63,202 nucleotides of DNA from a virus (Duplodnaviria > Caudoviricetes): IMG/VR virus record IMGVR_UViG_3300010222_000004, positions 1 to 63,202 of that record. The stretch is one strand, 5' to 3'. Both the position numbers and the translations under genes were made by a program. The notes under the pieces were generated by a model. That model was not told the origin of the DNA, ran no database searches, and saw only the letters and a list, made by a program, of their open reading frames with translations. Shown here piece after piece: positions 1 to 63,202 of this stretch; within the stretch, counting starts at the first letter, position 1; each line of letters opens with the position of its first letter.

Positions 1-1
1 C

Positions 2-856
2 CCCTCAACCCACCGCCCCGAGAACGCGCCCGACATGACCGACTACCGGGCGACAGTCGAGGACATGGGCGAGCACCCCGGCGAGTACGTGACCTCTCGC
101 CTTGAGGCCGAGGAGATCGACAAGAACGCTGGCGAACTGCTCCGCCGGCTGTCCGGCTTCACAGAGGACGGCGAGATGCGGGCCGTCACCGGGCAGAGCG
201 AGGCCGGGATCTCCGCCGCCGGCGTGACGTATCTGGACCTCCAGCAGATCGAAGGCCTCGGCGGCGCGGCCGACAAGTCCACGACGCTGATGTTGATGTT
301 GGGCCAGGTGTATCAGGCGATCAAGCGCTCGCCCGGGGAGGCCGTCTTCGTGATCGACGAGGCGCACTACCTGCTTCAGTCCGAGGAGATGCTGGCGTGG
401 CTCCAGCAGGCGGCCCGGCATTGGCGGCACTACGACGCTGGGCTCTGGTTTGTGAGCCAGCACCCGGATGACTTCGTCGAAGGCGACACCGAGGCGATCC
501 AAGAGCACCTCGACGCGATTCGCGGGCAGACGACCGCGACCACCTTCTTCGCCACCGACGACCTCGGGGACGCGGCGGCCGAGAAGTACGGCCTGAACGC
601 GCCCCAGCGGACGTATATCCGCGCCCGGGCGAACCGCGGCGAGGACGACGTCGGCCATACGGATGCCCTGATGGCCTGGGAAGAACGGGAGGGGTGGCAC
701 CACGTGCAGGTCCGCCTCCCGCCCCTGGAGTTGGCCGTAATCGAGTATGACCCGGCGACCCACGGCGACTTCATCGAGTACCTGCGGCGGACGTGGGAGC
801 GCCACCAGCGACAGGCGCGTGCGGCCGGGCGGGCCGCCGGAGGTGATCGGGCGTGA
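2..856 (+). CDS. VirB4-like/HerA-FtsK family conjugation ATPase, C-terminal part (5' end outside window)
   Basis: Walker B VFVIDEAHYLL and WFVSQHP motif; frame open from window start; GTGA overlap with next gene. Confidence 0.75.
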   Translation, partial: PSTHRPENAPDMTDYRATVEDMGEHPGEYVTSRLEAEEIDKNAGELLRRLSGFTEDGEMRAVTGQSEAGISAAGVTYLDLQQIEGLGGAADKSTTLMLMLGQVYQAIKRSPGEAVFVIDEAHYLLQSEEMLAWLQQAARHWRHYDAGLWFVSQHPDDFVEGDTEAIQEHLDAIRGQTTATTFFATDDLGDAAAEKYGLNAPQRTYIRARANRGEDDVGHTDALMAWEEREGWHHVQVRLPPLELAVIEYDPATHGDFIEYLRRTWERHQRQARAAGRAAGGDRA

Positions 857-3800
857 ACGTCCTTGACCGTCTCCGGGCGACCCACGACGAAGAGCGGTCG
901 GGATACGAGGCGGCCCGGGTGTCCGAGAGCCTCGCCGATCACCTCGCCGGCACCGTCGATCGCAACGCCGTCACCGTTCGGCCGGACAAGGACAACGGCG
1001 GGATTGAGGCGATGGACGAAGTGCTGGAGGCACTGCATACGGTTGAGACGACGTCGCCGGCGCTCCGCAGCGAGACGCAGAACGTCAGCCCTGCCCACGC
1101 CTTCGAGATGCGGTACGCCGCGCCCGATCCGGCGAGCGAGCGCGTGGTAACGCTCCAGTACGTCCCCGGATCGGACGGCCTGGCCGGGACGCTCCGCCGC
1201 CAACTCCAAGGCCAGTATCCGGACTCACACGTCGACACGACGACTGCCGACCTGCTCCCCGCGGTGGGGCCCCGCGCCGATCGGGACAGGGACGGCGATT
1301 CCGAGCGGTACGTCGCTGGCGCGACCCTCACGCTTCGGCGCTACACGCTCTACCCGATCAAGAACGTCGACCTCCCAGGGTTCCGGTCGGATCCGACCGG
1401 GAGCGTCCTAGAGGAAATGGTCGGCGCGCAGGAGGACGCCGACACGGGCGCCGACGTCGCGGTGCAAATCATGTTCAAGCCCGCGCGGCGGACGTGGACG
1501 CAGGGCGTCCCGGAGGGCCACGGGACCGCCGACGCCGGCGACGAGCGGATCACCGGCGCGCCGGGAATTAGGGACCTGTCGTACAACCTGACCCAACCGA
1601 CCTACGAAAAGAGTCCGCTCCCGGCAGGGACGATCCCCGGCCTCGGGTGGATTCCGAAGGTCGGCTACGAGGTCCTTGAGCAACCGCCGACGAAGGTCGA
1701 CAAACAGGTGGCGACGCTCCTCGAGGAGCAACAGGGCGAGAAGGGCTGGCGGCTCTGCCTGCGCGTGCTCGCCGTCAGCGCCGATCCCGAGGTGGCGGTC
1801 GACCGCGCGGCGAAGACGGCCGGGATGTTCCGGAATTTCTACGAAAGCAACACGGAACAGACGTTCGTCCCGGAGCCGCTCACCGGCGACGCCTTAGCGG
1901 ACGCCGTCGAGCGCGCCGGCCGCCGCGAGTTCCACGAGCAGGGGATCGTCAAAGCCCAGCGCGAGGTAGCGGGACTCGTGAACGTGCCGGCGGCCGAGCA
2001 CGTCACCACGAACAAGCTCCGGTGGTCGATGTCGAAGCCCGGCGAGGGGATCCCGCCGGGGACCCCGCGGTTCGATTTTGACGGCCACGGCGTGCCGGCG
2101 GACGCCAGCACAGAGGAGCGCCAGGTAGCACTGCTTGACGCGGCCGAGGCCGAAGCGCCGTACTGGTACGGGATCGGCGCGCGCCACGGCATCGAGGCGG
2201 GGATCGACGTGGCCGGGATCACGAACCCACACAAGTTTGTTCACGGGGAGTCCGGGACGGGGAAAACGACCTTCTTGGCCGGCGATATTGCCCAAGATCT
2301 CGCCCGTCCCGGCGGCGGGCTCCGGCTGGATCCGACCGGCGACGACGTCGACGACTGGCTCGCGGAGTGGCCCGCCGATCGTCCCGCCGAGGATCTGATT
2401 TACATGGACTTGAGCGGTGACTTCGACCGGATCCCGCGGTTCAACTTCTTGGAGATCCCCGACTACTTGGAGCCCGGCACCCGAGAGTTCGTGGAGTTTC
2501 TAGAAGCGCTGGCCGAGGACATTCTGGAGATGGTCGGGGTCGCCGGCGGATCGGATAACTACGTTGGGGGGCTGATGAAACGGATCGTGAAGACCGTCGT
2601 TCGGGCGATGGGGAAGTTCGATGAGCCCGCCACGCTGTACGACGTCGCCGTCGTCTCGTCCGCCTCGGAGAACCTGGAGCGGCTGGCCAACCGCCTGAGC
2701 GCCGAGCGATACGAGGAACTAACCCACCTCCGCGACCGGATCCAGCAGCTCGCCGAGCACGAAGATAAGAACCTCGACGCTCTCGCCGGCCGCCTAGATG
2801 AGTGGGTCCTGAACGATAACGTCCGAGAACTGATATGCGCCCGGGACCCCACGTTCAGCGTACAGGACGCGGTCGAACAGGGCACGGAGATTTTCGTCCG
2901 GTTCAGCGACTCCGGAAGCGATACGGTGAAACACATGATCGGGAACGCACTCATCACCCGGACGTACTTCGCGCAGCGGCACCACCGGCCGGACGCGCCG
3001 TTCAGTCTGACGGTGGACGAGGCACAGTCGATCATCACCTCGGCCAGTGACATTGAGACGATTATGGATCAGGGGCGGAAGTTCAACTATCGCGTGACGG
3101 TCGCTTGTCAGCGCCCGGCCTCGCAGCTCCCCGACGGCGTCCGGGAGGCGATTCTGGGCAACGCCCGGACGGTGATCTCTTACGCCGCGGGGCGGACGGC
3201 CGAGGCGAAGGCGGTGGTTGACCAACACGACGGGATCGACGCCAGCGACCTCGTCAATCTCGGCCCGTTCACGTTCTACGTGTCAACCGAAGACGCCGAC
3301 CGGAACCCGACCCACTCGTACAAGGTCAACGCCTTTCGCGCCCCGTCATCGGCGCGGGAGATGATCGGGGACCCGGCCCCAACGGACACGGAGGCGCTGA
3401 AGGAGCGCTCCTTGGAGACGTACGGCGTGACTGCGGCGGCCGTGGACGACGGCCGGAGTATCCTCGACGAGCCGCTCCCCGGGGCCGATCCCGGAGCGGG
3501 CGTCTCCGAGGAGCTGACCGTCACCGACGCCGTCGAACGCGCAGTCGTGCAAGGCGTCTACGACACTGCCTGCCGGGCGGGCGACCCGTCGGGGAGCGTC
3601 CCGCTCGGCGACTGTCGCGCGGCGATCATTCGTCGCGTGGCGCGGCTTGATGCGACGCCCGACCGGGCAACGCTCGACGACGACCTCGCAGCCGACGGCG
3701 ACCTGTGGCGCCAGCTCATCCAGCACGTCCCCGACGATCTCCTCGAGATCCGAGAGCGCGACGGGGCGCCGGCACTCCGGGCGACGTCGCCGCGGGCGAC

Positions 3801-4860
3801 GCTCGCGACCGTCGGCGGCGATCAGAGCGCCGGCGGCGCGGGCCACGGCCTGCTCATGTGGGCCGCCTACGCGCCGCTGACGTGGGCCGGCCTTGACGTC
3901 GAGATCCTCGACGCGAGTGGCGACGACCCCGACGCGCTCGTCCGCCCCGCGCCCCCCGCGGAGCAGCACGCGCCGGCGCTCGTCAAGCGGCTGACCGGCG
4001 GCGACGTCGCGCGGCTCGAAGCCGAGCACTCGACCGGACGGAGCAAGCCCGGCATGACCGCCCAGCACGTCCTCCAGGCGGCGACCGAGGGCCGGCAGGC
4101 CGTCGTCCTCGCCCGCCCTGGCGACGCCGCAAACGTCGCCGACACGCTTCGCGCAGCGCCCGCCTACTGTCGGTCGGATCATCCCGTCGATGGCGAGGTG
4201 CGCTACTACACCTCGCCGCGGGACGTCCGCATCGGCGGCGCAGTCATGACCCGCCCCGGCGGTCGCGCGAATGCGTGGGTCAAAGACGAGGCGACCGGCG
4301 AGGTCGTCCTTCGCGACGGGAGCGGGACCGAGTACGCCCGGTTCGAGGATGCCGGCGCGGTGTTTACCGACGCCGGTTCCTACCCACCGGAGGGCGACCG
4401 GACGGTGAAGCAGCCGATCATCCCCGAGATCATTCTTGACGAGGGGGCCGTCGACCCGCACGTCGAGATCCTCGAGGTTCCCGAGGGGGCCGACGAGCTG
4501 GCCGACCTGTCGCTCCGGATCGGGACCGACATGACGGTCTCCGCCGACGCGGTCGGGAGCGAGGATCGGGACGCCGTCGATCACTCGGCCGGGGGCGGCG
4601 AGGAGATCCCCGCGCCGGACGACCTTGACGTCCCGGCGACGGTCGCGCGGTTCTACGACCACTTCCAAGACGTGGCCGAGGCCGACGGAGGAGTATCCGT
4701 CAAGGAAGCCCAGGATCTCGCGGCCGCCAGCGGCGATCCCAAGCTTGACGTGTCGCGGCGGGCCATGCAGGACTGGCTGTCGGCCCTGGTCGACCAAGGC
4801 GCGCTCCGGAGAGAGGACGGCGACCACGCCGCCGATCCGACCACCTACCATCCCCGCTGA
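853..4860 (+). CDS. VirD4/TraD-like coupling ATPase with C-terminal putative PD-(D/E)xK-like and wHTH regions
   Basis: Walker A GESGTGKT, LDPTGD, Walker B LTVDEAQ, ACQRP; distal GH...DPDAL...LEAEHST and terminal HTH-like VSRRAMQDWLSALVDQG. Confidence 0.75.
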   Translation: MNVLDRLRATHDEERSGYEAARVSESLADHLAGTVDRNAVTVRPDKDNGGIEAMDEVLEALHTVETTSPALRSETQNVSPAHAFEMRYAAPDPASERVVTLQYVPGSDGLAGTLRRQLQGQYPDSHVDTTTADLLPAVGPRADRDRDGDSERYVAGATLTLRRYTLYPIKNVDLPGFRSDPTGSVLEEMVGAQEDADTGADVAVQIMFKPARRTWTQGVPEGHGTADAGDERITGAPGIRDLSYNLTQPTYEKSPLPAGTIPGLGWIPKVGYEVLEQPPTKVDKQVATLLEEQQGEKGWRLCLRVLAVSADPEVAVDRAAKTAGMFRNFYESNTEQTFVPEPLTGDALADAVERAGRREFHEQGIVKAQREVAGLVNVPAAEHVTTNKLRWSMSKPGEGIPPGTPRFDFDGHGVPADASTEERQVALLDAAEAEAPYWYGIGARHGIEAGIDVAGITNPHKFVHGESGTGKTTFLAGDIAQDLARPGGGLRLDPTGDDVDDWLAEWPADRPAEDLIYMDLSGDFDRIPRFNFLEIPDYLEPGTREFVEFLEALAEDILEMVGVAGGSDNYVGGLMKRIVKTVVRAMGKFDEPATLYDVAVVSSASENLERLANRLSAERYEELTHLRDRIQQLAEHEDKNLDALAGRLDEWVLNDNVRELICARDPTFSVQDAVEQGTEIFVRFSDSGSDTVKHMIGNALITRTYFAQRHHRPDAPFSLTVDEAQSIITSASDIETIMDQGRKFNYRVTVACQRPASQLPDGVREAILGNARTVISYAAGRTAEAKAVVDQHDGIDASDLVNLGPFTFYVSTEDADRNPTHSYKVNAFRAPSSAREMIGDPAPTDTEALKERSLETYGVTAAAVDDGRSILDEPLPGADPGAGVSEELTVTDAVERAVVQGVYDTACRAGDPSGSVPLGDCRAAIIRRVARLDATPDRATLDDDLAADGDLWRQLIQHVPDDLLEIRERDGAPALRATSPRATLATVGGDQSAGGAGHGLLMWAAYAPLTWAGLDVEILDASGDDPDALVRPAPPAEQHAPALVKRLTGGDVARLEAEHSTGRSKPGMTAQHVLQAATEGRQAVVLARPGDAANVADTLRAAPAYCRSDHPVDGEVRYYTSPRDVRIGGAVMTRPGGRANAWVKDEATGEVVLRDGSGTEYARFEDAGAVFTDAGSYPPEGDRTVKQPIIPEIILDEGAVDPHVEILEVPEGADELADLSLRIGTDMTVSADAVGSEDRDAVDHSAGGGEEIPAPDDLDVPATVARFYDHFQDVAEADGGVSVKEAQDLAAASGDPKLDVSRRAMQDWLSALVDQGALRREDGDHAADPTTYHPR

Positions 4861-4864
4861 TTGG

Positions 4865-4962
4865 GTTCCAACGGCGACCCGCGAGCGCGCCGTTGGAACG
4901 CCTCGCCGTGGCCGTTGGAAGCCGCGCCGTCCTGTGATCTCCCCCGTTGGACGCCGTTGGAA
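4865..4962. repeat. CCGTTGGA iteron array with 12-bp inverted repeat (oriT/operator candidate)
   Basis: GTTCCAACGGCG (4865-4876) / CGCCGTTGGAAC (4888-4899); direct CCGTTGGA at 4890, 4912, 4944, 4954. Confidence 0.75.
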
Positions 4963-5019
4963 ACGCCGAAGGAAATGGGAGGCACCGACGCGACACACAG
5001 CCAGCCGCTGATACCCTAC

Positions 5020-6617
5020 CTTCTACAGCGAGAGAGTCCCGCCGTTCACGGCGGGCGTGAATCGCGCCGGCAGAGAATACAACCGCCGTCTATTGCCGGC
5101 CGGGGGTCTCCTCACGGACGCGCTTCTCGCCTTCGAGGAGCAACCCCTTCCACGTTAATCCGTGGTGCTTCTTCAGTTCCTTCAGTCGCTCGTACTGTTC
5201 ATCGTCATCGAACTCTATCCGTATCTCTACCACATCAACCACACATGAACGACGTGTTTATGTGTATTGCGGTGCTACGGATGATTGATGAAACGGACCA
5301 ACACGTTCGACGTGGTTCCTCAGTCCGAGCAGGACGAGGAGTTGCTTCGGCGTCTGTTGGACGCTTCTGCCGCGCTCTGGAACGAAATCAACTACGAGCG
5401 CCGCGAGAACTACGCCGACCCAGACGCCGACGTGTGGGACATCAGCGAATATCGCGGACGCTACGGTGGCACGCTCGGTGCGTCAACCGTTCAGCAAATC
5501 GAACGGAAGAACCGCGAAGCGTGGCGGTCGTTCTTCGCATTTCAACAGAAAGGCGAGGCCAACGGCAAGCCCGGATACTGGGGCAACGCCGAGGACGGCC
5601 GCGAACTCCGCACGTACATTCGGAACACGTCGTACTCGGTCAAGTGGGGCGAATACTCCCGACTCGAAATACTCGTCGGCCAAGACCTGAAAGAGGAGTA
5701 CGGTCTTGGACACCGCGAGAGGCTTCGGCTTGAAGTCCGGGGAGACCCCAACTGGACGGAATACGACAAACAGGGTCGGTTAGAACTGTACTACGACGAC
5801 AACGCACAGACATTCAGGGCCTTTCAGCCAGTCACTATCGACACTTCTCGACTGGCACACCCACTGGCGGGCGAAACCGCCGCGCTGGATATTGGTGCGA
5901 ACAACCTCGTCGCCTGTACAACGACGACCGGCACGCAACTACTGTACGAAGGGCGCGACCTGTTCGAGCGGTTCCGCGAGACGGCGCGAGAAATCGCCCG
6001 GTTGCAGTCGCTCTTGAACGACGGCCAGTACAGCAGTCACCGCATCCGGCGGCTGTACGACCGCCGAACCAAACGACGCAACCACGCCCAAGACGCGCTC
6101 GCCCGCGACCTCATCGAACGGTTGCACGGCGAGGGTGTTTCGACAGTGTACGTCGGGGCGTTAACGGACGTGCTGGACACGCACTGGTCGATCGAAGTGA
6201 ACGCCAAGACGCACAACTTCTGGGCGTTCCGGCAGTTCATCGACCGACTCGCGTGTACCGCCGAGGAGTACGGTATCACGGTCGAAGTCCGCTCGGAAGC
6301 GTGGACTTCCCAAGAGTGCCCGAACTGCGGGTCGACCGACCGAACGACGCGCCACCGAGACACGCTGACGTGTCCGTGCGGCTTCGAGGGCCACGCGGAC
6401 CTCACCGCAAGCGAGACGTTCCTGAGACGGCAGACGACAGTATCACGGCCGATGGCACGGCCTGTGCGCCTCAAGTGGGACGACCATTCATGGTCAGAGC
6501 CACCACGCTCTTGTCCCAACGAGGAGCGCACGAACCCGCAAGTTGCCTCCGTGGGACCGGCATAGCCGAGACCCCCAGCGTGAGGAAACCTCGGCGTTTA
6601 CGCCGGGGAGGATGTCA
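5020..6617 (+). mobile_element. IS200/IS605-family (IS1341-type, tnpB-only) element
   Basis: Left hairpin CCCGCCGT-TC-ACGGCGGG (5038-5055), right hairpin CCTCGGCGT-TT-ACGCCGGGG then AGGATGTCA; ends approximate. Confidence 0.8.
5288..6565 (+). CDS. tnpB: RNA-guided endonuclease TnpB
   Basis: RuvC-I AALDIG, Zn finger CPNC...CPC, RuvC-III HADLTAS. Confidence 0.92.
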
Positions 6618-6640
6618 TGCGGTGCCAATCCCCTGCTGCT

Positions 6641-6700
6641 GTTGCACCAGCAGATACAACAAGAGTTAAGTGGTTGGGTGTTGTAGTAGCAAATGCAACA
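6641..6700 (+). promoter_or_regulatory. Promoter (TTAA box) with GTTG(C/T)A / T(A/G)CAAC operator repeats
   Basis: TTAAGTGGTTGGGTG at 6666-6680, identical 15-mer at 60644-60658. Confidence 0.55.
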
Positions 6701-6713
6701 GAGGAATACCACA

Positions 6714-8147
6714 ATGGCTGCACCCAACGTCACTCTGGACGGCGACGAACTGACCATCGAGATCACCAAAGGCAACAAGCAGTGGGTTGCCGAAATCACC
6801 GGTACAGACGCCCAGTACGACCTTGACCGGAATTTCGTCAGCCCGTACGGGCGGGGGACGGAAACCGTCGCGGTCGAGACCGGCGACATCATCGAGCGCG
6901 TCTATTACAGCCACTCCGGCAACGAGAAGGGTCGCGTCTACTGGATCGTCCACGAGGGCGAGCTGGTCGAGATCGATCAGGACAACGTCGACGACGCGCT
7001 GGAGACTCCCGAACGCTACTACCCCGAGCCCGAAACGCACGAGTGCGAGGAGTGCGGCGACGAATTCGACAGCGAGCACGGCCTCGCTGTCCACGACGGG
7101 CGTGTCCACGACGACAGCGACGACACGGCCGGGAGCGAACCCGAAGGCAGTGCCGATGCAGAAGACATGTCAGTTGCAGTTGCCGATGGCGGCGTTATGA
7201 CCGACGGCGGCGATGAGACGGATTGGGATCTCGTCGCCGGCGACGAACCGAGTCGCAACGGTACGCGCCGAATCGTGACTGCCGACGAAGCTCGGACGCC
7301 ACACACTGGTCGGTCAACGCACTATGACCAACTGCTCGGGGTCACGATGGAAACCGGGAGTGAATATACCGGCGACACGATCCAGTATGTTCGCATCCGG
7401 CCGCAGGTTCCCACGCGAGCGCGGGGGGCGACCGGGACTGAATGGCTCTGCCGCCTTGCTGTTGACCAAGGAGACTACGACGATCTCTACGGGGACAGGG
7501 ACGCTGACGACCCGCTCCCAGCCTATCAGCCAGAGACGACCGGAGACTACCGCGACGCCGACCCCGAAGACCCCCGCGGGGACGGCGTCTACGTGCGCGA
7601 CGATGCAGACTCGCCACTGACGGCGGAGATAGCGGATGTTGTCACGCGCGAGGGGGGCCGCATCCCGATAGATTTCTCGGCGGCGGTCCAAAATGAGGGA
7701 TACGCACGGAGCCGCGACTGGACGGTCTACGCGCCTGCTCACAACCCCTATCATGTCGCCGCGGCAGTAACCGACGTGCTGCGCGATGCTGCCGGCGTCT
7801 CGGAGATCCGCGTGCATGTCTCGGACAAGCCGGCGTCGCGGATTGCCAGTGACCTCCGGGCAACGGGAATCGGATACATCTTCGACCGAGACGACGAGGC
7901 CGACCGCATCGAGCGGTCACTCCGAGAGCTGCGGTGGGAGTCTGGCCTTCCGGTCGGCCGGCAGCGCATCCTCCAGAGTGTCCCCAGCGAGGCACGCGAG
8001 CGAGTGCAGGAGGCTGACTTTGACGGTCAGATGGCAGACTACGAGTCAGAGCTCCGCACCGTACACCAGCGTCCCGGCGACGCCTGGGACTACCACGAGG
8101 TCCACATCCATATCAGCGAAGAGGCCGCCGATCCCTACTACGGATAA
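6714..8147 (+). CDS. Hypothetical multidomain protein with C2H2 zinc finger
   Basis: ECEECGDEFDSEHGLAVHDGRVH; acidic ORF; alternative start 6693. Confidence 0.75.
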   Translation: MAAPNVTLDGDELTIEITKGNKQWVAEITGTDAQYDLDRNFVSPYGRGTETVAVETGDIIERVYYSHSGNEKGRVYWIVHEGELVEIDQDNVDDALETPERYYPEPETHECEECGDEFDSEHGLAVHDGRVHDDSDDTAGSEPEGSADAEDMSVAVADGGVMTDGGDETDWDLVAGDEPSRNGTRRIVTADEARTPHTGRSTHYDQLLGVTMETGSEYTGDTIQYVRIRPQVPTRARGATGTEWLCRLAVDQGDYDDLYGDRDADDPLPAYQPETTGDYRDADPEDPRGDGVYVRDDADSPLTAEIADVVTREGGRIPIDFSAAVQNEGYARSRDWTVYAPAHNPYHVAAAVTDVLRDAAGVSEIRVHVSDKPASRIASDLRATGIGYIFDRDDEADRIERSLRELRWESGLPVGRQRILQSVPSEARERVQEADFDGQMADYESELRTVHQRPGDAWDYHEVHIHISEEAADPYYG

Positions 8148-8656
8148 TGACCGACGACCATACCACCACGTTCCGCGTCGAATTTATCAGCGGCGAGACA
8201 GTCGATATGGAGTTCGGAAATGGGGCCGCCGAGTCCCTCCGGGAGCTGCTCCCGCAGGCAACGACGATGCTTGGCTGTCCCGACTGCGGCAATCTCGTCC
8301 CTGTGACTGGCGGTATTCCAAAGCGGGAGATGCCCCGGTGTGCACACTGTGAGGACGAACTGACTGGTGTCACGGAGGTCCACGAGCTTCACCAGGCGGG
8401 GGAGACACTGATCAGTCAGACGGCAACTGAAGACTGGCGCGAGCGGGCAGCACAGCTTTGCGAGCACGGCGTCCCTGAGCAGCGTGCGAACGTGGTCGCG
8501 CTCCGGGAGCAGGGTCGCTCTTACAGCGAGATCGCAGCAGAACTCGAGTTTGGAGAGGACGGCCGTGACCGATCGCAGGTCACGTATCACATTGACTCGT
8601 ATCGCGAGCAACTCTCGAATTCCGAGTGGCTCGTACAGCACGCCCCGGATATCTAG
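8147..8656 (+). CDS. Zn-ribbon + HTH DNA-binding protein
   Basis: CPDC...CAHC and GRSYSEIAAEL. Confidence 0.7.
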   Translation: MTDDHTTTFRVEFISGETVDMEFGNGAAESLRELLPQATTMLGCPDCGNLVPVTGGIPKREMPRCAHCEDELTGVTEVHELHQAGETLISQTATEDWRERAAQLCEHGVPEQRANVVALREQGRSYSEIAAELEFGEDGRDRSQVTYHIDSYREQLSNSEWLVQHAPDI

Positions 8657-8914
8657 TCGCCGCATCCGTGTCTCCTCGGCGACAAGCACTCGGCGAATGG
8701 CAGCCCCGAGCGTGGGGCAGTCCTCCGGTGCTTAACTGTTATCAGGCGCTAAGTCTCCTTCCTCAACGAGTGCCGGGTTTCCGACACGGGTCGGAAGCAC
8801 AAGCGAGTAGGGAGGGGATACAGCGCCGTCATCGTCTGTCTTACGTGCGATACTGCCGGCCCACAGGCCCACGAATCGACACACTTTTGTCTATCCATGG
8901 TCTATACAATGGTA

Positions 8915-9061
8915 ATGGATCGGTTCGAAATCGACGGCCACGAAGTTCTCGACGGCACCGCAAAACCGTCGGGGAATAGTGCCCACGTCATCGTTCCAAA
9001 GCGGTGGCGGGGGGCCGACGTGAAGGTCGTCCGCGTTTCCGAACCCGATTCAGACGAGTAG
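8915..9061 (+). CDS. DUF2080-like transposon-associated small protein
   Basis: MDRFEIDGHEVLDGTAKPSGNSAHVIVPKRWRGADVKVVRV; not in ORF track (48 aa). Confidence 0.8.
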   Translation: MDRFEIDGHEVLDGTAKPSGNSAHVIVPKRWRGADVKVVRVSEPDSDE

Positions 9062-9071
9062 TCCACCGTTT

Positions 9072-10310
9072 ATGCGGTACAACTACAAGCACCGACTCAT
9101 GCCGTCCGAAGCCATCCGCAAGGCGCTTCAGCGGCACATCGATGTGTGTCGGCAACTGTACAACCACTGCCTCTACGAACTCAACGAATCCGACGACGGT
9201 ATCCCAGAGCGCTACGACCTCCAAGGGCAACTCCCCGACCTCAAACAGTGGTGGACCGACCTGAACGACGTTCACTCGAAGGTGCTTCAGATGGTCGTCA
9301 AGCGCGTCTATGACAATCTTTCGACGCTCAAAGCTCAGAAAGAGAACGGACGCGCCGTCGGGATGCTCAAGTGGAAGCGGCCTCGGGACTACCGTTCACT
9401 CACCTACAACCAGACCGGCTTCAAGCTCAAGAATACGAGCGGTCGGCCTACGTTGTGGTTGAGCAAGATTGGCGACGTACCGATCCGGCTTCACCGCGAG
9501 ACCCCCGACGATTCGACAGTGAAACAAGTCACGGTCAAACGCGAGCCCACGGGCGACTGGTTCGCCGTCCTCGGGATCGAAACCGAAGACGATGCACCAC
9601 CCAAACCTGAGCCCGCCGAGACGTACGTCGGGATCGACGTTGGTGTCCTGAGGTACGCCCACGACACCGACGGCCACTCGTTCGATGGTCCCGACCTCTC
9701 CGATGAACGCGAGCGGTTGGAACGCGCCCAACGCAAGCTTTCGCGGAAGGAAGCCGGGTCGAACAACTGGGAAAAACAACGCAAGACCGTCGCCCGGCGA
9801 CACGCCGACCTCAAACGGAAGCGCCGCGACTTCCTACACAAGCTCTCGGCGTACTACGCTCGGGAATACGACCTCGTAGCGGTCGAAGACCTCGATGCAA
9901 AGGGCTTGGTCGAACTCCCGGGCAACTCTCGCAACCGCGCCGGAGCGGCATGGGGGACGTTCCTGCGGATGCTTGAATACAAGTGCGAACGCGAAGGAAC
10001 GCACTTCGTTGCGATCGATCCGGCAGGGACGACCAAAGAGTGTGCTGAGTGTGGCGTCGAAACCGAAAAACCGCTGTGGGTGCGCGAGCACTCCTGTCCG
10101 AGTTGTGGGTTTGAGGTGGACCGGGACCTCAACGCGGCGTACAACATCCTTTCTCGCGGACTCGAACAAGTAGGAGTGGATCACTCCGAATCAATGCCTG
10201 TGGAGACTGCGCTCCCTACGGGGACTCATTCGGTTCCTGCACAGCGCGTCGTTGAACCAGGAAGCCCCGCCCTCAAGGAAGCCGCGAAGCGGCTGAGTAG
10301 GGCGGGGTAG
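9072..10310 (+). CDS. tnpB: RNA-guided endonuclease TnpB (canonical D-E-D)
   Basis: GIDVG, AVEDL, DRDLNAA, CAEC...CPSC. Confidence 0.95.
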   Translation: MRYNYKHRLMPSEAIRKALQRHIDVCRQLYNHCLYELNESDDGIPERYDLQGQLPDLKQWWTDLNDVHSKVLQMVVKRVYDNLSTLKAQKENGRAVGMLKWKRPRDYRSLTYNQTGFKLKNTSGRPTLWLSKIGDVPIRLHRETPDDSTVKQVTVKREPTGDWFAVLGIETEDDAPPKPEPAETYVGIDVGVLRYAHDTDGHSFDGPDLSDERERLERAQRKLSRKEAGSNNWEKQRKTVARRHADLKRKRRDFLHKLSAYYAREYDLVAVEDLDAKGLVELPGNSRNRAGAAWGTFLRMLEYKCEREGTHFVAIDPAGTTKECAECGVETEKPLWVREHSCPSCGFEVDRDLNAAYNILSRGLEQVGVDHSESMPVETALPTGTHSVPAQRVVEPGSPALKEAAKRLSRAG

Positions 10311-10315
10311 TTCAC

Positions 10316-10343
10316 CCAACAGGCTGTATCGTGTGTTGGTTAA
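10316..10343. repeat. TTAACCAACA/TGTTGGTTAA palindrome copy A (split by IS; first TTAA at 8732-8735)
   Basis: CCAACAGGCTGTATCGTGTGTTGGTTAA. Confidence 0.8.
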
Positions 10344-10370
10344 CACCGCCGTCGGACAGATCCACGGCTA

Positions 10371-10428
10371 GTCGCTCATGGACCGACTGGCCGGCTTGCG
10401 GCATCGCTTCGCCGCCGTGCGGCCCGTC
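10371..10428 (+). repeat. 58-bp direct repeat, partner at 62949-63006
   Basis: 50/58 identical; last 26 bp ATCGCTTCGCCGCCGTGCGGCCCGTC identical. Confidence 0.85.
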
Positions 10429-10467
10429 GACGAGTAGCGTATACAGGGATCTATCATCTTCGGGCTA

Positions 10468-11085
10468 TTACTCCTTGAGTGCGTTTTCGGCCGACCGCTT
10501 TCGGTCGTTGACCGTCTGCCGGCCAACATCCCGGACATCGGCCCACTGGCGCTGATTGAACCCACCGGGAGCAACCTGAGTCTGCCAGTAGTCCAGCGCG
10601 TCCGCGTCCGACTCGGTGGCGCGAGCGAGCACTGCCAGCTCCGCACTGGCGACCTCTCGGCCAAGCTCGATGGGGTCCGGAGTCCCGCCCGTGACGCGAC
10701 CATCGAACAGCATGTGCCACGACGACCCAGTGGCAGCGTCGTACTCCGCAAGCATTCGAACATCGCCGTCCGCGTAGACCTTGACAGCCAGCGATGTCCA
10801 CTCCGTTCTGGCGCGAACCTCATCGTACCGCCGGTGAGCGGCGACATCCGGCCGCATCTGGTTATCCCCGCGCTTTGCGCCGCCGTGCCGCTCGACGATG
10901 TCGTAGATCTCGAACCAGGCGTCCCACCAGGCGTCGTCTTGTTGGATGTCGATCCAGCCGCTCCCCACCGACTCCTCCATAATCATGTCATCCGTGACCT
11001 CAAGCTCCGGAACGTCAACGCTCGCGATCTCGTGAACGGCCTGAGCGAGGTCGCGGACAGCCGCCATGTGATCGGAGGCAGTCAC
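10468..11085 (-). CDS. Hypothetical protein with C-terminal HTH-like segment
   Basis: FNQRQWADVRDVGRQTVNDRK; GTG start overlaps upstream TGA. Confidence 0.65.
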   Translation of the reverse strand: MTASDHMAAVRDLAQAVHEIASVDVPELEVTDDMIMEESVGSGWIDIQQDDAWWDAWFEIYDIVERHGGAKRGDNQMRPDVAAHRRYDEVRARTEWTSLAVKVYADGDVRMLAEYDAATGSSWHMLFDGRVTGGTPDPIELGREVASAELAVLARATESDADALDYWQTQVAPGGFNQRQWADVRDVGRQTVNDRKRSAENALKE

Positions 11086-11671
11086 GCGAGGTATTCCTCC
11101 GGGTCGACTTGCGCGTACGGCGTCCAGGTCCCGCCGAGATCCATAATGCACATCGAGCAGTATTCCTCGTCAGCCTGCCGGAGCATCACCTCGCAGCGGC
11201 CGCAGATGGCGTCCGCAGTGACCTCGTATTCGTCGCCGGTCCACAGGTCCTCGATGATGTGGACCTCCTCGCCATCCTCGAGAGCCTGCTCGTCATCGGT
11301 TCCGCTGCCGGTCGTCGCTGCGTTCTGGCTCTTGCCCTCGTTGTCGGCGTCGGTCTCCTCGGCCTCCAGGTCCCGTCCAGCGACCAGGTCAACGACCAAA
11401 ACGACGTTCTCGTGGCTCTCGCCGTGCTCTCCCACCGCGAGACGATCGTCGCGACGCCGTCCTCAACGATCATCTCCAGGTCCTTGTTTTCGCAGACGAT
11501 CTCGCCCGCCTGGAGGTCGATGTAGGTGTCGCCGCTGCGGGGGATAGCGTGGTTGATCGCGGCGTCGACGTAAATGCGATCGTGACCGTATTTCGTCCAG
11601 CGGTCGATCGTTGCATCGCCGTCGGATTCGATCAGTTCCGGGTCGTCCGCGAGTCCGGTGAGGTCGGGCAT
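11082..11671 (-). pseudogene. Frameshifted hypothetical gene with C-terminal Zn finger
   Basis: Acidic frame MPDLTG...VSRWE continues in another frame as EHGESHENVVLVV...CGRC...CSMC; 1-nt loss near 11430. Confidence 0.6.
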
Positions 11672-11785
11672 GGTCTGTCTCTCCAACTGTACGTTATAGA
11701 CGTACGGTAATAAATGTTGCGTGCTGAGTACGCTATTAACGTACAGGGGTGTGTCTGCTGGTTCCCCGCGCGGTTATCGCCCAGC

Positions 11786-11818
11786 TTAACCAACAGGCTG
11801 GCGTCGTGTGTTGGTTAA
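11786..11818. repeat. TTAACCAACA/TGTTGGTTAA palindrome copy B (13-nt spacer)
   Basis: TTAACCAACA-GGCTGGCGTCGTG-TGTTGGTTAA. Confidence 0.85.
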
Positions 11819-11866
11819 GACTGTCTCGCCCCGCATTGCAGCGGTCTCCGCCGAGGGGACGCCCAG

Positions 11867-12208
11867 TTATCCGTCGTCCGACTCGGGGTCGGGCATCCCC
11901 GTGACCCACCACTTCGCGCGGGTGAGCACGCCGGCGGTCTCTTTCATCCGCTCGCGGTCCTCGCGACGCCGTTGCATCTGGCGCTCGTCCTCGACGTACG
12001 CGACGAGCTCCTGGTGCTCGTCGACGCGGCGATTGGTCGCGGCCAGCTCGCGCTGGAGGCGGTCGACCTCGGCCTCGAGGTCGTCGTGGTCTTGGCCTTT
12101 CTGGATCAACTCCCGGACGACGTCGGACACCGACGTGCCGCGCTCCTCGGCGAGCGCTTGCAGGTCCTCGTAGGTCTCGTCTGAGACGCGCGCGGAAATG
12201 GATTGCAT
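11867..12208 (-). CDS. CopG/ribbon-helix-helix protein with coiled coil
   Basis: MQSISARVSDETYEDLQALAEERGTSVSDVVRELI then heptad-rich helix. Confidence 0.85.
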   Translation of the reverse strand: MQSISARVSDETYEDLQALAEERGTSVSDVVRELIQKGQDHDDLEAEVDRLQRELAATNRRVDEHQELVAYVEDERQMQRRREDRERMKETAGVLTRAKWWVTGMPDPESDDG

Positions 12209-12210
12209 GG

Positions 12211-12290
12211 GTGTCTACGCTCGTAGACGGCTGTAGACGATGTGAGACGGGTGTCTACGCGCCGTCTACCATGCTATACACGCGTCTACA
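12211..12290. repeat. 10-bp-phased GTCTAC/GTAGAC array
   Basis: Hexamers at 12213, 12223, 12233, 12253, 12264, 12284; degenerate at 12244, 12274. Confidence 0.8.
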
Positions 12291-12472
12291 AAAAGATACG
12301 GCAGCCGCCCGTCAGACGGGTTGCTCGCGGGGCGCCCGCTCCGGGCAGTTGACTGATATAGCCGGAGGCCCGCCCGTCGGCTCGCAGAACTCCAGGCGGG
12401 CCTGCGCGACGAAGAGAGCTAGTCCCCGGTGTAGCGCCAAGTATACCAGTAACCGATAGGTCCCTTCGTCAG

Positions 12473-12514
12473 CTAACCAAGGATCGGCTGCTGCTCGTTC
12501 GAATCCTTGGTTAG
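12473..12514. repeat. Variant palindrome CTAACCAAGG-N22-CCTTGGTTAG
   Basis: 12-bp perfect inverted repeat downstream of the repressor gene. Confidence 0.7.
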
Positions 12515-12561
12515 TAGTTACGGCCCGTGTCGAAGCAGCAGAAGTGCCCCTCGACACTTGA

Positions 12562-12828
12562 TCAGTCGTCGAGGGTGCTCGCGTCGAATTCCTCCTCAAG
12601 GTAGGCGACTCCACGCTCGGAGATCCGGAATAGACCCTCATCGACGTATCCGACGAGCCCGTGCTCCTCTAGGCTGCGGAGGCGTTGGCCAGCGTATTTC
12701 CGGCTGATATCGACCCGCTCAACCATCCCATCGCGAGAGATCGCTTTCGGGGTGAGATTCCCCGCATCCCGCAACACCTCTAAGAGAGGATCATCGATCG
12801 GTTTCATCCACTCGCCACGCATCCGCAT
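12562..12828 (-). CDS. phiH1 repressor-like winged-helix protein
   Basis: WMKPIDDPLLEVLR...NLTP...GLFRISERGVAYLEEEFDA. Confidence 0.85.
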   Translation of the reverse strand: MRMRGEWMKPIDDPLLEVLRDAGNLTPKAISRDGMVERVDISRKYAGQRLRSLEEHGLVGYVDEGLFRISERGVAYLEEEFDASTLDD

Positions 12829-12869
12829 ATCGCCTCCGTTTGGGTGGACTTGACTCATATAGATGCTGA

Positions 12870-12950
12870 TATATAACCCATTGGGACCCAATGGCCCTAA
12901 GTCTTCGGCTGGTAGGGTATTCTAACCACCCGATGGGAAAAGATTAAGGC
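12870..12950. promoter_or_regulatory. Divergent promoter/operator (lysis-lysogeny switch candidate)
   Basis: CCCATTGGG, CCCAATGG, CCCGATGGG between repressor and early operon; TTAA box near 12945. Confidence 0.55.
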
Positions 12951-12971
12951 AAATCCGTCAACAGACAATTA

Positions 12972-13067
12972 TGGACCACGCTCTCGCCCCCTGAAACGGT
13001 CCGCCTCAAAATGGCCCCGGGCAAGGGGCGTTTACCCTCGTGCTGACACACGAGGGGGCGTGGTCCA
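12972..13067 (+). ncRNA. Putative structured 5' leader RNA (copy 1)
   Basis: Outer TGGACCACGC/GCGTGGTCCA; inner CCCTCGTG-CTGACA-CACGAGGG. Confidence 0.5.
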
Positions 13068-13332
13068 CTCACGACGAGTGCACGCCTATGATAGCTCAGC
13101 ATCTCAACCCTGAAAAGTATGCGGGTGGATACCACGGGCACAGCCCTGTCAAGTTCGGATTTCTACAGTCGCACACGCGACGACAGAAATGGTTTCACAT
13201 TCACCGCGGCGGGTTCGGTGGACGCAGGCCGCTGTGGCGGATCGCAGCCCGGCAGCGGGCGCCACGGGGACGGCGCACTTTCACCCCGGGGCAGAAAAAC
13301 GGTTATACGCCGCCTCTCCGTGGTGATGAGCC

Positions 13333-13590
13333 ATGCCACCGTCCCAGTGCGCGGACGGGAGCGGCGCTGGTGACGTCCGCCCCCGTCTCGCCGTCGACCG
13401 TGAGCGCGAGCCGTACCGATTGCGCTGTCCCAACGGCCACACCGACTGGGAGCCGACGAACTCCCACGCCTGGTGTCGCAGTTGCTCGCGGCAGGCGAGA
13501 AACGGCGGCGACGTCGACGCCGAGCACTGGGAGCTCTTCGACGCCAAGCGCGACGAGACGGTCAGCTACGCGCGGATCGACTTCGAATAA
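13333..13590 (+). CDS. Small Zn-binding halovirus protein
   Basis: CPNGHTDWEPTNSHAWCRSC. Confidence 0.7.
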   Translation: MPPSQCADGSGAGDVRPRLAVDREREPYRLRCPNGHTDWEPTNSHAWCRSCSRQARNGGDVDAEHWELFDAKRDETVSYARIDFE

Positions 13591-13757
13591 CATCGGCGCG
13601 ACGGTCGGTGGCCTCGCTGCCAGCTCTGACATTGTCAGCGAGGCCAGCCGTCGTGCTCCCACTGAGAGAGCAATGCACGCTACCACTCCCATCGACAAGA
13701 AAGGTATCGCTTCGACGGACACCCCCGGCACGCCATCGTCCTCCAGAGGTGATCGCG

Positions 13758-14153
13758 ATGGCCAGTGACTCCGAGTTCTCGCATTTTGAGCACCCCAAAG
13801 CGCACCCCTCCAACCCCATGTTATCGGTCTATACGAATGGACACGCCCGGTTCAACGTTCACGCCGTGGGGCGCTGGTTGGAGGACGTCGACCGCGTGGA
13901 GTTCTATACTGATATCAAGGCCACCCGCCTCGGGATCGCACTCGGCGAAGAGGATCAGCACTCATACAGCCTCTCGGCCGCCACGGGCGGCGGCCTAACG
14001 GTCCCGATGAGGGCAGTCCTCCGCACGTTCGGCGTCGATTACGCCGACATCGACAGTGCCGTCAGGTGCCCGCTGGAGTACGACGAGTCGGAGGGCTTGC
14101 TGATCGCAGATCTCCAGCCGGTCGTCGACGCCGTGGGTGGTCGCGATGGATGA
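13758..14153 (+). CDS. Hypothetical protein
   Basis: GAGGTGA RBS; acidic ORF MASDSEFSHF. Confidence 0.65.
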   Translation: MASDSEFSHFEHPKAHPSNPMLSVYTNGHARFNVHAVGRWLEDVDRVEFYTDIKATRLGIALGEEDQHSYSLSAATGGGLTVPMRAVLRTFGVDYADIDSAVRCPLEYDESEGLLIADLQPVVDAVGGRDG

Positions 14154-15264
14154 TCGGCTGCTCAGTCGCGAGGCACTCGATGACGCCGAGTGGGCGGTCA
14201 CGCCCCACCCGGACCACCTCGTCCCCGACGCCATCAAGCGCGAGCGCACGCGGGAGGCGTTCCAAGACGCGTTGCGCGACGGCCCGCCGGCGATCGTCCT
14301 CACGCACATCGACGCCGATGGGCTCTCAAGCGCGGCCCTGCTCGTCGACCACGAGGGGGTCGCAACGGCCGTCCAGCCGCTCTCGTATCACGGCGCCTAT
14401 CGCTTCGAGCACGCGCTCGACGACATCCAGCGCGCCGATCTTGAGACGGCCACTCCGATCTACATCGCCGACTTCAACGCCGACAGTCGCCAGCAGGCGG
14501 CACGCGTCGTCGACCTCGCGCGCCAAGGGCACGACATCACCTGGTACGATCATCATCAGTGGGACGGGGCCATCGTCCAGCAGCTCCGCGATGGCGGGGT
14601 CGACCTCCTGCTTGACGACGACCAGTGTACGGCGTCGCTGATCGCGCAAGCCGCCGACTGGCCCATTGGGGACTACCTGCGGGAACTCGTCGCGGTCACG
14701 AAGGACATCGACCTCCGGATTCACGAGGACCCGCGGAGCGAGCGGCTACACACGTTTGCCCGCATCTGCGACGGCGCGATGGAGTACATCGGGATCGTCC
14801 TCCACTGTGGGGTTGCCTTCCCGGACGACGTCGAGGAGCGCATCGACGAGCGCATCGAGCGCGATGAGTGGCTTGAGGCGCTGGCCGTTGACAACCGGGT
14901 GTGCTACGACGTCGGCCCCTACACGGTCGGGGTCACGTACGTCCGCGGTGGCCGCAGCTCCGAGATCGGCACCGAACTCGCCGAGACGCCGGCGTACGGG
15001 ATCGACATCGCAGTCGTCCTGAAACCGCCCGGCGGCATGGGGATCTACGCGCATAGCAACCGCGAGACGTTCGCCCGGTGTCACGAGATCGCCGAGCAAC
15101 TGGGCGGTGGGGGTCACCCGACCGCCGCCGGGTGTGCCGTCCCGGTCGATCGGTTTCGCGAGCTCGCGCGCTACTGGGCGACCGCCGGCGATCACGTCCA
15201 CGACGCCGTCCTCGATGCGGTTCGGGCGGTCGTGTCCGAGGACGGAGGTGATCGGGATGAGTAA
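14146..15264 (+). CDS. DHH/DHHA1 phosphoesterase (NrnA/NrnB-like)
   Basis: THIDADG, IADF, WYDHHQW, GGGGHPTAAG. Confidence 0.9.
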   Translation: MDDRLLSREALDDAEWAVTPHPDHLVPDAIKRERTREAFQDALRDGPPAIVLTHIDADGLSSAALLVDHEGVATAVQPLSYHGAYRFEHALDDIQRADLETATPIYIADFNADSRQQAARVVDLARQGHDITWYDHHQWDGAIVQQLRDGGVDLLLDDDQCTASLIAQAADWPIGDYLRELVAVTKDIDLRIHEDPRSERLHTFARICDGAMEYIGIVLHCGVAFPDDVEERIDERIERDEWLEALAVDNRVCYDVGPYTVGVTYVRGGRSSEIGTELAETPAYGIDIAVVLKPPGGMGIYAHSNRETFARCHEIAEQLGGGGHPTAAGCAVPVDRFRELARYWATAGDHVHDAVLDAVRAVVSEDGGDRDE

Positions 15265-15519
15265 GACTTGGACGCTTTGGCGCTGTCGGCGCTCGAGCGA
15301 CTGCAATTGGGCTGGGGTCTCACTGCTCGCGCGGCGCGCGCACGAAGACGTCGCGCACGGCGAGGTGAGCGACGATGGGTGAGGATGCCGCCGAACTCGT
15401 CGACGAACTCGGTACGGTCGCCGGGCGCCACTACGGCGAGTCGGGCGACGCCGCCGCGGTCGCCGACGCGCTGGAAACCGTCGCCGAGCGCTATCGCCAT
15501 ATTGAGGGGGTGGACGGAG

Positions 15520-15852
15520 ATGTCTGAGCAGCACGCGCCGCCGGGCCCAGTCGACGCGATACGCGGCGAATGCACGCTGTCCCACGGCGTGACCGACCAC
15601 GACCTCTACGGCGCAGGGACCGTCCAGGCCCAGCACCAGGCCTTCGGCGCCTGCCTGCTCTCGATCAGCGTCGACGACGACCGGGCGACCACCGACGCGA
15701 CGGCGGCCGTGCGGCTCAAACTCTCGTCCGAGGCCGCCGTCCAGCTCGCGCGCGCCCTGCTCGACGGGCAGGACTACCGCGTCGTCGAATCCGAGCCCGA
15801 CGCCGGGCATGGGACCGTCCGCATCGGTCCGGAGGGTGGCGATGAGCGATAA
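15520..15852 (+). CDS. Hypothetical protein
   Basis: MSEQHAPP; coupled in early operon. Confidence 0.55.
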   Translation: MSEQHAPPGPVDAIRGECTLSHGVTDHDLYGAGTVQAQHQAFGACLLSISVDDDRATTDATAAVRLKLSSEAAVQLARALLDGQDYRVVESEPDAGHGTVRIGPEGGDER

Positions 15853-15972
15853 GTGCGAGGACTGCGGGCGTGAGAGCCCGACCACGCGCGAGCGCGCCGA
15901 CGGCGCCGTCCGCTGTATCGTCTGTGACTCAAAGCGCGACGAGTCCGACGGCCGTGCCGGAGGTGCCGGCGC

Positions 15973-16176
15973 GTGACGGAGTACGTCTGGTGGTCGACGA
16001 CCTCGAACATCTACCATCGTCAGTATCACTGCCGACGGCTGCGACAGGCCGACAGCGAGAACATCGAGCCGGTCCGACTCGCAGCCGCCACGCGCGCCGA
16101 CGGGCGGCTGTGTGACATGTGTAGCTATCGCCACGTCCCGGCGCTCGAAGACGCGTCGGCGGAGGGGCACCGATGA
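15973..16176 (+). CDS. Small Zn-finger protein
   Basis: YH...C...LCDMC. Confidence 0.55.
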   Translation: MTEYVWWSTTSNIYHRQYHCRRLRQADSENIEPVRLAAATRADGRLCDMCSYRHVPALEDASAEGHR

Positions 16177-16688
16177 GTGCCACAAGCGAGCGGGAGCTCG
16201 GGCTCGACATCGATGTCGAGTGGGCTCGGATGCCGGACCACGGGCCCGCGCCGGTCGTCGTCATCGACGACGCCGTCTGTGCGTGGGTGCGCGAGCAGCG
16301 CAGGGGCGGCGACTCGATCCAGCGGGTCGCGAGTCGCCTCCACACGCACAAAAGCCGCGTGCGGCGGCATCTCCGTGGCGCCTGCGCCCACGTCGACGCG
16401 CCCGAGCGCGGCCACCTCATGTGCGATCCGGCCTATCAGGCCGTCACCGACCGCTTGCGCGCACGCGCCGACGAAACGGGCGGGAGGTGGTACGCGGCGA
16501 TGAGCGATTTCGCAGCGCCGCTGCCGTGGTCGACGCAAGCGACCGTCCCGATCCTCCGGACGCTCGACGAGCACGCCGACGGCGTCGCCATCGAACGCTG
16601 GGGTGGGAAAAACAGCAAATACGTCTGGGAGATCGCCCCCGACGAGATCGCACTCCCGCCGGGCCTCACCACGGAGGCGAACCGATGA
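16173..16688 (+). CDS. HTH-containing hypothetical protein
   Basis: GDSIQRVASRLHTHKSRVRRHLRGACAH. Confidence 0.6.
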   Translation: MSATSERELGLDIDVEWARMPDHGPAPVVVIDDAVCAWVREQRRGGDSIQRVASRLHTHKSRVRRHLRGACAHVDAPERGHLMCDPAYQAVTDRLRARADETGGRWYAAMSDFAAPLPWSTQATVPILRTLDEHADGVAIERWGGKNSKYVWEIAPDEIALPPGLTTEANR

Positions 16689-17143
16689 GTCGCGCTGCCA
16701 GCCCGCTTGACGAGATCGAGATCCCGCCCGCCGAGGCCGACTGTGAGACCGTCTTCGTCTCGCGACACCAGTCGGTCGTCTACCACACGCGGGCGGACTG
16801 CTACCATCTCTTCAGCGACGCCGTCGACGAGGTGCCCCGTGACGCGCTCGGCGACGACGTCCCGCAGTGCCGCCGGTGTCGCTTCGCCGGCTTCGAAGTG
16901 GACGCGGCGACGATGCGCCAGCTCGCGGACGAATTGATCATCAACGCGGCAGCCAATGGCCAGAAGTTGTTCCATCTGCCCGCCGCCGACGACACGGACG
17001 CGCCGCTCTGTGGCCAGGCCGCGAAGGGCTGGTATCGCAAGCCCCCGAGCGCCTATCCGCCCGGGTATTACGGCTGGTGCCAGTCCTGCACCGAAACGTG
17101 GGTTCGCCGCGAGGCCGCCGACCGCGGAGGTGACGAAGCGTGA
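16685..17143 (+). CDS. Double Zn-finger-like protein
   Basis: YH...C...CRRC and H...CG...WCQSC. Confidence 0.6.
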   Translation: MSRAASPLDEIEIPPAEADCETVFVSRHQSVVYHTRADCYHLFSDAVDEVPRDALGDDVPQCRRCRFAGFEVDAATMRQLADELIINAAANGQKLFHLPAADDTDAPLCGQAAKGWYRKPPSAYPPGYYGWCQSCTETWVRREAADRGGDEA

Positions 17144-17283
17144 CTTGGGACGTCTTTACCTCCAATCGCGTCCGTCGCGCGTGCAGTTGTGGACACGTCT
17201 CGCAGTGTCCCTATCGCTGCCCCCAGTGTGGGGCGGATCTCGCCGGCACGGGCGCTCGGAGCGCCCGGAGGGACCGCCAGTGA
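17140..17283 (+). CDS. CPxCG zinc-finger microprotein
   Basis: CSCG...CPQCG; GTGA-coupled at both ends. Confidence 0.5.
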   Translation: MTWDVFTSNRVRRACSCGHVSQCPYRCPQCGADLAGTGARSARRDRQ

Positions 17284-17537
17284 TCTGGCGCGTCGCCTGC
17301 GAGGACTGCGGCGACGCCATTGAGGTGGCGACCCGCGAGCGTGCCCAACGCTTCGCGGCCGGCCACGTCACGTCCCCGCACACCGACTGTACGGACACAA
17401 CCGTCGAGCGCACCGACGCCAAGCATATCGTCTGTCAGGCGTGCGAGCACGTCTGCGAGGCCGCGCCGACGACGTGTCCCGAGTGTGGCGCGTGGATGAA
17501 CGAGGAGCGACTCAACGAGGTGCGTGCCGATGAGTAA
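17280..17537 (+). CDS. CPxCG zinc-finger protein
   Basis: CEDC...CQAC...CPECG. Confidence 0.6.
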   Translation: MIWRVACEDCGDAIEVATRERAQRFAAGHVTSPHTDCTDTTVERTDAKHIVCQACEHVCEAAPTTCPECGAWMNEERLNEVRADE

Positions 17538-17648
17538 CCACGGCGAGACTGTCGGGCGGGTGCTGTTCTCCCCACCGGTGGTCATCGACCCGCCGGCGTC
17601 GGTAACGGCGCTCGGATGGACACATATCGTCGCAGAGGGGATAACTGC

Positions 17649-18071
17649 ATGACTGATACAGACGCAGACGGCGAGACTCGCGACGAACAGGACCCCGACC
17701 TCGATCACCTGTCGATGCTCTACCCGGAGCTGGTCGACCGGGCGATGCGCTCGCAGGGGCCCGTGACAGAGATTCGCGAGTTGGGCACCCATCGGCGGGT
17801 CTACTCGGCGGCGCAGTTCGATCTCGAGAGCGAGATCGTGTGGCGCGCAAACATCACTGACTACGGCCCGGAGTTCGACTCCGCGCCGAACGTCACGTTT
17901 TCGACATGCTGTCCGACGGCATCTCCGGAAATCATGCAGGAGTGGACATCGATCGCCACTGGGCGGCTCAGCGGGCCGCAGAAACTCGCGCCGTGGGAAT
18001 CGCTGTTTGCCGTGTTCAACGCCGCGCTGCGCTGTTACAACCAGGAGGGAAGAGCTGACCATGCCGAGTGA
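17649..18071 (+). CDS. Hypothetical protein
   Basis: Acidic ORF in operon. Confidence 0.6.
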   Translation: MTDTDADGETRDEQDPDLDHLSMLYPELVDRAMRSQGPVTEIRELGTHRRVYSAAQFDLESEIVWRANITDYGPEFDSAPNVTFSTCCPTASPEIMQEWTSIATGRLSGPQKLAPWESLFAVFNAALRCYNQEGRADHAE

Positions 18072-18366
18072 CCGACATGGAGTCGTCTCACGTGACGAGT
18101 GCGAGTCGATGCGCGAGCGCGCCGCAGCGGGCGCGACGCCCCGCGAGATCGCCCGCGACGTTGAGTGGGCCCAGCGGACCATCGGCGACCACGTCTACGG
18201 CCGGTGTGCGCATGCCGACGAGAGCGTCCGCGCCGCCCCGAGCGCCGACAGCCCCGTCGGGAGCGACTGCCCGCTGTGTGGCGCCACGATCAGCAACAAC
18301 CTGCCGACCCACCTCGTGGCCGACTGCCCCGCGGCGGACGCCGAGGATGGAGGTGAGGTCGCGTGA
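18061..18366 (+). CDS. HTH + CPxCG protein
   Basis: ECESMRERAAAG..REIAR...CPLCG...HL...C. Confidence 0.65.
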   Translation: MPSDRHGVVSRDECESMRERAAAGATPREIARDVEWAQRTIGDHVYGRCAHADESVRAAPSADSPVGSDCPLCGATISNNLPTHLVADCPAADAEDGGEVA

Positions 18367-18644
18367 GTCTCGACACCCACACCGACTCGATCTCGCCCGC
18401 CGAGTGCGACCGCCTGCGCGAGCGGGCGGCGGCCGGCGCGCTCGCGGGCGCGCTCGCCGACGAGACGGCGTGGACGACGCGGGTTATCAACAAGCATCTC
18501 AAGGGCCGCTGCGGCCACGACCGCGACGACGCCGGCGGCGAGCCCGTCGAGTGTCCCGTCTGCGGCCAGCACACGACGACGAATCTCGGCCAGCATCTCC
18601 GACAGGGCTGTGCGGGGACGGGCAAGGGAGGCGAGCCCAGATGA
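18363..18644 (+). CDS. HTH + CPxCG protein, paralog of preceding gene
   Basis: ECDRLRERAAAG...GRCGH...CPVCG...HL..GC. Confidence 0.65.
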   Translation: MSLDTHTDSISPAECDRLRERAAAGALAGALADETAWTTRVINKHLKGRCGHDRDDAGGEPVECPVCGQHTTTNLGQHLRQGCAGTGKGGEPR

Positions 18645-18744
18645 CTCCCATCCAAGGAATTTGTGCTGACTACTGCCCGTTGTGTGGCGGTGTCGTGAGG
18701 GGCGAGGAGTGTACGCGCTGTCGGCGCCGGGTGAGTAACCAGTA

Positions 18745-18933
18745 ATGTGTGAGCACGTCCTTCTAGGAAAGGCATCAACGTCGGGGCGGAAGCTTCATCT
18801 CCCCGATCCAGACGAGCCGGATACGTCGCGGTGCCGGTTTGACGGCCAGTACCAACGAAAAAAGTTCGACGCGGTTCGTGACCACTACCCACTATGTCAT
18901 TATTGCAAACAACTCGCGGAGGACCTCGAATGA
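18745..18933 (+). CDS. Small Zn-binding protein
   Basis: KLH...C...LCHYC. Confidence 0.5.
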   Translation: MCEHVLLGKASTSGRKLHLPDPDEPDTSRCRFDGQYQRKKFDAVRDHYPLCHYCKQLAEDLE

Positions 18934-18996
18934 CAAAACGCCGCCGTTCGCCGGTCCCCGTGGCTTTAAGACCGTGGCGACCCTTACCACAAGGTA

Positions 18997-19056
18997 ACGA
19001 ATCTCGGGTTGTCTTGAAAAAGGCGCGAGTGTGGGGACACTCGCACCGAGGTTCGT
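18997..19056 (+). ncRNA. Putative structured 5' leader RNA (copy 2)
   Basis: Outer ACGAATCTCGG/CCGAGGTTCGT; inner GCGAGTG-TGGGGA-CACTCGC; TTTAAG about 30 nt upstream. Confidence 0.5.
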
Positions 19057-19162
19057 GCGACCCAGCTATGAACGCACGCGGTTACGCGGGCACTAGCCCG
19101 TACTGGCCATTGGGGAGTATCGCAGATAACTGTATCGCCGCCTGCAACGGAGGTGGGGGTTC

Positions 19163-19498
19163 GTGAGTGAAGCCACCGACGGCGATGCGCGGTTGCATGA
19201 GGAAGTCGCCAAGCTCCGAAAACGCATTACTCACCTCGAAAACGCTGTCGAGGAGCTTCGCGGTGGCGAGAGTGGTGGCAGAGGGACGTCAACCGACCCC
19301 CGAGACGCGGCCGTCCTCGAACGTCTTGACCCGCCGGAAAAAGTCGGGCGAGGGAAACTTGAGCAGCTCTACCGAGCGGAGACGGATGTCCGAAACAAGA
19401 ACACACTCAAAGGACGGATTAAGAATCTCACCGCCCGAGAGGACTTTGAGAACGCGAGTCCGGGCGTGTGGATCTACTGGGGTGACGTCGATGAGTAA
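19163..19498 (+). CDS. Coiled-coil + winged-helix-like protein
   Basis: N-terminal heptads, C-terminal wHTH-like segment. Confidence 0.6.
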   Translation: MSEATDGDARLHEEVAKLRKRITHLENAVEELRGGESGGRGTSTDPRDAAVLERLDPPEKVGRGKLEQLYRAETDVRNKNTLKGRIKNLTAREDFENASPGVWIYWGDVDE

Positions 19499-19976
19499 GC
19501 AGCGGAAAAACATCACCGTTGATCCAGCCGTTGCCGAAGCGATCGACGCGTCCAACGAGAATTTCAGCGACCTCGTCAACCGCTGGGCGAAGGCGTATTT
19601 CGTCGACGACACCCAGCTCGTCGTTGAGCGGACGATGCTCAAGCAACTTATTGAGCGAAACAAGGACCTTGAGCAACGCCTTCACGAGCAGATCAGTGCC
19701 GAGGCCGAAGCGAGTCGGGCGGAGTTAGAAACAGCGCTGTCTAGAGTTGAGGATAAGTTTGAAGGCGAGGCAATGGAAACATCGTATATCGACGTGAGTG
19801 ACGAAGAAATTCGCGCCGAGGCCGCTGACCTTACCGGGACTCCTGCCGAGTCGGATAACCCGGCAATCTGTAACAAGGCCCGGAACGTCGGCGTCACGCC
19901 TGGCGAGTTCATTTCGTTACTCGACGATAACGGCCTGCTTTCTGACGGCCGGGTGTCCCCGGAGGTGGACGGGTGA
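19491..19976 (+). CDS. RHH-like DNA-binding protein with coiled coil
   Basis: KQRKNITVDPAVAEAIDASNENFSDLVNRW. Confidence 0.65.
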   Translation: MSKQRKNITVDPAVAEAIDASNENFSDLVNRWAKAYFVDDTQLVVERTMLKQLIERNKDLEQRLHEQISAEAEASRAELETALSRVEDKFEGEAMETSYIDVSDEEIRAEAADLTGTPAESDNPAICNKARNVGVTPGEFISLLDDNGLLSDGRVSPEVDG

Positions 19977-20146
19977 ATATGTACACACACACGAGGCGCC
20001 GAGTGTATACACACGATGTAGCCCGCCGGCACCCCCGCAGAAACCGCGGCGACAGCCCCCTTCCTCTACGATTTTCTCTTTTCGCAGGGTCCGTGTGTAT
20101 GTACACACGAAGGATGTGTACATACACACGAACTCACTCACTACAC
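19977..20146. repeat. TACACAC/GTGTA iteron cluster
   Basis: GTACACACACACG, GTGTATACACACG, GTGTGTATGTACACACG, GTGTACATACACACG. Confidence 0.7.
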
Positions 20147-20391
20147 TCTCACGTCTAGCAGCAAGCAGCATATAGAAAGATGCTTTACCAGCGGCTCCTA
20201 CTGCGAGCGTGCGCTTCTCTCTTGGCCTCTCCGTGATATAAAGGTTACGTCGGTGTGGAACTAGACCCGTCACGTCGTGCGAATGTTCTTATCCTACCAC
20301 TCCATCAGTACCGGCAACGCGATCCCCGGCGTCCGTCACAGTGCCGCGTGGATTCGTCCACGAAGCGCGGTTGCTCTCCTCCTAGTTTCAC

Positions 20392-20955
20392 ATGTCCACA
20401 ACACCCCAGTCAGCCACGGCCAGCGCCACGGCCTCGTCAACGATCCCCGCCATCTACGACGGCGACGACCGCATTCCGCCGTCGGAGCTCTTCGATGAGT
20501 TCGTGTTTTATTCGAGCGAGTGGTGTTCGGCCTGTTTCGCTCGCATTCGCGACGTTGATCGGATGCCGGTCGACCACGATCATCTGGGCACCAATGCCAA
20601 CGCCCCGACGGAGACGCGGACGCGTCGGGGGGACGGGACGCTGGGCTACGATTTCGACGAACACGACGCCTACGGTCACAAGCGATCGTATCACCCACAG
20701 ACCTACTGTGGGGCCTGCGGCGCGAACGGCGGCCGCGCCCCGGAGCTGACGCTCTCGAAACGCGCGGCGGTTGCCCGCTGCGACCAGCTCGTCGACTGTC
20801 TCCTCGCCCAGGGCGTGCCGGTCAACCGCCCCGCGCTCAAGCACATCGTCGCCGAAGCGAAGGAACGCGACAGTCTGGCCGGCGCGGATCACGAGATCTA
20901 CGCCCGTGGCGTCGCGTTCGCCCGTCGCGTCTTCTGCCGGCAGCGAGACGAGTAG
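20392..20955 (+). CDS. Zn-finger hypothetical protein
   Basis: CSAC...YCGACG. Confidence 0.7.
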   Translation: MSTTPQSATASATASSTIPAIYDGDDRIPPSELFDEFVFYSSEWCSACFARIRDVDRMPVDHDHLGTNANAPTETRTRRGDGTLGYDFDEHDAYGHKRSYHPQTYCGACGANGGRAPELTLSKRAAVARCDQLVDCLLAQGVPVNRPALKHIVAEAKERDSLAGADHEIYARGVAFARRVFCRQRDE

Positions 20956-20969
20956 CGGTTTCGAGTCCC

Positions 20970-21149
20970 ATGAGCACCACCGAGCAGACGTGGTTCACGA
21001 GCCCGCAGGGCACCCTCGTCCGCGGTGACGTGATCAACCGCGAGACGGTCGCGAGCGCCCGCGATGGCGTGCGCGAGCAACTCACGATTGAGCACCGCGG
21101 CGCCCGCTTCCGCGTCGAGCGCCCCCTCGGCTCGCCCACCGAGTCGTAA
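20970..21149 (+). CDS. Small hypothetical protein
   Basis: MSTTEQTWF (59 aa); stop lies in palindrome C. Confidence 0.5.
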   Translation: MSTTEQTWFTSPQGTLVRGDVINRETVASARDGVREQLTIEHRGARFRVERPLGSPTES

Positions 21150-21187
21150 CCAACACTCGGCGCCGTCGCCCACCGAGTGTTGGTTAA
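21146..21187. repeat. TAACCAACA/TGTTGGTTA palindrome copy C (22-nt spacer)
   Basis: TAACCAACACTCGG...CCGAGTGTTGGTTA perfect 14-bp inverted repeat. Confidence 0.85.
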
Positions 21188-21229
21188 ACTCTCATTGGGG
21201 CGGCACCCCCACTCGCGGTACATCTATGA

Positions 21230-21436
21230 ATGAGCCCACCCTCCGCAGACGACCCGCCGGACAGACCCAACCCAGCAGACAAGCGCACCCGCGTCGCGTT
21301 CGCCGCGGGGCTCTTTTTGCTCCTCGCGTTCATGATTATTGCTGGGTATCAGGACCCGGAGTACTCCGCAACCGTCGCGATCGCCGGCGCCCTCATTTCC
21401 GGGATCCTGGGGCTGCTCGCGACGGGGAAACTCTGA
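21230..21436 (+). CDS. Small 2-TM membrane protein (holin-like candidate)
   Basis: Two hydrophobic helices. Confidence 0.6.
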   Translation: MSPPSADDPPDRPNPADKRTRVAFAAGLFLLLAFMIIAGYQDPEYSATVAIAGALISGILGLLATGKL

Positions 21437-21452
21437 TCGCGAGGTGTGTTTA

Positions 21453-21839
21453 ATGCCACCCGCCACTTCGGCGCTGCAAACCTCGATGTTCGACAGCGCC
21501 TACGCGCCAATCTCGGACTTGCTGTTTTTCATGCTGTTCGTCGTCGGGCTCCTCTCACTCGCGACGATGGTCTATCTGCGCTGGTTCTCGGCGGCGAACT
21601 ACGCCGATCTCACGCTGGCCGCCTACACGTATGTCGCGATGCTGTTTTTCGTCTTCGCAGCCGGCGGGTTCTACTTCAACGTCCTCCTGTACGGCGCGAT
21701 CTGGGTTGTTGGCGTCCTTCTGGTCGGCGTCGCGTACGGCGCCGTCACGGGCTTCGTGCTGTTTGCCCAGGCCGACTCCATCCGCATCCGTCTGCCGCCC
21801 GACGCCGACCCCGACCGTGACGAGTCCGAGCCCAAGTAA
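21453..21839 (+). CDS. 3-TM membrane protein
   Basis: Three hydrophobic helices; GAGGTG RBS. Confidence 0.65.
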   Translation: MPPATSALQTSMFDSAYAPISDLLFFMLFVVGLLSLATMVYLRWFSAANYADLTLAAYTYVAMLFFVFAAGGFYFNVLLYGAIWVVGVLLVGVAYGAVTGFVLFAQADSIRIRLPPDADPDRDESEPK

Positions 21840-21968
21840 TGTCACGAGAGCCCACCCGTTCGGAGCCCACCGACGACGAAGACTGGGGGGTTGCCTACTG
21901 TCGTGGCTGTCGCGTCCGCTTTCTCGTCCCCGATCCACGGGCCGACTTCCGTTGTTCGGAGTGTGCCA

Positions 21969-22556
21969 ATGGCCGAGACTAGCGACGACGCCGACATCTG
22001 CGGCGCCGAACTACGGAAGAGCGACGACGTCTGCTCGCGGCCCGCCGGTGCCGGTCGCCCTGTCGACTCGGGGCCCTGCTGGCAACACGTCGGCCGCACC
22101 CAGCGCGCCTCGGACGCCGCCCGCCTGCTCCCGCGGCTGTTCTCGGCGGTCCTCTCGCGGACGGCTTCCGAGCGCGCCATCCGATTCGCCCGGCAGGCTG
22201 GTGCGGCTCGCGAGGGCGGGACGGGCCGCTCGGGCTTTTTGAGCTGGCATGCCGAAACGCACTCGCTGGGGATCGGCCTCGCGGCGGGGTTTTACTACGG
22301 CGCGACGGGCGATAAGCGCCTGATGGCGGCGATCGTCGGGATCGCCCTCGCTGCCGAACGCGGCCAGACGGCGCTTGATCCCAAGATCGCCGAGGACATC
22401 AGGCAAGAACCGCACTACGCACTTGCTGGCGTCGTCCCGGGCTACATGCTGGGCTTTCTCGCCACACATGGCTACCTCCCGGACCAGTTCCCGATCCCGG
22501 GCTCGAACGAGCTCGTCCGCTGGCTGATCGTCAACGGCTGGCTGCTGCTCGGGTGA
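21969..22556 (+). CDS. Membrane protein with N-terminal Zn-knuckle
   Basis: ICG...C.RPAGAG...GPCWQH then hydrophobic segments. Confidence 0.65.
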   Translation: MAETSDDADICGAELRKSDDVCSRPAGAGRPVDSGPCWQHVGRTQRASDAARLLPRLFSAVLSRTASERAIRFARQAGAAREGGTGRSGFLSWHAETHSLGIGLAAGFYYGATGDKRLMAAIVGIALAAERGQTALDPKIAEDIRQEPHYALAGVVPGYMLGFLATHGYLPDQFPIPGSNELVRWLIVNGWLLLG

Positions 22557-22605
22557 TGTGCCTCGACGCTGGACGTGCGCGCTCTGACGACGGTACCCAC
22601 GTCGA

Positions 22606-23043
22606 ATGAACCGGACGACGATCCGCGTGACGTTCCCGGACGTCGACCCCGTGGACGTCGTCGCGGCCTGCGAGCGATACGGCATCAAGGACTACACGAT
22701 CACCACCTCGCCTAATCAGACGGAGCTTGAGGCAGCCGTTCCGACGGCCGCCGCCGAAGAGGTCCTCACTGCGCTCAACTGGGGGTGCGGGCGGTTCAAT
22801 CTCGACGAGAAACGCCCGAGCGGCGCCCCCAGCGACATCGTCCCGGTCGACCGATCCGTTCTCTCACCGCGGCAGCGCGACACGCTCGCGGCGGCCGTCG
22901 AGCTGGGCTATTACGAGTGGCCGCGCGACACGGATTCGGCGGGCGTGGCCGACGAGCTGGGGGTCGCCCAGCCCACAGTGAGCAAGCACCGCCGCCGCGG
23001 CCACCAAAAACTCCTCACGCAACTGTTCCCGGACGACGCATAA
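22606..23043 (+). CDS. Bat-like (HTH_10) transcription regulator, possible late activator
   Basis: LSPRQRDTLAAAVELGYYEWPR...VADELGVAQPTVSKHRRRG. Confidence 0.85.
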   Translation: MNRTTIRVTFPDVDPVDVVAACERYGIKDYTITTSPNQTELEAAVPTAAAEEVLTALNWGCGRFNLDEKRPSGAPSDIVPVDRSVLSPRQRDTLAAAVELGYYEWPRDTDSAGVADELGVAQPTVSKHRRRGHQKLLTQLFPDDA

Positions 23044-23075
23044 CCCGGCAGTGACGCCGCAGCCACAGAATACCC

Positions 23076-23528
23076 ATGGCACTTCCCAATCACTTCAAGA
23101 CCGAATTGCTACAGACCATGCTTGGCAGCGCGACCATCAAGGTCGGACTGCTTGACACCGGTAGCGCCTACACCTTCGATCCGGCGACCGACGAGTTCGT
23201 CAGCGACCTGCCGACCGGGCAAGAGCCCGGTGACTCCTCCTACAGTCGCCAGACACTCGCGAACGTGACCATCACGCAGGACGACACGGACAACGAGGGC
23301 GTCCTCGACGCCGACGACGTGACGTTTCCGTCACTGTCGACGAGCAACGACATCCAGGCCATCTTCATCTACCGGCAGGTCGGCGGCGACGACACGACGC
23401 CCTCCGACGACGAGCTCGTCGCCGTCTACGACGACGATTCTGCCGGGAGCTTGGCGGACCTGCCCATCTCCACCAACGGGTCGGACCTGACGCTGTCCTT
23501 CGATGCCGAGGGCGTCGTCAATATCTGA
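23076..23528 (+). CDS. Putative virion structural protein
   Basis: IKVGLL...YSRQTL...LDADDVTF...LPISTNGSDLTL pattern of minor virion proteins. Confidence 0.65.
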   Translation: MALPNHFKTELLQTMLGSATIKVGLLDTGSAYTFDPATDEFVSDLPTGQEPGDSSYSRQTLANVTITQDDTDNEGVLDADDVTFPSLSTSNDIQAIFIYRQVGGDDTTPSDDELVAVYDDDSAGSLADLPISTNGSDLTLSFDAEGVVNI

Positions 23529-23533
23529 GCCCG

Positions 23534-23917
23534 ATGGCCGTCCACATGGTGCGCATTTTGTGCGGGCCCCAATCATCGTGGCCGCGAGCTGACGTCACCG
23601 CCGCCGTCGAGGGGTGGCTGTCCGAGCAAGCGGAGTGGACGGCCGACTCCGTTGACCACTCAATGACGGGCGTGGCGCCGCCGAGCGCAGATGCGGACTG
23701 GTGGCGGGGCGACTATCGGCTGACGTTCGACAGCGACCCGACGTCGATTTTGCTCCAGAAGCTTGAGGACACACTCGTGACCAATCCGGACTGGTATCGC
23801 ATCGGCTACCACGAGTGCGGGCACGACGAGGCCCTTCCCGGTCCCTGCTCGTGGGACGAACAGCGGGAGTGGACCGCCCCGGATGCGACGATCCTGTCGG
23901 AGGTGCCGACGTTCTAA
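23534..23917 (+). CDS. Hypothetical protein
   Basis: Acidic, Trp-rich ORF in operon. Confidence 0.6.
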   Translation: MAVHMVRILCGPQSSWPRADVTAAVEGWLSEQAEWTADSVDHSMTGVAPPSADADWWRGDYRLTFDSDPTSILLQKLEDTLVTNPDWYRIGYHECGHDEALPGPCSWDEQREWTAPDATILSEVPTF

Positions 23918-24708
23918 TGGCGACCTTCGGCGAGTCCGCCACAGCGGACTGGGACTCGGCGCAGGCTGCGACCGGGGTCCACCACGAGCACCCGACCGGC
24001 ACTGACTGGGCCGCTTCCGACACGGTCGAAAAGGGATATCCATCCGAGTGGTCGCAGTGGTCGATCTCGGCACCGTACGCCTATTATCCACTGGATGAGG
24101 ATTCGGGATCGACCGCGACCGACGTGATGGCCGCTGCGGATGGCACGATCACTGGTGCGACGGTCGGGCAGCCCGGTATCCTCGGGACGACGTGTTACTC
24201 CTTCGACGGCGTTGACGACAGGGTCGACGCAACGGTTGATGTCGACTCGTGGACCGAACTGACGGTGTGTGCGTGGATCCATGCGAACGATACGACCCAC
24301 CCGAAGGGGATCATCACGTGGGGCGAAGATGCCAGTTGGGGGGAGATCACGCTGTATCAAACGCAAAACTCAGCGCTCCGGTGGGGCGTCGGCGACGGCG
24401 GTGGCAGCAAACACGAACTCGAACTTGGTGGCGGCGGCACCAGACATAACGTGTGGGTGTTCGTCGCCGGAACCGTGCAGGAAAATGGGAGTATCACCCT
24501 CTACGTCGATGAAGCGAATGAGGGCTTCGACGGCTTCACGACGGCGTCGAGCACGTACCCGACAATGGGCAACCCCAGTTCGACGATGCAGATCGGGAAT
24601 TGGGTCCGCACGGGTGACACGATGGACGGTCGCGTCGACGACGTCCTGGTGTTTGATACCGAGTTGACGCGCAGTCAGCTGCGGGACATCATCGTCGCGG
24701 CACTCTAG
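23917..24708 (+). CDS. LamG-like (concanavalin A-type) jelly-roll protein
   Basis: YYPLDE..G...FDGVDD...TVCAW...ITLYVD...IG...GRVDDVLVFDTEL. Confidence 0.85.
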   Translation: MATFGESATADWDSAQAATGVHHEHPTGTDWAASDTVEKGYPSEWSQWSISAPYAYYPLDEDSGSTATDVMAAADGTITGATVGQPGILGTTCYSFDGVDDRVDATVDVDSWTELTVCAWIHANDTTHPKGIITWGEDASWGEITLYQTQNSALRWGVGDGGGSKHELELGGGGTRHNVWVFVAGTVQENGSITLYVDEANEGFDGFTTASSTYPTMGNPSSTMQIGNWVRTGDTMDGRVDDVLVFDTELTRSQLRDIIVAAL

Positions 24709-24712
24709 ACTC

Positions 24713-26266
24713 ATGACGTCGACCTACTGGACGTCGATATCGTCAGCGACGGGCGACAACGCGACCGTTGAGTTGACGACCACGACGACGATCCCGACCG
24801 GGACGGCCATCACGGTCACGCTCTTCCAGGACGACGGGGCGAACGGCACCGACGACACTGGCACCGGGAAGACCGACGCGCTGGGCAACGCGTATGACTA
24901 CAGCGCGAGCGTCACGCTGGCGGGCGGGAGCGGCGAGACGAACTCACTCTCCAGTTTCGACGGCGACGGCAGCACGGACGACTGGTGGCTCAAGCTCGAA
25001 CTCGCGGGCGATGGGAGCGACCCCACACTGGATAGCCCGACGCTCACGTCGTACACGGTCGACACGGCCCCCGGGACGGCGGGCCAGACGGTCAGCGTCC
25101 CCACGTCACAGAGCGGGACCACTGCCAGCCCTGCGCCGACCGTCACCGCCAGCGGGACGGCGACCGTCGCCACGCCCACCGCAGCGGCCACGCCCGCGAG
25201 CCCGGCCCCAACGCTCGCCGGCACCGGCACTGCCACGGTCAGCCCCAGCGTCTCACCGGCGGCCCCGCAGGCACCCAGCCCCAGCGTCACCGCCAGTGGC
25301 GCGGCGACCGTCACCACGCCCGTCTCGACGACGAGTGCGACGACGCCCACTCCGACTGTTGCCGCCAGCGGGACGGCGACGGTGACCACGCCCGTCTCGA
25401 CGACGAGTACGACGACGCCCGCTCCGACCGTCTCCGGGGCCGGTGCGGCAAGCGTTACGACGCCGACGAGTGCGACGACGAGTGCGACGACCCCGCTTCC
25501 GACCGTCACCGGGGCTGGTGCGGCGAGCGTTACGGTGTCGCCGAGCGTCACGACGGCAACGACGCCCGCCCCCAGCGTCACGACCACCGGCGCGACCGTC
25601 AACGCTCCCGTTTCGGCCACGACCGCCATCACACCATCCCCGACCGTCTCGGGGAGTGGGGCGACGAGCGTGTCGGCACCGCCGGGCGTTACGACGACAA
25701 CGACGCCCGCTCCCAGCGTCACGACCGCCGGTACAACCGTCACCACGCCCGTCTCGACGACGAGTGCGACGGCGCCGTTCCCGGCCGTGTCCGGGACTGG
25801 CGCGGCAAGCGTTACGACGCCGCCGAGCGTCACGACGACAACGACGCCCGCTCTCAGCGTCACGACCACCGGCGCGACGGTCACCACGCCCGTCTCGACG
25901 ACGACCGCCATCACACCATCCCCGACCGTCTCGGGGAGTGGGGCGGCAAGCGTGTCGGCGCCCGTCCCCGTTGGGACGGCGAGCACCCCGGCTCCCACCG
26001 TCTCCGGCACGGGAAGTGCGACCGTCGGCTCGCCCGTCTCCGTCACGAGCGCCACGACGCCGCTGCCCACGGCGACCGGCACGGCGAGCGCGACCGTCGC
26101 GACACCGACGAGCACCACGAGTGCGGCCACGCCCACCCCGTCGCTCGCCCTCGGGAGTTTCGCCACGGTCACGCGCACTGCTGCTCGAACCCTCGCGTGG
26201 GGTGCGTCGGTACAGCGCACCCTGGGCTGGGACGTGACCGTCTCGCGGACGCTCTCTCTTGATTAA
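24713..26266 (+). CDS. Thr/Ser/Pro-rich repetitive fibre/adhesin
   Basis: About 23-aa repeats TVxTPVSTTxATTPxPTVxGxG; 141-nt higher-order period. Confidence 0.75.
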   Translation: MTSTYWTSISSATGDNATVELTTTTTIPTGTAITVTLFQDDGANGTDDTGTGKTDALGNAYDYSASVTLAGGSGETNSLSSFDGDGSTDDWWLKLELAGDGSDPTLDSPTLTSYTVDTAPGTAGQTVSVPTSQSGTTASPAPTVTASGTATVATPTAAATPASPAPTLAGTGTATVSPSVSPAAPQAPSPSVTASGAATVTTPVSTTSATTPTPTVAASGTATVTTPVSTTSTTTPAPTVSGAGAASVTTPTSATTSATTPLPTVTGAGAASVTVSPSVTTATTPAPSVTTTGATVNAPVSATTAITPSPTVSGSGATSVSAPPGVTTTTTPAPSVTTAGTTVTTPVSTTSATAPFPAVSGTGAASVTTPPSVTTTTTPALSVTTTGATVTTPVSTTTAITPSPTVSGSGAASVSAPVPVGTASTPAPTVSGTGSATVGSPVSVTSATTPLPTATGTASATVATPTSTTSAATPTPSLALGSFATVTRTAARTLAWGASVQRTLGWDVTVSRTLSLD

Positions 26267-26268
26267 CT

Positions 26269-26616
26269 ATGCCCCACCGGATCGACCCCTACAACCACCA
26301 CCTCGCCGGCGAGACGCTCGTCTGGGAGCATACGGTCGAAGAGGACGGGAGCGCGAAGGACCTCTCGGGCGCTTCGGTGAACTACTATCTCCTCGCAGAG
26401 CAGGGCGACGCCAACGACGACGCCCTCTTGGACGACTCGGACGCCGACATCACGGCGGCGATCGTCGACGCCGCGAACGGCCGCATCGACGTCACGTTTG
26501 CGAGTGGCGCCACCGACCCCTACGCCGGTCAGTCACTCTGGCAGCGCCTCATCGTCGACGACGCCGCCGGCGACCGAAGCATCTGGCACGGCCCGCTGTA
26601 CGTGGCCCGGCCCTAA
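26269..26616 (+). CDS. BppU-N-like adaptor protein
   Basis: DLSGASV...IVDAANGRIDV; similar to 37870-38214. Confidence 0.6.
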   Translation: MPHRIDPYNHHLAGETLVWEHTVEEDGSAKDLSGASVNYYLLAEQGDANDDALLDDSDADITAAIVDAANGRIDVTFASGATDPYAGQSLWQRLIVDDAAGDRSIWHGPLYVARP

Positions 26617-26617
26617 C

Positions 26618-27004
26618 ATGGTGGTCAAGCACACCTTCGACGGCGACTCGTGGGAGTTCCCTGGCCGCCTCGCTGCCAACGGCGTCGTCGACGGCGACAC
26701 GATCGATGTCGTCCTCGATCTGGGATTCAACACCTGCAAGACGACCCGCCTCCGGCTGTTCGGCGTTGACGCGGGCGAAACCTACGGCGTGTCGCAGGAG
26801 TCCGACGAATATCAGCGCGGCCAAGAGCACGCCGCGTTCGTCGCGGCGTGGCTCCGCGACGCCGACGACGGCTCGGACTGGCCGCTCAACGTCACGACAC
26901 TGAAAGAGGCGGGCAAATACGGCCGCTGGGTATCAATAGTTCACCGGCGAACGGACGGCGAGTCACTCACGTCGGCCCTGATCGACGAGTTCGACGATGT
27001 CTGA
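26618..27004 (+). CDS. Thermonuclease (SNase-like) family protein
   Basis: VVDGDTIDV...RLRLFGVDAGE...GKYGRW. Confidence 0.85.
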   Translation: MVVKHTFDGDSWEFPGRLAANGVVDGDTIDVVLDLGFNTCKTTRLRLFGVDAGETYGVSQESDEYQRGQEHAAFVAAWLRDADDGSDWPLNVTTLKEAGKYGRWVSIVHRRTDGESLTSALIDEFDDV

Positions 27005-27185
27005 GTCGGATCCCTACGGCGGGCCGCCGGGCGCCCCGGCGACGACCCTCTCCGCCCCCAAGGCCGCGATCGTGCTGGCGTCGTTCCGGAACGACACGCA
27101 GACGATCATCTACGATCCGGATCCGGACTGCGACGAGGGGCGCTGGATCGCGTCGACCGCCGCGACCGACCTGCCGATTCGATAG
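26997..27185 (+). CDS. Small hypothetical protein
   Basis: TIIYDP...WIAS. Confidence 0.5.
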   Translation: MSESDPYGGPPGAPATTLSAPKAAIVLASFRNDTQTIIYDPDPDCDEGRWIASTAATDLPIR

Positions 27186-27197
27186 AGTATCACACTA

Positions 27198-28508
27198 ATG
27201 CGCGAGCCATACCCCGACGCGTCGACGATCGACGCCCAGACGACGCCGTTCGACGCCGTCAAAACCGCCGCCCAGGGGGCCCAGTTTGCGATCGACCCAT
27301 CGCAGGGCCTGACCCGCACCCGCTATGGCTGGTACAGTAATGGCGCGCTGTTCGACGACGCGCTGGTCAGCGCCGCCCCGGGAGAGATCACACTCGCGAC
27401 GACGGCAACCGTGTCGGACGCCGCCCGCATTCGGTCGGCCTTTGCCGGCCAGTACGTCTCTCAGGCGGTCGCCCAGCCCGGGCTGCGGGTGGCCGTCGAC
27501 GACGCCAACGTCACGTTCACCGACGGCCAGGCGGCGCTCTCGCATGGCGCCATCTATTGCGGCGCGTTCTGGTGGGACGGGGCGGCCGCGCAGGTCGACA
27601 CGGGGATCGGACTCCGGCTCGACGCCAGTGGCCTCGCGGCGATCTGGAAATCCGACGGCTCGCACTACGGTGCCTCGCCGGTCCCCCAGTCGGACTGGTC
27701 GACGGACCGCCTCGACGGCGGTCGGGACCGCAACCCCTCGGGCATCCGGCTGGATCCGTCCGACGGCTGGATCTACAACTTCCCGTTCACGTGGTATAAC
27801 GCGGGCCGGCTCGCCGTCGGCGTCGTCGACCCCGCCACCGATAAGTTACACATCGCCCACGAGTTCGTCCCGCGCGAGGCCGAGCCGGGGGCGCCGAGCC
27901 TGTCGACGGCCAACCTCCCGGTGCAGGTGGCCGTCCGCAACGACGGGACGGCCGATCCCCTCGAAGCGCGCCTCGGCGGGATGCAATACTCGCTGTATGG
28001 CGGCCAGGGCGCCCTTGAGCAGCGGGATACGTACGCCGCGGCCGACGCCGTGGCCGTGACGACCGACACGCCGAGCCCGCCGGACCCGATTGCGACGCCG
28101 GGCGACCCGCTGTATGCCGTCCGCCGCGAGCCCGGCGCCGACGACATGGAACTGTCACTGCGGGAGTTCGCCGCGACGCCCGATGGCGGCGACATCACGA
28201 TCACGCTCTGGGACGAGTTCGACCCCGCGACGGCGCTGACCGATGAGGCCTTCGAGCCGACCTTCCGCGCGAACAGTACGGAAACGAAAACGGAGTTCGA
28301 CCGCTCGGCGACCGCCTACTCGCCGGCGACGGCGGCCTTCCGCGGGCTGCGCCCCGTCGACTCGGGCGCGGTCAACGAGGACGTCGTTACACAGCTCGAC
28401 ATCGAGGAGCGCATCCCCATCGGCGCGGCCCGGGTCGTAGCCGCGACCGATGACGACAGCACCGGCCCGACCGTCGACTACGTCGCGACGACGGTTGAGG
28501 GCTACTGA
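27198..28508 (+). CDS. Putative virion protein (beta-rich)
   Basis: Long acidic ORF in structural operon. Confidence 0.65.
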   Translation: MREPYPDASTIDAQTTPFDAVKTAAQGAQFAIDPSQGLTRTRYGWYSNGALFDDALVSAAPGEITLATTATVSDAARIRSAFAGQYVSQAVAQPGLRVAVDDANVTFTDGQAALSHGAIYCGAFWWDGAAAQVDTGIGLRLDASGLAAIWKSDGSHYGASPVPQSDWSTDRLDGGRDRNPSGIRLDPSDGWIYNFPFTWYNAGRLAVGVVDPATDKLHIAHEFVPREAEPGAPSLSTANLPVQVAVRNDGTADPLEARLGGMQYSLYGGQGALEQRDTYAAADAVAVTTDTPSPPDPIATPGDPLYAVRREPGADDMELSLREFAATPDGGDITITLWDEFDPATALTDEAFEPTFRANSTETKTEFDRSATAYSPATAAFRGLRPVDSGAVNEDVVTQLDIEERIPIGAARVVAATDDDSTGPTVDYVATTVEGY

Positions 28509-28525
28509 CCGCACCCCCGACAGCC

Positions 28526-28642
28526 ATGATGACACTGGCACTCGCAACGCCCTGCGCCATCACAGCCTTTGGTGTGTTCGCCGCCGGCTACGTGTTCGCC
28601 GTCGGGACGCTGCTGACGCTGTTGTGGCTTGGCCGCTCCTAA
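28526..28642 (+). CDS. Small single-TM protein
   Basis: MMTLALATPCAITAFGVFAAGYVFAVGTLLTLLWLGRS. Confidence 0.4.
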   Translation: MMTLALATPCAITAFGVFAAGYVFAVGTLLTLLWLGRS

Positions 28643-28645
28643 TTC

Positions 28646-29161
28646 ATGACCGACGACATCTGTGGCGAACCGGCCGATGGCGGCGGTCTCTGCCAACTTG
28701 CGGCAGGATGGGGCCGTGATGAAGACGATGGTCCGTGCAAATACCACGCCGACACGCGACCGGTTCCGCCGAAGCTCACCGAACAACGCATCGCGAGTAT
28801 GGAGGCAGATCTTCTCAAAGGCCACTCGGTCCGTGCCGCGTGTGGAAGCAACGACATTTCAAGGGATACGCATTACCGCTGGCTTCGGCTAGCAAACGAG
28901 CTACCCGACGATGAGACATCCGAGCGGGCCGAGCTGCTATCTGACTATTCTGACAGGGTTACGCACGCGCGCGACGCTGGCGATCACTACCTGGAAAAGC
29001 ATATCGTCGACATTGCGATTGAGAACGGCGACGCCGCAACGTTACTTCGATACTTGCAGGAACGGCGGGGCGGGGAGGCAAGCCAAGAGTCCGAGGACAT
29101 GGGTCCACTTGCCCTCATCCCAAGCGACGAGCAGATCGCGGAGATGATTGCCAATGAGTAG
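28646..29161 (+). CDS. Terminase small subunit
   Basis: Directly upstream of TerL; Zn-knuckle plus HTH (GHSVRAAC...ISRDTHYRWL). Confidence 0.75.
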   Translation: MTDDICGEPADGGGLCQLAAGWGRDEDDGPCKYHADTRPVPPKLTEQRIASMEADLLKGHSVRAACGSNDISRDTHYRWLRLANELPDDETSERAELLSDYSDRVTHARDAGDHYLEKHIVDIAIENGDAATLLRYLQERRGGEASQESEDMGPLALIPSDEQIAEMIANE

Positions 29162-30353
29162 TGCGACTTCCCAGGCCGACGGGGCGCTCGCCCCGTACCA
29201 TGAGCAACTCCCGTTTCTTCGCTCGGACCGGCGATACTATGCGTTTGTGTCCGGCATCGGGGCCGGCAAGACGGTCGCCGGTATCTTGCGGATGCTTAAA
29301 AATGTCGACGAGTGGAACGCTGGCGAAACTGGCTTCGTTGTCGCTCCAACCGTCCCCTCGCTCCGGACGACGATTATCCCCGAGCTAGAAAAGTGGGGCA
29401 TCATCGATCGGTGTGAGTTCAACCGAACCGAAAAGCGGCTTGACTTCCCCAATGGTTCGACCGTCTTTCTAGACTCGGCCGATAACGACCGGAAGATCGA
29501 ACGGTTACGCGGCCCGTCGATCTCGTGGTTCTGGATCGATGAGGCGGCGACCGTCAACAAGCGGGCGTGGGACATTCTCATCGGCCGGCTTCGTGAGGGA
29601 CAATACCGGAATGCGTTCATCACCACGACGCCGAAGGGCAAGAACTGGGTGTACGACCGGTTTGTGGACGGCGATCCGGACGATGTCCGCGCCATAACGG
29701 GCGTCGCCTCGCACGAAAACGTCCACCTGCCCAATGACTATCAGTCGATTACGGACGAATACGGCGGGCGGTTCCACGATCAAGAAGTCAAGGGCCGCTT
29801 CGTTGCGTTTTCCGGCCTCGTCTACCCGTGGTTTGGCGAAGATCACCTCGTCGCCCCGGTCGACCCAACCGAAACGCGGTGGGACGAGACGATTTACGGC
29901 GTCGACTGGGGGCACAACAACCCGAGTGCGATCCTCGCGTGGATTCGCCAGGGTGAGACGTGGACGGCCGTCGAGGAGTACTACGAGACCCGCCGGACCG
30001 TCAACGACCACGCCCGCGCCCTCGCGGACATGCAGGAGCGCTGGGGGCCGGGGCGGGTCTACTGCGACCCTGCCGAGCCGGCGAACATCGAGCAGTTCCA
30101 GCGCGATGGCCTGAACGCCGTCGCTGCCGAGAACGATGTCACGCCGGGGATTCAGCACGTCTCGGCCCAACGCGACCGCCTCCGAGTCGCTGAGACGTGC
30201 CAGAACCTCCGCAATGAGTTTTCACAGTACCAATACAAGGACGACGACTCGGATACGCCCGACAAAGTCAACGACCATCTGATGGATAGTGTACGCTACG
30301 CGCTCTTTTCGCACGCGAATCGGGCGGGCGGCGGCTTCCTTATTTCCCAGTAA
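29154..30353 (+). CDS. terL: Terminase large subunit
   Basis: GIGAGKT, WIDEAA, TTTPKG, YGVDWG, DHLMDSVRY. Confidence 0.95.
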   Translation: MSSATSQADGALAPYHEQLPFLRSDRRYYAFVSGIGAGKTVAGILRMLKNVDEWNAGETGFVVAPTVPSLRTTIIPELEKWGIIDRCEFNRTEKRLDFPNGSTVFLDSADNDRKIERLRGPSISWFWIDEAATVNKRAWDILIGRLREGQYRNAFITTTPKGKNWVYDRFVDGDPDDVRAITGVASHENVHLPNDYQSITDEYGGRFHDQEVKGRFVAFSGLVYPWFGEDHLVAPVDPTETRWDETIYGVDWGHNNPSAILAWIRQGETWTAVEEYYETRRTVNDHARALADMQERWGPGRVYCDPAEPANIEQFQRDGLNAVAAENDVTPGIQHVSAQRDRLRVAETCQNLRNEFSQYQYKDDDSDTPDKVNDHLMDSVRYALFSHANRAGGGFLISQ

Positions 30354-30359
30354 CATCCC

Positions 30360-31880
30360 ATGAGTCTCCTCGACAGTCTCCTCCGTCGCACAGACGACGA
30401 CACCGAGCAACTCGCCCCGGACGACCCCAGCCCCCGCGGCGAGGACCGCGACGGCGGCTTTCTCGTCAGCCTCGTTAGTGGTGGCCGGTCCACCACCGGT
30501 GTCGACGCCATCGCCACGGACACGGCCCACCCGCCGGCCGGCATGAAGCGAGCCCACGAGGACTATTTCTATCACCCGCTGGTCACTGCCAGCTACAATC
30601 TCTTCGCCGAGACGGTCCTCGAGCCGGGCTACCGGATCACTGCTACCATCGACGGCGGGACTGACGAGGAGATGCAAGAGGCACTGCGCCTGTGGGCGAG
30701 CAACGCCGCGATTCACGCGGGGATGGTCAACCAAGACCTCGGCGTCATCCTCGAGGATGTCGTCACACTCCGGCCGAGCTACGGGACGCAGTTCATGGAG
30801 GTCGTTGGGACCGAGAGCGATCCACAGGCCGCTGCGGCGCTGATGCTCCACAATCCCGCGACGTTCAAGCAACTCCACCGCGAGGACCAAGCGATCCTCG
30901 TCCAGCCGGACGACGACGTCGCGCGCGACCATCCCACGACGCCCAGCGGCGAGGCGGCGGCCTATGTGCAGTATGCCGATTCGCTGTCGGGCTACCGAGA
31001 CCAGGACGCGATCCCGTTCGCACAGTCCGACCTCGTCAAGTTCGTCCACGACGCGCCGCCGGGGGCGCTGTGGGGGCGGGCCATCTACGAGTCAATCGGC
31101 GACCATATCGACAGCCTGCGCGAGAAGTTCAACGACCGGCATTTCGCCATCCGGCAGACGGGCTATCCCCACCGAATCTATTCCTCCGAGACATGGACGA
31201 AAGATGAGGCGAAAGACTACGCCGACGCGCACAAGAGCGGGGAGGAGGTCTCGGCGGGTCCGTACACCGATGAGGACTATCAGGAGAGTTTCGCCGGCCG
31301 CGTCGACTTCGTCCCCGAGAACGTCGAAGTCCAGACGGTCACGGGTGACGTGCCGGACATCTCGGACGCCATTCGGGACGACATTGAGCACATCTTCGCG
31401 GTCCTCCCGCTCGCCAAACTCAAAATCGCCTACGAGGAGGACATCAACCAGTTCGTCGCCGAGCCCCAGATGGAGAAGGACTCGCTGCTCATCGAGGACG
31501 AGCGGCAGTACCTCCGGCGCAAGTTCGAGCCGATCGTTGAGCGCAAGGCCAACGAACTGGCGGGCGGGGACTACGACGGCGAAATTCGCTTTGCCATCGA
31601 GGCCTCTCCGGAGACCAACCCGCTCCAGCGCGAGGACTTCCCCGCCGAGAACTTCTCGACGGCGGCGACGGCCATCAACGACCTGTATGCGGCGGGCGCA
31701 CCGCCGGAGTTGATCGCCATGCTCCTCTCGAACGCGGGCGTCGATCTCGAAGCAGCGCGCGAGGAGTTCGGCTTCACGCCCGACGACCTCGCCAGTCTCG
31801 ATGTCCCCGAGGACAGCGAGGCCGGCCAGGCGCAACGGGAGGCCATTGAGACTGCGCCTGACGTCGAGGACGCGGACTGA
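30360..31880 (+). CDS. Portal protein
   Basis: About 500 aa directly after TerL. Confidence 0.8.
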   Translation: MSLLDSLLRRTDDDTEQLAPDDPSPRGEDRDGGFLVSLVSGGRSTTGVDAIATDTAHPPAGMKRAHEDYFYHPLVTASYNLFAETVLEPGYRITATIDGGTDEEMQEALRLWASNAAIHAGMVNQDLGVILEDVVTLRPSYGTQFMEVVGTESDPQAAAALMLHNPATFKQLHREDQAILVQPDDDVARDHPTTPSGEAAAYVQYADSLSGYRDQDAIPFAQSDLVKFVHDAPPGALWGRAIYESIGDHIDSLREKFNDRHFAIRQTGYPHRIYSSETWTKDEAKDYADAHKSGEEVSAGPYTDEDYQESFAGRVDFVPENVEVQTVTGDVPDISDAIRDDIEHIFAVLPLAKLKIAYEEDINQFVAEPQMEKDSLLIEDERQYLRRKFEPIVERKANELAGGDYDGEIRFAIEASPETNPLQREDFPAENFSTAATAINDLYAAGAPPELIAMLLSNAGVDLEAAREEFGFTPDDLASLDVPEDSEAGQAQREAIETAPDVEDAD

Positions 31881-31895
31881 CTTCTCCCACGTTTC

Positions 31896-32789
31896 ATGCC
31901 GAAGTTCAAGGGCGGCCCGGCGGATATGGCGACCCGGCAACTCGAATACGCTCGGGCGCTGCGGGCGCCGTATATCGCCATCCGAGCGGAGCTGCGCCGC
32001 GGCATCGTCGACCGGGGCATCTTCGACGGCGTCGTCGGCGCACAGTCCGACGGCCCGTCGGGCGCGGTCTCCGAGCAACTCGCGCCCTCCTTCGACCCGG
32101 ATGACCTCACACCGGATGACTTCCGGTTCGACGACCCGGCCGGCGCCGACGAGCGGTTCATGGACTGGCTCCGGCGCCAGCAAACGCGGGGCGTCCTTGA
32201 GACGATCAGCCGGGGCGACAACATCTACATCCGGCGGGCGCTGTCGGATGGCGACCGCTTCGCGCTTGCCCGGCTCCGCGAGAACAACATCTCGGTCCAG
32301 GGCAACGCCCTCCCGGCAGAGGCCTTCCGGATCCGGACGGCCGGCTCGCAGGCCGCCTATGCCGCGATGGAGTTCAACCGGCCGCTGCCGGCGTCGACGG
32401 TGAAGCTCCTGTTCGATCGCAATTTCGACCAGCTCGAAAAAATCACGACCGACACGGCGGGGCAGATCAACCGCGTCCTCTCGGAGGGCCTCATTGCCGG
32501 GCAGAACCCCCGCGACATCGCCGCTGACATCGCCGACCGCATCGACGCGGTCAGCTACGATCGGGCGACGACAATGGCCCGGCACGAAATTCTCTACGCG
32601 CACAACGAGAGCGCGAAAGCACGCTACCGCCAGCAGGGCGTCGCCCGCGTGAAGGTCCTCGGGACGTCGCCCTGCGATATTTGCGACCCGTATGTCGGCA
32701 ACGAGTACCTACTCACCGATCTCCCGGAGGGCGGCCCTCCCTTCCATCCAAACTGTGTGGGATCGATAGCTCCAGCATTGGGGAGATAG
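31896..32789 (+). CDS. Minor head morphogenesis protein (Mu gpF / SPP1 gp7-like)
   Basis: RATTMARHE...CDIC...PPFHPNC. Confidence 0.88.
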   Translation: MPKFKGGPADMATRQLEYARALRAPYIAIRAELRRGIVDRGIFDGVVGAQSDGPSGAVSEQLAPSFDPDDLTPDDFRFDDPAGADERFMDWLRRQQTRGVLETISRGDNIYIRRALSDGDRFALARLRENNISVQGNALPAEAFRIRTAGSQAAYAAMEFNRPLPASTVKLLFDRNFDQLEKITTDTAGQINRVLSEGLIAGQNPRDIAADIADRIDAVSYDRATTMARHEILYAHNESAKARYRQQGVARVKVLGTSPCDICDPYVGNEYLLTDLPEGGPPFHPNCVGSIAPALGR

Positions 32790-32823
32790 AAGGCCTTATG
32801 GTTGTGTATGCACTATCTACCCT

Positions 32824-33639
32824 ATGCCTTCGGAAGCGGAGTTGGAGTTCATCAGGGAGAATCACTTCTGCCTCTCAAACGAAGAATTGGCCGAAGAGTT
32901 AGACGTGGCCCATAGCACAATCTCGCGCTGGAAACGCAGCCATCTTGACTTGCCCCGGGCTTGCGAAAAGAACCGCGTCGAATACGAATACGGCGATTCC
33001 ATTTGTGAGATTTTGGACAGGCTCCACAATGAGGAGTTAATGACCACGTATGAGATGGCCGACGAATTGGGCGTGGCCCGGAAGTCAATCGAACGGTGGT
33101 GGGAAGACTGCCCTGGTGTGAAAAAGCGAAGCCAGTCCGAGGCCACGGAATTGGCCTATAGTCAAATGTCCGAAGAGGAGCGCATGAAGCAAGTGAAGGC
33201 AGCGCATGAAACTCTCCGAGAGAATTATGCGAATGGGGAAGGCACGCTCCAAAAATGGCACCGAGATAACCCCGAACGGGCAAAGCAGCAGGCCCGCGAA
33301 GCCGCGGCGCTCGGTACTCCTGCCCGTGAGCAAAACGGGATGGAGGGCGTCACGGGCCAAGACCACCACGGCTGGACCGGCGGAAAGTCGCTGTATGACG
33401 CTCTCAAGAAACAGCTTCCGGGGCGGTCGTGGTACTCTATCCGGGAGACTGAGCGTGCCGATCAGTGCTACAAATGCGGATGTTCCGACGGCCGCTTGAG
33501 TATCCACCACATCGTCCCCGTAATGGCCGGTGGAACGAACGGGGAATACAACCGAATGACGCTTTGTGAGGAGTGTCACGGCGTTGTCGAGGCGTTCACT
33601 TGGGACGTCTTCGCTGACCCCGTCTACGACGTTTCGTAG
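32824..33639 (+). CDS. Free-standing HNH endonuclease with N-terminal HTH repeats
   Basis: CYKC...HHIVPVMAGGTNGEYNRMTLCEECH; more AT-rich than flanks. Confidence 0.88.
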   Translation: MPSEAELEFIRENHFCLSNEELAEELDVAHSTISRWKRSHLDLPRACEKNRVEYEYGDSICEILDRLHNEELMTTYEMADELGVARKSIERWWEDCPGVKKRSQSEATELAYSQMSEEERMKQVKAAHETLRENYANGEGTLQKWHRDNPERAKQQAREAAALGTPAREQNGMEGVTGQDHHGWTGGKSLYDALKKQLPGRSWYSIRETERADQCYKCGCSDGRLSIHHIVPVMAGGTNGEYNRMTLCEECHGVVEAFTWDVFADPVYDVS

Positions 33640-33642
33640 CGC

Positions 33643-33685
33643 TCCAAACTGTGTGGGGTCGCTAGCCCCAGTCGTTCCCTCCTAA
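33643..33685 (+). pseudogene. Orphan second copy of the minor-head gene 3' end (PNCVGSLAPVVPS*)
   Basis: 33643-33671 is 26/29 identical to 32747-32775. Confidence 0.85.
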
Positions 33686-33697
33686 CCCGAGATTACC

Positions 33698-34033
33698 ATG
33701 CCACCGATCATTGACATCGACACGACACTCGACGCCAGCGGCGGCAGCAACGACACCGTCACCCGGGCCTACCAGATCCACAACGACAGCGGGCTCTTGC
33801 ACGTCGTTCTGCGCGGCGCATCAACCAGCGCCGACGTGTACGTGGAAACCCGTGGCGCCGAGGACATGGACTGGGCCGACTACCTCAGCCCGACAACGGG
33901 CGCCGACCCGTCGTCGGAGTACGTGGACGTGACGGGGGTCGACCTCGCGGACGTCCCCGAACTCCGCCTCCGAATCGTCAATCAAGACGGCACGAACACG
34001 GCCGACGTCCGGGCCGTCGTGCGGATGGACTGA
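33698..34033 (+). CDS. Hypothetical head-module protein
   Basis: Acidic beta-rich ORF. Confidence 0.65.
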   Translation: MPPIIDIDTTLDASGGSNDTVTRAYQIHNDSGLLHVVLRGASTSADVYVETRGAEDMDWADYLSPTTGADPSSEYVDVTGVDLADVPELRLRIVNQDGTNTADVRAVVRMD

Positions 34034-34046
34034 CACAGGAACACTC

Positions 34047-35405
34047 ATGAATACATCTCTCTACGAGCAACTCTCGCATGGTGGGGCGGCCACCGTTGGC
34101 GCTGCTGCCGATACCCCGCCGACCGTCCGGATCGTCCCGATCGCCGAAGGCGAGATCACGGAAGGCCAGTCCGGCGAGCGGGCCGTGTTCGGCCAGGATG
34201 CCCTCCGGCAGGCGGCCGAGTCGGGCGCCCTCGACGGTGCGACCATCGTCAAAGGCGAGGGCGGAGAAAACCCACATTTCCCGATGGACGAGCAGGTTCC
34301 GCCGGAGCACGTCCTCGGCCGGGTCGACTCGTGGACGTACGAGGCGGGCGTCGGCCCCGTCGGCACGGCACAGCTCGCCGACGGGGAGATGGCCCGCCGG
34401 ATCGACCTGGACTTACTCGACGTGAGCGCCGATCTACTCCGGCGGCTGGGCGACTACGACGAAACTGCCGATGCCCGCCGGGTCGACGAGATCGTCGCCA
34501 TGCCCCGGATCACGGTGCTCGAGCAGGGCGCCGCGCCGGGCGCATCGATCGAGACGGCCGACGCGGAGGCGCTGGCCGCCTCCGATGCCGGGCAGTTCCT
34601 TCTTGCGGACAGCGCCGCCGACGGCGACGCCGACCAGCACAGTCCTTCTGACGAGGGGGCGGAATCCTCCGCAGACGACCGCGACACCGACACAACGGAC
34701 AACTCAACACACATGTCAGACGAGGACGACGTGACGAAGGCCGAACTCCGCGAGCAGCTCGCGGCAGCGAAGGCCGAACTCGAACAGACTGAACAGGAAC
34801 TCGAACAGACGGAGGAGAACCTCAAAGCCGAGCGCGAAGAGGCCGAAGCACTTGAGGAGGATCTTGAGGAGACTGAAGCGGAACTCGAGAAAACCGAAGC
34901 GGAACTTGAGGAGAAAGACGAGCAGGTAGACGGCTTCAATCAGGCCCTCGCCCACCGCCTCGCCGGGGATGACGACCGCTTCGACCCCGACGAACTGGCC
35001 GAGCGCTACTCCACCCAGGAACTCGCCGACAAGGTCGTTCAGAGTGAGGACCTCGCCGACGACGAGGAGCGCACGGCCGACGATTTCGACCCCGTTGCGG
35101 CCGTCCAAGATCACCTCGCCGCGTCGCCGGCCCACCGCGGTACGCCCACCGGCGAGCCCGGCGACGGTGGCGGCGGGAGTGCTGGCGGCCAGCCCACCGA
35201 GGAGCAACTCGCGGCCGCCAACGATTGGGCCTACGAGGCGCTCACCGGCGACGACATCGTGCAAGCCAGCGGCGAGGAGCAACTGTCGCCGCGCGAACTC
35301 GCCGCGGAGAAGACGGGCGTCGACCCGGCGACGTGTGACTCGCGCCAGGAGTTCCTCCGCAAGCTGAACAGCGACGCTGCCAGCGGCACGGGGGGTGAGG
35401 CCTGA
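34047..35405 (+). CDS. Prohead protease-scaffold protein
   Basis: Position before capsid genes; globular N-terminus then long acidic coiled coil. Confidence 0.75.
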   Translation: MNTSLYEQLSHGGAATVGAAADTPPTVRIVPIAEGEITEGQSGERAVFGQDALRQAAESGALDGATIVKGEGGENPHFPMDEQVPPEHVLGRVDSWTYEAGVGPVGTAQLADGEMARRIDLDLLDVSADLLRRLGDYDETADARRVDEIVAMPRITVLEQGAAPGASIETADAEALAASDAGQFLLADSAADGDADQHSPSDEGAESSADDRDTDTTDNSTHMSDEDDVTKAELREQLAAAKAELEQTEQELEQTEENLKAEREEAEALEEDLEETEAELEKTEAELEEKDEQVDGFNQALAHRLAGDDDRFDPDELAERYSTQELADKVVQSEDLADDEERTADDFDPVAAVQDHLAASPAHRGTPTGEPGDGGGGSAGGQPTEEQLAAANDWAYEALTGDDIVQASGEEQLSPRELAAEKTGVDPATCDSRQEFLRKLNSDAASGTGGEA

Positions 35406-35857
35406 TGCCGGTCGCACACCTCGAGCCGGGCGCTCGCGTCTCGGTCGAACTCGTGGCCGACTCGTCCGGGAACGTCGCCGCCGCCAACGACCTCGTCGAG
35501 ATTGCGGGCGAGACGGCGTCGTATCCGCAAGTCTCGGTCGTCGAAAACGCCGGCGCGGGCGTGGCCGTCCTCGAACGGCTCCCCGAGGACTACGACGAGA
35601 CCACGACCTACGGCGCCGGCGAGGTGGTCGGTGAGACAACCGTCCGCCTGCGCCACGGCGTCGACTGGGTGCCCGTCGACGGGGCCTACACGCCAACGGC
35701 GGGCGACCAAGTCGTCTCCGACGCGGGGGGCGACATCCGGGCGTACGATGCGGCCGGTGGCGACACGGCGGACATGCTCCTCGGCCGGGTCTGGCTGACC
35801 AACGCGGCCGGCACCGAGTACGTGTCCGGGATGGCGGCGGTCATCCGCCATCGCTGA
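35405..35857 (+). CDS. Capsid decoration/minor capsid protein
   Basis: 150 aa between scaffold and MCP. Confidence 0.65.
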   Translation: MPVAHLEPGARVSVELVADSSGNVAAANDLVEIAGETASYPQVSVVENAGAGVAVLERLPEDYDETTTYGAGEVVGETTVRLRHGVDWVPVDGAYTPTAGDQVVSDAGGDIRAYDAAGGDTADMLLGRVWLTNAAGTEYVSGMAAVIRHR

Positions 35858-35934
35858 CTCCCGGCGCGCCAGCGCCCTGGAGCGCGGTGTATCGCACGCT
35901 GACTAACCGATTCTAGATCACCAATCCACAACAG

Positions 35935-37059
35935 ATGCCAGAAGCAACCGTTCGAAACGCAGACCTCCTGAAGCCGGAAGTCATCCGCAACCAGATGGTC
36001 GATAAGGCCGACCAGATAGAGCGGATTGAGATGGGCGATGGCCAGCAGTACGCCAGCGCCATGTCGGAGTTCCCGCTGATCAACCTCGATAACCCGACTG
36101 AGCACTACTACACCTACGACGGCGCCACGGCGCGGATGCACCCGACGTCGTACGACGCCGAGTCGCCCACTGGGGAGATCGATCTGCCGTCCAAGGAGGA
36201 CATCACCATCCAGTCGTACAAGGAGAAATTCAACCCCCAGAAGGGCGTCGAAACGCATCTCTCGGGAATCTCCCCCGGCGCGTTCTCTAGAGCAGTCTCA
36301 AAGCTCCAACTGAAGATTTTCTTCACCCGCGAGCAGATCGCCTGGCGTGGCGACGAGGCCGTGGATGGCCTCATCGGCCAGTTCGGGGGGAGCGCCCACC
36401 CGGACATCGACAGCGATCACGTTATCGACGTCGCGACCGCCTGGTCGGATTCGGCCAACGCGACGCCGTACGACGACGTCACGAGTCTCGCCTTCGAGAT
36501 CGTCAACAACGGCTATCTCGGCGGCAACCAACAGGTCCTGCCCAACATCTACATGGGCGCGGAGACGCTGCGCGACCTCAAGCAGACCGACGACATGGAG
36601 GACCGCCTCCCGTCGACGAACTACCAGCAGGTCACCAGCGAGGCCCTCGCGAACCTCATCACCGAGAACGTCAACAACATCCTGCCGGTGATGGTGTACG
36701 CACCCCGCGAGGACGCCGACGGCAACTTCATCGACGCGAACGGCAACGAAGTTGACGACGCCGGCAACGCGGCCATGGACAACATCCTCGAACCATACGA
36801 CCCCAGTTCGGGGACCGTCCAGCGCAACGTCGTCATCGGGCGGCCGGGAGCGTCGTCGGCGTTCTTCCCGTGGTTCCTCGACCGACTGCAGGAGCGCGAG
36901 GGCGAGGTGCCCGGCGACATGTCGATCGACCCCAACAACGGCTTCTTCACGCAGGTGTGGAACAGCCCCGACCCGATCGCGACGTATCTCGCTGCGAAGC
37001 AGGAGGTGGGATTCACAATCCAGCGTGGCGAGAATTGGGCCCTGCTCCGCGGGGTCTGA
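35935..37059 (+). CDS. Major capsid protein (HK97 fold)
   Basis: 374 aa; position; WSDSANATPYDD motif. Confidence 0.85.
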   Translation: MPEATVRNADLLKPEVIRNQMVDKADQIERIEMGDGQQYASAMSEFPLINLDNPTEHYYTYDGATARMHPTSYDAESPTGEIDLPSKEDITIQSYKEKFNPQKGVETHLSGISPGAFSRAVSKLQLKIFFTREQIAWRGDEAVDGLIGQFGGSAHPDIDSDHVIDVATAWSDSANATPYDDVTSLAFEIVNNGYLGGNQQVLPNIYMGAETLRDLKQTDDMEDRLPSTNYQQVTSEALANLITENVNNILPVMVYAPREDADGNFIDANGNEVDDAGNAAMDNILEPYDPSSGTVQRNVVIGRPGASSAFFPWFLDRLQEREGEVPGDMSIDPNNGFFTQVWNSPDPIATYLAAKQEVGFTIQRGENWALLRGV

Positions 37060-37065
37060 GCGCCC

Positions 37066-37467
37066 ATGACCGAGCTTCGGTGGACGCGCGACACCGTCTT
37101 CGCCGACCACCGCCGTGGCGTCGTCGCCCGCGGCCCAGGCGTCTACGACGTGCCCGAGGCGGCCGTCGAGGAGTATCTCGGCCACCCTTGTGGCGGCTGG
37201 GAGCGCCCCGAGGATCCCGAGGACGAGGACGACGGCGACGATACCGACGCGAACGACACCGCCGTCAACGACGAAGCCGACACCGAGGACGAGCGAAGCG
37301 AGTTCGACGTCGACGCGTTCCTTGATCGGACACCGATGGAGGATGTCGTCGCCGACATCGCCGCCGGCGTGACCGATGGTCATCTCGACGCCGTCGCCGA
37401 GGCCGCCGAGCGTAAGGGCGTTCAGGAGGCGGTCAAGGACCGCCGCGCGGCGCTGTCAGAGGGCTAA
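37066..37467 (+). CDS. Hypothetical protein
   Basis: Acidic ORF after MCP. Confidence 0.65.
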   Translation: MTELRWTRDTVFADHRRGVVARGPGVYDVPEAAVEEYLGHPCGGWERPEDPEDEDDGDDTDANDTAVNDEADTEDERSEFDVDAFLDRTPMEDVVADIAAGVTDGHLDAVAEAAERKGVQEAVKDRRAALSEG

Positions 37468-37470
37468 CCA

Positions 37471-37854
37471 ATGCCGTTCCCGTACGTCACGCCAAAGGCG
37501 TTTCGCGACGAGTACGCTCCGGACGCGACTGACCTCGGGTTCGAATCGGATGCGGATTACAACGCATTGCTTGATCGGGTTCTCAAACAGGAGTCCGCTC
37601 GCGTTGAGAGCGACGAGTACGCCAACGCTGAGTGGCGCGACGCCCTGACGGTCCCGCCAGTCATCTACGAGGCGGTCGTCCGGCTTGCACGCGTCCGCAT
37701 CGATAGCCGGAGTGCTGACATCCTCTCCTCGGAGCGTGCCCCGGATGGTCGTCAAGAGAGTTACCGCCCACCGGCGGATATCCGAGCCGACGTCCGTGAG
37801 GAACTCCGCGCCGCCGGCTACGGCAGCGGCGACTTCTGGACCGTCACGCGCTAA
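37471..37854 (+). CDS. Head-tail adaptor protein
   Basis: YVTP...helical...VPPVIYEAVVRLA; position. Confidence 0.65.
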   Translation: MPFPYVTPKAFRDEYAPDATDLGFESDADYNALLDRVLKQESARVESDEYANAEWRDALTVPPVIYEAVVRLARVRIDSRSADILSSERAPDGRQESYRPPADIRADVREELRAAGYGSGDFWTVTR

Positions 37855-37869
37855 TCACCAGTCCAACAC

Positions 37870-38214
37870 ATGACATTCGAAACCACCTATCGAAAGTCGG
37901 GCGACATCCGCCCGCCATTAGAGGCAACGATCTCCCGGCCCGAAGACTCGGGGCCGGTGGACCTGACCAACGCGAGTTCGGTGTCGGTCTACGCCCGTGC
38001 CCCTGACGGGACGATGGAGATCACCGACGCGGCGGCGACGATCGACGACGCCGCCAACGGCGCGGTCTCCTACTCCGCGGGCTCGGGCGAACTCGCCGTC
38101 GCTGGCGAGTACCAAATCGAGTGGAAGGTGTACTGGGCCGGCGACGACACCGACTCCGAGCGGTTCCCGAAGAAGAACTACCAGAACGCGAAGGTCCAGA
38201 CCGAACTGAGCTAA
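37870..38214 (+). CDS. BppU-N-like protein
   Basis: KSGDIRPPLEATI...VDLTNA...DAANGAVSY...AGEYQIEWKV...FP. Confidence 0.7.
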   Translation: MTFETTYRKSGDIRPPLEATISRPEDSGPVDLTNASSVSVYARAPDGTMEITDAAATIDDAANGAVSYSAGSGELAVAGEYQIEWKVYWAGDDTDSERFPKKNYQNAKVQTELS

Positions 38215-38256
38215 CGCGTCCGTCATCAGCGCCGCCTCGCTCCCCTATTCCTCCGG

Positions 38257-38628
38257 ATGCTCCGCCGCCCCGACACTCACGAGTTGCGCGTCTATTCGCT
38301 CGACGAGAGCACACGCGAGTACCAGCTCACGGCGACGCTGTCGGTGCAGGCGTATCCGCCGGGGACGGAGTCGGCGACGGGGGCCCGCCAGACGATGGGC
38401 GGGCTCGCCGAAGACGCCGACATGGTCGCGGGGACGACCGACGCGGCCGCCGACGCGATCGCTGCTGGCCAGTCGGTCGTCTTGGCGCGCCGCGATGGGA
38501 GTGCTGCTCGCGCCTATCTCGTCGAGAGCGTAACGCCACTTACAGGCCGGTACGGCGGCGTGGATTACTGGGCGCTCGGCCTCGCCCGCGAAGAGGGCGC
38601 CGACCTATCGCTGTTCCCCACTCCCTGA
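38257..38628 (+). CDS. Head closure/neck protein candidate
   Basis: Position and size. Confidence 0.55.
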   Translation: MLRRPDTHELRVYSLDESTREYQLTATLSVQAYPPGTESATGARQTMGGLAEDADMVAGTTDAAADAIAAGQSVVLARRDGSAARAYLVESVTPLTGRYGGVDYWALGLAREEGADLSLFPTP

Positions 38629-38642
38629 GCCGTCCCACAATA

Positions 38643-38805
38643 ATGGATATCAACATCGACTGGAAGACGGGTAAGTCACCCCGAGCGTTCGCCGGCAAGA
38701 TGGCGGCGTTCAAGCGCCGCCTTGACGACGAACTTGAGGCAGCAATGCAGGACGCGGTCACGTGGGTCGAAGCCGACGCGAAAGAGCGCGCGTCGGTAGA
38801 GAACC
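38643..38805 (+). pseudogene. Truncated 5' copy of HK97 gp10-like gene
   Basis: MDINIDWKTGKSP...ELEAAMQDAVTWVEADAKERA parallels N-terminus of 39539-39931; 24-nt exact match. Confidence 0.85.
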
Positions 38806-38868
38806 CTTGCCTTGGCAACTGTCCAATGGTAACACAAGAACTAACCGTCCCGGTACCATGGCAAATCC

Positions 38869-39504
38869 ATGGAGAAGGCGTACGAAGACCGAGAAACGCT
38901 CCGGCGGCTATACCATAGGGAACAAATGACGATGTCTGAGATGGCGGAGGAGTTGGAGTGTAGCCACACGACCATCCACAAGTACATGGACAAACACGGC
39001 ATCCAAACACGAAGCTCGGCCGAGTCCCGAGAACTCCGCGGTACAGGGACAAACGGGTGGGGCGGTGGTCCTCATCGAGACCCCGAATGGCTCCGCACTC
39101 GGTATCGGGATGAAAAATTGTCCATCGCCGAAATGGCCGATGAAGCCGGTGTTTCGGAGGCGACCATCATTCGTCAGATGGAACGGCACGGAATCGATCG
39201 GCGCCCAGGGCACGTCACCCACGTCCTCCGCAACCCCGGCGCGGGCTTCGTTCAAGCGGATGCAAGAGGGTACGAAATGGTCAAGCATTCCGTGGGAGAC
39301 CATACGTACAACTATCCCATTCACCGGCTCTTGGCGATTGCCAAATACGGCTATGATGCCGTAGAGGGTGCTGTCGTACATCACCGAAATTCTGTCAAAT
39401 GGGACAATCGTCCTGCGAACCTCGAACTCCTTGAGAGCCAATCTAAACACGCAAAGCACCATGACACTTCCCGGCAACGCGACGACCGCGGGCGGTTTGA
39501 GTAG
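38869..39504 (+). CDS. Free-standing HNH endonuclease (HNH_3/I-HmuI-like) with two HTH repeats
   Basis: IHRLLA...VVHHRNSVKWDNRPANLELL...HAKHH. Confidence 0.9.
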   Translation: MEKAYEDRETLRRLYHREQMTMSEMAEELECSHTTIHKYMDKHGIQTRSSAESRELRGTGTNGWGGGPHRDPEWLRTRYRDEKLSIAEMADEAGVSEATIIRQMERHGIDRRPGHVTHVLRNPGAGFVQADARGYEMVKHSVGDHTYNYPIHRLLAIAKYGYDAVEGAVVHHRNSVKWDNRPANLELLESQSKHAKHHDTSRQRDDRGRFE

Positions 39505-39538
39505 CCTGCCGGCCTTCCCCCCCCACCTAGGCCCACTA

Positions 39539-39931
39539 ATGGTTGACATCAATGTCGACATTGAGTGGAAACGTGGCCGGTCGCCGAAGTCGATGATCGC
39601 CCGCCTTGGGGCGTTCGAAAAACGCCTCGACAAAGAACTTGAGGCAGCAATGCAGGACTCGGTACAGTGGGTCGAACGAGATGCGAAGGGACGTGCACCC
39701 ACGGACACCGGGGCTCTGCGAGCATCTCTGGCAGGCATGGTCAAGCCGACGGTGGACGACGCCGTCAAAGGCTATGTTGGGTCGAACTTAGACTATTCAA
39801 AATTCCAAGAATTCGGCACGTCGAAGATGGGGGCCCAGCCCTACCTTCGGCCAGCAATCGAAGCGAACCGCGACCGGATCAAAGAACGGTTTGAGCAAGC
39901 CGTCCACGACGCGGCCCGCGGCCTGTTCTGA
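39539..39931 (+). CDS. HK97 gp10-like tail completion protein
   Basis: APTDTGALRASL...EFGTSKMGAQPYLRPA. Confidence 0.9.
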   Translation: MVDINVDIEWKRGRSPKSMIARLGAFEKRLDKELEAAMQDSVQWVERDAKGRAPTDTGALRASLAGMVKPTVDDAVKGYVGSNLDYSKFQEFGTSKMGAQPYLRPAIEANRDRIKERFEQAVHDAARGLF

Positions 39932-39940
39932 TCCTCAGTC

Positions 39941-40420
39941 ATGGCCTTCGACGAGTCAACCGACCTCACGCCTGGTCGGCCAGCGCATGCTGTCGCGCAG
40001 GCCATCGACACGCTCCGCGGCGACGCGGAGCTCGTCGACTGGCTTGGCGGCGACAGCGATGTGATCATCGACGGCCACGGAAGCGGGGACGTCCCCCCGC
40101 GAGCGCTGGCCGTCGAGGACGTCGTCGGCGGGTCGGCCCAGTCGGGGCAGGTCGAGACGAGCCGCATCACCATCCAAGTGACGCCACTCGTCGGCCGGTC
40201 GGTCTACCGGGCAGAACCGGACCGATACTTGTCGGCTGTCCGCGACCGCGCCATCGAAGTACTCCGCCGGGACGGCATCGGGCCGGGCTATCGGTATCTC
40301 GGCTCGACGGATGACCTCGCGTTTCCCGAACCACAGACGGCCGACGACATCGACGCCGTCATGCAGCACATGGGCCGGGTCCAGTTCGTCGCCGAACTGG
40401 TTGCGAACGACCTGCCATAG
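39941..40420 (+). CDS. Tail terminator candidate
   Basis: Position between gp10-like and tail tube. Confidence 0.6.
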   Translation: MAFDESTDLTPGRPAHAVAQAIDTLRGDAELVDWLGGDSDVIIDGHGSGDVPPRALAVEDVVGGSAQSGQVETSRITIQVTPLVGRSVYRAEPDRYLSAVRDRAIEVLRRDGIGPGYRYLGSTDDLAFPEPQTADDIDAVMQHMGRVQFVAELVANDLP

Positions 40421-40508
40421 CGGCATCGCCACACACCTACCGAGTCCGGGGCGACAGGACTCGCGGCTGGCCGCCCGGAGCGGCCATTCCTGACATACAC
40501 ACAGACCA

Positions 40509-41003
40509 ATGGCAGTTAGTGATTTCAACCCCGAGAATCCGCTTGCCGGCGCCTATGCGTTCATCGGCGTCAGTGACGATCTCTCGGTGACCGACCCGAC
40601 GATCAGCTGGATCGCCTACCGTAGCGACGAGATCAACTTGAGCCAAGATTGGGAGAACGCAGAGTGGTCCTTCCCCGAGCAGGTCGGCACCGTCCGCCAG
40701 TACCTGCACAATTCTCGGGATCTCGAGTTCGCGCTCGCGGCGCACGTCGGTATGTCCGAGCTCAAGGACCTCGGCATCGTCGACGCGAACGACGAGCTGA
40801 AAGACACCGTCACCAAGGATGTCCGCATCAAGGTGTTCAAAAACGTTCCGGACGACGTCGACACGGCGACGGCGGACATGATCGTCGACGGCTACAGTGC
40901 CGAACTGACGATGACGGAGCTCAATCTTGCCCAGGATGGCGGCACGTCCTCGATGGCCGCCTATATCAACGGCAAGGTTGAGATCTACGAGAACAACGCC
41001 TAA
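40509..41003 (+). CDS. Major tail (tube) protein
   Basis: 164 aa beta-rich, precedes chaperone and tape measure; no sheath gene seen. Confidence 0.7.
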   Translation: MAVSDFNPENPLAGAYAFIGVSDDLSVTDPTISWIAYRSDEINLSQDWENAEWSFPEQVGTVRQYLHNSRDLEFALAAHVGMSELKDLGIVDANDELKDTVTKDVRIKVFKNVPDDVDTATADMIVDGYSAELTMTELNLAQDGGTSSMAAYINGKVEIYENNA

Positions 41004-41015
41004 CCAACCCAATTC

Positions 41016-41525
41016 ATGTCCGAGAGCGACACCACGTCCACGACGGAGGCTGCGATCAGTGGCGACGCCGGCTTCGAGGCGCTGGTCGACGACGCCAACA
41101 AGCGCCAGCGCGAGCAGGAGCAGGAGGTGTCGGCCGCCGCGCGCAAGAAACGGCGGTTGCTGGAGGCCAAGCGCCACCGCGAGGAGTCGGCACCGCCGGT
41201 CACGGTGACGCTAACCGACCCCGACAACGAGGACCTTGAACTGCGCCCAGAGCTCTGCGGCGAGGAGTTCATTTTCGACCCGATCTCCAGCGAACACAAG
41301 AGTTTCTTGGAGGATGTCGTTCTTGAGTTCGCCGGCGCCGACCCTGACGGGCAGGACCTCCCGCCGGCACAGGCCCGGAAGATGAAGGAGGCGAAAGAAC
41401 GCCTCCTCCAAATCCTCGTCGAGTACACGGCCGACGCGTACGACGAGTCGTTCTGGACGGAGATGACAGACTACACCGACCGGCAGATCATCGTCGGTGA
41501 CGCCATCGCCGAGCAGGGAAAGTAA
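41016..41525 (+). CDS. Tail assembly chaperone (gpG-like)
   Basis: Ends CAG GGA AAG TAA (GGGAAAG slippery site at 41516-41522). Confidence 0.75.
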   Translation: MSESDTTSTTEAAISGDAGFEALVDDANKRQREQEQEVSAAARKKRRLLEAKRHREESAPPVTVTLTDPDNEDLELRPELCGEEFIFDPISSEHKSFLEDVVLEFAGADPDGQDLPPAQARKMKEAKERLLQILVEYTADAYDESFWTEMTDYTDRQIIVGDAIAEQGK

Positions 41526-41725
41526 CGGGCGGGCTCGCGCCCAGCGAGGCCCGGGACTTCGGCCACGACGGAGGCTTTGGCTTCTGGTGTTTGCTGCGGG
41601 AGTTCGGCCTGACGCTCGAGGAGTTCGCGGCGATGCACCCCAGCGAACGCGCCTTCTACGAAGGCGGCTGGCAACGGCTCAAAGAAGAACGCGATGATGG
41701 CGGCTCCTCGGCGGATCTTGGGTAG
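41516..41725 (+). CDS. -1 frameshift extension of tail chaperone (gpGT-like)
   Basis: -1 frame open for 69 codons: GKVTGGLAPSEARDFG...SSADLG*. Confidence 0.7.
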   Translation, partial: GKVTGGLAPSEARDFGHDGGFGFWCLLREFGLTLEEFAAMHPSERAFYEGGWQRLKEERDDGGSSADLG

Positions 41726-41728
41726 TCC

Positions 41729-41857
41729 ACCCCGACTCGCGAGCTGCTTGACGAGCCCGCCGAGGTTCGGAACGGCGAGGGCACCCTCGTCGCGCTGTGC
41801 AGAGAGTGCCACGGCGAGTGGGAGGGGATCCCACTGAAACCACAGTTCGGCGACTGA
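41729..41857 (+). pseudogene. C-terminal remnant of an HNH endonuclease
   Basis: TPTRELLDEPAEVRNGEGTLVALCRECHGEWEGIPLKPQ*; no start codon. Confidence 0.65.
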
Positions 41858-41896
41858 CCGAACACTTAACAGGCCCGTAGCGACGAAGTAGCTGCG

Positions 41897-42064
41897 ATGT
41901 CGTGGAATCGGAACCAGAAGCTCGGGGCCGTGTGCCTCGTCCTCGGCGGCGGCCTCTGTTTCACCCTGATCGGTGGTATCGTTGGCCTCCCGATGGCGAT
42001 CGTCGGCGCGTGGCTCTGGAAACGCGGCGAAGCACAGAACACCGATAACGCGGCCGCGGCGTAA
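41897..42064 (+). CDS. Small 2-TM membrane protein (moron)
   Basis: MSWNRNQKLGAVCLVLGGGLCFTLIGGIVGLPMAIVGAWLW; own TTAA box about 30 nt upstream. Confidence 0.65.
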   Translation: MSWNRNQKLGAVCLVLGGGLCFTLIGGIVGLPMAIVGAWLWKRGEAQNTDNAAAA

Positions 42065-42116
42065 CTGCGGCACCGTTCTCCACCGGCACGCACCCTTCTG
42101 AGAGACACCTGTACCA

Positions 42117-45100
42117 ATGGCATTTGAAGCGCTCGCAGCCCGGATGACCCTCGATAGCGGCGACTACGTCTCGTCGATCGGAAGAGCGGAGGCCGCGACT
42201 GGCTCCCTCGGCGCCACGGCGTCCGATCTTCAAGGGACGATGGCCGCCGCCGGGGCGGGGATCGCTGCTGTGGCTGCGGGTGGCATGGCCGCGGCAACCC
42301 GCGAGGCCATGCGCATGGGGCAGAATTTTGCGGATCTCCAGAAGGTCACGAGCAAAGGAATTGCGGAAGGGCTTAAAGACGACATCACGTCGCTGTCCGA
42401 GCAACTCCCCATCGCCCGCGAGGAATTGACCACCCTAGCCACCCAGGCCGGGAAGTTCGGTGCCGAGAGCGAAGAGGCGATCGCCGGCTTCGTGTCAGCT
42501 GTGGGACGCATCCAAACCGCGACGGATATGGCTGCCTCTGTCGCCGGAAAGCGCTTCGCGAAGATCGCTGGTGCGGTCGGGATGCCGATGGGTGCCGTAG
42601 ACTCGTTGGGTAACGCGGTGAACAAGTTGGCAGATTCGTTCAAAACCGATGCCGGCGAAATAACTGACACTGCCACGCGAGCCTCAAACGTCCTCGCTCA
42701 GCAGCTCGGCCTCGGCGAAGACGCCGTCGTTGCCCTGTCGGCCACCATGAACGAAGTAAGTTCGTCATCGCGGTTAGCCGCTGGCGGGCTCAAGCGCGCG
42801 GCCGAGGCGATGCTCTCGCCGAAAAAGGTAAGCGACATCGCGGCGGCGTTGGGGATCACCGGCCAGAAGTTCCGGTCTCTACGCCAGTCAGATCCCCACG
42901 GCCTAATGAAGCGAATCGCCAAGCGGATGGCTGAAGGGGGCGAGTCGGCCGCCACGCTCCGCACGGCCGTTGGGACGCGGGCCGCACGCGCGTTCTCGAA
43001 GCTTGGGTCGCAACTCGGGACGACTGAAAAGGCCCAGAAACTCGTCAATCAGCAGTTCGAAAATGGGACAAGTCTCAACCGCGAGCTATCGATTCGGACG
43101 GACACGCTCGCGGGGAAGATGCAACTCGCGGAGGACAAACTCCGCAATCTCGCCGCGTCCACCGGCCAAGCGTACATGCCAGCGGTCAAAGCCGCGGTGG
43201 GGGTCCTCGGTGGGTTCCTTGACCGGCTTACATCCGTCAACGAGGCAACAGATGGGATGGCAGGTGCCATCGGGCTGGCGACGACTCTTGTGGGTGGGCT
43301 GACAGTCGGACTCGGCGGGTTGATTGGCGTCCTGCAAACAAGTACGGCAGCCACGGCGGCGCTGTCAGGGGCTGCGACGGCCTTGTCAACGGGGCTGACG
43401 CTCGTATTGGCCCCGCTGGCTGCCCTCGGGGCTGCGTTCGTCGCCTACAAACAGAACCTGCTGGGGTTCCGGGATGGGGTGGCCCAAGTCGTTGCAACGC
43501 TTCAGTCGTCGTTCGCCCCAGCACTCCAGCAGGCCCGCACGCTGGTAAAAACTGTCGTCACGACCATCGCGTCCGTCTGGCAGCAACGCGGTGGCGAGGT
43601 CATTGCCAGAATTCAGGAAATCGGGAGTCTAATCAAGGCTGATTTAATCCCCGTCATCAAATCACTCGCCCCGATCGTGCAGGGCGCGCTGGCCCGTGTG
43701 ACGCAGTTCTGGAACCAGCACGGCGATGCGATCGTCAACGGCGCCATCACCGCGATTGTTGCGGGGTTGGATGCCCTCGTCGCCGGCTACCGTGCCCTCC
43801 GGCAGGGGGTGCAGGTAGCCCTCCCCGTCATCCTTGATCTCTGGAACCGGTACGTTGAGCCAATCGCCACTCGGGCGGTGGCTGTCTTCCAGTCGGTCGT
43901 CAGTGCTGCCCAGACGTACCTCCCGCAGGCCCGGCAGACAGCCCAGGCGTCAACCGCTGGGATCAGCCAAGTCTGGACGCAGTATATCGAGCCACTGGTT
44001 GCGAGCGCCCAGCGGGTGTTTTCGACCATCCAAGCGGCGGTCGCCCGCTATATGCCCCAGATCCGGCGGATCGTCCGAAAGACGCTCCTCGTAATCGACC
44101 GGCTCTGGACGAACGTGCTCGTGCCGTTGGGACAGATCGCCCAGCAGGTATTCGGCAAAATCGCGTCGATCGTCGGCCGATACATGCCCCAGATCCGGGC
44201 AGTCTTCATGACTGGCGTGGAGGCGATGCGGGCGCTCTGGAAGCGGTGGGGTGACGACATTCTCCGCATCGGGCGGATGGTGTTCAATGCCCTCCAATCG
44301 ATCGTCTCTGCCGCGGTCGATGCACTGACCGCTCTCTGGAATTTCTGGGGCGAGCAGTTCGTCGCCGTCGCGCGGTTCACCTTCGATCTACTGCGCGGCA
44401 TCTTCGAATCGGCACTTAACACGATTGAGGTGATCCTTGACGTCGCCCTAGCTGCGCTCGAAGGTCGGTGGGGCGACGCCTTGGATTACTTCATTGACTA
44501 CTGGAAACAAACGTGGACGGGGATCTTCGACTTTATTTCAAAGTGGGTCGGTCGTTTCATCGGGTGGTTCGACTCAACGTTCGTCCAGCCGCTCATCGGA
44601 TTTTTCGAGCATCTATATCAGAAGATCATTGGCGGGTCGCTCATCCCCGATCTGTTCAACGGCATCCGGTCGTTCGTCGAGGACTGGGTCGGCTCGTTCG
44701 TGGAGTGGTTCAAAACGGACTTCATCGACGTCGTGATCGGCCACTTTGAGACGCTCTATGGTGACGCCCTTGGGTGGGTGTCCGATCTGATCGCCGATAT
44801 TGACTCGGCGATTCGGGGCTGGACACTCGTCTCCGACATCGCGGGGTTGTTGAGCGATGTCGTCTCGAAATTCAAGAATATGTACAACGACGCGCTCGGC
44901 TGGGTCGAAGATCTCATTTCCGACGCCAACAGGGAAGTTTCGAACTGGGATCTCGCGAAAAAGGTTGCCCAAGCAGTTGAGGACGCCAAGAAGGAAGTCT
45001 CGAATCTCTACGAAAACGTCGTCGGCGGGTCGATTATCCCCGACATGGTTGAGGACTCGAACAAAGTCATCAAGCAGTGGGATCTCGGCCGCGTGATGAG

Positions 45101-45350
45101 CAAGCCGATCGACGACGCAATCGGCACCGTTGAGCAACTGCCCGCTGCCGAACCGCCGACGGCGGCGCTCGCCCCGCGGCCGCGCGCCGCCGGCAGCGGC
45201 GGCGACACGATCAACATCGACGTGACGGTCGAAGGCGACGGCGACGAACGGACAATCAAGCAAGCGGTGCAGGAGGCGCTCGACGCTCGTGGGCGCAAAC
45301 AAGAGCGCACGGTACGGACCTCCGCACCCGGGACGTCGCTCACACGCTAA
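42117..45350 (+). CDS. Tail tape measure protein
   Basis: 1077 aa, TP901-like core, periodic W/F amphipathic repeats. Confidence 0.93.
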   Translation: MAFEALAARMTLDSGDYVSSIGRAEAATGSLGATASDLQGTMAAAGAGIAAVAAGGMAAATREAMRMGQNFADLQKVTSKGIAEGLKDDITSLSEQLPIAREELTTLATQAGKFGAESEEAIAGFVSAVGRIQTATDMAASVAGKRFAKIAGAVGMPMGAVDSLGNAVNKLADSFKTDAGEITDTATRASNVLAQQLGLGEDAVVALSATMNEVSSSSRLAAGGLKRAAEAMLSPKKVSDIAAALGITGQKFRSLRQSDPHGLMKRIAKRMAEGGESAATLRTAVGTRAARAFSKLGSQLGTTEKAQKLVNQQFENGTSLNRELSIRTDTLAGKMQLAEDKLRNLAASTGQAYMPAVKAAVGVLGGFLDRLTSVNEATDGMAGAIGLATTLVGGLTVGLGGLIGVLQTSTAATAALSGAATALSTGLTLVLAPLAALGAAFVAYKQNLLGFRDGVAQVVATLQSSFAPALQQARTLVKTVVTTIASVWQQRGGEVIARIQEIGSLIKADLIPVIKSLAPIVQGALARVTQFWNQHGDAIVNGAITAIVAGLDALVAGYRALRQGVQVALPVILDLWNRYVEPIATRAVAVFQSVVSAAQTYLPQARQTAQASTAGISQVWTQYIEPLVASAQRVFSTIQAAVARYMPQIRRIVRKTLLVIDRLWTNVLVPLGQIAQQVFGKIASIVGRYMPQIRAVFMTGVEAMRALWKRWGDDILRIGRMVFNALQSIVSAAVDALTALWNFWGEQFVAVARFTFDLLRGIFESALNTIEVILDVALAALEGRWGDALDYFIDYWKQTWTGIFDFISKWVGRFIGWFDSTFVQPLIGFFEHLYQKIIGGSLIPDLFNGIRSFVEDWVGSFVEWFKTDFIDVVIGHFETLYGDALGWVSDLIADIDSAIRGWTLVSDIAGLLSDVVSKFKNMYNDALGWVEDLISDANREVSNWDLAKKVAQAVEDAKKEVSNLYENVVGGSIIPDMVEDSNKVIKQWDLGRVMSKPIDDAIGTVEQLPAAEPPTAALAPRPRAAGSGGDTINIDVTVEGDGDERTIKQAVQEALDARGRKQERTVRTSAPGTSLTR

Positions 45351-45356
45351 CTCGTT

Positions 45357-45947
45357 ATGCCACACGACGACGCCGGCGAGCCACAGTTCGGAGAAGCAAC
45401 CTATGGCGGCGCCACCGGGACGCAGTATGGCGGTGTCGATCATCCCGCGGCGGTACCGTACAACGCACCGTGGCGGGTCAACTACGTCCGGGTTGACGGC
45501 CTGACCGAGACCCCGACGGCCATCCCCGGCGAATCGGCGAGTTACAACTGTGTCCTACTTCCCGCGGGCGCCTTCCAGGATCATATTGACCGCTGGGCGA
45601 TTCTCCGCGACCGAGTGCGCCGCGGTCCCACCGTCGACACCTGGCAGACGCCCGACGGGAGCGCCCACTACCGCGAACAGCATAGCGCCCCCGACGGCGC
45701 CCAACTCGTCGAGATCGCCCCGCTCGCGCCGGAGCACGATGCGGCCGGCACTCCGCAGGACCCACCGCCGGGGCGCGACTCGGCGTTCCAGGCACGGTAT
45801 GCCGTCGTCACGGGCGGGTCGATCTCGGCGACGCGCGTCCCCAAGGAGGCGACTGCGATTACACTGGAGACGACGACGATCGCCCTTGGCGACGGGTTCC
45901 CAACGCGGGACGCACTCCGCGACGCGCGCGAACATAATGGCTTCTAA
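45357..45947 (+). CDS. Distal tail protein candidate
   Basis: Directly after tape measure. Confidence 0.6.
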   Translation: MPHDDAGEPQFGEATYGGATGTQYGGVDHPAAVPYNAPWRVNYVRVDGLTETPTAIPGESASYNCVLLPAGAFQDHIDRWAILRDRVRRGPTVDTWQTPDGSAHYREQHSAPDGAQLVEIAPLAPEHDAAGTPQDPPPGRDSAFQARYAVVTGGSISATRVPKEATAITLETTTIALGDGFPTRDALRDAREHNGF

Positions 45948-45949
45948 TC

Positions 45950-46927
45950 ATGGTAGCGACACGCACGTTCGACGGCATCGACGCGCTGCACGAAAACCAG
46001 CAGCGGGCGGCGTCGCAGGGGACCGGCCACGTCGACGGCTGCGAGGTGACGCTGGCGAATAACACGACGGCGATCGAACTCTCGATCGCCAGCGGGAGCG
46101 TCCGCATCGAGGACTCGGGCGTCAACGTCGGCAGCAACTCAGTCACGCTCTCGCAGGGCGACGGGCAGTTCCCCCGGAAGGACGTCATCACGGCGAATTC
46201 GAACGGCGGCATCGCCGTCTACGAGGGGACGCCGCGGCGCCCCGACTCGGCGAGTGTCGCGGCCGAAACGACGGCCGTCCGGCGGACGGCCCAGCCCGCC
46301 CCGGACGATCTCGCGGCGGGCGACGACTGGGCCGATCACGTCGTCCTCGCCATCGTCTGGGTGCCGCGACGGGCAGACTCGTCCGATGATCTCAATAGTG
46401 GCGACGTCTGGCAGCGGACCGTCTCCCCCGTCCGCGCCGGCGCGGGCGCAGTCGTCCACGACAGCGTCTCGAAGACTGGCGATGGGTCGAGCAAGCGGTT
46501 CACGCTCTCGCATAGCTTCGGCACTACTCCCACGGACGCGCAAGTCGAGCCGACGACGAGCGCGGCGTCGACGGACTTCTGGGAGGTCGACGTGACCGCT
46601 ACCGATGTTACGATCAAATACGCGGCGGCGCCGGCGAATGGTGCCGCACTCGGCTGGTCGGTAACGACCATCGGCGAGGCGAGCGCCCGGGAGTTTGCGG
46701 TCGACACGCCGACCGCGTCGGGCGACGGGACGGCCACGCGCTTTACGGTTGCGCACTCGCTGACGGAGCTCCCGACGGTCGGCATCGTCACTGCTGCGAG
46801 CGTGGATGCTCGCGGTGTCTTCGGCGTCGACCCGTCGTCGTTCACGAGGTCCGACCTCGTCATCGAATACGATAGCGCGCCACCCAGTGGGACGGACAAC
46901 CTGACGTGGCACCTATTTACGAGGTAG
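45950..46927 (+). CDS. Tail fibre/baseplate protein (paralog 1)
   Basis: GCEV..SGSV..VTL.GD..PR.D domain plus two GDG...FT..HS repeats. Confidence 0.7.
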   Translation: MVATRTFDGIDALHENQQRAASQGTGHVDGCEVTLANNTTAIELSIASGSVRIEDSGVNVGSNSVTLSQGDGQFPRKDVITANSNGGIAVYEGTPRRPDSASVAAETTAVRRTAQPAPDDLAAGDDWADHVVLAIVWVPRRADSSDDLNSGDVWQRTVSPVRAGAGAVVHDSVSKTGDGSSKRFTLSHSFGTTPTDAQVEPTTSAASTDFWEVDVTATDVTIKYAAAPANGAALGWSVTTIGEASAREFAVDTPTASGDGTATRFTVAHSLTELPTVGIVTAASVDARGVFGVDPSSFTRSDLVIEYDSAPPSGTDNLTWHLFTR

Positions 46928-46930
46928 TCA

Positions 46931-47680
46931 ATGCCATATACTCCAGAGACCAGCGACGCGATTGACTCACTCGCAGAGGCCCAACTCCTCGCCGCCTATC
47001 AGCGCAGCGCATGGAAAACGGGGTGCGACGTCACGGTCGGGGCGTCCACCACATCGGTCGACGTCGACATCACGAGTGGGACGGTTAAACTCGAAGGCTC
47101 GGATGCGTCCGTTAGTTCAGGGAGCGTCACCCTGTCGGACGGGCATATCGACCATCCTCGCGTTGACGTCGTCTATGTCGACGCGGCGGGCGCGCTCGCG
47201 AAAGCGACGGGCGCTCCCGAAGCACCCAAGCCGGGCGACCCGTCGAAGGCGGGCGGCCCCGACTACGACGACTGTTTCCGACCGGCGCCATACGACATGG
47301 GCGCGGAGTTCCCGGCGGCGTCGGTCCTCGCGACGGTGTGGGTGCCCGCGAATGCGACGGAGTCGGCGGACCTCCCGAGCGCGGGTGTCGTCGACCGTCG
47401 CATCCCCTACGTCCAGATTGATGGGCTGACGCAATCCGAGGGTGACTCGCGATATATCAACGAGAGCGGCGACACGATGGGCGGCCAGCTCCAAGTCGCC
47501 GATCTCGTCGACGACGTCGGGAACGCCTACGTCACCGATGCGTTCGTCGCCGGCGCCCGCGTCGACCTAGCCGTCCACGCCGAGGACGCCGCCAGCGGGA
47601 GCGATATTGATTTCGCCGTCGACAGTGCCGACCCCGGCCCGCCGGATACGGGCACGCGCATCTGGTTCGACACGAGCTGA
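46931..47680 (+). CDS. Tail fibre/baseplate protein (paralog 2)
   Basis: Same N-terminal domain as 45950. Confidence 0.7.
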   Translation: MPYTPETSDAIDSLAEAQLLAAYQRSAWKTGCDVTVGASTTSVDVDITSGTVKLEGSDASVSSGSVTLSDGHIDHPRVDVVYVDAAGALAKATGAPEAPKPGDPSKAGGPDYDDCFRPAPYDMGAEFPAASVLATVWVPANATESADLPSAGVVDRRIPYVQIDGLTQSEGDSRYINESGDTMGGQLQVADLVDDVGNAYVTDAFVAGARVDLAVHAEDAASGSDIDFAVDSADPGPPDTGTRIWFDTS

Positions 47681-47689
47681 TACCTGCCG

Positions 47690-49069
47690 ATGGCACGGAG
47701 TTACAATATCGACGAGGTATTCCCTCGAGCCATTATCGACGACGGGACCGACAGTGGCTCCCGCCCGGGCGTCTCCCGCGTCGTCGCCATCGACGCGAGT
47801 GGCACCTATACCACCGTCTGGACGCCGGCTTCAAAATCCACCCAAGACGACTTCGAAGATGGCGATCTCGCGGAGTACGACCGCACCGACGGCTGGTCAA
47901 CGACGGCCTCGCCCACCTACGAGGGGAGCTCTGCGGTCGGCAACAGCCCGTCCTCAGAGGAGTATCTCGTCGCCCTCGAAGGGTCGCTCCCGGTCGACTT
48001 CGCGCCGGGTGATGTTTGGCACGTCCCGGTCTATTTCCTCGCGAACTCGTGTGAAGTCTACTGGGGCGACCAAGATACGACGAACTCGGATCAGTACGAA
48101 CTCTCGCTGCGGGAGGACGGCTCGCTCGACGTCTTCAAAAACGAGAGCGGCACGGACACGAAACTCCGGAACGTGTCGGCGACGTCCGTCCAGGCGAATC
48201 TCGACAACAATTGGATTCACATCTTCATCGAATGGGACCCGGGGCTCTACTCGGGGAACTACGACCCCGACGATTCCGACGACTCGCACACGGGCGACTT
48301 TCTCGTCACCGTCACTGACGATGACGGCATTCCGGTCGTCCAGGCGTTCGTTGACGCGAACGACACCACGTTCCGCTCGGGCGGCATCGCGATGGTCCTC
48401 AAGGGCGGCGAAGAGGGCTATTACGACAAGCTGGAGGTCGGCGACCGCGCGGCGTTTGACCTCTACTCGCCGAATCGGCCACACGAGCCCGATGAGATCG
48501 ACACTTGGAACAACTGGCGGATGGAAGATTGGGTCAACGATACGGATAAATTCCGGCTCGCCGGCGAGCCGGAGATCACGCCCGCAGTCGGGGAGTTTTG
48601 CCTCGCCAACGACGCCGGCTTTGGCTTCTCTCGCATCGGCGCCGTCCAGGGGAATGGCTTTCCCAACTTGCTCCCCGACGGCGGGAAAGCCCGCCTCTAC
48701 GTCCAGTCGGACGCCTTAGATGGGTTGCAGGGCGTCCTCGGCGCCTATGCGGACTCCTCGAACTGGTCGCGGTTGGAGCTGCGCCGCGGCGAGGATCGCA
48801 TCCGTGTTGTCGATAACGTCTCAGGAAGCAAGACCGTCCACGCCGACATTGGATCGGTCGGCCTGTCGGCAGACGTCTGGCGGGAAATTACTGTCGACCG
48901 CAGCGACAGCGGGACGATCCGCTTTGTGATGGCCGACGGGAGTGGCGGGACGCATATCGACCACACGCACACGCTCGACGGGAGCCTCGCGAACAACCCC
49001 GGCGTCGCGGTACAGGGGAGCAGCAACGACACGGCGACATTCTACTTCGACGACTTTCGTCAAGAGTGA
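47690..49069 (+). CDS. Putative receptor-binding protein (lectin-like beta domains)
   Basis: DDFEDGD...FDDF acidic beta-sandwich pattern. Confidence 0.6.
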   Translation: MARSYNIDEVFPRAIIDDGTDSGSRPGVSRVVAIDASGTYTTVWTPASKSTQDDFEDGDLAEYDRTDGWSTTASPTYEGSSAVGNSPSSEEYLVALEGSLPVDFAPGDVWHVPVYFLANSCEVYWGDQDTTNSDQYELSLREDGSLDVFKNESGTDTKLRNVSATSVQANLDNNWIHIFIEWDPGLYSGNYDPDDSDDSHTGDFLVTVTDDDGIPVVQAFVDANDTTFRSGGIAMVLKGGEEGYYDKLEVGDRAAFDLYSPNRPHEPDEIDTWNNWRMEDWVNDTDKFRLAGEPEITPAVGEFCLANDAGFGFSRIGAVQGNGFPNLLPDGGKARLYVQSDALDGLQGVLGAYADSSNWSRLELRRGEDRIRVVDNVSGSKTVHADIGSVGLSADVWREITVDRSDSGTIRFVMADGSGGTHIDHTHTLDGSLANNPGVAVQGSSNDTATFYFDDFRQE

Positions 49070-49075
49070 TTAGTC

Positions 49076-50362
49076 ATGACACGCAGAATACGGAATGGGA
49101 GCGGCGCGCAGCCCATCGACATCAACTTACTGACGCGGGCCACCAACGGCTACGGCGTCGTCCGAGGGATCGGGAACAATTGCGCGACGGTTCTCGGCGA
49201 CGACGGCACCGGCACTATCGAGGCCACCTGTCAAGGCGGGACAGTCGCCATCGACGGCGAGCGCATCGATGTCGCCGAGCAGTCCGTGACGCTCAACGAC
49301 GGCGACCCGCTGAGTCCGCGGCGGGATATGGTCTACGCGAACTCCGAGGGCAATCTCACGGTCCGGCAAGGACCGCCCGCGCCGACTGCCCCCGAGACGG
49401 CGGTCCGCTGGGAGGCGGGTGTGCCGAGCCTCCCCGACGCCCGCAATCTCGACGGCATCCCGCTGCTGGGAGTGCACATCCCGGCGGACGCCTCCATCGA
49501 GGATCTGTTTGTTACCGCCGCAACCCGCGATCTGCGCGTCTTTGCGCCAAAATCCGACGGCGCCATCCCGAATCTCGACAGCGACCCGTCGGACGAGGAA
49601 CTACTGGCTGGCAGCTCGCGGATCTGGAATAATACAGGCGTCTCGCCGCCGGAACTCCGCTACTACGACTCTGCGGCCCAAGATGTCTACCAAGTCAATC
49701 GCACGTCGCTCCGGTCGGTCGGGACGAGCGGGGGCGGCAACGACCCGATTCTCGTCGAGGACTTCGACGATCCGATCGACGCCAACTGGCAGACCGAGGA
49801 CGATGACCTCGAAGCCGTTTCGATCACGACCACCAACGTCTTCCAGGGCTCGGGCGCGCTCGAATACACGAATCCCTCCGACTCCGTCAAAATCTGGTCG
49901 TTCCCGAGCAATGGGTTGGGCGCCTACCCGGACCCGGGCGACACCGTCCGCATCGCCATCGACGCCTCGGCGGGCGAGCACGCCGACGTCGGCATCGCCA
50001 AGCAGTCCTCGAACGACGACCGGCCGGGCAACGAATACCGGGCGGTCGTCGACCATGATGGCGCCAGATTCGCGATCTATCGCGCCGACGGCTACGGAAC
50101 GCGCTTTGGCGCCGATATGGAAAACACGCTCGCCGTCGAGAACGGCATCGGCTACGGGAGTGGCTATCATATCGTTGAGTTTGACTACGATGGCTCGGGG
50201 CGGGGCCACCACGACGCGCGGCTCTATACGACGGCGAACGGAAGCAAGGACACGCTGCTCTCCTCGCTGTCGGCGGCGAAAGACACGACCTATCGCGGCC
50301 GTGGCTTGGCGATCGGCTGCGTGCACGAAACTCGCTGGGACGCGCTGGACGTGTTAAAGTGA
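49076..50362 (+). CDS. Tail fibre protein (paralog 3) with lectin-like C-terminus
   Basis: Shared N-domain VTLNDGDPLSPRRDMV; C-terminal VEDFDD domain. Confidence 0.65.
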   Translation: MTRRIRNGSGAQPIDINLLTRATNGYGVVRGIGNNCATVLGDDGTGTIEATCQGGTVAIDGERIDVAEQSVTLNDGDPLSPRRDMVYANSEGNLTVRQGPPAPTAPETAVRWEAGVPSLPDARNLDGIPLLGVHIPADASIEDLFVTAATRDLRVFAPKSDGAIPNLDSDPSDEELLAGSSRIWNNTGVSPPELRYYDSAAQDVYQVNRTSLRSVGTSGGGNDPILVEDFDDPIDANWQTEDDDLEAVSITTTNVFQGSGALEYTNPSDSVKIWSFPSNGLGAYPDPGDTVRIAIDASAGEHADVGIAKQSSNDDRPGNEYRAVVDHDGARFAIYRADGYGTRFGADMENTLAVENGIGYGSGYHIVEFDYDGSGRGHHDARLYTTANGSKDTLLSSLSAAKDTTYRGRGLAIGCVHETRWDALDVLK

Positions 50363-50363
50363 G

Positions 50364-51500
50364 ATGAACACGAACGACCGTTCTGCCGGCCAATACGGTG
50401 GGGACAGACCACTCGTCTATTCGGGTGCGGCTGGCGCACTCCAGTACGGCCGCCCGCCGGCGAAAAAATACCGCGTCGAACTCGAACTCGGCAGGCGACG
50501 GACGACGCTCCCGCCCGAGTCCGTCTCGATCCGGTTGCAGCACACCGGCGTCTCGGACGCCGAGGTCGTCGTCCCCAATGCGGGCGACCTCTCGGACTGG
50601 CAGACGGCCGAGTTGAACATCTACCACGGGTCGACGCTCCTCTTCCGAGGGATCGCCGAGCGCCTGCCTGGCCCATCAACCGAGCCGACGGCGCGCCTCG
50701 CCGGGCGGGGCATCGGCCGCGAGCTGGCACGTGGCGGCCCTGAGGACGATCTTTCGTTTTCGGATCGGGACGCCTACGCCGCCATCCGGCACGTCTGGGA
50801 CGAGTGGACGACGTTCGACGCCCGCGTGCTCGAGCCGTCGACGCCGACGCGCATCGGCACTGACGACCCCTACGAAGTCGGCGGGACGCCGCTCGAAATC
50901 CTCCAGGACCTCCACGAGACCACAGGGATGCGCTTTTCGATCAACCACCAAGACCGCGCGAAGAAGGTCGAAAGCTACGTGCCCCGCGAGCACGTCAAAC
51001 GCGCCGACTGGGAGGCGATCAGTTGGTCGTCCGATCTCGACGTGCAGGATTACGCGAATGAAGTCCTCGTCGTCGGCGCGGTCAAAGACGACGGCACGCG
51101 CGCCTCGGGGCGGGCGATCGATCAAGAGGAGATCAGCGCCCGGGCCGAGCGCCTTGGGATCAGCGAGGCAGCGGCGACGGTGACGTGGCGGCTCCCGGCA
51201 CCAAAGCTCAGCTCCGACGACGACTGCGCGGATCGGGCTGCGACGGCGCTGGAAGACTTTCTCGCGGCGGATTCGCTCTCGGGGACGATCGATATTATCC
51301 CCGATACGTTCGTTCTGCCGGGCTATCACTACCGGATTGACGAGTGGGCCGACGACCACGAGCCCGTGCCCGAATTACCCGTCAACGAAGTCGCGATCGA
51401 TGAGTCGCTGGGCGATGCGACGGCGCAACTGACCGTCAATGCACCCAGCGGACAGTTACTCGCGGATCTAACGGGCCGGCAACTCGGCGGCGATTCATAA
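50364..51500 (+). CDS. Baseplate hub/Tal-like protein
   Basis: LFRG...LAGRG...DYANEVLVVG. Confidence 0.65.
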   Translation: MNTNDRSAGQYGGDRPLVYSGAAGALQYGRPPAKKYRVELELGRRRTTLPPESVSIRLQHTGVSDAEVVVPNAGDLSDWQTAELNIYHGSTLLFRGIAERLPGPSTEPTARLAGRGIGRELARGGPEDDLSFSDRDAYAAIRHVWDEWTTFDARVLEPSTPTRIGTDDPYEVGGTPLEILQDLHETTGMRFSINHQDRAKKVESYVPREHVKRADWEAISWSSDLDVQDYANEVLVVGAVKDDGTRASGRAIDQEEISARAERLGISEAAATVTWRLPAPKLSSDDDCADRAATALEDFLAADSLSGTIDIIPDTFVLPGYHYRIDEWADDHEPVPELPVNEVAIDESLGDATAQLTVNAPSGQLLADLTGRQLGGDS

Positions 51501-51517
51501 CCCAGCATTCACAATCC

Positions 51518-52804
51518 ATGCCACGAAACGAAGCCTTCGATTCGATAAATGGCCAATATACCGTCGCGTCAGGCACGGGGGCGGACATTCAGTCCGCGAT
51601 CGACAAGGCAAATGCCGACGGTGGTGGGACCGTCAGGCTCGGGCCAAATGAATTCACCGTCAGTGCGACCATCGAGAAACCAGCGCGGGTTCGGCTCGTC
51701 GGCGCGGGGGAACAGGAAACCTACCTGTCCCTCGCTGACGGGGCGAACGTCGATGTGATACACTGCGTCCCGGACGGCCACTACGACGGAAACTCCGGGC
51801 TCGGGGCACTCAGCATCGACGGGAACAAGGCCAACAACACCTCCGGCCGGGGAATCGCCGTGACTCCGCTCTCGCTTCGCCTTCACTTCGACCAAGTCGA
51901 GGTGACCAACATGCCCGGCGACGGCATCGTCTACGAGCCACCGCCCACTGGCTCGGATAACACGTACGAACCAATCGTCACCAACTCCGGCGTCACTGAC
52001 TGTGGCGGCAACGGTGTGGTCACGAACAACGGTGTCGTCGACCTGTGGGCAGCCAATCTCACATCCCAACGAAACGGTGGCGACGGCTACCTCATCCAGC
52101 AGGGCGGGGGGCACTCCTTGATCCATCCCCACGCCGTCGAAAACGCCGGCGACGGGATCGTCCTGGACAACACGTCGCAAAACTGGCTCTACGACCCGTA
52201 CGGCGACACGAACGACGGGCACGGGATCGTGCTCCGCAACGGGACGTCGCAGTGTCTCCTCGTCGGGGGCTTCACCATGAAAAACGGCGTCGACGGAGCG
52301 CAGAAAGACGGTATCTACCTCACCGACGCGTACATCAACAAAATCATCGGGATCTCGTGTGACGACCCCCGGAGTGCGACGGATACGACCCAGCGCTACG
52401 GCATCCACGAGGACCAAGCCAGCGGGAACTACATCGGCTACTGTGACGTTGGCGGCAACGACGCCGGTCCGTTCGAGGGGAGTCGCAGCACCGAGATCAA
52501 GCACTGCGACGGGATCACGACCGAGGTCACTGGCGTTGACACGTTTACCGGAGATGGGACCACGGACAAATACATCATCTACGACAAGCCGCTCAAGGAT
52601 CTCTATCTGCCGGTGACGGATCCCGACACGGTCAACATCCAGGTCACGGGGGCCAACTACGACGACACGCTCCCGGTCCCGGTCGGCGCGAATCCCGTCT
52701 ACGATGGGAACGGCGATCCGGTCAACATCCGGGTCGTGTTCTCCTCGGCGCCGGGCGACGGCGTCGACATCCGGACGCGGTGGTCGGCGGAGATCGCCGA
52801 GTAG
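51518..52804 (+). CDS. Right-handed beta-helix (pectate-lyase-like) tailspike
   Basis: IQSAIDKA...GGGTVRL...IDGNKANN; repeated NxGDGI. Confidence 0.85.
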   Translation: MPRNEAFDSINGQYTVASGTGADIQSAIDKANADGGGTVRLGPNEFTVSATIEKPARVRLVGAGEQETYLSLADGANVDVIHCVPDGHYDGNSGLGALSIDGNKANNTSGRGIAVTPLSLRLHFDQVEVTNMPGDGIVYEPPPTGSDNTYEPIVTNSGVTDCGGNGVVTNNGVVDLWAANLTSQRNGGDGYLIQQGGGHSLIHPHAVENAGDGIVLDNTSQNWLYDPYGDTNDGHGIVLRNGTSQCLLVGGFTMKNGVDGAQKDGIYLTDAYINKIIGISCDDPRSATDTTQRYGIHEDQASGNYIGYCDVGGNDAGPFEGSRSTEIKHCDGITTEVTGVDTFTGDGTTDKYIIYDKPLKDLYLPVTDPDTVNIQVTGANYDDTLPVPVGANPVYDGNGDPVNIRVVFSSAPGDGVDIRTRWSAEIAE

Positions 52805-52863
52805 CGGCCAGTGCCGAGCAGAGCATCCGCCAAGTGACGTAGTGCAACAGACTGCAAGCAGCC

Positions 52864-54597
52864 ATGGCTAGTTCGCTACAGGTCCCGGATCCTCGCGAGA
52901 CCATTGAGTGGGACATCCGAGACACCGTGACCGTCGAGCCGGGGGCGCCGATCCCCCTGGAAAGTCACACACGCGTCGAGTTACAGCCCGGGGGGCATCG
53001 GCTGACGAGCGATCACGTCAATAACGACCTCGCGCACTACCGCCTGCTGGGCAGTGGCGCGGACTGCGTCGTCGAAACCGGCGGCAATCACAGATGGCTC
53101 GTCAAAGCCTTCGGCGCCCCCGGCCCCATTGAGATCGGCGGCTTCGTCTGCGACTACGGCGCGGAAACAGACACCTCCGGCGCCGGCATCAATCTCGCGC
53201 CGACGGGCCCGCTGTGGGTCCACGACATCCGGTGGGCGGGCTTCACGCCGGCGGAGGAGACTGGCGACGACTGGAAGTGCAACGTCCGGATCAAGGCTGA
53301 CGCCCCGGGCTGGGTCGAGCGCGTCGAAAGCATCGGCGGCGCTCACATGGGCGGCCATCTCGACGGCAAGGGAATGGGCATCGTCGATTATCATCACGAG
53401 GGGACGTTCTATTTCCGCGACAACTATATCGAGGAAGAGCCAGGGGATACGCCGTGGTACACGCAGGGCCACGGCGAGAACCACTTCCTCCGCTGCTACC
53501 ACGTCAATAACGCGATGGCGAACTTCCGGATCGGCGGGCAGTCCTCGGTCCGGGACTGCGTGAGCGTCCAAGACCACGACGCGATTGACGAGTACACCGG
53601 TGAGTTCAACGCCGCCCACGACTGTCTCGTCGCGACGCAGATCAACCACAATCAGACCGGCGCGGTCATCGAGGGCTGCGAGTTCATCTGCCGGTCGACG
53701 GACACGTCGTCGACGTCGATCCGGACGCATCTCACGAGTGGCGACGTCACGATCCGCGACACGCGCATCCAGCACGATGAGGGCCGACCCTTCATTCATA
53801 AAAACGCCGACTACGGCGCCCACAAGTACCAGTGGGTCGACGGCGAGGACAGCGCCATCCACTGGGCGGGCGTCGATATTAGTGGGGCCGCCGGCGTCGA
53901 GCACGTCTTCGACCACGACCGCCGCGAGTTCTGCACGGTGGCGGAGTCGTGCATCGAAATCGACCACGAGACGCTCTGCACCGGGGATGGCACCGACATC
54001 TCCGGGCTCGAGACGAGCGGCGCGGAGCGCCCGACCGACCACGACCCCCGCGCAGCGACGCCCTTCGAGAGCGATCCAGCCATGCCAGACGAGACACCCA
54101 CCGACGACGGCGACAGTACCGACTCCGCACCGAACCCCTATCCCCACACGTTCCAGATTGAGGGAACCGGCGACCGCGCGACGTGGCGCGTCGTCGTTGA
54201 CGGATCGTTGACCCACGATTCGGCGCAGGGGACCAACGACTCGGAGGATACCTTCGGGACGACCGAAGCGAATGGCGTCGTCCTCTCGGGGACCGACGGC
54301 GGGCGCTTCAGCGGCGAGATCACCGCGCTCGAACTCGACGGCGACGCGACCGTCTTCGTCGACGGCGACGAAGTCGACCCCGCCGAGTACGGTGGGGCCG
54401 ATGGCGACGCGAGCGACGGGTCGGATGAGTCGGACGGCGCCGACAGTCCTGACGACTCGGATAGCAGCGGCGGGGGCGACGAGGCCGACGACGGCAGCTC
54501 GCCCAGTGATGGATCGACTGCCCCGGACCGTGACGTCGCGCTCGAGGACATCACGCTCGCCGACGTCGCCGCGCTCGTGCAGCAGCGCGACAGTTAA
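52864..54597 (+). CDS. Beta-helix-like protein with acidic low-complexity C-terminus
   Basis: Repeated beta-helix-like strands; D/S/G-rich linker. Confidence 0.65.
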   Translation: MASSLQVPDPRETIEWDIRDTVTVEPGAPIPLESHTRVELQPGGHRLTSDHVNNDLAHYRLLGSGADCVVETGGNHRWLVKAFGAPGPIEIGGFVCDYGAETDTSGAGINLAPTGPLWVHDIRWAGFTPAEETGDDWKCNVRIKADAPGWVERVESIGGAHMGGHLDGKGMGIVDYHHEGTFYFRDNYIEEEPGDTPWYTQGHGENHFLRCYHVNNAMANFRIGGQSSVRDCVSVQDHDAIDEYTGEFNAAHDCLVATQINHNQTGAVIEGCEFICRSTDTSSTSIRTHLTSGDVTIRDTRIQHDEGRPFIHKNADYGAHKYQWVDGEDSAIHWAGVDISGAAGVEHVFDHDRREFCTVAESCIEIDHETLCTGDGTDISGLETSGAERPTDHDPRAATPFESDPAMPDETPTDDGDSTDSAPNPYPHTFQIEGTGDRATWRVVVDGSLTHDSAQGTNDSEDTFGTTEANGVVLSGTDGGRFSGEITALELDGDATVFVDGDEVDPAEYGGADGDASDGSDESDGADSPDDSDSSGGGDEADDGSSPSDGSTAPDRDVALEDITLADVAALVQQRDS

Positions 54598-54635
54598 CCA
54601 ACAGTCGCCGGCCACCGGCGGTCTGTGTTGGTTAA
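54594..54635. repeat. TTAACCAACA/TGTTGGTTAA palindrome copy D (22-nt spacer)
   Basis: Overlaps stop codon of last late gene; between convergent units. Confidence 0.85.
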
Positions 54636-54673
54636 CGCCGAGACTCCTTTTGCCGATTGTCTCTGAGAATAAA

Positions 54674-54706
54674 AACGGCCACTGGCAAGACTGCGCTGGG
54701 GCTTAG
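54674..54706 (-). repeat. 33-bp direct repeat (partner 59797-59829), 3'-UTR/terminator-like
   Basis: AACGG(C/T)CACTGGCAAGACTGCGCTGGGGCTTAG 32/33 identical; T-rich tract follows on minus strand. Confidence 0.85.
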
Positions 54707-55149
54707 TCGAAGATTTCGTGGAGGAGCGTGCCTCCGTAGGGGTCGAAGTCATCGGGGACGTCCGCGGTTGTGATCTCCGACTTCTCTCGTGTCTCGGTGT
54801 GGACGACGTGACTGTCTGCGGGCGTCGCGTCAAAGCGCCACTCTTCGGCGAGGTCTGTGGCCTCGTGTTCGGACCACGCCGGGATGCGAAACCGATAGTC
54901 AACGCTCACCGAGATGGTCACGTCGTACCACGCGCCGACGGGCTCCGGTTCTGGGTCGGTCACCTCGTCATCGTTGAGCGGCTCGCGCGACCGATCGAAG
55001 GCAGAACCGGACTGCTCAACCTCATGGGGATGCTCGAAGCGCCGCGAGCGCAGTACCCACTCGCCGCACTCGTCACACTCCAGCAGCGTCTCGGGCGGCC
55101 GGTAGCCGCCGTCCGTGTCCTCGCCGGTCAAGGTCTGTTGGGTAGTCAT
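54703..55149 (-). CDS. Zn-finger hypothetical protein
   Basis: CDECG...HPH. Confidence 0.65.
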   Translation of the reverse strand: MTTQQTLTGEDTDGGYRPPETLLECDECGEWVLRSRRFEHPHEVEQSGSAFDRSREPLNDDEVTDPEPEPVGAWYDVTISVSVDYRFRIPAWSEHEATDLAEEWRFDATPADSHVVHTETREKSEITTADVPDDFDPYGGTLLHEIFD

Positions 55150-55499
55150 AGTCTAGTGGGTGGGACGAACTCCGCGTCCATGTAGAGGATGTGGCCGATC
55201 GCGTCCCGGAACGGGTGGTCGGTCTCCCAGAGCTCACCGCCCTCGTCGCGGACGTGATACCAGACGATCTCGCGGTCCGTATCGTCGATCGCGAGTCGGC
55301 GGCCGTCCGGGCGGCCGTAGACGTACGTCGGCCAGCCGCCACCGACGCGCTCCCAGTTGGCCGGGAGAAGTTGCTCAAACCAGTCGACGAGTGCCTCCGG
55401 GCGTTCGATGCAGTCGGAGTGGACGGGGCCGTAGTCGGATGGTTCGCGCCGTTGGCCGGGGACGATCGGCTCTCCGCAACAGTAGCACTCAACCATCAT
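55146..55499 (-). CDS. Zn-binding hypothetical protein
   Basis: CYCCG...HSDC. Confidence 0.6.
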   Translation of the reverse strand: MMVECYCCGEPIVPGQRREPSDYGPVHSDCIERPEALVDWFEQLLPANWERVGGGWPTYVYGRPDGRRLAIDDTDREIVWYHVRDEGGELWETDHPFRDAIGHILYMDAEFVPPTRL

Positions 55500-55687
55500 G
55501 GGTCAATCGTGACCTCCCCACAGCATAGTCGTTGCCGCACGCGCTCGTGATGGCCGGTCCGCCCGCAGCGCGGGCACTCCGCGAGCGCGTCCGGCGCGCC
55601 GGCACAGGCACAGCAGCGCCACGGCGGGACGGCCGCCTCGCCGGGGAGCAGCTCGCGCCCACAGTCTCGACAGCAGACGGGCGTCAT
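55496..55687 (-). CDS. CPxCG microprotein
   Basis: CCRDCG...CCAC...CPRCG. Confidence 0.55.
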   Translation of the reverse strand: MTPVCCRDCGRELLPGEAAVPPWRCCACAGAPDALAECPRCGRTGHHERVRQRLCCGEVTIDP

Positions 55688-55791
55688 CGCCGAGGGGCTG
55701 GCCACGGCGCGCCGTCGTGGAACGCCCAGAGCACCGGGTCGGCGGCGAGGGCGTAGCCCGCCCGCAGCGACGCCGTCTCGGAGCCCCCCCG

Positions 55792-55905
55792 TCATCGCCA
55801 CCGCTCCAGATCCGCCGGCGCCTCGCAGGCGAGCCAGCCCGTCGCGCGGTCGCCGTCGTAGAGCACGTAGGCGTCGGCCTCTTGGCGCGCCGTCAGCTCA
55901 CTCAT
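55792..55905 (-). CDS. Microprotein
   Basis: MSELTARQEADAYVLYDGDRATGWLACEAPADLERWR. Confidence 0.5.
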   Translation of the reverse strand: MSELTARQEADAYVLYDGDRATGWLACEAPADLERWR

Positions 55906-56074
55906 CGTCCAACACCTCCGCCGCCCTGTCGGGGGAGAGCCGCACTGGGTAGCCATAGCGGTCGTACAGGCGGACTGCGCCCGTGTGATACCGGGCCGCG
56001 AAGGTGTGAGGGTTGCGCCGATCACGTCCGGGGACGACAACCGCATCACCATAGTGATACGCTCGCTCACTCAT
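55898..56074 (-). CDS. Small hypothetical protein
   Basis: MSERAYHYGD; coupled. Confidence 0.5.
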   Translation of the reverse strand: MSERAYHYGDAVVVPGRDRRNPHTFAARYHTGAVRLYDRYGYPVRLSPDRAAEVLDDE

Positions 56075-56258
56075 CGTCGCGCACCTCCACGTCCTCGCGG
56101 GCGACGTCCCGCTGCAACTCGTCGCGGCCGACTCGGAGCGGTCCCTTTGGGCCACGGGCAACGACCGTCTGCTCGTCGACTGACGTGATCGTGTACCGCC
56201 AGCCCGTCGTCCCGGCGACGAGGACCGTCCCGGGCGAGAGGTCAGTGACGGCCGTCAT
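56067..56258 (-). CDS. Small SH3-like hypothetical protein
   Basis: LSPGTVLV...YTITSVD. Confidence 0.5.
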   Translation of the reverse strand: MTAVTDLSPGTVLVAGTTGWRYTITSVDEQTVVARGPKGPLRVGRDELQRDVAREDVEVRDDE

Positions 56259-56827
56259 CGGTTCGGACACCCCTCGCGGTGGAGGACGCCGTCGCGGCCG
56301 CCGAGTTCCACCAGTAGTTCGCGCCCGCAGCCCTCGCAGCGGACGTACTCCTTGCCGCCCTGGGCTGGGGGTTCGCGATGCCGGGTGTAGCCGGGGCGGT
56401 CGTCCTCGTCGATGAGCTCCGCGTCGTCGGCGGCGACCACGATCTCGCCGCCGTCGGTTGCGACGGCCAGCGCGTCGGTCTCGGTGTCAGCGTCCGCGCT
56501 CGCGGTGACGTGCTCGCCGAGGTGGTCGTCGACTGCGTCGCGGTCGACCCACGTGGGGACGGAACGTGCGCCGGTCGCGAAGGCCACGCGGCGCTGGTGC
56601 TTACACGTCGCGTCGCGGTACTCGGCGTCGGGGCAGGTACACCGTCCTTCGCGCCCGTCGACGGTGTAGGATCCCCCGCTCTCCGTCACGACGAGGTACA
56701 GCCCGTCGGCGTCGCGGACGCAGCCGACGTCCTCGAGGACGGTCATGATTTCAGTGAGCGCACTGACGTCGCGATCGTCTAGGGTCGTAGCGGCACGTTC
56801 TTGTGCCGCTGGGGCGAAAGTCGTCAT
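56255..56827 (-). CDS. SWIM zinc-finger protein
   Basis: SYTVD...CTCPDAEYRDATCKH. Confidence 0.8.
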   Translation of the reverse strand: MTTFAPAAQERAATTLDDRDVSALTEIMTVLEDVGCVRDADGLYLVVTESGGSYTVDGREGRCTCPDAEYRDATCKHQRRVAFATGARSVPTWVDRDAVDDHLGEHVTASADADTETDALAVATDGGEIVVAADDAELIDEDDRPGYTRHREPPAQGGKEYVRCEGCGRELLVELGGRDGVLHREGCPNR

Positions 56828-56840
56828 GGCTGTTTCCACC

Positions 56841-56916
56841 GAGACAGCCCCGCTCGGGTGCTGCTACACCCGGGCATTCTCCACGACGGAACGCCTCCGA
56901 GGAGCGGGTCTGTCTC
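56841..56916 (-). ncRNA. Putative structured 5' leader RNA (copy 3)
   Basis: Outer GAGACAG-A-CCCGCTC / GAGCGGG-G-CTGTCTC; inner CGGGTG-TAGCAG-CACCCG. Confidence 0.5.
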
Positions 56917-56930
56917 TGCTATACACTATA

Positions 56931-57012
56931 TTGCGAACCCACTTAATGGTTGTGGGCATGATGCGAACGTTGTAAGGATGGGCGCAACCTATTTGCTCCT
57001 GTAGTTCGCAAC
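56931..57012. promoter_or_regulatory. Divergent promoter with TGCGAAC/GTTCGCA operators
   Basis: TGCGAAC at 56932 and 56962, GTTCGCA at 57004; TTAA box at 56943-56946. Confidence 0.55.
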
Positions 57013-57020
57013 ATTTTGTT

Positions 57021-57665
57021 ATGGTTGCGTCTAAACAAGCAACTGTGACTGAACGGAGGGCCCTATTAACCGATCGGGAGCGCGAGATAATCGCCGGCGA
57101 CGCCGATGTAGAAGATTCGTACCGCTATCAGACAATCAGCCGGGTTCGCGCTCGATTCGACCGGCTCAAGGGCGACCTCGAAGCGTTCGAAAAGCACGGC
57201 GACCTGGGAGACGAGTTCCGGGATATAGTCTGCCGCGCCGAGGGCGACCGCCGAGACGCCACGGAGGCGGACGAGGCGCACGTCGAAGACAGATCCGGTG
57301 GTCCCCCCGGACCAACGGCGGACGCGCCAGACGAGCCGCCTGTGGGCGCGAGCGACGATGACCTCGCGACGGTCGAGTTCCCCGGCGGCCGCGACCGCGA
57401 GGCCTGCGAGGCCGCGGTCTATGCGGCGCGGGACTACCTCGAGGAACACGGGTCGGCATCGATGCGCGAGCTCGTCACCGAGGTCATGCCCGACCATCCG
57501 CTCGGGTACGACGTCAACGGCGCCCTGGAGAAAGTCGAGTCGGGCGACCGCTATCGCGGGTCGTGGTGGCGACGGGTCGTCAAGCCCGGCCTGAACGCGC
57601 TCCCCGACGTCGCCGCACCGGCCGGCGGCGGGAAGTGGCGCTACACCGGTGAGACGGACGCATGA
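57021..57665 (+). CDS. Putative transcription regulator (N-terminal LLTDREREI domain + wHTH)
   Basis: RALLTDREREII...ISRVRAR; C-terminal wHTH-like. Confidence 0.7.
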   Translation: MVASKQATVTERRALLTDREREIIAGDADVEDSYRYQTISRVRARFDRLKGDLEAFEKHGDLGDEFRDIVCRAEGDRRDATEADEAHVEDRSGGPPGPTADAPDEPPVGASDDDLATVEFPGGRDREACEAAVYAARDYLEEHGSASMRELVTEVMPDHPLGYDVNGALEKVESGDRYRGSWWRRVVKPGLNALPDVAAPAGGGKWRYTGETDA

Positions 57666-57787
57666 CCGACGGGGCGTCGATGCGCGCGCTCGCCGACGAG
57701 CTGGGGGTCTCCCGGCATACGGTTGGCAACTTCCTCAACCACCACGAGATCGAGACGCGCCCGCCGGGGGGCGCTACTGAGCTGTGA
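57662..57787 (+). CDS. Micro-HTH protein
   Basis: SMRALADELGVSRHTVGNFLNHHEIETR. Confidence 0.45.
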   Translation: MTDGASMRALADELGVSRHTVGNFLNHHEIETRPPGGATEL

Positions 57788-58002
57788 ATCACTACACCGT
57801 CCTTGGAAATCATGACAACTGATACATCAGAACCCCGGAAGTGGGCGGATGGTGAGGAGGAGCGATGGATGCATCCGTGCGACGGCTGCGGACGGGATAT
57901 CCCGTTTGCCTCGGAGCGTTGCGCCGACTGCCTATCGGGAGATCGAGCCCCCACGTTAGCCGACTTCGGCGAGGACACTTCGTAGTATTCCAATATACCA
58001 AA

Positions 58003-58512
58003 ATGAGCAAACGAACCCATATCGATCTCGGGGCGGGCCTCGGCGGCTGGACGGCCCCGTTCCAGGCCGCCGCCGGCTGGCAGTCGGTCGGGGTCGACAT
58101 CCGCGCGGACCTGGAGGCAGACGTCATCGGAGACATCCGACACCTCCCGGTCGACTGCTCGCCGACGCTGTTGACCATGTCGCCGCCATGCACGGAGTTC
58201 GCCCGCTGGATGCTCCCGTGGTGCGATCAAGAGACTGCCGATCTGTCGCTCGTTGAGGCCTGCCTGGATGCCGTTGAGGAGCTGGCCCCGACGTGGTGGA
58301 TCTTAGAGAATAGCCGCGGGCTGAAGCAATACTGGGGCCGGCAAGAGACCAAGCGCGTCGGCCCATACTATCTGTGGGGCGACTTCCCGCCGTTCGACGT
58401 GGCGCTCAGCGACGGCGGCAAGATGCAGATTAGCGGCGAGAACCCCGAACAGCGCGCCGAGATCCCGTTTGAACTCGCGGATGCGCTCCGACGCGCCATA
58501 GAGTGGCAATGA
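58003..58512 (+). CDS. Short DNA cytosine-5 methyltransferase-like protein
   Basis: Motif I IDLGAGLGG, motif IV SPPC, motif VI WILEN. Confidence 0.8.
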   Translation: MSKRTHIDLGAGLGGWTAPFQAAAGWQSVGVDIRADLEADVIGDIRHLPVDCSPTLLTMSPPCTEFARWMLPWCDQETADLSLVEACLDAVEELAPTWWILENSRGLKQYWGRQETKRVGPYYLWGDFPPFDVALSDGGKMQISGENPEQRAEIPFELADALRRAIEWQ

Positions 58513-58860
58513 CTCGTGTGTACTCCGATATACGAAACTGAAACTATGAACCAGAACCCCGACACACAGAACGAGCGCGGAGAACAGCCGAGCGAGACTG
58601 AGCGATTGAAGCACTGGCAGGAGTGCGAGATCCCTGGTTGGTTCAATGATGTCCCGAAGGCGAAGGGAATTTGTGATCGCCATGCCGGAGCAGGGTCGGT
58701 GTGACGCTGATGGGCATCTGCAGCCTGTGCGCTGATGAAAAGCCAATCCATGTTCCCCACGAACGACGGCGGTTGACTCGTGGTCCGGACGGGGACAAGC
58801 TCTGTGCTCGTCACGCCAAAGAAGTGTGGGACGACCACGAGGTAGACACGGATACCGACC

Positions 58861-59142
58861 ATGCCGAGTGATACACACGCAGACGGCGGGCGACGACGTC
58901 ACGCCCCGACGATCAACGATGACGGCACAATAACACTGTATGGCGCCGGACCGACGTGTCCGGGCTGCGGTGGTCCGACGCACGCCGTTACAGGCGATGA
59001 CGACGCCGAACAGCCGTGGTGGTGTCAATCGTGCAACGTGCGATTTGACGACGACGGGAATTACGGCGCACAAGCGGCGTTCCCGTCGGGGGATGAGCCA
59101 AACAGCCACTCGACAGGCACCGGAACAGACAATGCCGAGTGA
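58861..59142 (+). CDS. CPxCG zinc-finger protein
   Basis: CPGCG...WCQSC. Confidence 0.55.
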   Translation: MPSDTHADGGRRRHAPTINDDGTITLYGAGPTCPGCGGPTHAVTGDDDAEQPWWCQSCNVRFDDDGNYGAQAAFPSGDEPNSHSTGTGTDNAE

Positions 59143-59467
59143 CCCAGCAAATGAGGCGGCTGCTGCCGCCCGACGGGCGGAGCGAAGGCTCAGAAACACC
59201 CCGAACGCTGTCTTAGGCGGCCAGCCGATAGGGGAGTGTCCGTGCGGCGGCCGGTTTGACTACGGCACCCCCAGCGCAGACGTCGAAAACTTGGACCCGT
59301 GTCCCGGCTGCGGGTCTCGCGAGTGGTACAAGTGGGGATACCGATACAATGGCGAGGAGATTCGTCGGGATCAGGCGTGGGATCGGTACGACGCTCCCCC
59401 ATCGGCCTCGGCAGACGGTACCCCTCGGGACACAGACCGCAGTAACGAGTCTAATCAGAGGAAATAG
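59132..59467 (+). CDS. CPxCG zinc-finger protein
   Basis: CPCGG...CPGCG. Confidence 0.55.
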   Translation: MPSDPANEAAAAARRAERRLRNTPNAVLGGQPIGECPCGGRFDYGTPSADVENLDPCPGCGSREWYKWGYRYNGEEIRRDQAWDRYDAPPSASADGTPRDTDRSNESNQRK

Positions 59468-59471
59468 ACCC

Positions 59472-59663
59472 ATGACCGACAACGAGCAACTTGACCAGAG
59501 CGATACGAAACGCTACGGCTACTCTCGCCTAACGGACACGTGGTATCAAGTAACCGACTGGAAAGACCTTGGAGACGGCAAGATACGGGCAAAATCGAAG
59601 GAAAAGGTTCGCCGAGAGGATGTCCCCCAGAAGTGGATAGAGGCGACTGACGAGCGTTCGTAG
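59472..59663 (+). CDS. Small hypothetical protein
   Basis: MTDNEQLDQSDTKRYGYS. Confidence 0.55.
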   Translation: MTDNEQLDQSDTKRYGYSRLTDTWYQVTDWKDLGDGKIRAKSKEKVRREDVPQKWIEATDERS

Positions 59664-59796
59664 ACACGGGAACTGATTATGACGACTGATACACCCGCAG
59701 ACGGTGGCGAACAGAACGCGGCTAACGACCAGTCGCCCTTCGCGTTCGGCAACGACGACTGCCGCGTTCGAACGTTCAGACCCGACTAAAAGAACC

Positions 59797-59829
59797 AACG
59801 GTCACTGGCAAGACTGCGCTGGGGCTTAG
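59797..59829 (-). repeat. 33-bp direct repeat (partner 54674-54706)
   Basis: Immediately 3' of the stop codon of 59831-60028. Confidence 0.85.
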
Positions 59830-59830
59830 G

Positions 59831-60028
59831 TCACCGTCGCCGCAGCTCTGACTCAAAGCGTTCCAATTCGTCGCGGACGATGCTGCGGATGTCGTCCTCG
59901 TCGACCGCGTCGCGATCGGGCGCCCCTTCGTTAAGGTACTCAACCCACGTCATGCGCATGTCTTGGCGGCGTTCGTTGTGGCGCTCAAAGACGTCTCTCG
60001 GGATGACGATGCTCGTGCGGTCGCTCAT
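59831..60028 (-). CDS. RHH-like small DNA-binding protein
   Basis: RTSIVIPRDVFERHNERRQDMRMTWVEYL. Confidence 0.65.
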   Translation of the reverse strand: MSDRTSIVIPRDVFERHNERRQDMRMTWVEYLNEGAPDRDAVDEDDIRSIVRDELERFESELRRR

Positions 60029-60465
60029 CGCCGCTCCTCCAGCAACTCGTCGACGAAGCCTGTGCGAGGGATAATCGCCGTGTCCATCGCCCCGAGTGTG
60101 TCGGGACTGGCACCGTGACGGCGGGCAAACTCGTTGAGCGCCCACGGGACGGCCGCGGCGACTGCACCAGTCACGTCGGCGATCTCCTCTATCTCGTCGA
60201 TTGTGGGGCCCCATGCCACGTGGCTAACGTAGATGCATACGTAGTCGTCGGTTTGGGCGATAACCGTCGGTTCGCCGGATTGGTCCCAGTCCTCGGGGAC
60301 CTCCCGATCGGCCCACTCGTCGCCCCATTCGTTCATCTCGGCCAGCGTAACGCTGACCGCTCGTGCCAGCTCGTCGACGGCAACGTCGGGGTGGCCGTCG
60401 GCAGCGCGTTCGAGGTCGCGGCGGGAAAGCGGTTCGATGTCGTGGGTTGCGGTGTGGTCCGTCAT
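60025..60465 (-). CDS. Hypothetical protein
   Basis: Acidic ORF coupled to RHH gene. Confidence 0.65.
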   Translation of the reverse strand: MTDHTATHDIEPLSRRDLERAADGHPDVAVDELARAVSVTLAEMNEWGDEWADREVPEDWDQSGEPTVIAQTDDYVCIYVSHVAWGPTIDEIEEIADVTGAVAAAVPWALNEFARRHGASPDTLGAMDTAIIPRTGFVDELLEERR

Positions 60466-60480
60466 TGTCCTTCTACATCC

Positions 60481-60529
60481 ATGCATTGCATTGCAACCTA
60501 CTTATAGATTTGCATTGCACTGCATTGTA
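60481..60529 (-). promoter_or_regulatory. Promoter with TGCA(T) operator repeats
   Basis: ATGCATTGCATTGCAAC...TTATA...TTGCATTGCACTGCATTG. Confidence 0.6.
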
Positions 60530-60672
60530 TCAGAGAGAACGGGGTTGCAACGGCGCTATCCCGCGAAGGCGAAGAGAATTTGTGATCGCCATGCCAGAGG
60601 AGGGTCGGTATGACGACACCGTGTATGAATCGTATGAAAAGTATTAAGTGGTTGGGTGCATATGGTGTATAT

Positions 60673-60945
60673 ATGGAGCAAAACACTGCAACCGCGAAAG
60701 GTCTGATAAAGAGAAGCCTCAAAACGAACGGCGCGTCAGAAAGCCTCGCTGGAGCGGTCGCCGATGCTGCTGCCCGAGCTGGCCTCAGCCGAGTCAACGT
60801 CGGCTACAACTCCCTTGGCGGGAGCATTGAGGTCAACGTTGACGGCGACGTCCCCGACGCGCTCCACGAGCGCCTGACCGACATGGGGTTTGAGCGCAAC
60901 GACAATATGAGTACGGCGGGGATTGTCCGCTACGACGACAACTAA
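60673..60945 (+). CDS. Hypothetical protein
   Basis: Leaderless ATG 29 nt after the start of TTAAGTGGTTGGGTG. Confidence 0.6.
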   Translation: MEQNTATAKGLIKRSLKTNGASESLAGAVADAAARAGLSRVNVGYNSLGGSIEVNVDGDVPDALHERLTDMGFERNDNMSTAGIVRYDDN

Positions 60946-61076
60946 CTGTTGTTTAAAATGGTTGTTCACAACGCTGTCTGTGACAATTGTGGCTGTGGAT
61001 TCGCCTACGACGCGCCACCAACCCCGTCTGTCACTCCGGATTACTGCTCAAGCGGCTGTGCGCGGCTGGATCAGAG

Positions 61077-61214
61077 ATGACCGACTCCAGTATTAGGGTT
61101 AGCAGCGACGTTCGGCGGCGACTCAAGGTCTACGCATCGATGCATGGTGTCACACAAGGGGATGCGATAGACCAGCTACTTGATGAGGTTGGCGCCCCCG
61201 AAGTGCCCCGGTGA
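61077..61214 (+). CDS. RHH microprotein
   Basis: SSIRVSSDVRRRLKVYASMHGVTQGDAIDQLL. Confidence 0.65.
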   Translation: MTDSSIRVSSDVRRRLKVYASMHGVTQGDAIDQLLDEVGAPEVPR

Positions 61215-61455
61215 TTGAGGGGCAGATAAGTAGAGTTGGCTTTTCTCGCGGTATCGATCGCTGTCCTGTTCGGGGGAAGAGTCGGACAGTTACGTTGTGA
61301 GCACGCGCAGCGAAAATAGCTTGAATGTGGGACCCGTGGACCCCACCGCAGCACGAAGCGGCCCAGCGGGCGACAGCGGGGGGCTTGGTCCCCCCGCCCT
61401 ATACGATTCGCAGATCGGTCACATCCTGCGTACTGGGGGGTTCCGGCCCCCAATA

Positions 61456-61773
61456 CTACCGGATTATGCGCAGGTCGTCGCCTAGCCCGGTCGGAAGCTG
61501 GCTTTCGTCGTAGCGCCGGATGGTCGCTTCCACCCAGTCGTCGCTATTGACTTCCAGCATAACCGACTGGTCAACCTGCTTGTAGATCACGGGGCTGGCG
61601 TCCGCTCGCGCCAGTTCGTGGACCAATTCGGTCGCCCGACCGGACTGATGGTCCTGTATCGGCAGCATGGACACCAGGCCGTCGACGGACACCGCACGAG
61701 GTTCGTAGAACCCCTGGGTGTGCATCTTGGCCAGGATCGTCGCCCGAATAGTGTCGTCTTCCTCGGTATTCAT
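61456..61773 (-). CDS. Hypothetical (wHTH-like) protein
   Basis: GGAGGTGA RBS; acidic ORF. Confidence 0.6.
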   Translation of the reverse strand: MNTEEDDTIRATILAKMHTQGFYEPRAVSVDGLVSMLPIQDHQSGRATELVHELARADASPVIYKQVDQSVMLEVNSDDWVEATIRRYDESQLPTGLGDDLRIIR

Positions 61774-61946
61774 GACGTGTCACCTCCGGCGGGTTTCGGG
61801 ACTACCCCATCGCACCCGCTACCATATCCAACGGCCCCCTACTACTTAACACTATTTCATTGATGCAAAACTCTGTTTTGACACTGCATATCTATGTTCT
61901 ACCATTGCAATAGACTTTAGTAGGAGCAGGTTGTAGATAGGGATGC

Positions 61947-62453
61947 ATGATGCCCGACCAGACCAACGACGTGGCGCTCGCGGCACGAGCATCCACGCCC
62001 GACGAGTTGCGCGCGGCGTACTACGGGGCTGACCGCGAAGGCGTGCTGCAGGAGGCCGGCGAATCCGTCCTTGAGCGGCTGCTGACGCCGGACGCTCGCG
62101 TGCGGATTCTCGATCAGTTGCTCCAGCATCCGGCGACGGCCATGTCCGTCTCCCAGATCGTGAGCGGGACCGATATGTCCCCGTCCACGTTCCACCGGCA
62201 TCGCGAGGCGCTGCAGGACCTGGGTGTCCTGCTCGAAGACGAGAAGGTCGGGAACGCGCAGACCTACCGGCTGCACGTCGATCATCCCGTCGTGCAGCTG
62301 CTGGCCATGCTGTCGGCCGTCACGACCTGGGGCAGCACGCAGCAGCTCCTTGCTGACGAGTGGATCGGTGACGGCAGTAGCGATGAGACTCCCGACCTGG
62401 AGGCACTGCTGGCCGAGCGCGGGGTTGAGGACGACCTGCCGGGAACCGAGTGA
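61947..62453 (+). CDS. ArsR-like winged-helix regulator
   Basis: ARVRILDQLL...MSVSQI...STFHRHREALQDLGVL...GNAQTYRL. Confidence 0.8.
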   Translation: MMPDQTNDVALAARASTPDELRAAYYGADREGVLQEAGESVLERLLTPDARVRILDQLLQHPATAMSVSQIVSGTDMSPSTFHRHREALQDLGVLLEDEKVGNAQTYRLHVDHPVVQLLAMLSAVTTWGSTQQLLADEWIGDGSSDETPDLEALLAERGVEDDLPGTE

Positions 62454-62485
62454 ATCGAGAGAGAAACAATCCCAGTCCTTGATCC

Positions 62486-62731
62486 ATGACCCCAGATGCA
62501 GACAAGATAGAGCAACACGACGTGCCGCTCGCAGCACTCGCACATAGATTATGGACCCATTGGAGCCAACACATCGCGGAAGAGGAGGATATCAGCGAGG
62601 AGCGGCTTCGGCGATGGGATCAGTTGTGGGTGCCCTACGGCGACCTTCCAGACGATGCGAAGGAAACCGACAGGCAGCTCGTTGAGCAATATTGCGATGA
62701 GCAGCCAGATTATCCGCCTGAGAGCGGATGA
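62486..62731 (+). CDS. RyR-domain-like small protein
   Basis: LAALAHRLW...LWVPYGDLPDDAKETDR. Confidence 0.6.
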   Translation: MTPDADKIEQHDVPLAALAHRLWTHWSQHIAEEEDISEERLRRWDQLWVPYGDLPDDAKETDRQLVEQYCDEQPDYPPESG

Positions 62732-62948
62732 ACCATATACTACGATACAGAACTATGCCACTGCGTAGTGAGAGCAGAGCCGAGGCCGAGGTGCAGCACT
62801 CCGGGGCAGAGACACTGCAGCCCACCAAGTGGCTCAAACGACTGGTATCAGACCCTCACGCCGAGGAAGAAGACGCCTGCGATGAGTGTAGTCGGTGCGG
62901 CACTTGGTAGTTGTCGAATACACCAAAGTACACACTCTGATACGAACG

Positions 62949-63006
62949 GTCGCTTGAGGACTGGCTGGCCGACTCGCGGTATCGCTTCGCCGCCGTGCGG
63001 CCCGTC
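62949..63006 (+). repeat. 58-bp direct repeat, partner at 10371-10428
   Basis: 50/58 identical. Confidence 0.85.
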
Positions 63007-63057
63007 AGCAGGACGTGACTATCAGGACAGATCAGCATGCGGTTATCGCCCCAGCGC

Positions 63058-63090
63058 TTAACCAACAGACCATCCGCCAGTGTTGGTTAA
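63058..63090. repeat. TTAACCAACA/TGTTGGTTAA palindrome copy E (13-nt spacer)
   Basis: Preceded by GCGGTTATCGCCC as is copy B. Confidence 0.85.
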
Positions 63091-63202
63091 GAATACCGCC
63101 AGTCCGGTCCGAGGAAGATTTACTGGCTCAGAGGTCGGCGTCGTCATCGTCGCTGTCGCGTTTCCAGACCGTCAGGAATGGATCATCGCCGACTTCGCTG
63201 TC

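Follow-up and report, generated by a model that had tools for sequence, protein, structure and literature searches.

A tnpB-only insertion sequence inside a repeated palindrome of a haloarchaeal tailed virus, with a predicted guide whose match to sister palindromes is probably a by-product

Does the tnpB element at 8736–10315 of this viral DNA carry an RNA guide aimed at a dispersed family of palindromes, or does its guide match them as a consequence of where the element landed? We analysed the element, its relatives and the palindromes in the 63,202-nt window (the whole stretch of DNA considered here), which comes from an uncultured haloarchaeal tailed virus. The answer that we favour, and consider likely, is that this is an ordinary, apparently functional tnpB-only (IS1341) insertion sequence, and that the palindrome match is a by-product.

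The borders of the element can be read from the letters, and the reading made in a first-pass annotation of this DNA is borne out. GCTTAA occupies positions 8730–8735, and the element runs on the plus strand from 8736 (CTGTTATCAGG...) to 10315 (...GGGGTAGTTCAC), a length of 1580 bp. Its removal, with 8735 joined to 10316, gives a complete family palindrome, TTAA/CCAACA...TGTTGGTTAA, as had been claimed; no bases are duplicated, and a target-site duplication is thus absent. The TTAA at 8732–8735 (plus strand) closes the left arm of this split palindrome (palindrome A) on its outer side; it precedes the left end in many relatives of the element as well, and in sister palindromes the arm reads unbroken as TTAACCAACA. 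The stretch directly 3' of the element, 10316–10343 (CCAACAGGCTGTATCGTGTGTTGGTTAA), is the remainder of palindrome A, made up of CCAACA, a 12-nt spacer and TGTTGGTTAA, as found by arm searches and by the reconstruction. In the restored palindrome, pairing continues beyond the arms (GGTG-C-TTAA ... TTAA-CACC). Terminal inverted repeats are absent, as neither of the two ends, CTGTTATC... and ...GTAGTTCAC, repeats the other in inverted form.

The annotation had named alignment with other copies as the check on its ends, and both borders are confirmed by relatives. A search with the final 20 nt, allowing up to 4 substitutions, was positive in 63 of 80 haloarchaeal genome loci, with divergence starting right after TTCAC, and a plasmid relative aligned end to end (query bases 1–1580, 76.6% nucleotide identity). 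Both junctions are spanned without differences by contigs of the single run that contains the virus. Y1 transposases of the IS200/IS605 family recognize subterminal hairpins as a type of structure. A subterminal hairpin lies at the left end (8745–8827, plus strand; z −2.89 for a DNA fold of −20.3 kcal/mol, which 2 of 200 shuffles equalled), and the right end folds at −19.0 kcal/mol (z −3.09). A C-rich stem, ...CCnCCCTCAA ... GAGTAGGGnGGGG, is present at both ends, and the left-end motif AGGCGCTAAGTCCCC is kept in relatives.

Two genes lie within these borders. The first (8897–9061, plus strand) encodes a 54-aa transposase-associated protein of the DUF2080 family (64.1 bits with NCBIfam NF033496, whose cut-off is 22; Pfam PF09853, 17.4 bits, under the cut-off of 21.5); in plasmid relatives the DUF2080 gene is annotated adjoining the transposase gene. 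The second, tnpB (9072–10310, plus strand), encodes an apparently intact RNA-guided endonuclease of 412 aa, with matches to Pfam OrfB_IS605, Cas12f1-like_TNB and HTH_OrfB_IS605 and to NCBIfam guided_TnpB (292.6 bits, cut-off 100). The protein matches the ISDra2 TnpB structures 8bf8/8h1j with an E of 2e-35; its RuvC-like triad D189, E272 and D352 aligns to residues D191, E278 and D361 of the ISDra2 chain, and a zinc-finger motif is present as two CxxC pairs, at 324 and 342. TnpB looks catalytically intact by these residues. The Y1_Tnp family (PF01797) had no match anywhere in the window, in a search that was positive in 6 of 14 control genomes, including Haloferax volcanii, and the 336 nt before tnpB are too short to hold tnpA. 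The missing tnpA fits the non-autonomous IS1341 group rather than a complete IS605. Judged by its sequence, 8736–10315 is an intact IS1341-type element of the IS200/IS605 family, with a DUF2080 gene and tnpB, and without tnpA. Its nearest copies are found in haloarchaeal chromosomes and plasmids (protein identity 65–81%, nucleotide identity about 77%), and the layout of DUF2080 plus tnpB only is common to dozens of copies, at unrelated sites; the whole IS subfamily numbers about 330 copies or more.

A predicted omega-RNA scaffold (10158–10315, plus strand) overlaps the 3' end of tnpB and reaches the right end of the element. The RNAalifold consensus of 61 sequences has 33 pairs; compensatory double changes occur at 9 of these, and the right-end hairpin at 10264–10308 falls inside the scaffold. 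Among Rfam families searched at E up to 1 on 4800–12300, none matches the 3' part of the tnpB element; the sole match in that region is a weak HgcC (24.1 bits, gathering score 50, E 0.024) in another IS at 5020–6618. Structured RNAs that overlap haloarchaeal tnpB genes in sense at their 3' end are described as Halobacterium sotRNAs or omega-RNAs (PMC12558985). These sotRNAs (Rfam RF02656 and RF02657) and HgcC (RF00062) are likewise located at the tnpB 3' end, and the element has no match to them at E up to 1.

In its general organization the element is like ISDra2 of Deinococcus radiodurans (PDB 8bf8, 8exa, 8h1j): the protein belongs to the same family, with the RuvC D-E-D residues and the zinc-finger cysteines aligned, a structured RNA, here a predicted one, lies over the 3' end of tnpB, and a tetranucleotide 5' of the left end and a guide 3' of the right end go with the lack of terminal inverted repeats and of a target duplication. 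Unlike ISDra2, it is haloarchaeal, has no tnpA, carries the extra DUF2080 gene, uses TTAA as its probable TAM and has a predicted RNA without any Rfam match at E up to 1. The TAM of ISDra2 is TTGAT.

Haloarchaea are a familiar setting for such elements. According to a Haloquadratum survey, genes for transposases of the IS1341 type have undergone strong expansion in halophilic archaea, and the elements have near-terminal palindromes, a 4–6 bp targeting sequence and no target duplication (PMC3119063). The haloviruses phiH1 and ChaoS9 carry the IS200/IS605 element ISH12 (ISH1.8), as given in their descriptions (PMC6210493, PMC6471424); in these haloviruses ISH12 consists of tnpA and tnpB, whereas the present element consists of DUF2080 and tnpB. 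The best match of its TnpB in a cultured phage is only about 34% identical.

In TnpB systems of the IS200/IS605 family the guide comes from DNA 3' of the right end of the element. The first-pass annotation had placed the guide by this logic, which holds, and had proposed a TAM of about (C)TTAA, which agrees with the conservation of TTAA in relatives, where it is the tetranucleotide that lies 5' of the left end. Of 67 relatives, 35 have TTAA immediately 5' of the left end; among the 38 with a CTG-type left end, as here, 29 do. The background frequency of TTAA in the relatives' loci is 0.6 per kb. With the last base left free (TTAN), 52 of the 67 conform; the other 15 are without it at the fixed offset, and several of these look like anchoring offsets of 1–2 nt. 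Because TTAA precedes so many of the CTG-type left ends, it is the target of the element and, judged from these insertion sites, its probable TAM. The position of the conserved right end then gives a predicted guide, CCAACAGGCTGTATCG (10316–10331, plus strand, directly 3' of the right end), whose length of 16 nt is borrowed from other TnpBs. It corresponds to the inner left arm and the spacer of palindrome A.

The window holds further copies of this palindrome. The exact pattern TTAACCAACA-N5-25-TGTTGGTTAA occurs three times, as palindromes B (11786–11818; hairpin fold z −4.33), D (54594–54635, 22-nt spacer) and E (63058–63090, 13-nt spacer), and in none of 100 shuffles. Allowing up to one mismatch, 11 arms are found in the window against 0.46 expected, which adds the right arm of A and palindrome C (21146–21187; left arm GTAACCAACA, with GTAA, and a 22-nt spacer). 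The TAA of palindrome C doubles as the stop codon of the ORF at 20970–21149, and that of palindrome D as the stop codon of the ORF at 52864–54597. We counted guide matches at all 309 TTAN sites on both strands of the window. The matches that had been reported are there: palindrome B has TTAA followed by 11 contiguous nt of the guide (11786–11800; 11/16, with positions 12–16 mismatched), and palindromes D and E have TTAA followed by 7 nt (9/16). The opposite-strand arms of the palindromes match over 6 nt, and the best match outside the palindrome family is 5 nt. The long match at B exists because A and B are near-duplicates (spacers GGCTG-TA-TCGTG and GGCTG-GCG-TCGTG).

From these matches the first-pass annotation had concluded that an RNA-guided nuclease is aimed at a dispersed repeat family. 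We found no support for this idea; chance, the relatives, the genomes and the data on cleavage length all speak against it. At a viral GC content of 65%, the window has 32 TTAA sites, against about 60 expected from base composition. Two of them lie inside the other IS and 9 of the remaining 30 backbone sites lie inside palindromes, so that the chance of an insertion into a palindrome was about 15–30%. The annotation had also raised the question of whether this IS family prefers TTAA/CCAACA. No preference was seen: a guide starting with CCAACA was found in 0 of 68 relatives. Both the junction of right end and palindrome and that of palindrome and left end were absent from 401 Halobacteria genomes in searches for exact patterns, which therefore miss diverged junctions. 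A 16-nt word of right end plus arm revealed no second palindrome insertion in IMG/VR (4 stretches) or in JGI metagenome contigs (101); of these 105 word matches 104 were chance occurrences in unrelated DNA, and one (L198) was a true right end, which no palindrome follows. IS1397 in enterobacterial BIMEs is an IS that targets repeated extragenic palindromes, with a family-wide preference. Like IS1397, the present element sits inside a member of a dispersed palindrome family; unlike it, its junction recurs in none of 68 relatives and in none of 401 genomes, and the hit is explained by the shared TTAA.

Rearranged forms were likewise absent from the assemblies. A deletion of 10344–11790, which had been suggested as something to look for, is not seen, as no contig joint skips this interval, and none skips 8736–10315, as excision of the element would (contigs of four runs, in which rare forms are invisible). 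Among the runs that share words with the window, X1, probably the source sample, reaches 0.92 and the other eight at most 0.09; none is RNA. Small contig joints of low depth inside the IS come from other organisms that carry related IS copies. The closest relative virus (G001), which is 94% identical over 6700–8682 of the window and has different genes past 8682, gave no IS-free allele of palindrome A, as it has no palindrome there, and the 28-nt right part of palindrome A has no exact match in IMG/VR. No record other than this one showed the tnpB insertion in palindrome A in the searches of IMG/VR and of metagenome contigs from JGI. The guide would thus match the sister palindromes in part by accident, because the element landed on a TTAA that edges a repeated palindrome; matches of 11, 7 and 6 nt follow automatically from landing in a repeat.

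An ordinary insertion probably proceeded as follows. The element inserted 3' of a TTAA, the target tetranucleotide of its subfamily, with a Y1 transposase presumably supplied in trans, as it is encoded by neither the element nor the window. The TTAA used happened to be the outer left-arm end of copy A of the family TTAACCAACA-N-TGTTGGTTAA. The omega-RNA would run from the 3' part of tnpB over the right end into the flank, and because it would cross the right end, this copy would have the 16-nt sequence given above as its guide and TTAA as its TAM. The only perfect target would be an IS-free palindrome A, available after excision or in a sibling genome that lacks the IS and shares the cell. If the empty A were cut and then repaired from the IS-bearing copy, the element would be kept or spread (homing), and we regard this as the most likely role that can be proposed for the guide. 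Retention and spread by cutting and repair have been shown for bacterial TnpBs.

How a match of 11 bp would be treated can be gauged from published TnpBs. For the ISDge10 TnpB, a 10-nt guide binds and gives no indels, and indels drop from 14 nt downward (PMC13507860). A preprint on Ymu1 cites for Dra2 a heteroduplex of about 12–16 bp for efficient cleavage and stable binding despite mismatches past about position 8, and reports for Ymu1 that one mismatch at position 10 nearly abolishes cleavage (bioRxiv 10.64898/2026.01.09.698545). Taken together, these data suggest efficient cutting from about 12–16 bp and binding from about 8–10 bp, which would put the 11 bp at B under the cutting length. 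The TnpB complex could plausibly bind B without efficient cutting, and only transient seed contacts are expected at the other palindromes. These thresholds come from three bacterial TnpBs and may differ for a haloarchaeal enzyme, in high salt and on negatively supercoiled DNA, where 11 bp might suffice.

It is possible, though unlikely, that TnpB and its omega-RNA act on the palindrome family itself, cutting sister copies in the virus or in competing mobile elements and so causing homing, deletion between A and B, or interference. The TTAA and the 11-nt seed at B, with 7 nt at D and E, would suit this, as would the apparently intact catalytic residues; seeds abound in other mobile elements, as 60 IMG/VR stretches and 132 of 201 Halobacteria genomes contain the TTAA-CCAACA palindrome. 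However, hypervariable spacers limit what the guide shares with the palindrome family as a whole to its first 6–7 nt, and published TnpBs need about 12–16 bp for efficient cutting. Homing into B would also need flanking homology, which is limited to the palindrome itself. Palindrome B is intact in the virus, the A–B deletion occurs in no contig (contigs being the only material searched), and the IS family shows no preference for the palindrome.

Also improbable, in our estimate, is a reading in two parts, by which the guide would cut every IS-free sibling with an intact palindrome A, as a gene drive in co-infection, and would dock uncut on B, perturbing a regulatory site there. If true, it would make this locus a natural snapshot of a transposon nuclease gaining an RNA-guided regulatory side effect, towards TldR-like repressors.

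A regulatory by-product without the drive is still more doubtful. Here the complex would bind B (11 bp plus TAM), on this view a conserved regulatory site, without cutting it and would work there as a roadblock or repressor, half a step towards TldR-like repressors. Palindrome B sits about 100 nt upstream of the minus-strand gene at 11186–11686, palindromes are promoter-proximal in host islands, and guides or matches of 8–10 nt bind stably without cleavage in the ISDge10 and Dra2 TnpBs. Against this, the omega-RNA is a predicted one and B a putative regulatory site in the virus; any regulatory effect at B would be accidental, because the guides of the family are otherwise unrelated to the palindrome. 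TldRs are nuclease-dead, domesticated TnpB-like repressors that are RNA-guided. The likeness to them consists of an RNA-guided protein of the TnpB family and a guide, here predicted, that matches a promoter-proximal site; we reject identity with TldR, since the present TnpB retains D189, E272 and D352 and lies within an intact transposon. That tnpB is fixed, immobile and domesticated, with a guide selected to recognize the palindrome, is scarcely credible: tnpA is indeed missing from element and window, but the family hairpins and boundary motifs are retained at both ends, no residue of the catalytic triad is lost, the tnpB plus DUF2080 layout recurs in dozens of copies that lie at unrelated sites, and the insertion is found in a single record.

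The palindrome itself, with the counts of genomes and IMG/VR stretches given above, is widespread in haloarchaeal mobile elements. The motif TTAACCAACA-N(~12–13 or 20–23)-TGTTGGTTAA occurs in viruses, plasmids and genomic islands across Halobacteria; its arms are invariant, its spacers hypervariable, and the two spacer length classes are one helical turn apart. Upstream of the genes for a family of tandem winged-helix regulators (HVO_2833_C family) its position is constant, and it looks like a putative binding site of a widely shared protein. The window itself encodes small HTH proteins at 8147–8656 and 61947–62453. An integron attC cassette site was rejected, as no recombinase family was found in the 59 window ORFs (E up to 0.001), most 20–23 nt spacers are not self-complementary and the copies are 1–40 kb apart. 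The viral loci hinted at a REP-like or terminator role, but divergent promoter contexts in host islands make it less likely: by our own crude gene calls, none of 42 resolvable palindromes in viral and first genome loci lies between divergent genes, whereas 5 of 10 in three host islands do. No published description of the palindrome was found by sequence word (TTAACCAACA, TGTTGGTTAA, AACCAACA) or by keyword outside subscription journals and supplements, and the available text of the phiH1 and ChaoS9 papers does not mention it (PMC6210493, PMC6471424).

An ordinary insertion, as we favour it, is of modest importance, as an example from an archaeal virus in which the natural insertion of a TnpB element can be resolved cleanly. 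Because a sister repeat shows exactly what the site was before the insertion, the case provides a confident TAM (TTAA) and a predicted guide for a haloarchaeal TnpB subfamily with the little-studied DUF2080 gene. It also calls for caution in similar scans, since a guide that matches a repeat family arises trivially if the repeat holds the target tetranucleotide of the element. The palindrome motif may be worth more than the insertion itself.

The tnpB-only IS in the window is intact, with conserved ends and RNA structure, and stands 3' of the family's TTAA inside palindrome A. GCTTAA (8730-8735) directly precedes the IS block, which runs from 8736 (CTGTTATCAGG...) to 10315 (...GGGGTAGTTCAC) and is followed by the rest of palindrome A, CCAACAGGCTGTATCGTGTGTTGGTTAA (10316-10343). 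Joining 8735 to 10316 restores palindrome A as TTAACCAACA-12 nt-TGTTGGTTAA, and the flanks beyond its arms also pair (GGTG-C-TTAA ... TTAA-CACC); the first-pass annotation had described this layout correctly. The tnpB ORF (9072-10310, 412 residues; OrfB_IS605, Cas12f1-like_TNB and HTH_OrfB_IS605) scores 292.6 bits against NCBIfam guided_TnpB (cut-off 100) and aligns with the solved ISDra2 TnpB chains (E 2e-35), D189, E272 and D352 falling on D191, E278 and D361 of the chain; it also has two CxxC pairs. A second ORF (8897-9061) encodes a DUF2080-family transposase-associated protein (64.1 bits, cut-off 22), and no Y1 transposase was found in the whole window. The element is a further member of a known IS type: an abundance of IS1341-type elements has been described for halophilic archaea (PMC3119063), and such elements are reported in haloviruses phiH1 and ChaoS9 (PMC6210493, PMC6471424).

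Scanning a single genome of each species, with the protein as seed, yielded 80 haloarchaeal loci with 65-81% identity. The last 20 nt of the IS (at most 4 substitutions) were present in 63 of these 80 and in none of four distant viral loci, and in every right-end case the DNA beyond ...GTTCAC was unrelated between loci. The left-end core (AGGCGCTAAGTCCCC) could be placed in 67 of the 80, where it was preceded by TTAA (35), TTAC (11), TTAG (3), TTAT (3) or other bases (15, several of which look like anchoring shifts of 1-2 nt). TTAA preceded 29 of the 38 left ends starting CTG, as in the window; its background in these loci is only 0.6 per kb. A plasmid relative, annotated with a transposase and a DUF2080 protein, aligns end to end (query bases 1-1580). 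The ends therefore stand where they had first been placed, and TTAA is kept 5' of the left end. Relatives alone cannot prove that TTAA is part of the target and not of the IS; the unbroken sister palindromes in the window show that it is, and comparison with them shows that insertion duplicated no bases.

Both ends carry subterminal hairpins. For the last 230 nt, a region overlapping the end of tnpB, the consensus RNA fold predicted from 61 sequences has 33 pairs, 9 of which show compensatory double changes, as expected of an omega-RNA scaffold; no Rfam family matched it at an E value of 1 or below. In nine relatives (L017, L026, L028, L029, L034, L038, L043, L044, L078) additional self-complementary stretches of ~50-57 nt are inserted at three distinct positions within the omega-RNA region and the 3' coding part of tnpB, as though the ORF had acquired accessory hairpins.

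The IMG/VR record, linear and estimated to be 78% complete, comprises 63,202 bases of 64.8% G+C. Since it carries structural genes (Mu-F-like head, tape-measure and tail proteins) and a large terminase subunit nearest to that of Haloarchaeal virus HJTV-4 (43% identity), and since close relatives of its TnpB are all from Halobacteria, it is an uncultured haloarchaeal tailed virus. At the record start lies a fragment of a VirB4/TraC-like ATPase (35-853; weak matches, far below family cut-offs), followed by a 1335-residue ORF without a family match (853-4860); this is odd cargo for a tailed virus, and could be a plasmid-like module or mark a chimeric record. A second, unrelated tnpB-only element occupies 5020-6618 (TnpB 5285-6565, 426 residues; guided_TnpB 137 bits). 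The closest relative of the virus has the exact empty site of this element, with ...CCCTAC running unbroken into GCGGTGCC..., which puts a tetranucleotide of the CTAC type on the 5' side of the element's left end. A weak HgcC (RF00062) match falls at the 3' end of this second element (24.1 bits, E 0.024, under the gathering score of 50).

The palindrome family is real. The exact pattern recurs at B (11786-11818), D (54594-54635) and E (63058-63090), as against no occurrence in 100 shuffles. Allowing up to one mismatch in the arm gives 11 occurrences in the window (0.46 expected) and adds C (21146-21187). Each of the four intact copies forms a much better hairpin than its shuffled versions (z -4.3 to -6.6). 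In a comparison of 10344-10440 with 62940-63057, the DNA right of A (about 10368-10430) is a truncated homologue of the 3' end of the gene before E, and GCGGTTATCGCCC upstream of B (11762-11785) is common to E, so that the segment between A and B resembles a partial copy of the E locus that was rearranged and received three minus-strand genes. The window palindromes sit at mosaic junctions.

The palindrome is not peculiar to this virus but recurs as a motif in mobile elements throughout Halobacteria (surveyed loci L086-L145, L150-L155, L261-L263, L280-L291). Of 201 sampled Halobacteria genomes, 132 contained it, each with 1-30 copies that mostly cluster on secondary contigs; a reversed control pattern was absent from all 201. 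The exact pattern TTAACCAACA-N-TGTTGGTTAA occurred in 60 IMG/VR stretches, 54 of them in DNA of at least 50% G+C, with spacers of 22 nt (31), 21 (9), 23 (8), 20 (3) and 13, 11 and 9 (1 each). Its arms do not vary, but its spacers are hypervariable and fall into two length classes (about 11-13 and 20-23 nt) one helical turn apart. These features point to a dimeric DNA-binding protein, whose site the palindrome probably is, and disfavour a transposed copy or a pure hairpin. By crude gene calls, viral copies lie between tandem (35) or convergent (7) genes, never divergent ones (0 of 42 resolvable), and often provide the upstream gene's stop codon. Of the 10 copies in three host islands rich in palindromes, 5 have divergent genes on either side. 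These islands carry Orc1/Cdc6, family B polymerase, ArdC-like, AbiEi and PadR proteins; in 11 viral loci the palindrome has an Orc1/Cdc6-like gene next to it. Among 30 genes from the tandem winged-helix HVO_2833_C family, 8 have the exact palindrome upstream, 81-90 nt from the start codon in seven and 23 nt in the eighth (crude gene calls), and ~20 nt from the ATG of a small ORF that reads the opposite way. A second inverted repeat, TGTAACACTACTCGAAACTT...AAGTTTCGTACTATGTTACA, stands about 10-60 nt in front of HVO_2833_C genes (L280-L293), where it flanks the BRE/TATA-like box of these regulator genes; it is likely an autoregulatory operator distinct from the TTAACCAACA palindrome. No published description of the palindrome was found in the main texts of literature outside subscription journals.

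Transposition of IS200/IS605 elements is marked by a target tetranucleotide 5' of the left end, ends that are not inverted and no target duplication. In the TnpB family this tetranucleotide is the TAM, and the flank 3' of the right end is the guide. By this rule, the window copy would have TTAA as its TAM, as first proposed, and CCAACAGGCTGTATCG as its guide. A guide length of 16 nt is given for Ymu1 (bioRxiv 10.64898/2026.01.09.698545). We compared the guide with every TTAN site in the window, 309 over the two strands. The match lengths claimed earlier were right: 11 contiguous nt behind TTAA at B (11 of 16 overall) and 7 at D and E. The opposite-strand arms of A-E match over 6 nt, and the top site outside the family over 5.

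The first-pass annotation took these matches to mean that the nuclease is aimed at the repeat family, a claim that did not survive. TTAA is scarce in the window (32 sites, ~60 expected from base composition), and 9 of the 32 (28%) fall in the five palindromes and 2 in the other IS (5020-6618). With 9 of the 30 backbone sites in palindromes, an element seeking TTAA would hit one ~30% of the time, ~15% in the inward-reading orientation. Nor does the IS family have a habit of landing where TTAA is followed by CCAACA: none of 68 right-end flanks of relatives starts CCAACA or shares a common motif, and neither the right-end-plus-arm word nor the arm-plus-left-end pattern occurs in 401 Halobacteria genomes. 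The right-end-plus-arm word matched 105 times in IMG/VR together with 241 million metagenome records; 104 of these were chance matches in unrelated DNA, and the last was a genuine right end that no palindrome follows. Contigs of the single run containing the virus span both IS junctions perfectly, and joints removing 8736-10315, or the 10344-11790 deletion suggested earlier, were absent; as only contigs were compared, rare forms would go unseen. The relation between guide and palindrome is accidental, TTAA being common to the IS target and the palindrome; at most it would lead, as a side effect, to binding at a single sister copy.

Most probably, then, this is an ordinary IS that homes by cutting the restored site A, the match at B being a by-product. 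That TnpB really acts on the sister palindromes is improbable. The 11-nt match at B arises because A and B are near-duplicates (spacers GGCTG-TA-TCGTG and GGCTG-GCG-TCGTG), and it is short. With ISDge10 TnpB, a 10-nt guide is reported to bind without indels, which drop from 14 nt downward (PMC13507860); the Ymu1 preprint (bioRxiv 10.64898/2026.01.09.698545) cites ~12-16 bp for efficient Dra2 cleavage, describes stable, cleavage-incompetent Dra2 binding with mismatches beyond ~position 8, and reports that Ymu1 cutting is almost lost when position 10 alone is mismatched. By these lengths B (11 bp, then 5 mismatches) would be bound with little or no cutting, and the 7 bp at D and E would be seed only. 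The TnpB complex might thus occupy B without cutting; a regulatory side effect there is slightly less probable still. Domestication of the tnpB gene is scarcely credible in so intact an element. For an ordinary homing IS, family behaviour suggests that a Y1 transposase supplied in trans mobilised it and that its RNA takes the flank as guide. The sole perfect target would be the restored site A, available once the IS has excised or when the same cell contains a sibling genome free of the IS; cutting there, and repair from an IS-bearing copy, would keep or spread the element.

Follow-up and report, generated by a model that had tools for sequence, protein, structure and literature searches.

A probable free-standing HNH homing cassette in the 3' end of the minor head gene of an archaeal tailed virus

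In the window, that is, in the whole 63,202-nucleotide stretch of DNA analysed here, which belongs to a salt-lake archaeal virus, we found a gene for a free-standing HNH endonuclease lodged in the 3' end of a Mu F/SPP1 gp7-type minor head gene. It sits at the invariant His-Pro-x-Cys codons of that gene, with a substitute gene end before it and a displaced gene end behind it, and the whole is probably a homing endonuclease cassette. The layout can be read directly from the letters, the nuclease is missing from an otherwise closely similar virus, and the insertion recurs at the same codons in distant viruses. The initial annotation had likewise placed a nuclease within the gene end, a substitute terminus upstream of it and a displaced terminus downstream. 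The gene end, the HNH gene and the second copy of the terminus that it described are all present in the sequence, at the positions and with the letters it gave, and its reading is supported by an HNH-free relative (L001), by the L039/L005 loci and by five further loci with an orphan gene end.

The minor head (head morphogenesis) gene occupies positions 31896..32789 on the + strand, as do all features of the locus described below. It encodes a protein of 297 aa that matches Phage_Mu_F (PF04233) in Pfam with E 4.8e-8 and 34.2 bits against a cut-off of 29.6. The gene follows that for TerL and a 506-aa ORF that takes the portal position without a Pfam match; annotated equivalents exist in ChaoS9, Hardycor1, HJTV-4 and HATV-3. 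All seven residues that are invariant in a family alignment of 15 proteins (A1) are present, namely C260, C263, G280, P282, H284, P285 and C287. The C-terminus of the gene product is HPNCVGSIAPALGR, the final residues of the 297-aa protein being GGPPFHPNCVGSIAPALGR, and the frame closes with TAG at 32787-32789.

Behind a spacer of 34 nt (32790..32823) begins the HNH gene (32824..33639), which encodes 271 aa and ends with TAG at 33637-33639. Its Pfam match to PF01844 (E 7.6e-7) covers residues 215-252, and a complete, C-terminal zinc-type HNH motif is formed by C215, C218, H228, H229, N239, C248, C251 and H252. These eight residues are invariant among the relatives (alignment A2, 18 proteins), and the HNH profile also matches the HNH domains of solved McrA, IscB and group II intron maturase chains. 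The N-terminal part matches HTH families; its two HTH stretches, at residues about 17-38 and 73-93, stem from the two copies of a 44-nt repeat within the gene (32888-32931 and 33056-33099), and some relatives have a zinc-finger-like N-terminus in place of the HTH. With a GC content of 0.57 versus 0.65-0.68 in the flanks, the HNH gene is foreign in base composition. A promoter-like TTATG box had been proposed for it, and TTATGG indeed occurs in the spacer at 32796-32801, 28 nt upstream of the HNH ATG. The motif GGC(C)TTA(A/T)G recurs directly behind the stop of Mu F in 5 of 17 loci (the window, L004, L005, L007 and L051); its distance to the called HNH start is 28-30 nt in four of these, and in L007 the ATG that it precedes is an internal one. 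We regard TTATGG as a candidate archaeal TATA-like box, which might serve a leaderless HNH transcript.

The end of the minor head gene is present twice. Copy 1 (32747..32775) lies inside the functional, substitute terminus; its first base is the third of the invariant His284 codon, and it encodes (H)PNCVGSIAP, after which the gene finishes with ALGR and stop. Copy 2 (33643..33671) agrees with copy 1 at 26 of 29 bases and is part of an orphan Mu F terminus (33641..33685) that reads APNCVGSLAPVVPS up to its stop and is attached to no gene. The orphan begins 2-4 nt after the HNH stop, in a frame different from that of HNH, across a junction of three bases, CGC (33640..33642); a stop codon followed by CGC is also seen at the end of the HNH gene in L005, L009, L014, L016 and L032. 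Past the nearest upstream stop, the only in-frame starts available to the orphan are GTG at 33566 and TTG at 33584, both within the HNH gene. The ATG of the next virion-module gene (33698..34033; 111 aa, no Pfam match) lies 12 nt beyond the orphan stop, and the retained orphan preserves the native upstream context of that gene.

This repeat exceeds chance. When the 170 nt that surround the gene end were aligned locally with the 163 nt behind the HNH stop, the score was 43, the maximum in 200 shuffles being 22 (z 13), and at the protein level the orphan score was reached by 0 of 1043 background windows from the surrounding 16 kb. The same duplication, 32747-32775 / 33643-33671, is listed by an independent repeat search of the sequence. 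The three differences between the copies comprise two synonymous changes and one Ile/Leu exchange. Because they are so few, the functional copy nearly rebuilds the presumed target, and the idea that the supplied terminus is recoded, and would thereby be immune, is weak in the window; it is strong in L007, L008 and L005.

A comparison with an HNH-free allele, as the initial annotation had proposed, is offered by L001, a close relative whose flanks are 94-96% identical to the window. Where the window has 1024 bp (32644-33667), L001 has 128 bp. Its Mu F gene ends, like the orphan, in PVVPS and stop, and the 12 nt and the gene that come next are shared with the window; from 33668 on, the window is collinear with L001 (96% over 3 kb), a stretch that takes in the final VVPS codons, the stop and the 12 nt up to the ATG of the next gene. 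The end of the L001 tail, its stop and the downstream sequence are thus those that continue the orphan, and the inserted tail end, ALGR and stop, is unlike L001. The replaced stretch, previously given as 32747..33685 (939 bp), is larger than that, and relative to L001 runs from 32644 to 33667. This comparison of native and inserted termini used a single close element-free relative, whose tail is an outlier, sharing 28-60% identity with the rest of the family. Over its first 27 nt the orphan matches the element's own copy (26/29) and L001 at only about 10 of 30 bases (hand count), so part of it may have been carried in with the cassette. The orphan in the window therefore does not appear to be simply the old end of the resident lineage. 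We also considered whether L001 could be a deletion derivative that arose by recombination between the copies; this predicts HPNCVGS(I/L)APVVPS and stop where L001 has HPRCVCCYSPVVPS and stop, and was rejected.

The Mu F gene of the window reads as a hybrid of a native body and a foreign tail. Residues 1-249 are 90% identical to the L001 protein and residues 250-297 are 36% identical to it, the same tail sharing 70% identity with the more distant P0003 and P0005. The blastn alignment with L001 breaks at 32643/32644, and the 3' tract of the gene (32644..32789), foreign or co-converted, has no counterpart in L001 at the DNA level. Identity to L001 per 75 nt is 99-100% at 32271-32420, then 87, 77 and 73% before 32644, and 48 and 38% inside the tract. 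GC3 is 0.88 in the Mu F body, 0.68 at 32644-32745, 0.50 at 32746-32789 and 0.69 in the HNH gene. The foreign tract extends about 100-370 nt further upstream than the repeat.

A survey for duplicated termini flanking HNH genes, another step that had been suggested at the outset, revealed further cases. Relatives of the HNH protein were recovered by an alignment-based scan (a scan of viral contigs with the single HNH protein gave no matches) and were examined at 45 places: the window, 19 viral loci, 21 metagenome loci and 4 genome loci. In 18 of them, that is, in the window, 11 viral and 6 metagenome loci, the HNH relative comes immediately after a Mu F gene; none of the four relatives in haloarchaeal genomes adjoins a Mu F gene. 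These 18 correspond to 17 distinct loci, as L052 and L009 agree in their ORF sizes, scores and orphan; 7 of the 17 carry an orphan Mu F tail. The orphans start at the invariant His-Pro-x-Cys codons, from 2 bases before the HNH stop to 10 bases behind it, and in every orphan locus the duplication spans 10 to 32 codons, from the H-P-x-C region through to the stop of the gene itself. No background window reached the orphan score for the window, L005, L009, L052 or L011; the corresponding counts were 1 of 414 for L007, 1 of 420 for L008 and 15 of 426 for L006, whose orphan peptide is identical to that of L011. The duplicate copies differ mostly at synonymous sites, as in L007, where 10 of 11 residues versus 20 of 28 bases are identical. 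The Mu F proteins of the seven loci are mostly 31-45% identical to one another (64% for L006/L011).

The L039/L005 loci are an independent second case of the window layout. Their Mu F proteins are 33-38% and their HNH proteins 51% identical to those of the window. Two bases after the HNH stop stands an in-frame orphan beginning ARCRCSWLPVVSDTKQLTLNAS and running to a stop, its functional equivalent beginning HARCRCTFLPVVGNTKQLTLNAS. The repeat has a z of 17 against shuffles and is equalled by 0 of 416 background windows at the protein level, and the L039 Mu F gene is likewise completed by an in-phase inserted terminus.

The orphan test was negative in 10 of the 18 Mu F-adjacent loci (L004, L010, L013, L014, L017, L051, L053, L054, L056 and L058). 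After the HNH gene of L051, ILPVVE and a stop may be a very short or eroded orphan remnant; a conserved stretch after HNH in L014, L015, L058 and L004, ending in IR and stop or reading HPMTPAGAE, may be of the same sort. The candidate orphan of L032, GPTFSGGCGC against GPPFHPRCRC, is weak, its score being reached by 9 of 296 background windows. In L013 and L016 the HNH relatives are plainly intergenic, and in L012, L016 and L040 an HNH relative lies before the Mu F gene. A DNA search with 31500-34500 against a cultured phage collection returned no match.

Similarity of the nucleases is discordant with that of the genes they accompany. Mu F and HNH identities are 86% and 48% for L051/L058, 38% and 74% for L011/L013, and 54% and 85% for L006/L051, which points to mobility of the nuclease. 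Three loci, L033, L030 and L034, are 99.7% identical to L032 and miss 592 bp inside the nuclease gene, a loss that we read as decay. L004 has tandem nuclease genes behind its Mu F gene, and at 38629-39624 the window has a second cassette, of the mirrored kind.

Several other explanations deserve attention. The nuclease could be an ordinary homing endonuclease like the free-standing, intergenic seg/mob enzymes of T4, cutting elsewhere in or near Mu F, the tail being a co-conversion tract and the orphan the by-product of one imprecise repair. According to the available part of a review of T4 homing (PMC2988022), the cut made by a free-standing T4 enzyme lies hundreds to thousands of bp away from the gene for that enzyme, so the point of insertion need not mark the cut site. 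Divergence from L001 climbs gradually over about 370 nt upstream of HNH, much as co-conversion would have it, the 10 loci negative in the orphan test carry no detectable orphan, and the relatives in L013 and L016 are clean intergenic inserts. We nevertheless consider this explanation unlikely: orphans occur in seven distinct loci, each -2 to +10 nt from the HNH stop and at the same H-P-x-C codons, and recurrence at the same codon speaks against a one-off accident. Moreover, the duplicated piece extends exactly to the stop codon every time, and the gene is kept whole. A different possibility arises from the HK97-like cos phages, in which HNH proteins work with terminase in packaging. The HNH gene studied here always lies within the terminase-portal-Mu F module, and could be a domesticated packaging or head-assembly component rather than a selfish one. 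That is very improbable for a gene that is absent from L001 despite the high identity of the remainder, is internally deleted in L033, L030 and L034, and has a foreign base composition along with variable, homing-enzyme-like DNA-binding modules (HTH or zinc finger). Its distribution is moreover sporadic: among 29 Mu F loci from a Mu F profile search, HNH is absent from 25 and lies behind the gene in 3.

Homing endonucleases are common in introns and inteins, and the frame of the downstream copy could continue the gene after the His codon, as expected if removal of a group I or II intron, an archaeal bulge-helix-bulge intron or an intein joined the gene body to that copy. Rfam returned no family at E 1 over 32000-34500 and four matches at E 3-10, none of them an intron, and an inverted-repeat search found no repeat joining the two junctions. 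An intein is excluded by the TAG that follows a family-typical tail before the insert, together with the 34-nt spacer and the separate HNH ATG. The upstream copy, moreover, would be pointless if the insert were spliced out. We thus judge a spliced element extremely improbable, and the initial annotation was right that the arrangement needs no intron or intein. It is just as hard to believe that the duplication is an assembly artefact, in which two strain variants were joined, or the target-site duplication of a transposon. The window is a metagenome-assembled contig, for which a search of sequencing runs listed one DNA run, its probable source, and no RNA run; the same layout, however, is found in assemblies from several other samples. 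The repeats, being of variable length (10 to 32 codons), diverged and always terminated at the stop codon, are unlike the exact, fixed-length duplications of transposon targets. Contigs of the source run at 80% likeness comprised one that is identical over the whole stretch and short unrelated pieces; they included no HNH-free variant and are not informative on expression or population polymorphism. A candidate joint of 31652 to 34130 in these contigs was dismissed, as it had a side of 24 nt and came from an unrelated contig of 9378 nt.

If the locus is a homing cassette, as we prefer to read it, the mobile unit would consist of a foreign in-frame substitute for the last 13 codons of the gene with a stop, a short spacer that carries the TATA-like box, and the nuclease gene itself. 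Displaced downstream, the original last codons would persist beside the following gene as an orphan that is not translated. In mixed infections, the nuclease would cut or nick the HNH-free allele near the H-P-x-C codons, and the break would be repaired from the HNH-carrying genome, with the gene body as the left arm and the native tail, pairing with the orphan, as the right arm. Tail, promoter and nuclease would thereby be copied in, together with variable flanking tracts by co-conversion, and the host gene would remain intact without an intron or intein. The cleavage site, the immunity of resident copies, the transcription start and current activity are in this scheme presumed from the sequence.

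The cassette appears to be a new case of a kind known from fungal mitochondria and yeast. As far as the available text goes (PMC3630166), mORF 'gene hybrids' occur in atp6 of Allomyces macrogynus, in atp6, atp9, cox2 and nad3 of Glomus sp., in atp9 of Rhizopus oryzae and in cox2 of Mortierella verticillata. There, too, an endonuclease ORF lies within the 3' part of a gene, a foreign C-terminus is inserted in phase, and the native C-terminus is displaced, by about 1 kb, downstream. The native copy of the mORF hosts resembles element-free relatives, the copies differ mostly at synonymous sites, and the proposed mechanism is, as for the cassette of the window, homing by double-strand break repair (PMC3630166). 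Unlike the mORFs, which encode LAGLIDADG or GIY-YIG enzymes fused in phase to a mitochondrial host gene, the nuclease described here is of the HNH type and is a separate gene with its own start and promoter-like box, its host is an archaeal tailed virus, its target is a structural (head morphogenesis) gene, and the native copy matches the element-free relative over the last codons only. WHO elements at FBA1 of Torulaspora and Lachancea yeasts (Coughlan et al. 2020, PMC7282813) are described, in the part of that report available, as homing without an intron or intein and replacing the 3' end of the target gene at each integration; their repeated homing builds clusters, to which the tandem nuclease genes of L004 look comparable. 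The WHO nuclease, however, is an intein-derived LAGLIDADG and zinc-finger protein, its host a nuclear eukaryotic genome, and its cleavage was demonstrated experimentally (PMC7282813), whereas the cassette of the window is known here from sequence alone.

T4-like phages have seg (GIY-YIG) and mob (HNH) genes, which spread by intronless homing (PMC2988022). As in the window, these are free-standing nuclease genes of tailed viruses, sporadic among relatives, with co-conversion of flanking markers and, in the HNH type, a separate DNA-binding region. The T4 elements cut far from their insertion sites and sit between genes or split a gene in two, as mobE does in nrdA and mobA in gene 60 (PMC2988022); in the window, by contrast, the gene is kept in one piece through the supplied spare end. 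The word stem 'duplicat' is absent from the part of the T4 review that is available (PMC2988022). A cultured haloarchaeal virus, Halorubrum virus HATV-3 (NC_062757.1), has gp13, 'head morphogenesis', followed by gp14, 'HNH endonuclease', two genes that its record annotates without comment. Over residues 176-258, gp14 is 44% identical to the window HNH, and its gene stands directly behind the Mu F-type gene. The HATV-3 insertion differs from that of the window in that the Mu F tail is longer and the HNH gene sits at its extreme end; FSGG after HNH, against LSGG and stop at the gene end, might be a remnant of 3-4 codons, although the likeness is not significant. A limited literature search found no description of a gene-end-replacing homing cassette in archaeal viruses or phages.

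In conclusion, the locus suggests a way for a selfish nuclease to enter an essential virion gene of an archaeal virus at its most conserved codons: the nuclease brings a spare gene end with it, and no intron or intein is needed. Such a cassette would explain three features of these genomes that might otherwise pass for noise, namely short unattached gene-end fragments, gene tails in conflict with the phylogeny of the gene body, and head-module islands of low GC. The loci provide a comparative series of pre-invasion (L001), post-invasion (the window, L039 and others), stacked (L004) and decayed (L033) states. HATV-3 gives a cultured entry point to the family, and the cut site, the immunity of resident copies and biased inheritance are thus open to direct tests; the HNH enzymes are candidate site-specific nucleases that work in high salt. 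More broadly, we would put at even chances the proposition that an HNH clade of haloarchaeal tailed viruses has specialised on the C-x-x-C ... H-P-x-C codons of the zinc-knuckle-like Mu F/gp7 tail, with a sister group on the end of a portal-like gene, and that it spreads as spare tail, archaeal promoter box and nuclease, is still active and causes the mosaic tails of this essential gene. If true, archaeal viruses would have their first described family-wide homing system that works by 'gene-end replacement' and needs no splicing. The orphans would then be a fossil record of earlier hosts, and the direct repeats that they form would offer a built-in route to clean loss of the element.

The virus in the 63-kb IMG/VR record is of the haloarchaeal tailed type, its major capsid protein sharing 51% identity with that of the Halobacterium phage ChaoS9. 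The region is a standard head module: after the large terminase gene (29148-30353) come an ORF at the portal position (30360-31880; 506 aa), the minor head gene of Mu F/SPP1 gp7 type (31896-32789; PF04233), the HNH gene (32824-33639; PF01844), which also encodes two HTH stretches, a small gene at 33698-34033, and then a scaffold-like gene and the capsid gene. Within the HNH gene, a 44-nt repeat (32888-32931 and 33056-33099, 70% identical) encodes both HTH modules, and thus the DNA-binding part of the protein is duplicated.

The initial annotation had placed a duplicated gene end around this HNH gene, and its letters and coordinates for the gene end, the HNH gene and the second copy proved exact when checked against the sequence. 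The Mu F gene terminates in GGPPFHPNCVGSIAPALGR before its stop codon. The second copy, at 33643-33671, equals 32747-32775 in 26 of 29 bases and starts three bases (CGC) past the HNH stop; read in the frame 33641-33685 it translates to APNCVGSLAPVVPS and a stop, with the ATG of the next gene 12 nt further on. The repeat alignment scored 43, against a maximum of 22 among 200 shuffles, and none of 1043 background windows matched its protein-level score. An alignment of 15 Mu F relatives shows C260, C263, G280, P282, H284, P285 and C287 to be invariant and gives the consensus terminus GGPPFHPxCVGxxxPAxx. The third base of the His284 codon is the first base of the repeat, and the insertion thus lies within the most conserved codons of the gene. 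Below, the gene end before the HNH gene is called the functional copy and the unattached end after it the orphan.

An HNH-free allele, with which the initial annotation had proposed a comparison, is found in the viral contig L001, where the orphan's end and the DNA downstream are preserved and both flanks are 94-96% identical to the window. Window positions 31895-32643 correspond to L001 3000-3748, and the alignment picks up again at window 33668 (L001 3877), leaving 128 bp in L001 and 1024 bp in the window at the insertion site. The L001 Mu F gene has 297 codons, the same length as that of the window, and ends in GGLPQHPRCVCCYSPVVPS and a stop; CCCGAGATTACC ATG follows both this gene end and the window orphan. 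Thus, the orphan is a leftover, still in frame, of a gene end to which the next gene was formerly adjacent. Only part of it agrees with L001, however: its first 27 nt resemble the functional copy instead.

Divergence from L001 is gradual on the upstream side of the HNH gene and abrupt downstream: Mu F DNA identity is 99-100% at 32271-32420, then falls to 87, 77, 73, 48 and 38% per 75-nt step. The body of the Mu F protein is 90% identical to that of L001 and the tail 36%; to the more distant relatives P0003 and P0005 the window tail shows 70% identity. Across 32700-33700, G+C drops from 0.65-0.72 to 0.52-0.58. GC3, 0.88 in both the Mu F body and the next gene, is lower in between, at 0.68 and 0.50 for the tail and 0.69 for the HNH gene. 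The split in identity, together with the drop in GC3, argues that the Mu F gene of the window is a hybrid whose end came from elsewhere; all invariant residues of the family are kept in it. Because the L001 tail is itself atypical within the family, Mu F tails seem, from these sequence comparisons, to have been exchanged repeatedly.

An alignment of 18 HNH relatives, used as scan query, found loci in viral (19), metagenome (21) and genome (4) sequences; the HNH relative lies directly behind a Mu F end in 11, 6 and none of these, respectively, and also in the window. Flanking duplicated ends, for which the initial annotation had suggested a survey, recurred when 18 Mu F-adjacent loci (17 distinct, L052 repeating L009) were tested for orphans. 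The clearest recurrence is the locus L039/L005, from another sample, whose Mu F and HNH proteins are 33-38% and 51% identical to those of the window. There the Mu F gene ends in VHARCRCTFLPVVGNTKQLTLNASKQRVKA and a stop, and an orphan, ARCRCSWLPVVSDTKQLTLNASATDVARTAA and a stop, lies two bases past the HNH stop (stop plus CGC, as in the window), followed by the ATG of the next gene (z 17; 0 of 416 background windows); GC3 is 0.45 in the upstream copy and 0.66 in the orphan. The score was reached by no background window for L009 (0/418; L052, 0/351) and L011 (0/271), and by one for L007 (1/414) and L008 (1/420). The L006 orphan is weaker (15/426), with the same peptide as in L011, and ten of the 18 loci gave no orphan signal. 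Every orphan starts within the interval from 2 nt upstream to 10 nt downstream of the HNH stop. In each alignment the first codon lies between about one codon before and three codons after the invariant His, and each of these segments, 10 to 32 codons long, extends as far as a stop codon.

At L012, the HNH relative stands behind a large portal-like gene (864 aa, open at the locus start), and the Mu F gene comes after it. The last seven codons and stop of the portal-like gene, EGWRQGG, are repeated directly past the HNH stop (2571-2596 and 3291-3315; 0 of 393 background windows), which by its layout is the same gene-end trick at another gene. In the cultured Halorubrum virus HATV-3 (NC_062757.1, 1436-3312), gp14 'HNH endonuclease', which is related to the HNH protein of the window, comes immediately after gp13 'head morphogenesis'; the frame after gp14 reads FSGG, compared with LSGG and a stop at the gene's own end, a remnant of 3-4 codons at most.

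Nuclease and host-gene similarities are discordant, Mu F and HNH identities being 86% and 48% for L051/L058, 38% and 74% for L011/L013, and 54% and 85% for L006/L051. Among 29 Mu F-profile loci, an HNH gene stands behind the gene in three, in front in one and is absent from 25. Two related viruses with about 75% DNA identity carry an HNH relative after the Mu F gene (L013, 2599-3680) or between the portal-like and Mu F genes (L016, 2362-3295), so that each virus provides an empty allele of the site occupied in the other, with only 8 and 19 bp at these empty sites. Two different HNH genes stand in tandem behind one Mu F gene in L004 (2932-3744 and 3665-4693), resembling the clusters that arise from repeated homing in yeast WHO elements; in the second, the HNH motif is preceded by four copies of an HTH module (EPKYRDEEWLREQYV). 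Finally, the flanks of L033, L030 and L034 match those of L032 at 99.7%, but 592 bp of the L032 nuclease gene behind the Mu F gene (L032 2575-3166) are missing from them; some 36 nt remain of its start and 60 nt of its end, so that these are decayed copies of a homing endonuclease gene. The DNA after these remnants contains GGATCCAGGTTCGACTCCTGG, a candidate tRNA T-arm.

A packaging role for the HNH protein is unlikely, as its gene is missing or broken in close relatives. Target-site duplication was rejected, because the peptides of the two copies agree where their DNA often differs; in L007, 10 of 11 residues are identical yet only 20 of 28 bases. Such agreement in peptide without agreement in DNA points to separate histories of the copies. 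The splicing-free layout claimed by the initial annotation held up: an Rfam search over 32000-34500 gave nothing at E 1 or better (four weaker matches, E 3 to 10, were to small RNAs, a CRISPR repeat and a flavivirus element), an inverted repeat pairing the two junctions was sought and none found, and an intein is excluded by the stop codon, spacer and separate start.

We read the substitute tail, the spacer and the HNH gene as a homing cassette. The nuclease would cut or nick the HNH-free allele near the H-P-x-C codons, and repair templated by the carrier genome would rely on the gene body as left arm and, as right arm, on the native tail pairing with the orphan. The substitute tail, promoter box and nuclease would thereby be copied in, with co-conversion long upstream and short downstream, and recombination between the direct copies could remove the element cleanly. 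Immunity of resident copies is the weakest point of this mechanism: as the functional copy and the orphan are nearly identical over 29 nt in the window, protection must come either from the site's upstream half or from the few bases that differ.

The spacer does contain the TTATG-type box reported earlier, as TTATGG 28 nt upstream of the HNH ATG. A conserved GGC(C)TTA(A/T)G, a putative promoter, occurs past the Mu F stop in the window, L004, L005, L007 and L051, 28-30 nt upstream of the called HNH start in four of the five loci and of an internal ATG in L007. This spacing presumably fits a candidate TATA-like box for a leaderless haloarchaeal transcript.

A second insertion in the window, 38629-39624, measures 996 bp where the L001 contig has 79 bp. 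It carries an HNH_3 plus HTH gene (38869-39504; PF13392). On either side of this gene stands a copy of the 5' part (first ~45 codons) of an HK97 gp10-like gene, the two 87-nt copies sharing 77% identity. The copy at the native position (38705-38791) ends, truncated, after about 50 codons, and the other (39610-39696) heads the complete gene (39539-39931; PF04883). Judged from this arrangement, the insertion is a mirror image of the Mu F cassette, with replacement of a gene start. Elsewhere, direct repeats of 72 nt and 141 nt form a long array at 25135-26140 (as many as 8 copies, with 61-93% identity to the reference copy); it has many ACG and GCC codons and is probably a repetitive Thr/Pro/Ala-type protein region. 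A 52-nt direct repeat (58655-58706 and 60564-60615, 92% identical, spacing 1909 nt) spans an apparent gene start (GATCGCCATGCC).

The 'gene hybrids' of fungal mitochondrial mORFs (PMC3630166) and the yeast WHO elements (PMC7282813) have the same design as the window cassette, whereas T4-type intronless homing also has a free-standing nuclease but lacks the spare gene end (PMC2988022). No published description of the layout in phages or archaeal viruses was found in full-text searches, whose coverage is limited and mostly excludes subscription journals. What makes these viruses of note is the family-wide recurrence of the layout at one conserved motif, and the natural series of before, after and decayed states that they provide.

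Follow-up and report, generated by a model that had tools for sequence, protein, structure and literature searches.

A putative HNH homing element carrying a replacement gp10-like gene in the structural module of a tailed archaeal virus

In the genome of the halophilic archaeal virus analysed here, a free-standing HNH endonuclease gene lies between the 5' stub of an HK97 gp10-like gene and a complete gene of the same family. The window is a stretch of 63,202 nucleotides (positions 1 to 63,202 of IMG/VR record IMGVR_UViG_3300010222_000004), in which this stub-HNH-full gene arrangement occupies positions 38643..39931, with all of its features on the plus strand. We interpret the nuclease gene (HNH#2) together with the complete gene (copy B) as a homing element in which an endonuclease travels with a replacement gene, forming a 5'-end mirror image of the WHO elements of yeast and of the mobile ORFs of fungal mitochondria. 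On the present analysis, we put the probability of this reading at roughly 0.7. What is observed is the anatomy of the locus, its presence or absence in relatives, the differing allelic origins of the two gp10-like copies, a foreign composition, and recurrence.

The stub (copy A; 38643..38792) comprises the first 50 codons of an A-type gp10-like allele, recognised by its similarity to copy B and to another full-length allele, P0003. It begins with an ATG at 38643 and reads MDINIDWKTGKSP...ELEAAMQDAVTWVEADAKERA. Its location, 14 nt after an upstream structural gene of 123 aa (38257..38628) for which no Pfam or PHROG family was found, is the native position. An earlier note on this DNA had placed the break exactly at the conserved RAPxDTG motif, and the homology of copy A does end there, at Ala50 (38790-38792), directly before the P-T-D-T-G codons. 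Past Ala50 the frame continues through unrelated sequence up to a stop at 38916-38918, giving an open frame (38643..38918) of 91 aa, of which 50 are gp10-like and 41 unrelated. This frame overlaps the start of HNH#2 in a different reading frame and is probably a by-product; its product matched no Pfam or PHROG family, and the stub alone fits none. A leader of 76 nt with a GC content of 0.51 (38793..38868), which has no similarity to copy B, separates the stub from HNH#2 (38869..39504), and a spacer of 34 nt (39505..39538) lies between the HNH#2 stop and the start of copy B. We considered whether the 45 nt before copy B hold a remnant of the end of the upstream gene and rejected the idea: the score against the region upstream of copy A was reached in 1454/2000 shuffles.

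The diverged start that had been described after the HNH gene does give a full gene: copy B (39539..39931; 130 aa) has its ATG at 39539 and reads MVDINVDIEWKRGRSP...DAKGRAPTDTG.... It matches PF04883 (HK97-gp10_like) with 43 bits against a cut-off of 21.4 over residues 18-93, and phrog_5 (tail completion/Neck1) with an E value of 5.8e-23, and is presumably the working copy of the gp10-like gene. The two copies share the 24-mer GAACTTGAGGCAGCAATGCAGGAC, corresponding to codons ELEAAMQD, which has exactly two occurrences in the window, at 38730..38753 and 39635..39658, as the sequence had first been read; in 100 dinucleotide-preserving shuffles no match turned up, even with 2 mismatches allowed. 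Between the copies, blastn aligns 78 nt with 79.5% identity (E 8.6e-16), and their proteins are 51% identical over 55 aa (E 5.6e-17). Beyond the break they have no similarity, since the observed local score was reached in 1783/2000 shuffles.

HNH#2 encodes an intact protein of 211 aa that matches HNH_3 (PF13392) at residues 150-191 (40.3 bits; cut-off 24.8) and the PHROG family phrog_7545, 'HNH endonuclease' (E 5e-48). Its N-terminal DNA-binding part is matched by several HTH families from Pfam in two separate stretches, residues 5-45 and 73-112, so that the domain order is HTH-HTH-HNH_3 with the nuclease C-terminal. Homologs with 59-63% identity are 208-211 aa long, making HNH#2 full length relative to them, and homologs carry from 2 to about 6 HTH repeats each. 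The His/Asn core (H171, H172, N174, N180, N184, H194 and H198) is invariant in all nine aligned sequences. Given the full length and the invariant core, the nuclease looks functional. I-HmuI-type HNH_3 endonucleases (PF13392) combine an HNH_3 nuclease domain with a helix-turn-helix DNA-binding part, and HNH#2 likewise joins the two; it differs in that its HTH repeats are N-terminal and its nuclease C-terminal, and in that the gene lies outside any intron. Indeed, an intron or intein reading of the locus was rejected: no Rfam intron family matched over 32500-40100 at E <= 1, HNH#2 is read in a different frame from the stub, and copy B begins at a start codon of its own. No homology to WHO/HO proteins was found in HNH#2, whose only Pfam matches are to HNH_3 and HTH families, and it would thus be WHO-like in its way of working while standing outside the WHO protein family.

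The closest relative found, G001, shares about 95% nucleotide identity in the flanks (4711/4973 = 94.7% over window positions 33668-38628) and has neither HNH#2 nor the gp10-like duplicate, nor the second HNH gene at 32824. Its gp10-like gene is single, uninterrupted, 128 aa long and abuts the upstream gene, and the site holds 79 nt as against 996 nt in the window. Within the upstream gene, identity to G001 is 85-88/90 per bin up to 38628, where the blastn block ends exactly. At the protein level, copy B is identical to G001 at 13/30 positions, then 21/21, then 75/77. The switch falls at the ELEAAMQD box, with 13/30 before it and 96/98 after, so these two close genomes reveal discordant histories for the two parts of the gp10-like gene. 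Downstream, identity between the window and G001 is patchy everywhere (78-100% per bin), so mosaicism is not specific to the HNH gene. The high-identity patch at 39625-39958 was likewise rejected as an HNH-specific conversion tract, given equally sharp patches further downstream. No close relative was found by blastn against deposited phages.

A second nuclease gene in the same structural module, at site 1, has a comparable setting. Here the target is a Phage Mu F-like head gene (31896..32789; 297 aa; PF04233, 34.2 bits) whose last ~49 codons differ from G001, the similarity block ending at 32643. Their GC3 is 34/49 = 0.69 versus 220/249 = 0.88 in the remainder of the gene. Next comes HNH#1 (32824..33639), a free-standing endonuclease gene of 271 aa with a GC3 of 187/272 = 0.69, and then what is left of the former 3' end of the Mu F-like head gene (33644..33685), which reads PNCVGSLAPVVPS followed by a stop codon. 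The first part of this leftover repeats 32747-32775 (89.7%), so that HNH#1 sits between 29-nt direct repeats; identity with G001 is back from 33668. The two nucleases had been said to be of different subfamilies with HTH repeats in both, and this was borne out: HNH#1 has HTH repeats and a PF01844 HNH domain, and an HTH repeat is the only part that it shares with HNH#2 (41% over 49 aa).

The earlier note had gone further and proposed a general class of gene-end-replacing HTH-HNH elements. In outline this stands, through site 1 and through a locus in two haloarchaeal chromosomes (L093 and L094), where a DUF6166 5' stub is followed by a ParDE-like pair, an HNH_3 gene and then a full DUF6166 gene. 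A flanking protein-level duplication was found for only 3 of the 22 HNH genes of the family tested, amounting to 2 independent loci. This was scored at the protein level, on the same strand and with composition correction, the uncorrected all-frames version being swamped by high-GC low-complexity matches. Similarity between L093 and L094 starts near the stub, a pattern that fits a stub moving along as part of the element and not one that the recipient left behind. A second virus group has two HNH genes of the HNH#2 family, mutually only 29% identical, at the same spot beside a gp10-like gene in L112 and L113, and none there in L114 and L115; identity in this gp10-like gene falls from 52/60 to 30/60 towards the HNH gene and is back to 56-58/60 just past it. 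Presence/absence polymorphism between close relatives at one site is therefore seen both here and in the comparison with G001. None of 30 chromosomal HNH loci had a gp10-like ORF within 1.5 kb. Searches with HNH#2 alone in viral contigs, with the HNH alignment in metagenome contigs and genome contigs, and with the capsid protein in metagenome contigs returned nothing, and the gp10 alignment run against genome contigs gave 73 loci, nearly all of them distant bacterial prophages.

The two gp10-like copies also differ in ancestry and in composition. At the amino acid level copy A is 56% identical to copy B and 80% identical to P0003, and its N-terminal part is nearer to P0003 (23/29; 79%) than to copy B (11/29; 38%), which argues that copies A and B belong to different allelic lineages and did not arise by duplication in place. 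Third-position GC (GC3) of the viral backbone is 0.846 (13 genes, 2843 codons, range 0.74-0.89). Both HNH#2 (135/212 = 0.64, z -8.4) and copy B (88/131 = 0.67, z -5.5) lie below all 13 backbone genes, and their composition points to import. The stub is backbone-like (39/50 = 0.78, z -1.3), although this 'native' composition is weak evidence because it concerns only 50 codons and the backbone genes themselves vary from 0.74 to 0.89. With GC3 of 0.78 in the fragment against 0.67 in the full gene, composition agrees with the identities (23/29 versus 11/29) in assigning the fragment and the matching part of the full gene to different alleles. The 3' part of copy B is itself foreign-like (67/102 = 0.66), and by composition all of copy B, not its 5' end alone, looks imported. 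In G001 the GC3 of the gp10-like gene is 0.84 over the 5' 38 codons and 0.71 over the 3' 90 codons; a low-GC3 3' part in a genome without any HNH gene calls for an extra step, either loss by recombination between repeats or co-conversion without the nuclease gene.

A different history is conceivable for the same parts. Over bins 39659-39958, the 3' part of copy B agrees with G001 at 287/300 positions, a level close to that of the flanks, and for this reason it could be resident by descent in both viruses and not imported. Copy B, from at least ELEAAMQD onward, would then be the resident gene, the stub would be cargo, an old piece from a previous host serving as a homology arm, and the stub, HNH gene and new 5' end would have been inserted together, by ordinary recombination, between the upstream gene and this resident gene. 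In its favour, the stretch in which the window departs from G001 has precise limits, the stop of the upstream gene (38628) on one side and 39625, 10 nt before the second ELEAAMQD box, on the other; the similarity of L093 and L094 starting near the stub points the same way, and in the WHO model the fragment belongs to the element (PMC7282813). Against it stand the foreign-like GC3 of the 3' part of copy B beside the backbone-like stub, and the position of the stub where the native gene would begin, 14 nt after the upstream gene. We regard this history as rather unlikely. It is still a homing-element reading, and differs from the preferred one in history only.

The nuclease might also have nothing to do with homing, now or ever. 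HNH proteins with other roles occur in tailed phages, and HNH#2, which lies inside the late structural operon and on the same strand, could have decayed into a passenger or been domesticated by the virus as a nuclease or regulator, acting for instance in packaging or competition, with the stub an old scar. This is hard to square with a gene that a close relative lacks despite flanks of ~95% identity, that has no terminase beside it, and that retains an intact ORF with an invariant His/Asn core. Furthermore, a near-identical piece occurs in the metagenome of a second study, where run X2 yielded two contigs: one of 443 nt, which matches the HNH#2 region with 10 differences, and one of 644 nt, which covers 38001-38326. 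Neither crosses the junctions, and they are therefore silent on the layout in that sample. An architecture of HTH repeats plus HNH_3 and a presence/absence pattern of this kind characterise free-standing homing endonucleases, a group that in phages also includes SegF, SegG and MobE. A non-homing role is, in our judgement, improbable.

More doubtful still is the view that part of the gp10-like gene was simply duplicated in tandem, or recombined illegitimately, and that the HNH gene arrived later in the gap by chance; such a duplication, unconnected with the nuclease, had been named beforehand as the case that would overturn the homing interpretation. The insert is indeed flanked by direct repeats, phage genomes are generally mosaic, and the window is patchy against G001 elsewhere too. 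The case nevertheless does not fit: G001 has a single gp10-like gene, with neither duplicate nor HNH gene; the copies are far apart (11/29 in the N-terminal part, with copy A at 23/29 to P0003); copy B and HNH#2 are both low in GC3; and an HNH gene, a replaced gene end and a remnant are coupled also at site 1 and at the DUF6166 locus. Finally, that a metagenome-assembled viral contig with a 24-nt exact repeat is a chimera of two strains is scarcely credible, because a Logan contig (7228 nt), assembled independently from the run that probably supplied this DNA, covers 38000-40400 with 0 differences, so that the layout is not peculiar to one assembler (the same reads underlie both), and because the stub-leader junction (38792/38793) lies away from the repeat.

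We return, then, to the homing element with a replacement gene. HNH#2 would be a free-standing homing endonuclease gene that travels with a complete foreign gp10-like allele, copy B. This unit would have entered a resident A-type gene and left its first 50 codons in place as a dead remnant. The gp10-like protein would now come from copy B, which has a start codon of its own, with neither intron nor intein required. By analogy with the WHO elements, mirrored to the 5' end, HNH#2 may cut sensitive alleles that lack the HNH gene near the R-A/P-x-D-T-G codons. The break would be repaired from the HNH-bearing genome, with the stub providing homology on the left and the body of copy B on the right, and repair would copy in the HNH gene together with the resistant gene part. 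Over repeated rounds, the portion of the target gene that adjoins the HNH gene would be turned over and mosaic alleles made. What we infer in this scheme is that HNH#2 cleaves, where it does so, that it discriminates between alleles, and in which direction each historical event went.

The closest known systems are the WHO elements of the yeasts Torulaspora and Lachancea (Coughlan et al., 2020, eLife; PMC7282813). In these, the endonuclease gene has the full-length target gene on one side and a fragment of it on the other, and one gene end is replaced by a resistant allele at each integration, for which the fragment acts as homology arm; the histories of the two gene parts disagree, and splicing is unnecessary, all as proposed here. 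The systems part in other respects: WHO proteins are intein-like with a zinc finger, whereas HNH#2 has HTH repeats and HNH_3; the WHO elements replace the 3' end of FBA1, whereas here the replaced part is the 5' end or perhaps, judging by composition, the entire gene, which puts the fragment upstream; a yeast chromosome is the setting rather than an archaeal virus; and cleavage is demonstrated for WHO6, whereas for HNH#2 it is predicted (PMC7282813). A second parallel is provided by mORFs, the mobile endonuclease ORFs that make gene hybrids of atp6, atp9, cox2 and nad3 in Glomus mitochondria (Beaudet et al., 2013; PMC3630166), with Allomyces atp6 cited as a further case (ref. 48 of PMC3630166). 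In these, an inserted foreign gene end is followed by the endonuclease ORF and then by the displaced native end, which matches a close relative while the inserted end is only 64-81% identical to it, and the arrangement is read as endonuclease-driven horizontal transfer. The mORFs differ in encoding LAGLIDADG or GIY-YIG enzymes, in affecting 3' (C-terminal) ends only and in residing in organelle genomes, and some are in frame with the host gene whereas HNH#2 is a separate ORF (PMC3630166). Free-standing homing endonucleases of T-even and other phages ('intronless homing'), such as SegB (PMC2330249), and the ICP1 nuclease genes found at boundaries of genetic exchange (PMC10448857) are similar in being stand-alone nuclease genes beside their targets that move with flanking sequence (PMC2330249; PMC10448857), mark recombination boundaries and have repeated DNA-binding domains (PMC10448857). 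As described there, these elements are placed between genes, with no mention of a leftover fragment or carried replacement end.

A broader and more speculative idea, which we think unlikely, is that in unrelated groups of haloarchaeal viruses the HTH-HNH_3 subfamily might specifically follow one target, the DNA for the conserved (D/Q)TGxL strand of gp10-like neck proteins. In genes with the motif at the 3' end, as in the circularly permuted gp10-like form of the L006 group, the nuclease gene could sit harmlessly just downstream; where it is internal, as here, only invaders bringing a whole replacement gene would survive, and the leftover partial duplications could be raw material for circular permutation of the family.

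Replacement-gene-end homing is not a new class, being known at 3' ends from the WHO elements and fungal mitochondrial mobile ORFs, and no new principle is established here. What differs is that the enzyme is of the HNH type, that the 5' end of an essential virion gene is involved, and that such a way of homing appears twice in one structural module. If our reading is correct, replacement-gene-end homing would operate also in tailed viruses of archaea, and the abrupt changes of allele found in the virion genes of related viruses would have a concrete origin in it. HNH#2 and the A-type, L-type (G001) and B-type gp10-like alleles would constitute a directly testable enzyme-target pair.

The 63.2-kb window, an IMG/VR virus record, probably belongs with the tailed viruses of haloarchaea, as its proteins and closest deposited relatives indicate; its tblastn matches, Halorubrum and Natrinema viruses included, are all below 60% identity. 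The gp10 locus lies in the late structural module. An upstream gene of 123 aa ends at a stop at 38628 and is followed 14 nt later by the ATG (38643) of copy A, a stub with homology to the 5' end of a gp10-like gene over its initial 50 codons (to 38792); past these, 41 unrelated codons keep the frame open until a stop at 38918. The 211-aa ORF of the endonuclease HNH#2 (38869-39504) is preceded by a 76-nt leader, and 34 nt beyond its stop lies copy B (39539-39931), a complete gp10-like gene of 130 aa. Copy B scores 43 bits with PF04883 HK97-gp10_like (cut-off 21.4) and also matches phrog_5 'tail completion or Neck1' (E 6e-23). HNH#2 scores 40.3 bits with HNH_3 (cut-off 24.8) and matches phrog_7545 as well as several HTH families, the latter over two stretches. 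The two copies are 79.5% identical over 78 nt (E 9e-16) and, as protein, 51% over 55 residues (E 6e-17). A Logan contig of the probable source run covers the entire region with 0 differences and, together with the ORFs, family matches and repeat, confirms the layout of stub, HNH gene and full gene described in the earlier note. The identical 24-mer that it had placed at 38730 and 39635, the codons of the ELEAAMQD box, is indeed exact and has no third site in the window (0/100 shuffles matched). Copy A also breaks off at RAPxDTG as claimed: its last homologous codon, Ala 38790-38792, falls immediately 5' of copy B's P-T-D-T-G, and past 38792 the similarity is at chance level (score reached in 1783/2000 shuffles).

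The sole close relative found, the 16186-nt IMG/VR contig G001, shows 94-95% identity to the window over 26010-28509, 29814-31875 and 33668-38628, and 88% over 39625-41004. Both HNH genes are missing from it, because it has 79 nt against 996 nt in the window (38629-39624) at the gp10 site, and 128 nt against 1024 nt (32644-33667, containing the HNH#1 gene at 32824) at the other. In G001 the gp10 site holds a single gp10-like gene of 128 aa whose ATG overlaps the upstream stop. Identity continues at 85-88/90 per bin as far as the upstream stop codon, ends suddenly, and restarts 10 nt ahead of copy B's ELEAAMQD box. Elsewhere, a 1304-nt block (28510-29813) has no similarity to the corresponding 1634-nt stretch of G001, with 94%-identity blocks on either side. 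The reverse complement of the initial ~157 nt of G001 gives staggered 70-77% matches at 25478-25572, 25592-25713 and 25731-25851, with a short inverted match at 25986-26017, which suggests that 25478-26017 is a tandem array of ~120-140-nt repeats. Downstream of copy B, identity is ~78% at 39959-40200, 97-100% at 40200-40500 and then ~72-87% with one 97% bin, with no detectable similarity beyond 41004; this patchiness at 39959-41004 is mosaicism of a general kind, unrelated to the HNH genes.

A plain tandem duplication unrelated to the nuclease gene, the alternative named by the earlier note, fares poorly, as a recent in-place duplication is ruled out by the unlike N-termini of the copies. The N-part of the stub is identical to P0003, a full-length homolog of 128 aa, at 23/29 positions, to copy B at 11/29 and to the G001 protein at 8/29; P0003, whose N-terminus is 80% identical to the stub, is the one such protein among 72 copy B homologs. 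Copy B in turn matches the G001 protein at 13/30 in the N-part, then 21/21, then 75/77. From these segment identities, three unlike N-termini (A, B and the L type of G001) sit on a common body, with the switch at ELEAAMQD. HNH#2 is neither intron-borne nor an intein, since intron families gave no match in the region holding it and its reading frame differs from that of the stub. As a candidate homing enzyme it is full length against homologs of 208-211 aa (59-63% identity), longer homologs carry extra HTH repeats only and no fused host-gene parts, and its His/Asn core is invariant in 9/9 sequences.

Composition qualifies the proposal of a replacement 5' end. Backbone GC3 is 0.74-0.89 over 13 genes (pooled 0.846, 2843 codons), against 135/212 = 0.64 for HNH#2 (z -8.4), 88/131 = 0.67 for the whole of copy B (z -5.5) and 39/50 = 0.78 for the stub (z -1.3). 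The 3' part of copy B by itself has 67/102 = 0.66, so that on this measure copy B seems imported in its entirety and not just at the 5' end. At site 1, GC3 is 0.69 both in HNH#1 and in the 49 new codons that end the Mu F-like gene, the rest of which has 0.88. With GC3 below the backbone, the nuclease genes and adjoining gene parts thus share a foreign signature. In G001 the first 38 codons of the gp10-like gene have 0.84 and the other 90 have 0.71, as if a backbone-like start had been joined to the foreign body in a chimera. This gene might have arisen by loss of a nuclease gene through stub/full-gene recombination at the ELEAAMQD box, or because a cut was repaired but the nuclease gene was not taken up.

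The anatomy of the gp10 locus is the mirror image of the yeast WHO elements. In these, according to PMC7282813, a sensitive FBA1 allele is cut by the endonuclease and repaired off the element-bearing chromosome, so that its 3' end is swapped for a resistant version; the former end persists as a fragment and subsequently acts as a homology arm. The locus also mirrors gene hybrids of fungal mitochondria, in which an inserted foreign C-terminus and a mobile endonuclease ORF precede the native C-terminus (PMC3630166). By analogy, HNH#2 would attack gp10-like alleles that lack the nuclease gene and cut them close to the R-A|P-x-D-T-G codons, the cleavage, its site and its allele specificity all being presumed. 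Repair off the element-bearing genome would then proceed with the stub for a left homology arm and the body of the gene for a right one, and the nuclease gene and resistant gene part would be copied in. Composition favours the stub being the recipient's own former start, whereas the boundary in the L093/L094 pair described below favours its having travelled with the element; once an element exists, both origins are compatible.

The window contains a second gene-end replacement, at 31896-33685. Here the Mu F-like gene (PF04233) now ends ...PNCVGSIAPALGR, and 3' of HNH#1 a 42-nt remnant (33644-33685) reading PNCVGSLAPVVPS, with a tail identical to the end of the G001 gene, is the surviving old 3' end. 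The insert is flanked by a direct repeat of 29 nt, with copies at 32747-32775 and 33643-33671 that are 89.7% identical. Over its last ~49 codons the Mu F-like gene is unlike G001 and lower in GC3, and HNH#1 (32824-33639) then follows; toward it, identity to G001 per 60 nt runs 1.00, 0.98, 0.90, 0.82, 0.72, 0.82. HNH#1 is of PF01844 type, so that the two nucleases do belong to different subfamilies, with the HTH repeat alone common to both.

Among 22 HNH genes of the family, a same-strand, composition-corrected test at the protein level found duplication across the nuclease gene in three: the gp10 site, L094 and L093. The latter two are the same locus in two haloarchaeal genomes (G247 and G323), 92.9% identical from ~position 630 onward. 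This locus (L094, 595-2312; L093, reverse strand) comprises a 5' stub of a DUF6166 gene, an RHH/ParE-like toxin-antitoxin pair, an HNH_3 gene and a full DUF6166 gene; the stub ends ...SLDLVNHSP and the full gene reads ...SLDLVNHSPSGFEVGY.... The HNH_3 stop overlaps the start of the full gene, and similarity between the genomes starts near the stub. A second, unrelated virus group carries different HNH-family members at one spot directly 3' of a gp10-like gene: in L112 (same contig as L006) and L113, whose flanks are ~88-92% identical, the two nucleases share 29% identity, and are 52% and 31% identical to HNH#2. Identity of the gp10-like gene drops from 52/60 to 30/60 toward the nuclease gene and is 56-58/60 just past it; in the HNH-less relatives L114 and L115 the gp10-like gene adjoins the next gene. 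A strict HNH-gp10 link is disfavoured by the chromosomal loci, 0/30 of which had a gp10-like ORF within 1.5 kb.

The family profile matches 94/401 sampled Halobacteria genomes at E <= 1e-8, many matches being HTH-only or nuclease-only. A 443-nt contig from a halite metagenome of another study corresponds to 38828-39270, the 5' part of HNH#2, and differs at only 10 positions, so a nuclease gene almost the same as HNH#2 is in circulation elsewhere. In genome G243 (contig C36, 77996-81976), 3-4 profile matches lie within ~4 kb, a cluster reminiscent of WHO clusters, and duplication tests of the flanks found none across these nuclease genes.

In several haloarchaeal virus contigs, the gp10-like protein presents the part matching the profile's C-terminal half first, with the (D/Q)TGNL strand motif C-terminal. 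Those of L112/L006 (1840-2265), L113 (~1950-2371), L114 (2708-2992), L115 (2579-2992) and L117 (7212-7622) look circularly permuted. In L117, hmm 76-111 lies at residues 53-88 and hmm 38-66 at residues 106-134, with Pfam model positions 15-51 at residues 98-133. Its capsid protein is 49% identical to the window's; the order of the window's gp10-like protein is nevertheless standard.

Passages of PMC10448857 and the abstract of PMC2330249 place free-standing phage nucleases between genes and at recombination boundaries, and mention no carried gene ends; the word 'remnant' occurs 0 times in PMC10448857. A narrow literature search found no description of such a layout for archaeal viruses or 5' ends. 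The principle is already published for yeast and fungal mitochondria, with 3' ends and other nuclease families. The gp10 locus is thus not a new principle but a clear, well-supported example of it and a mirrored variant.
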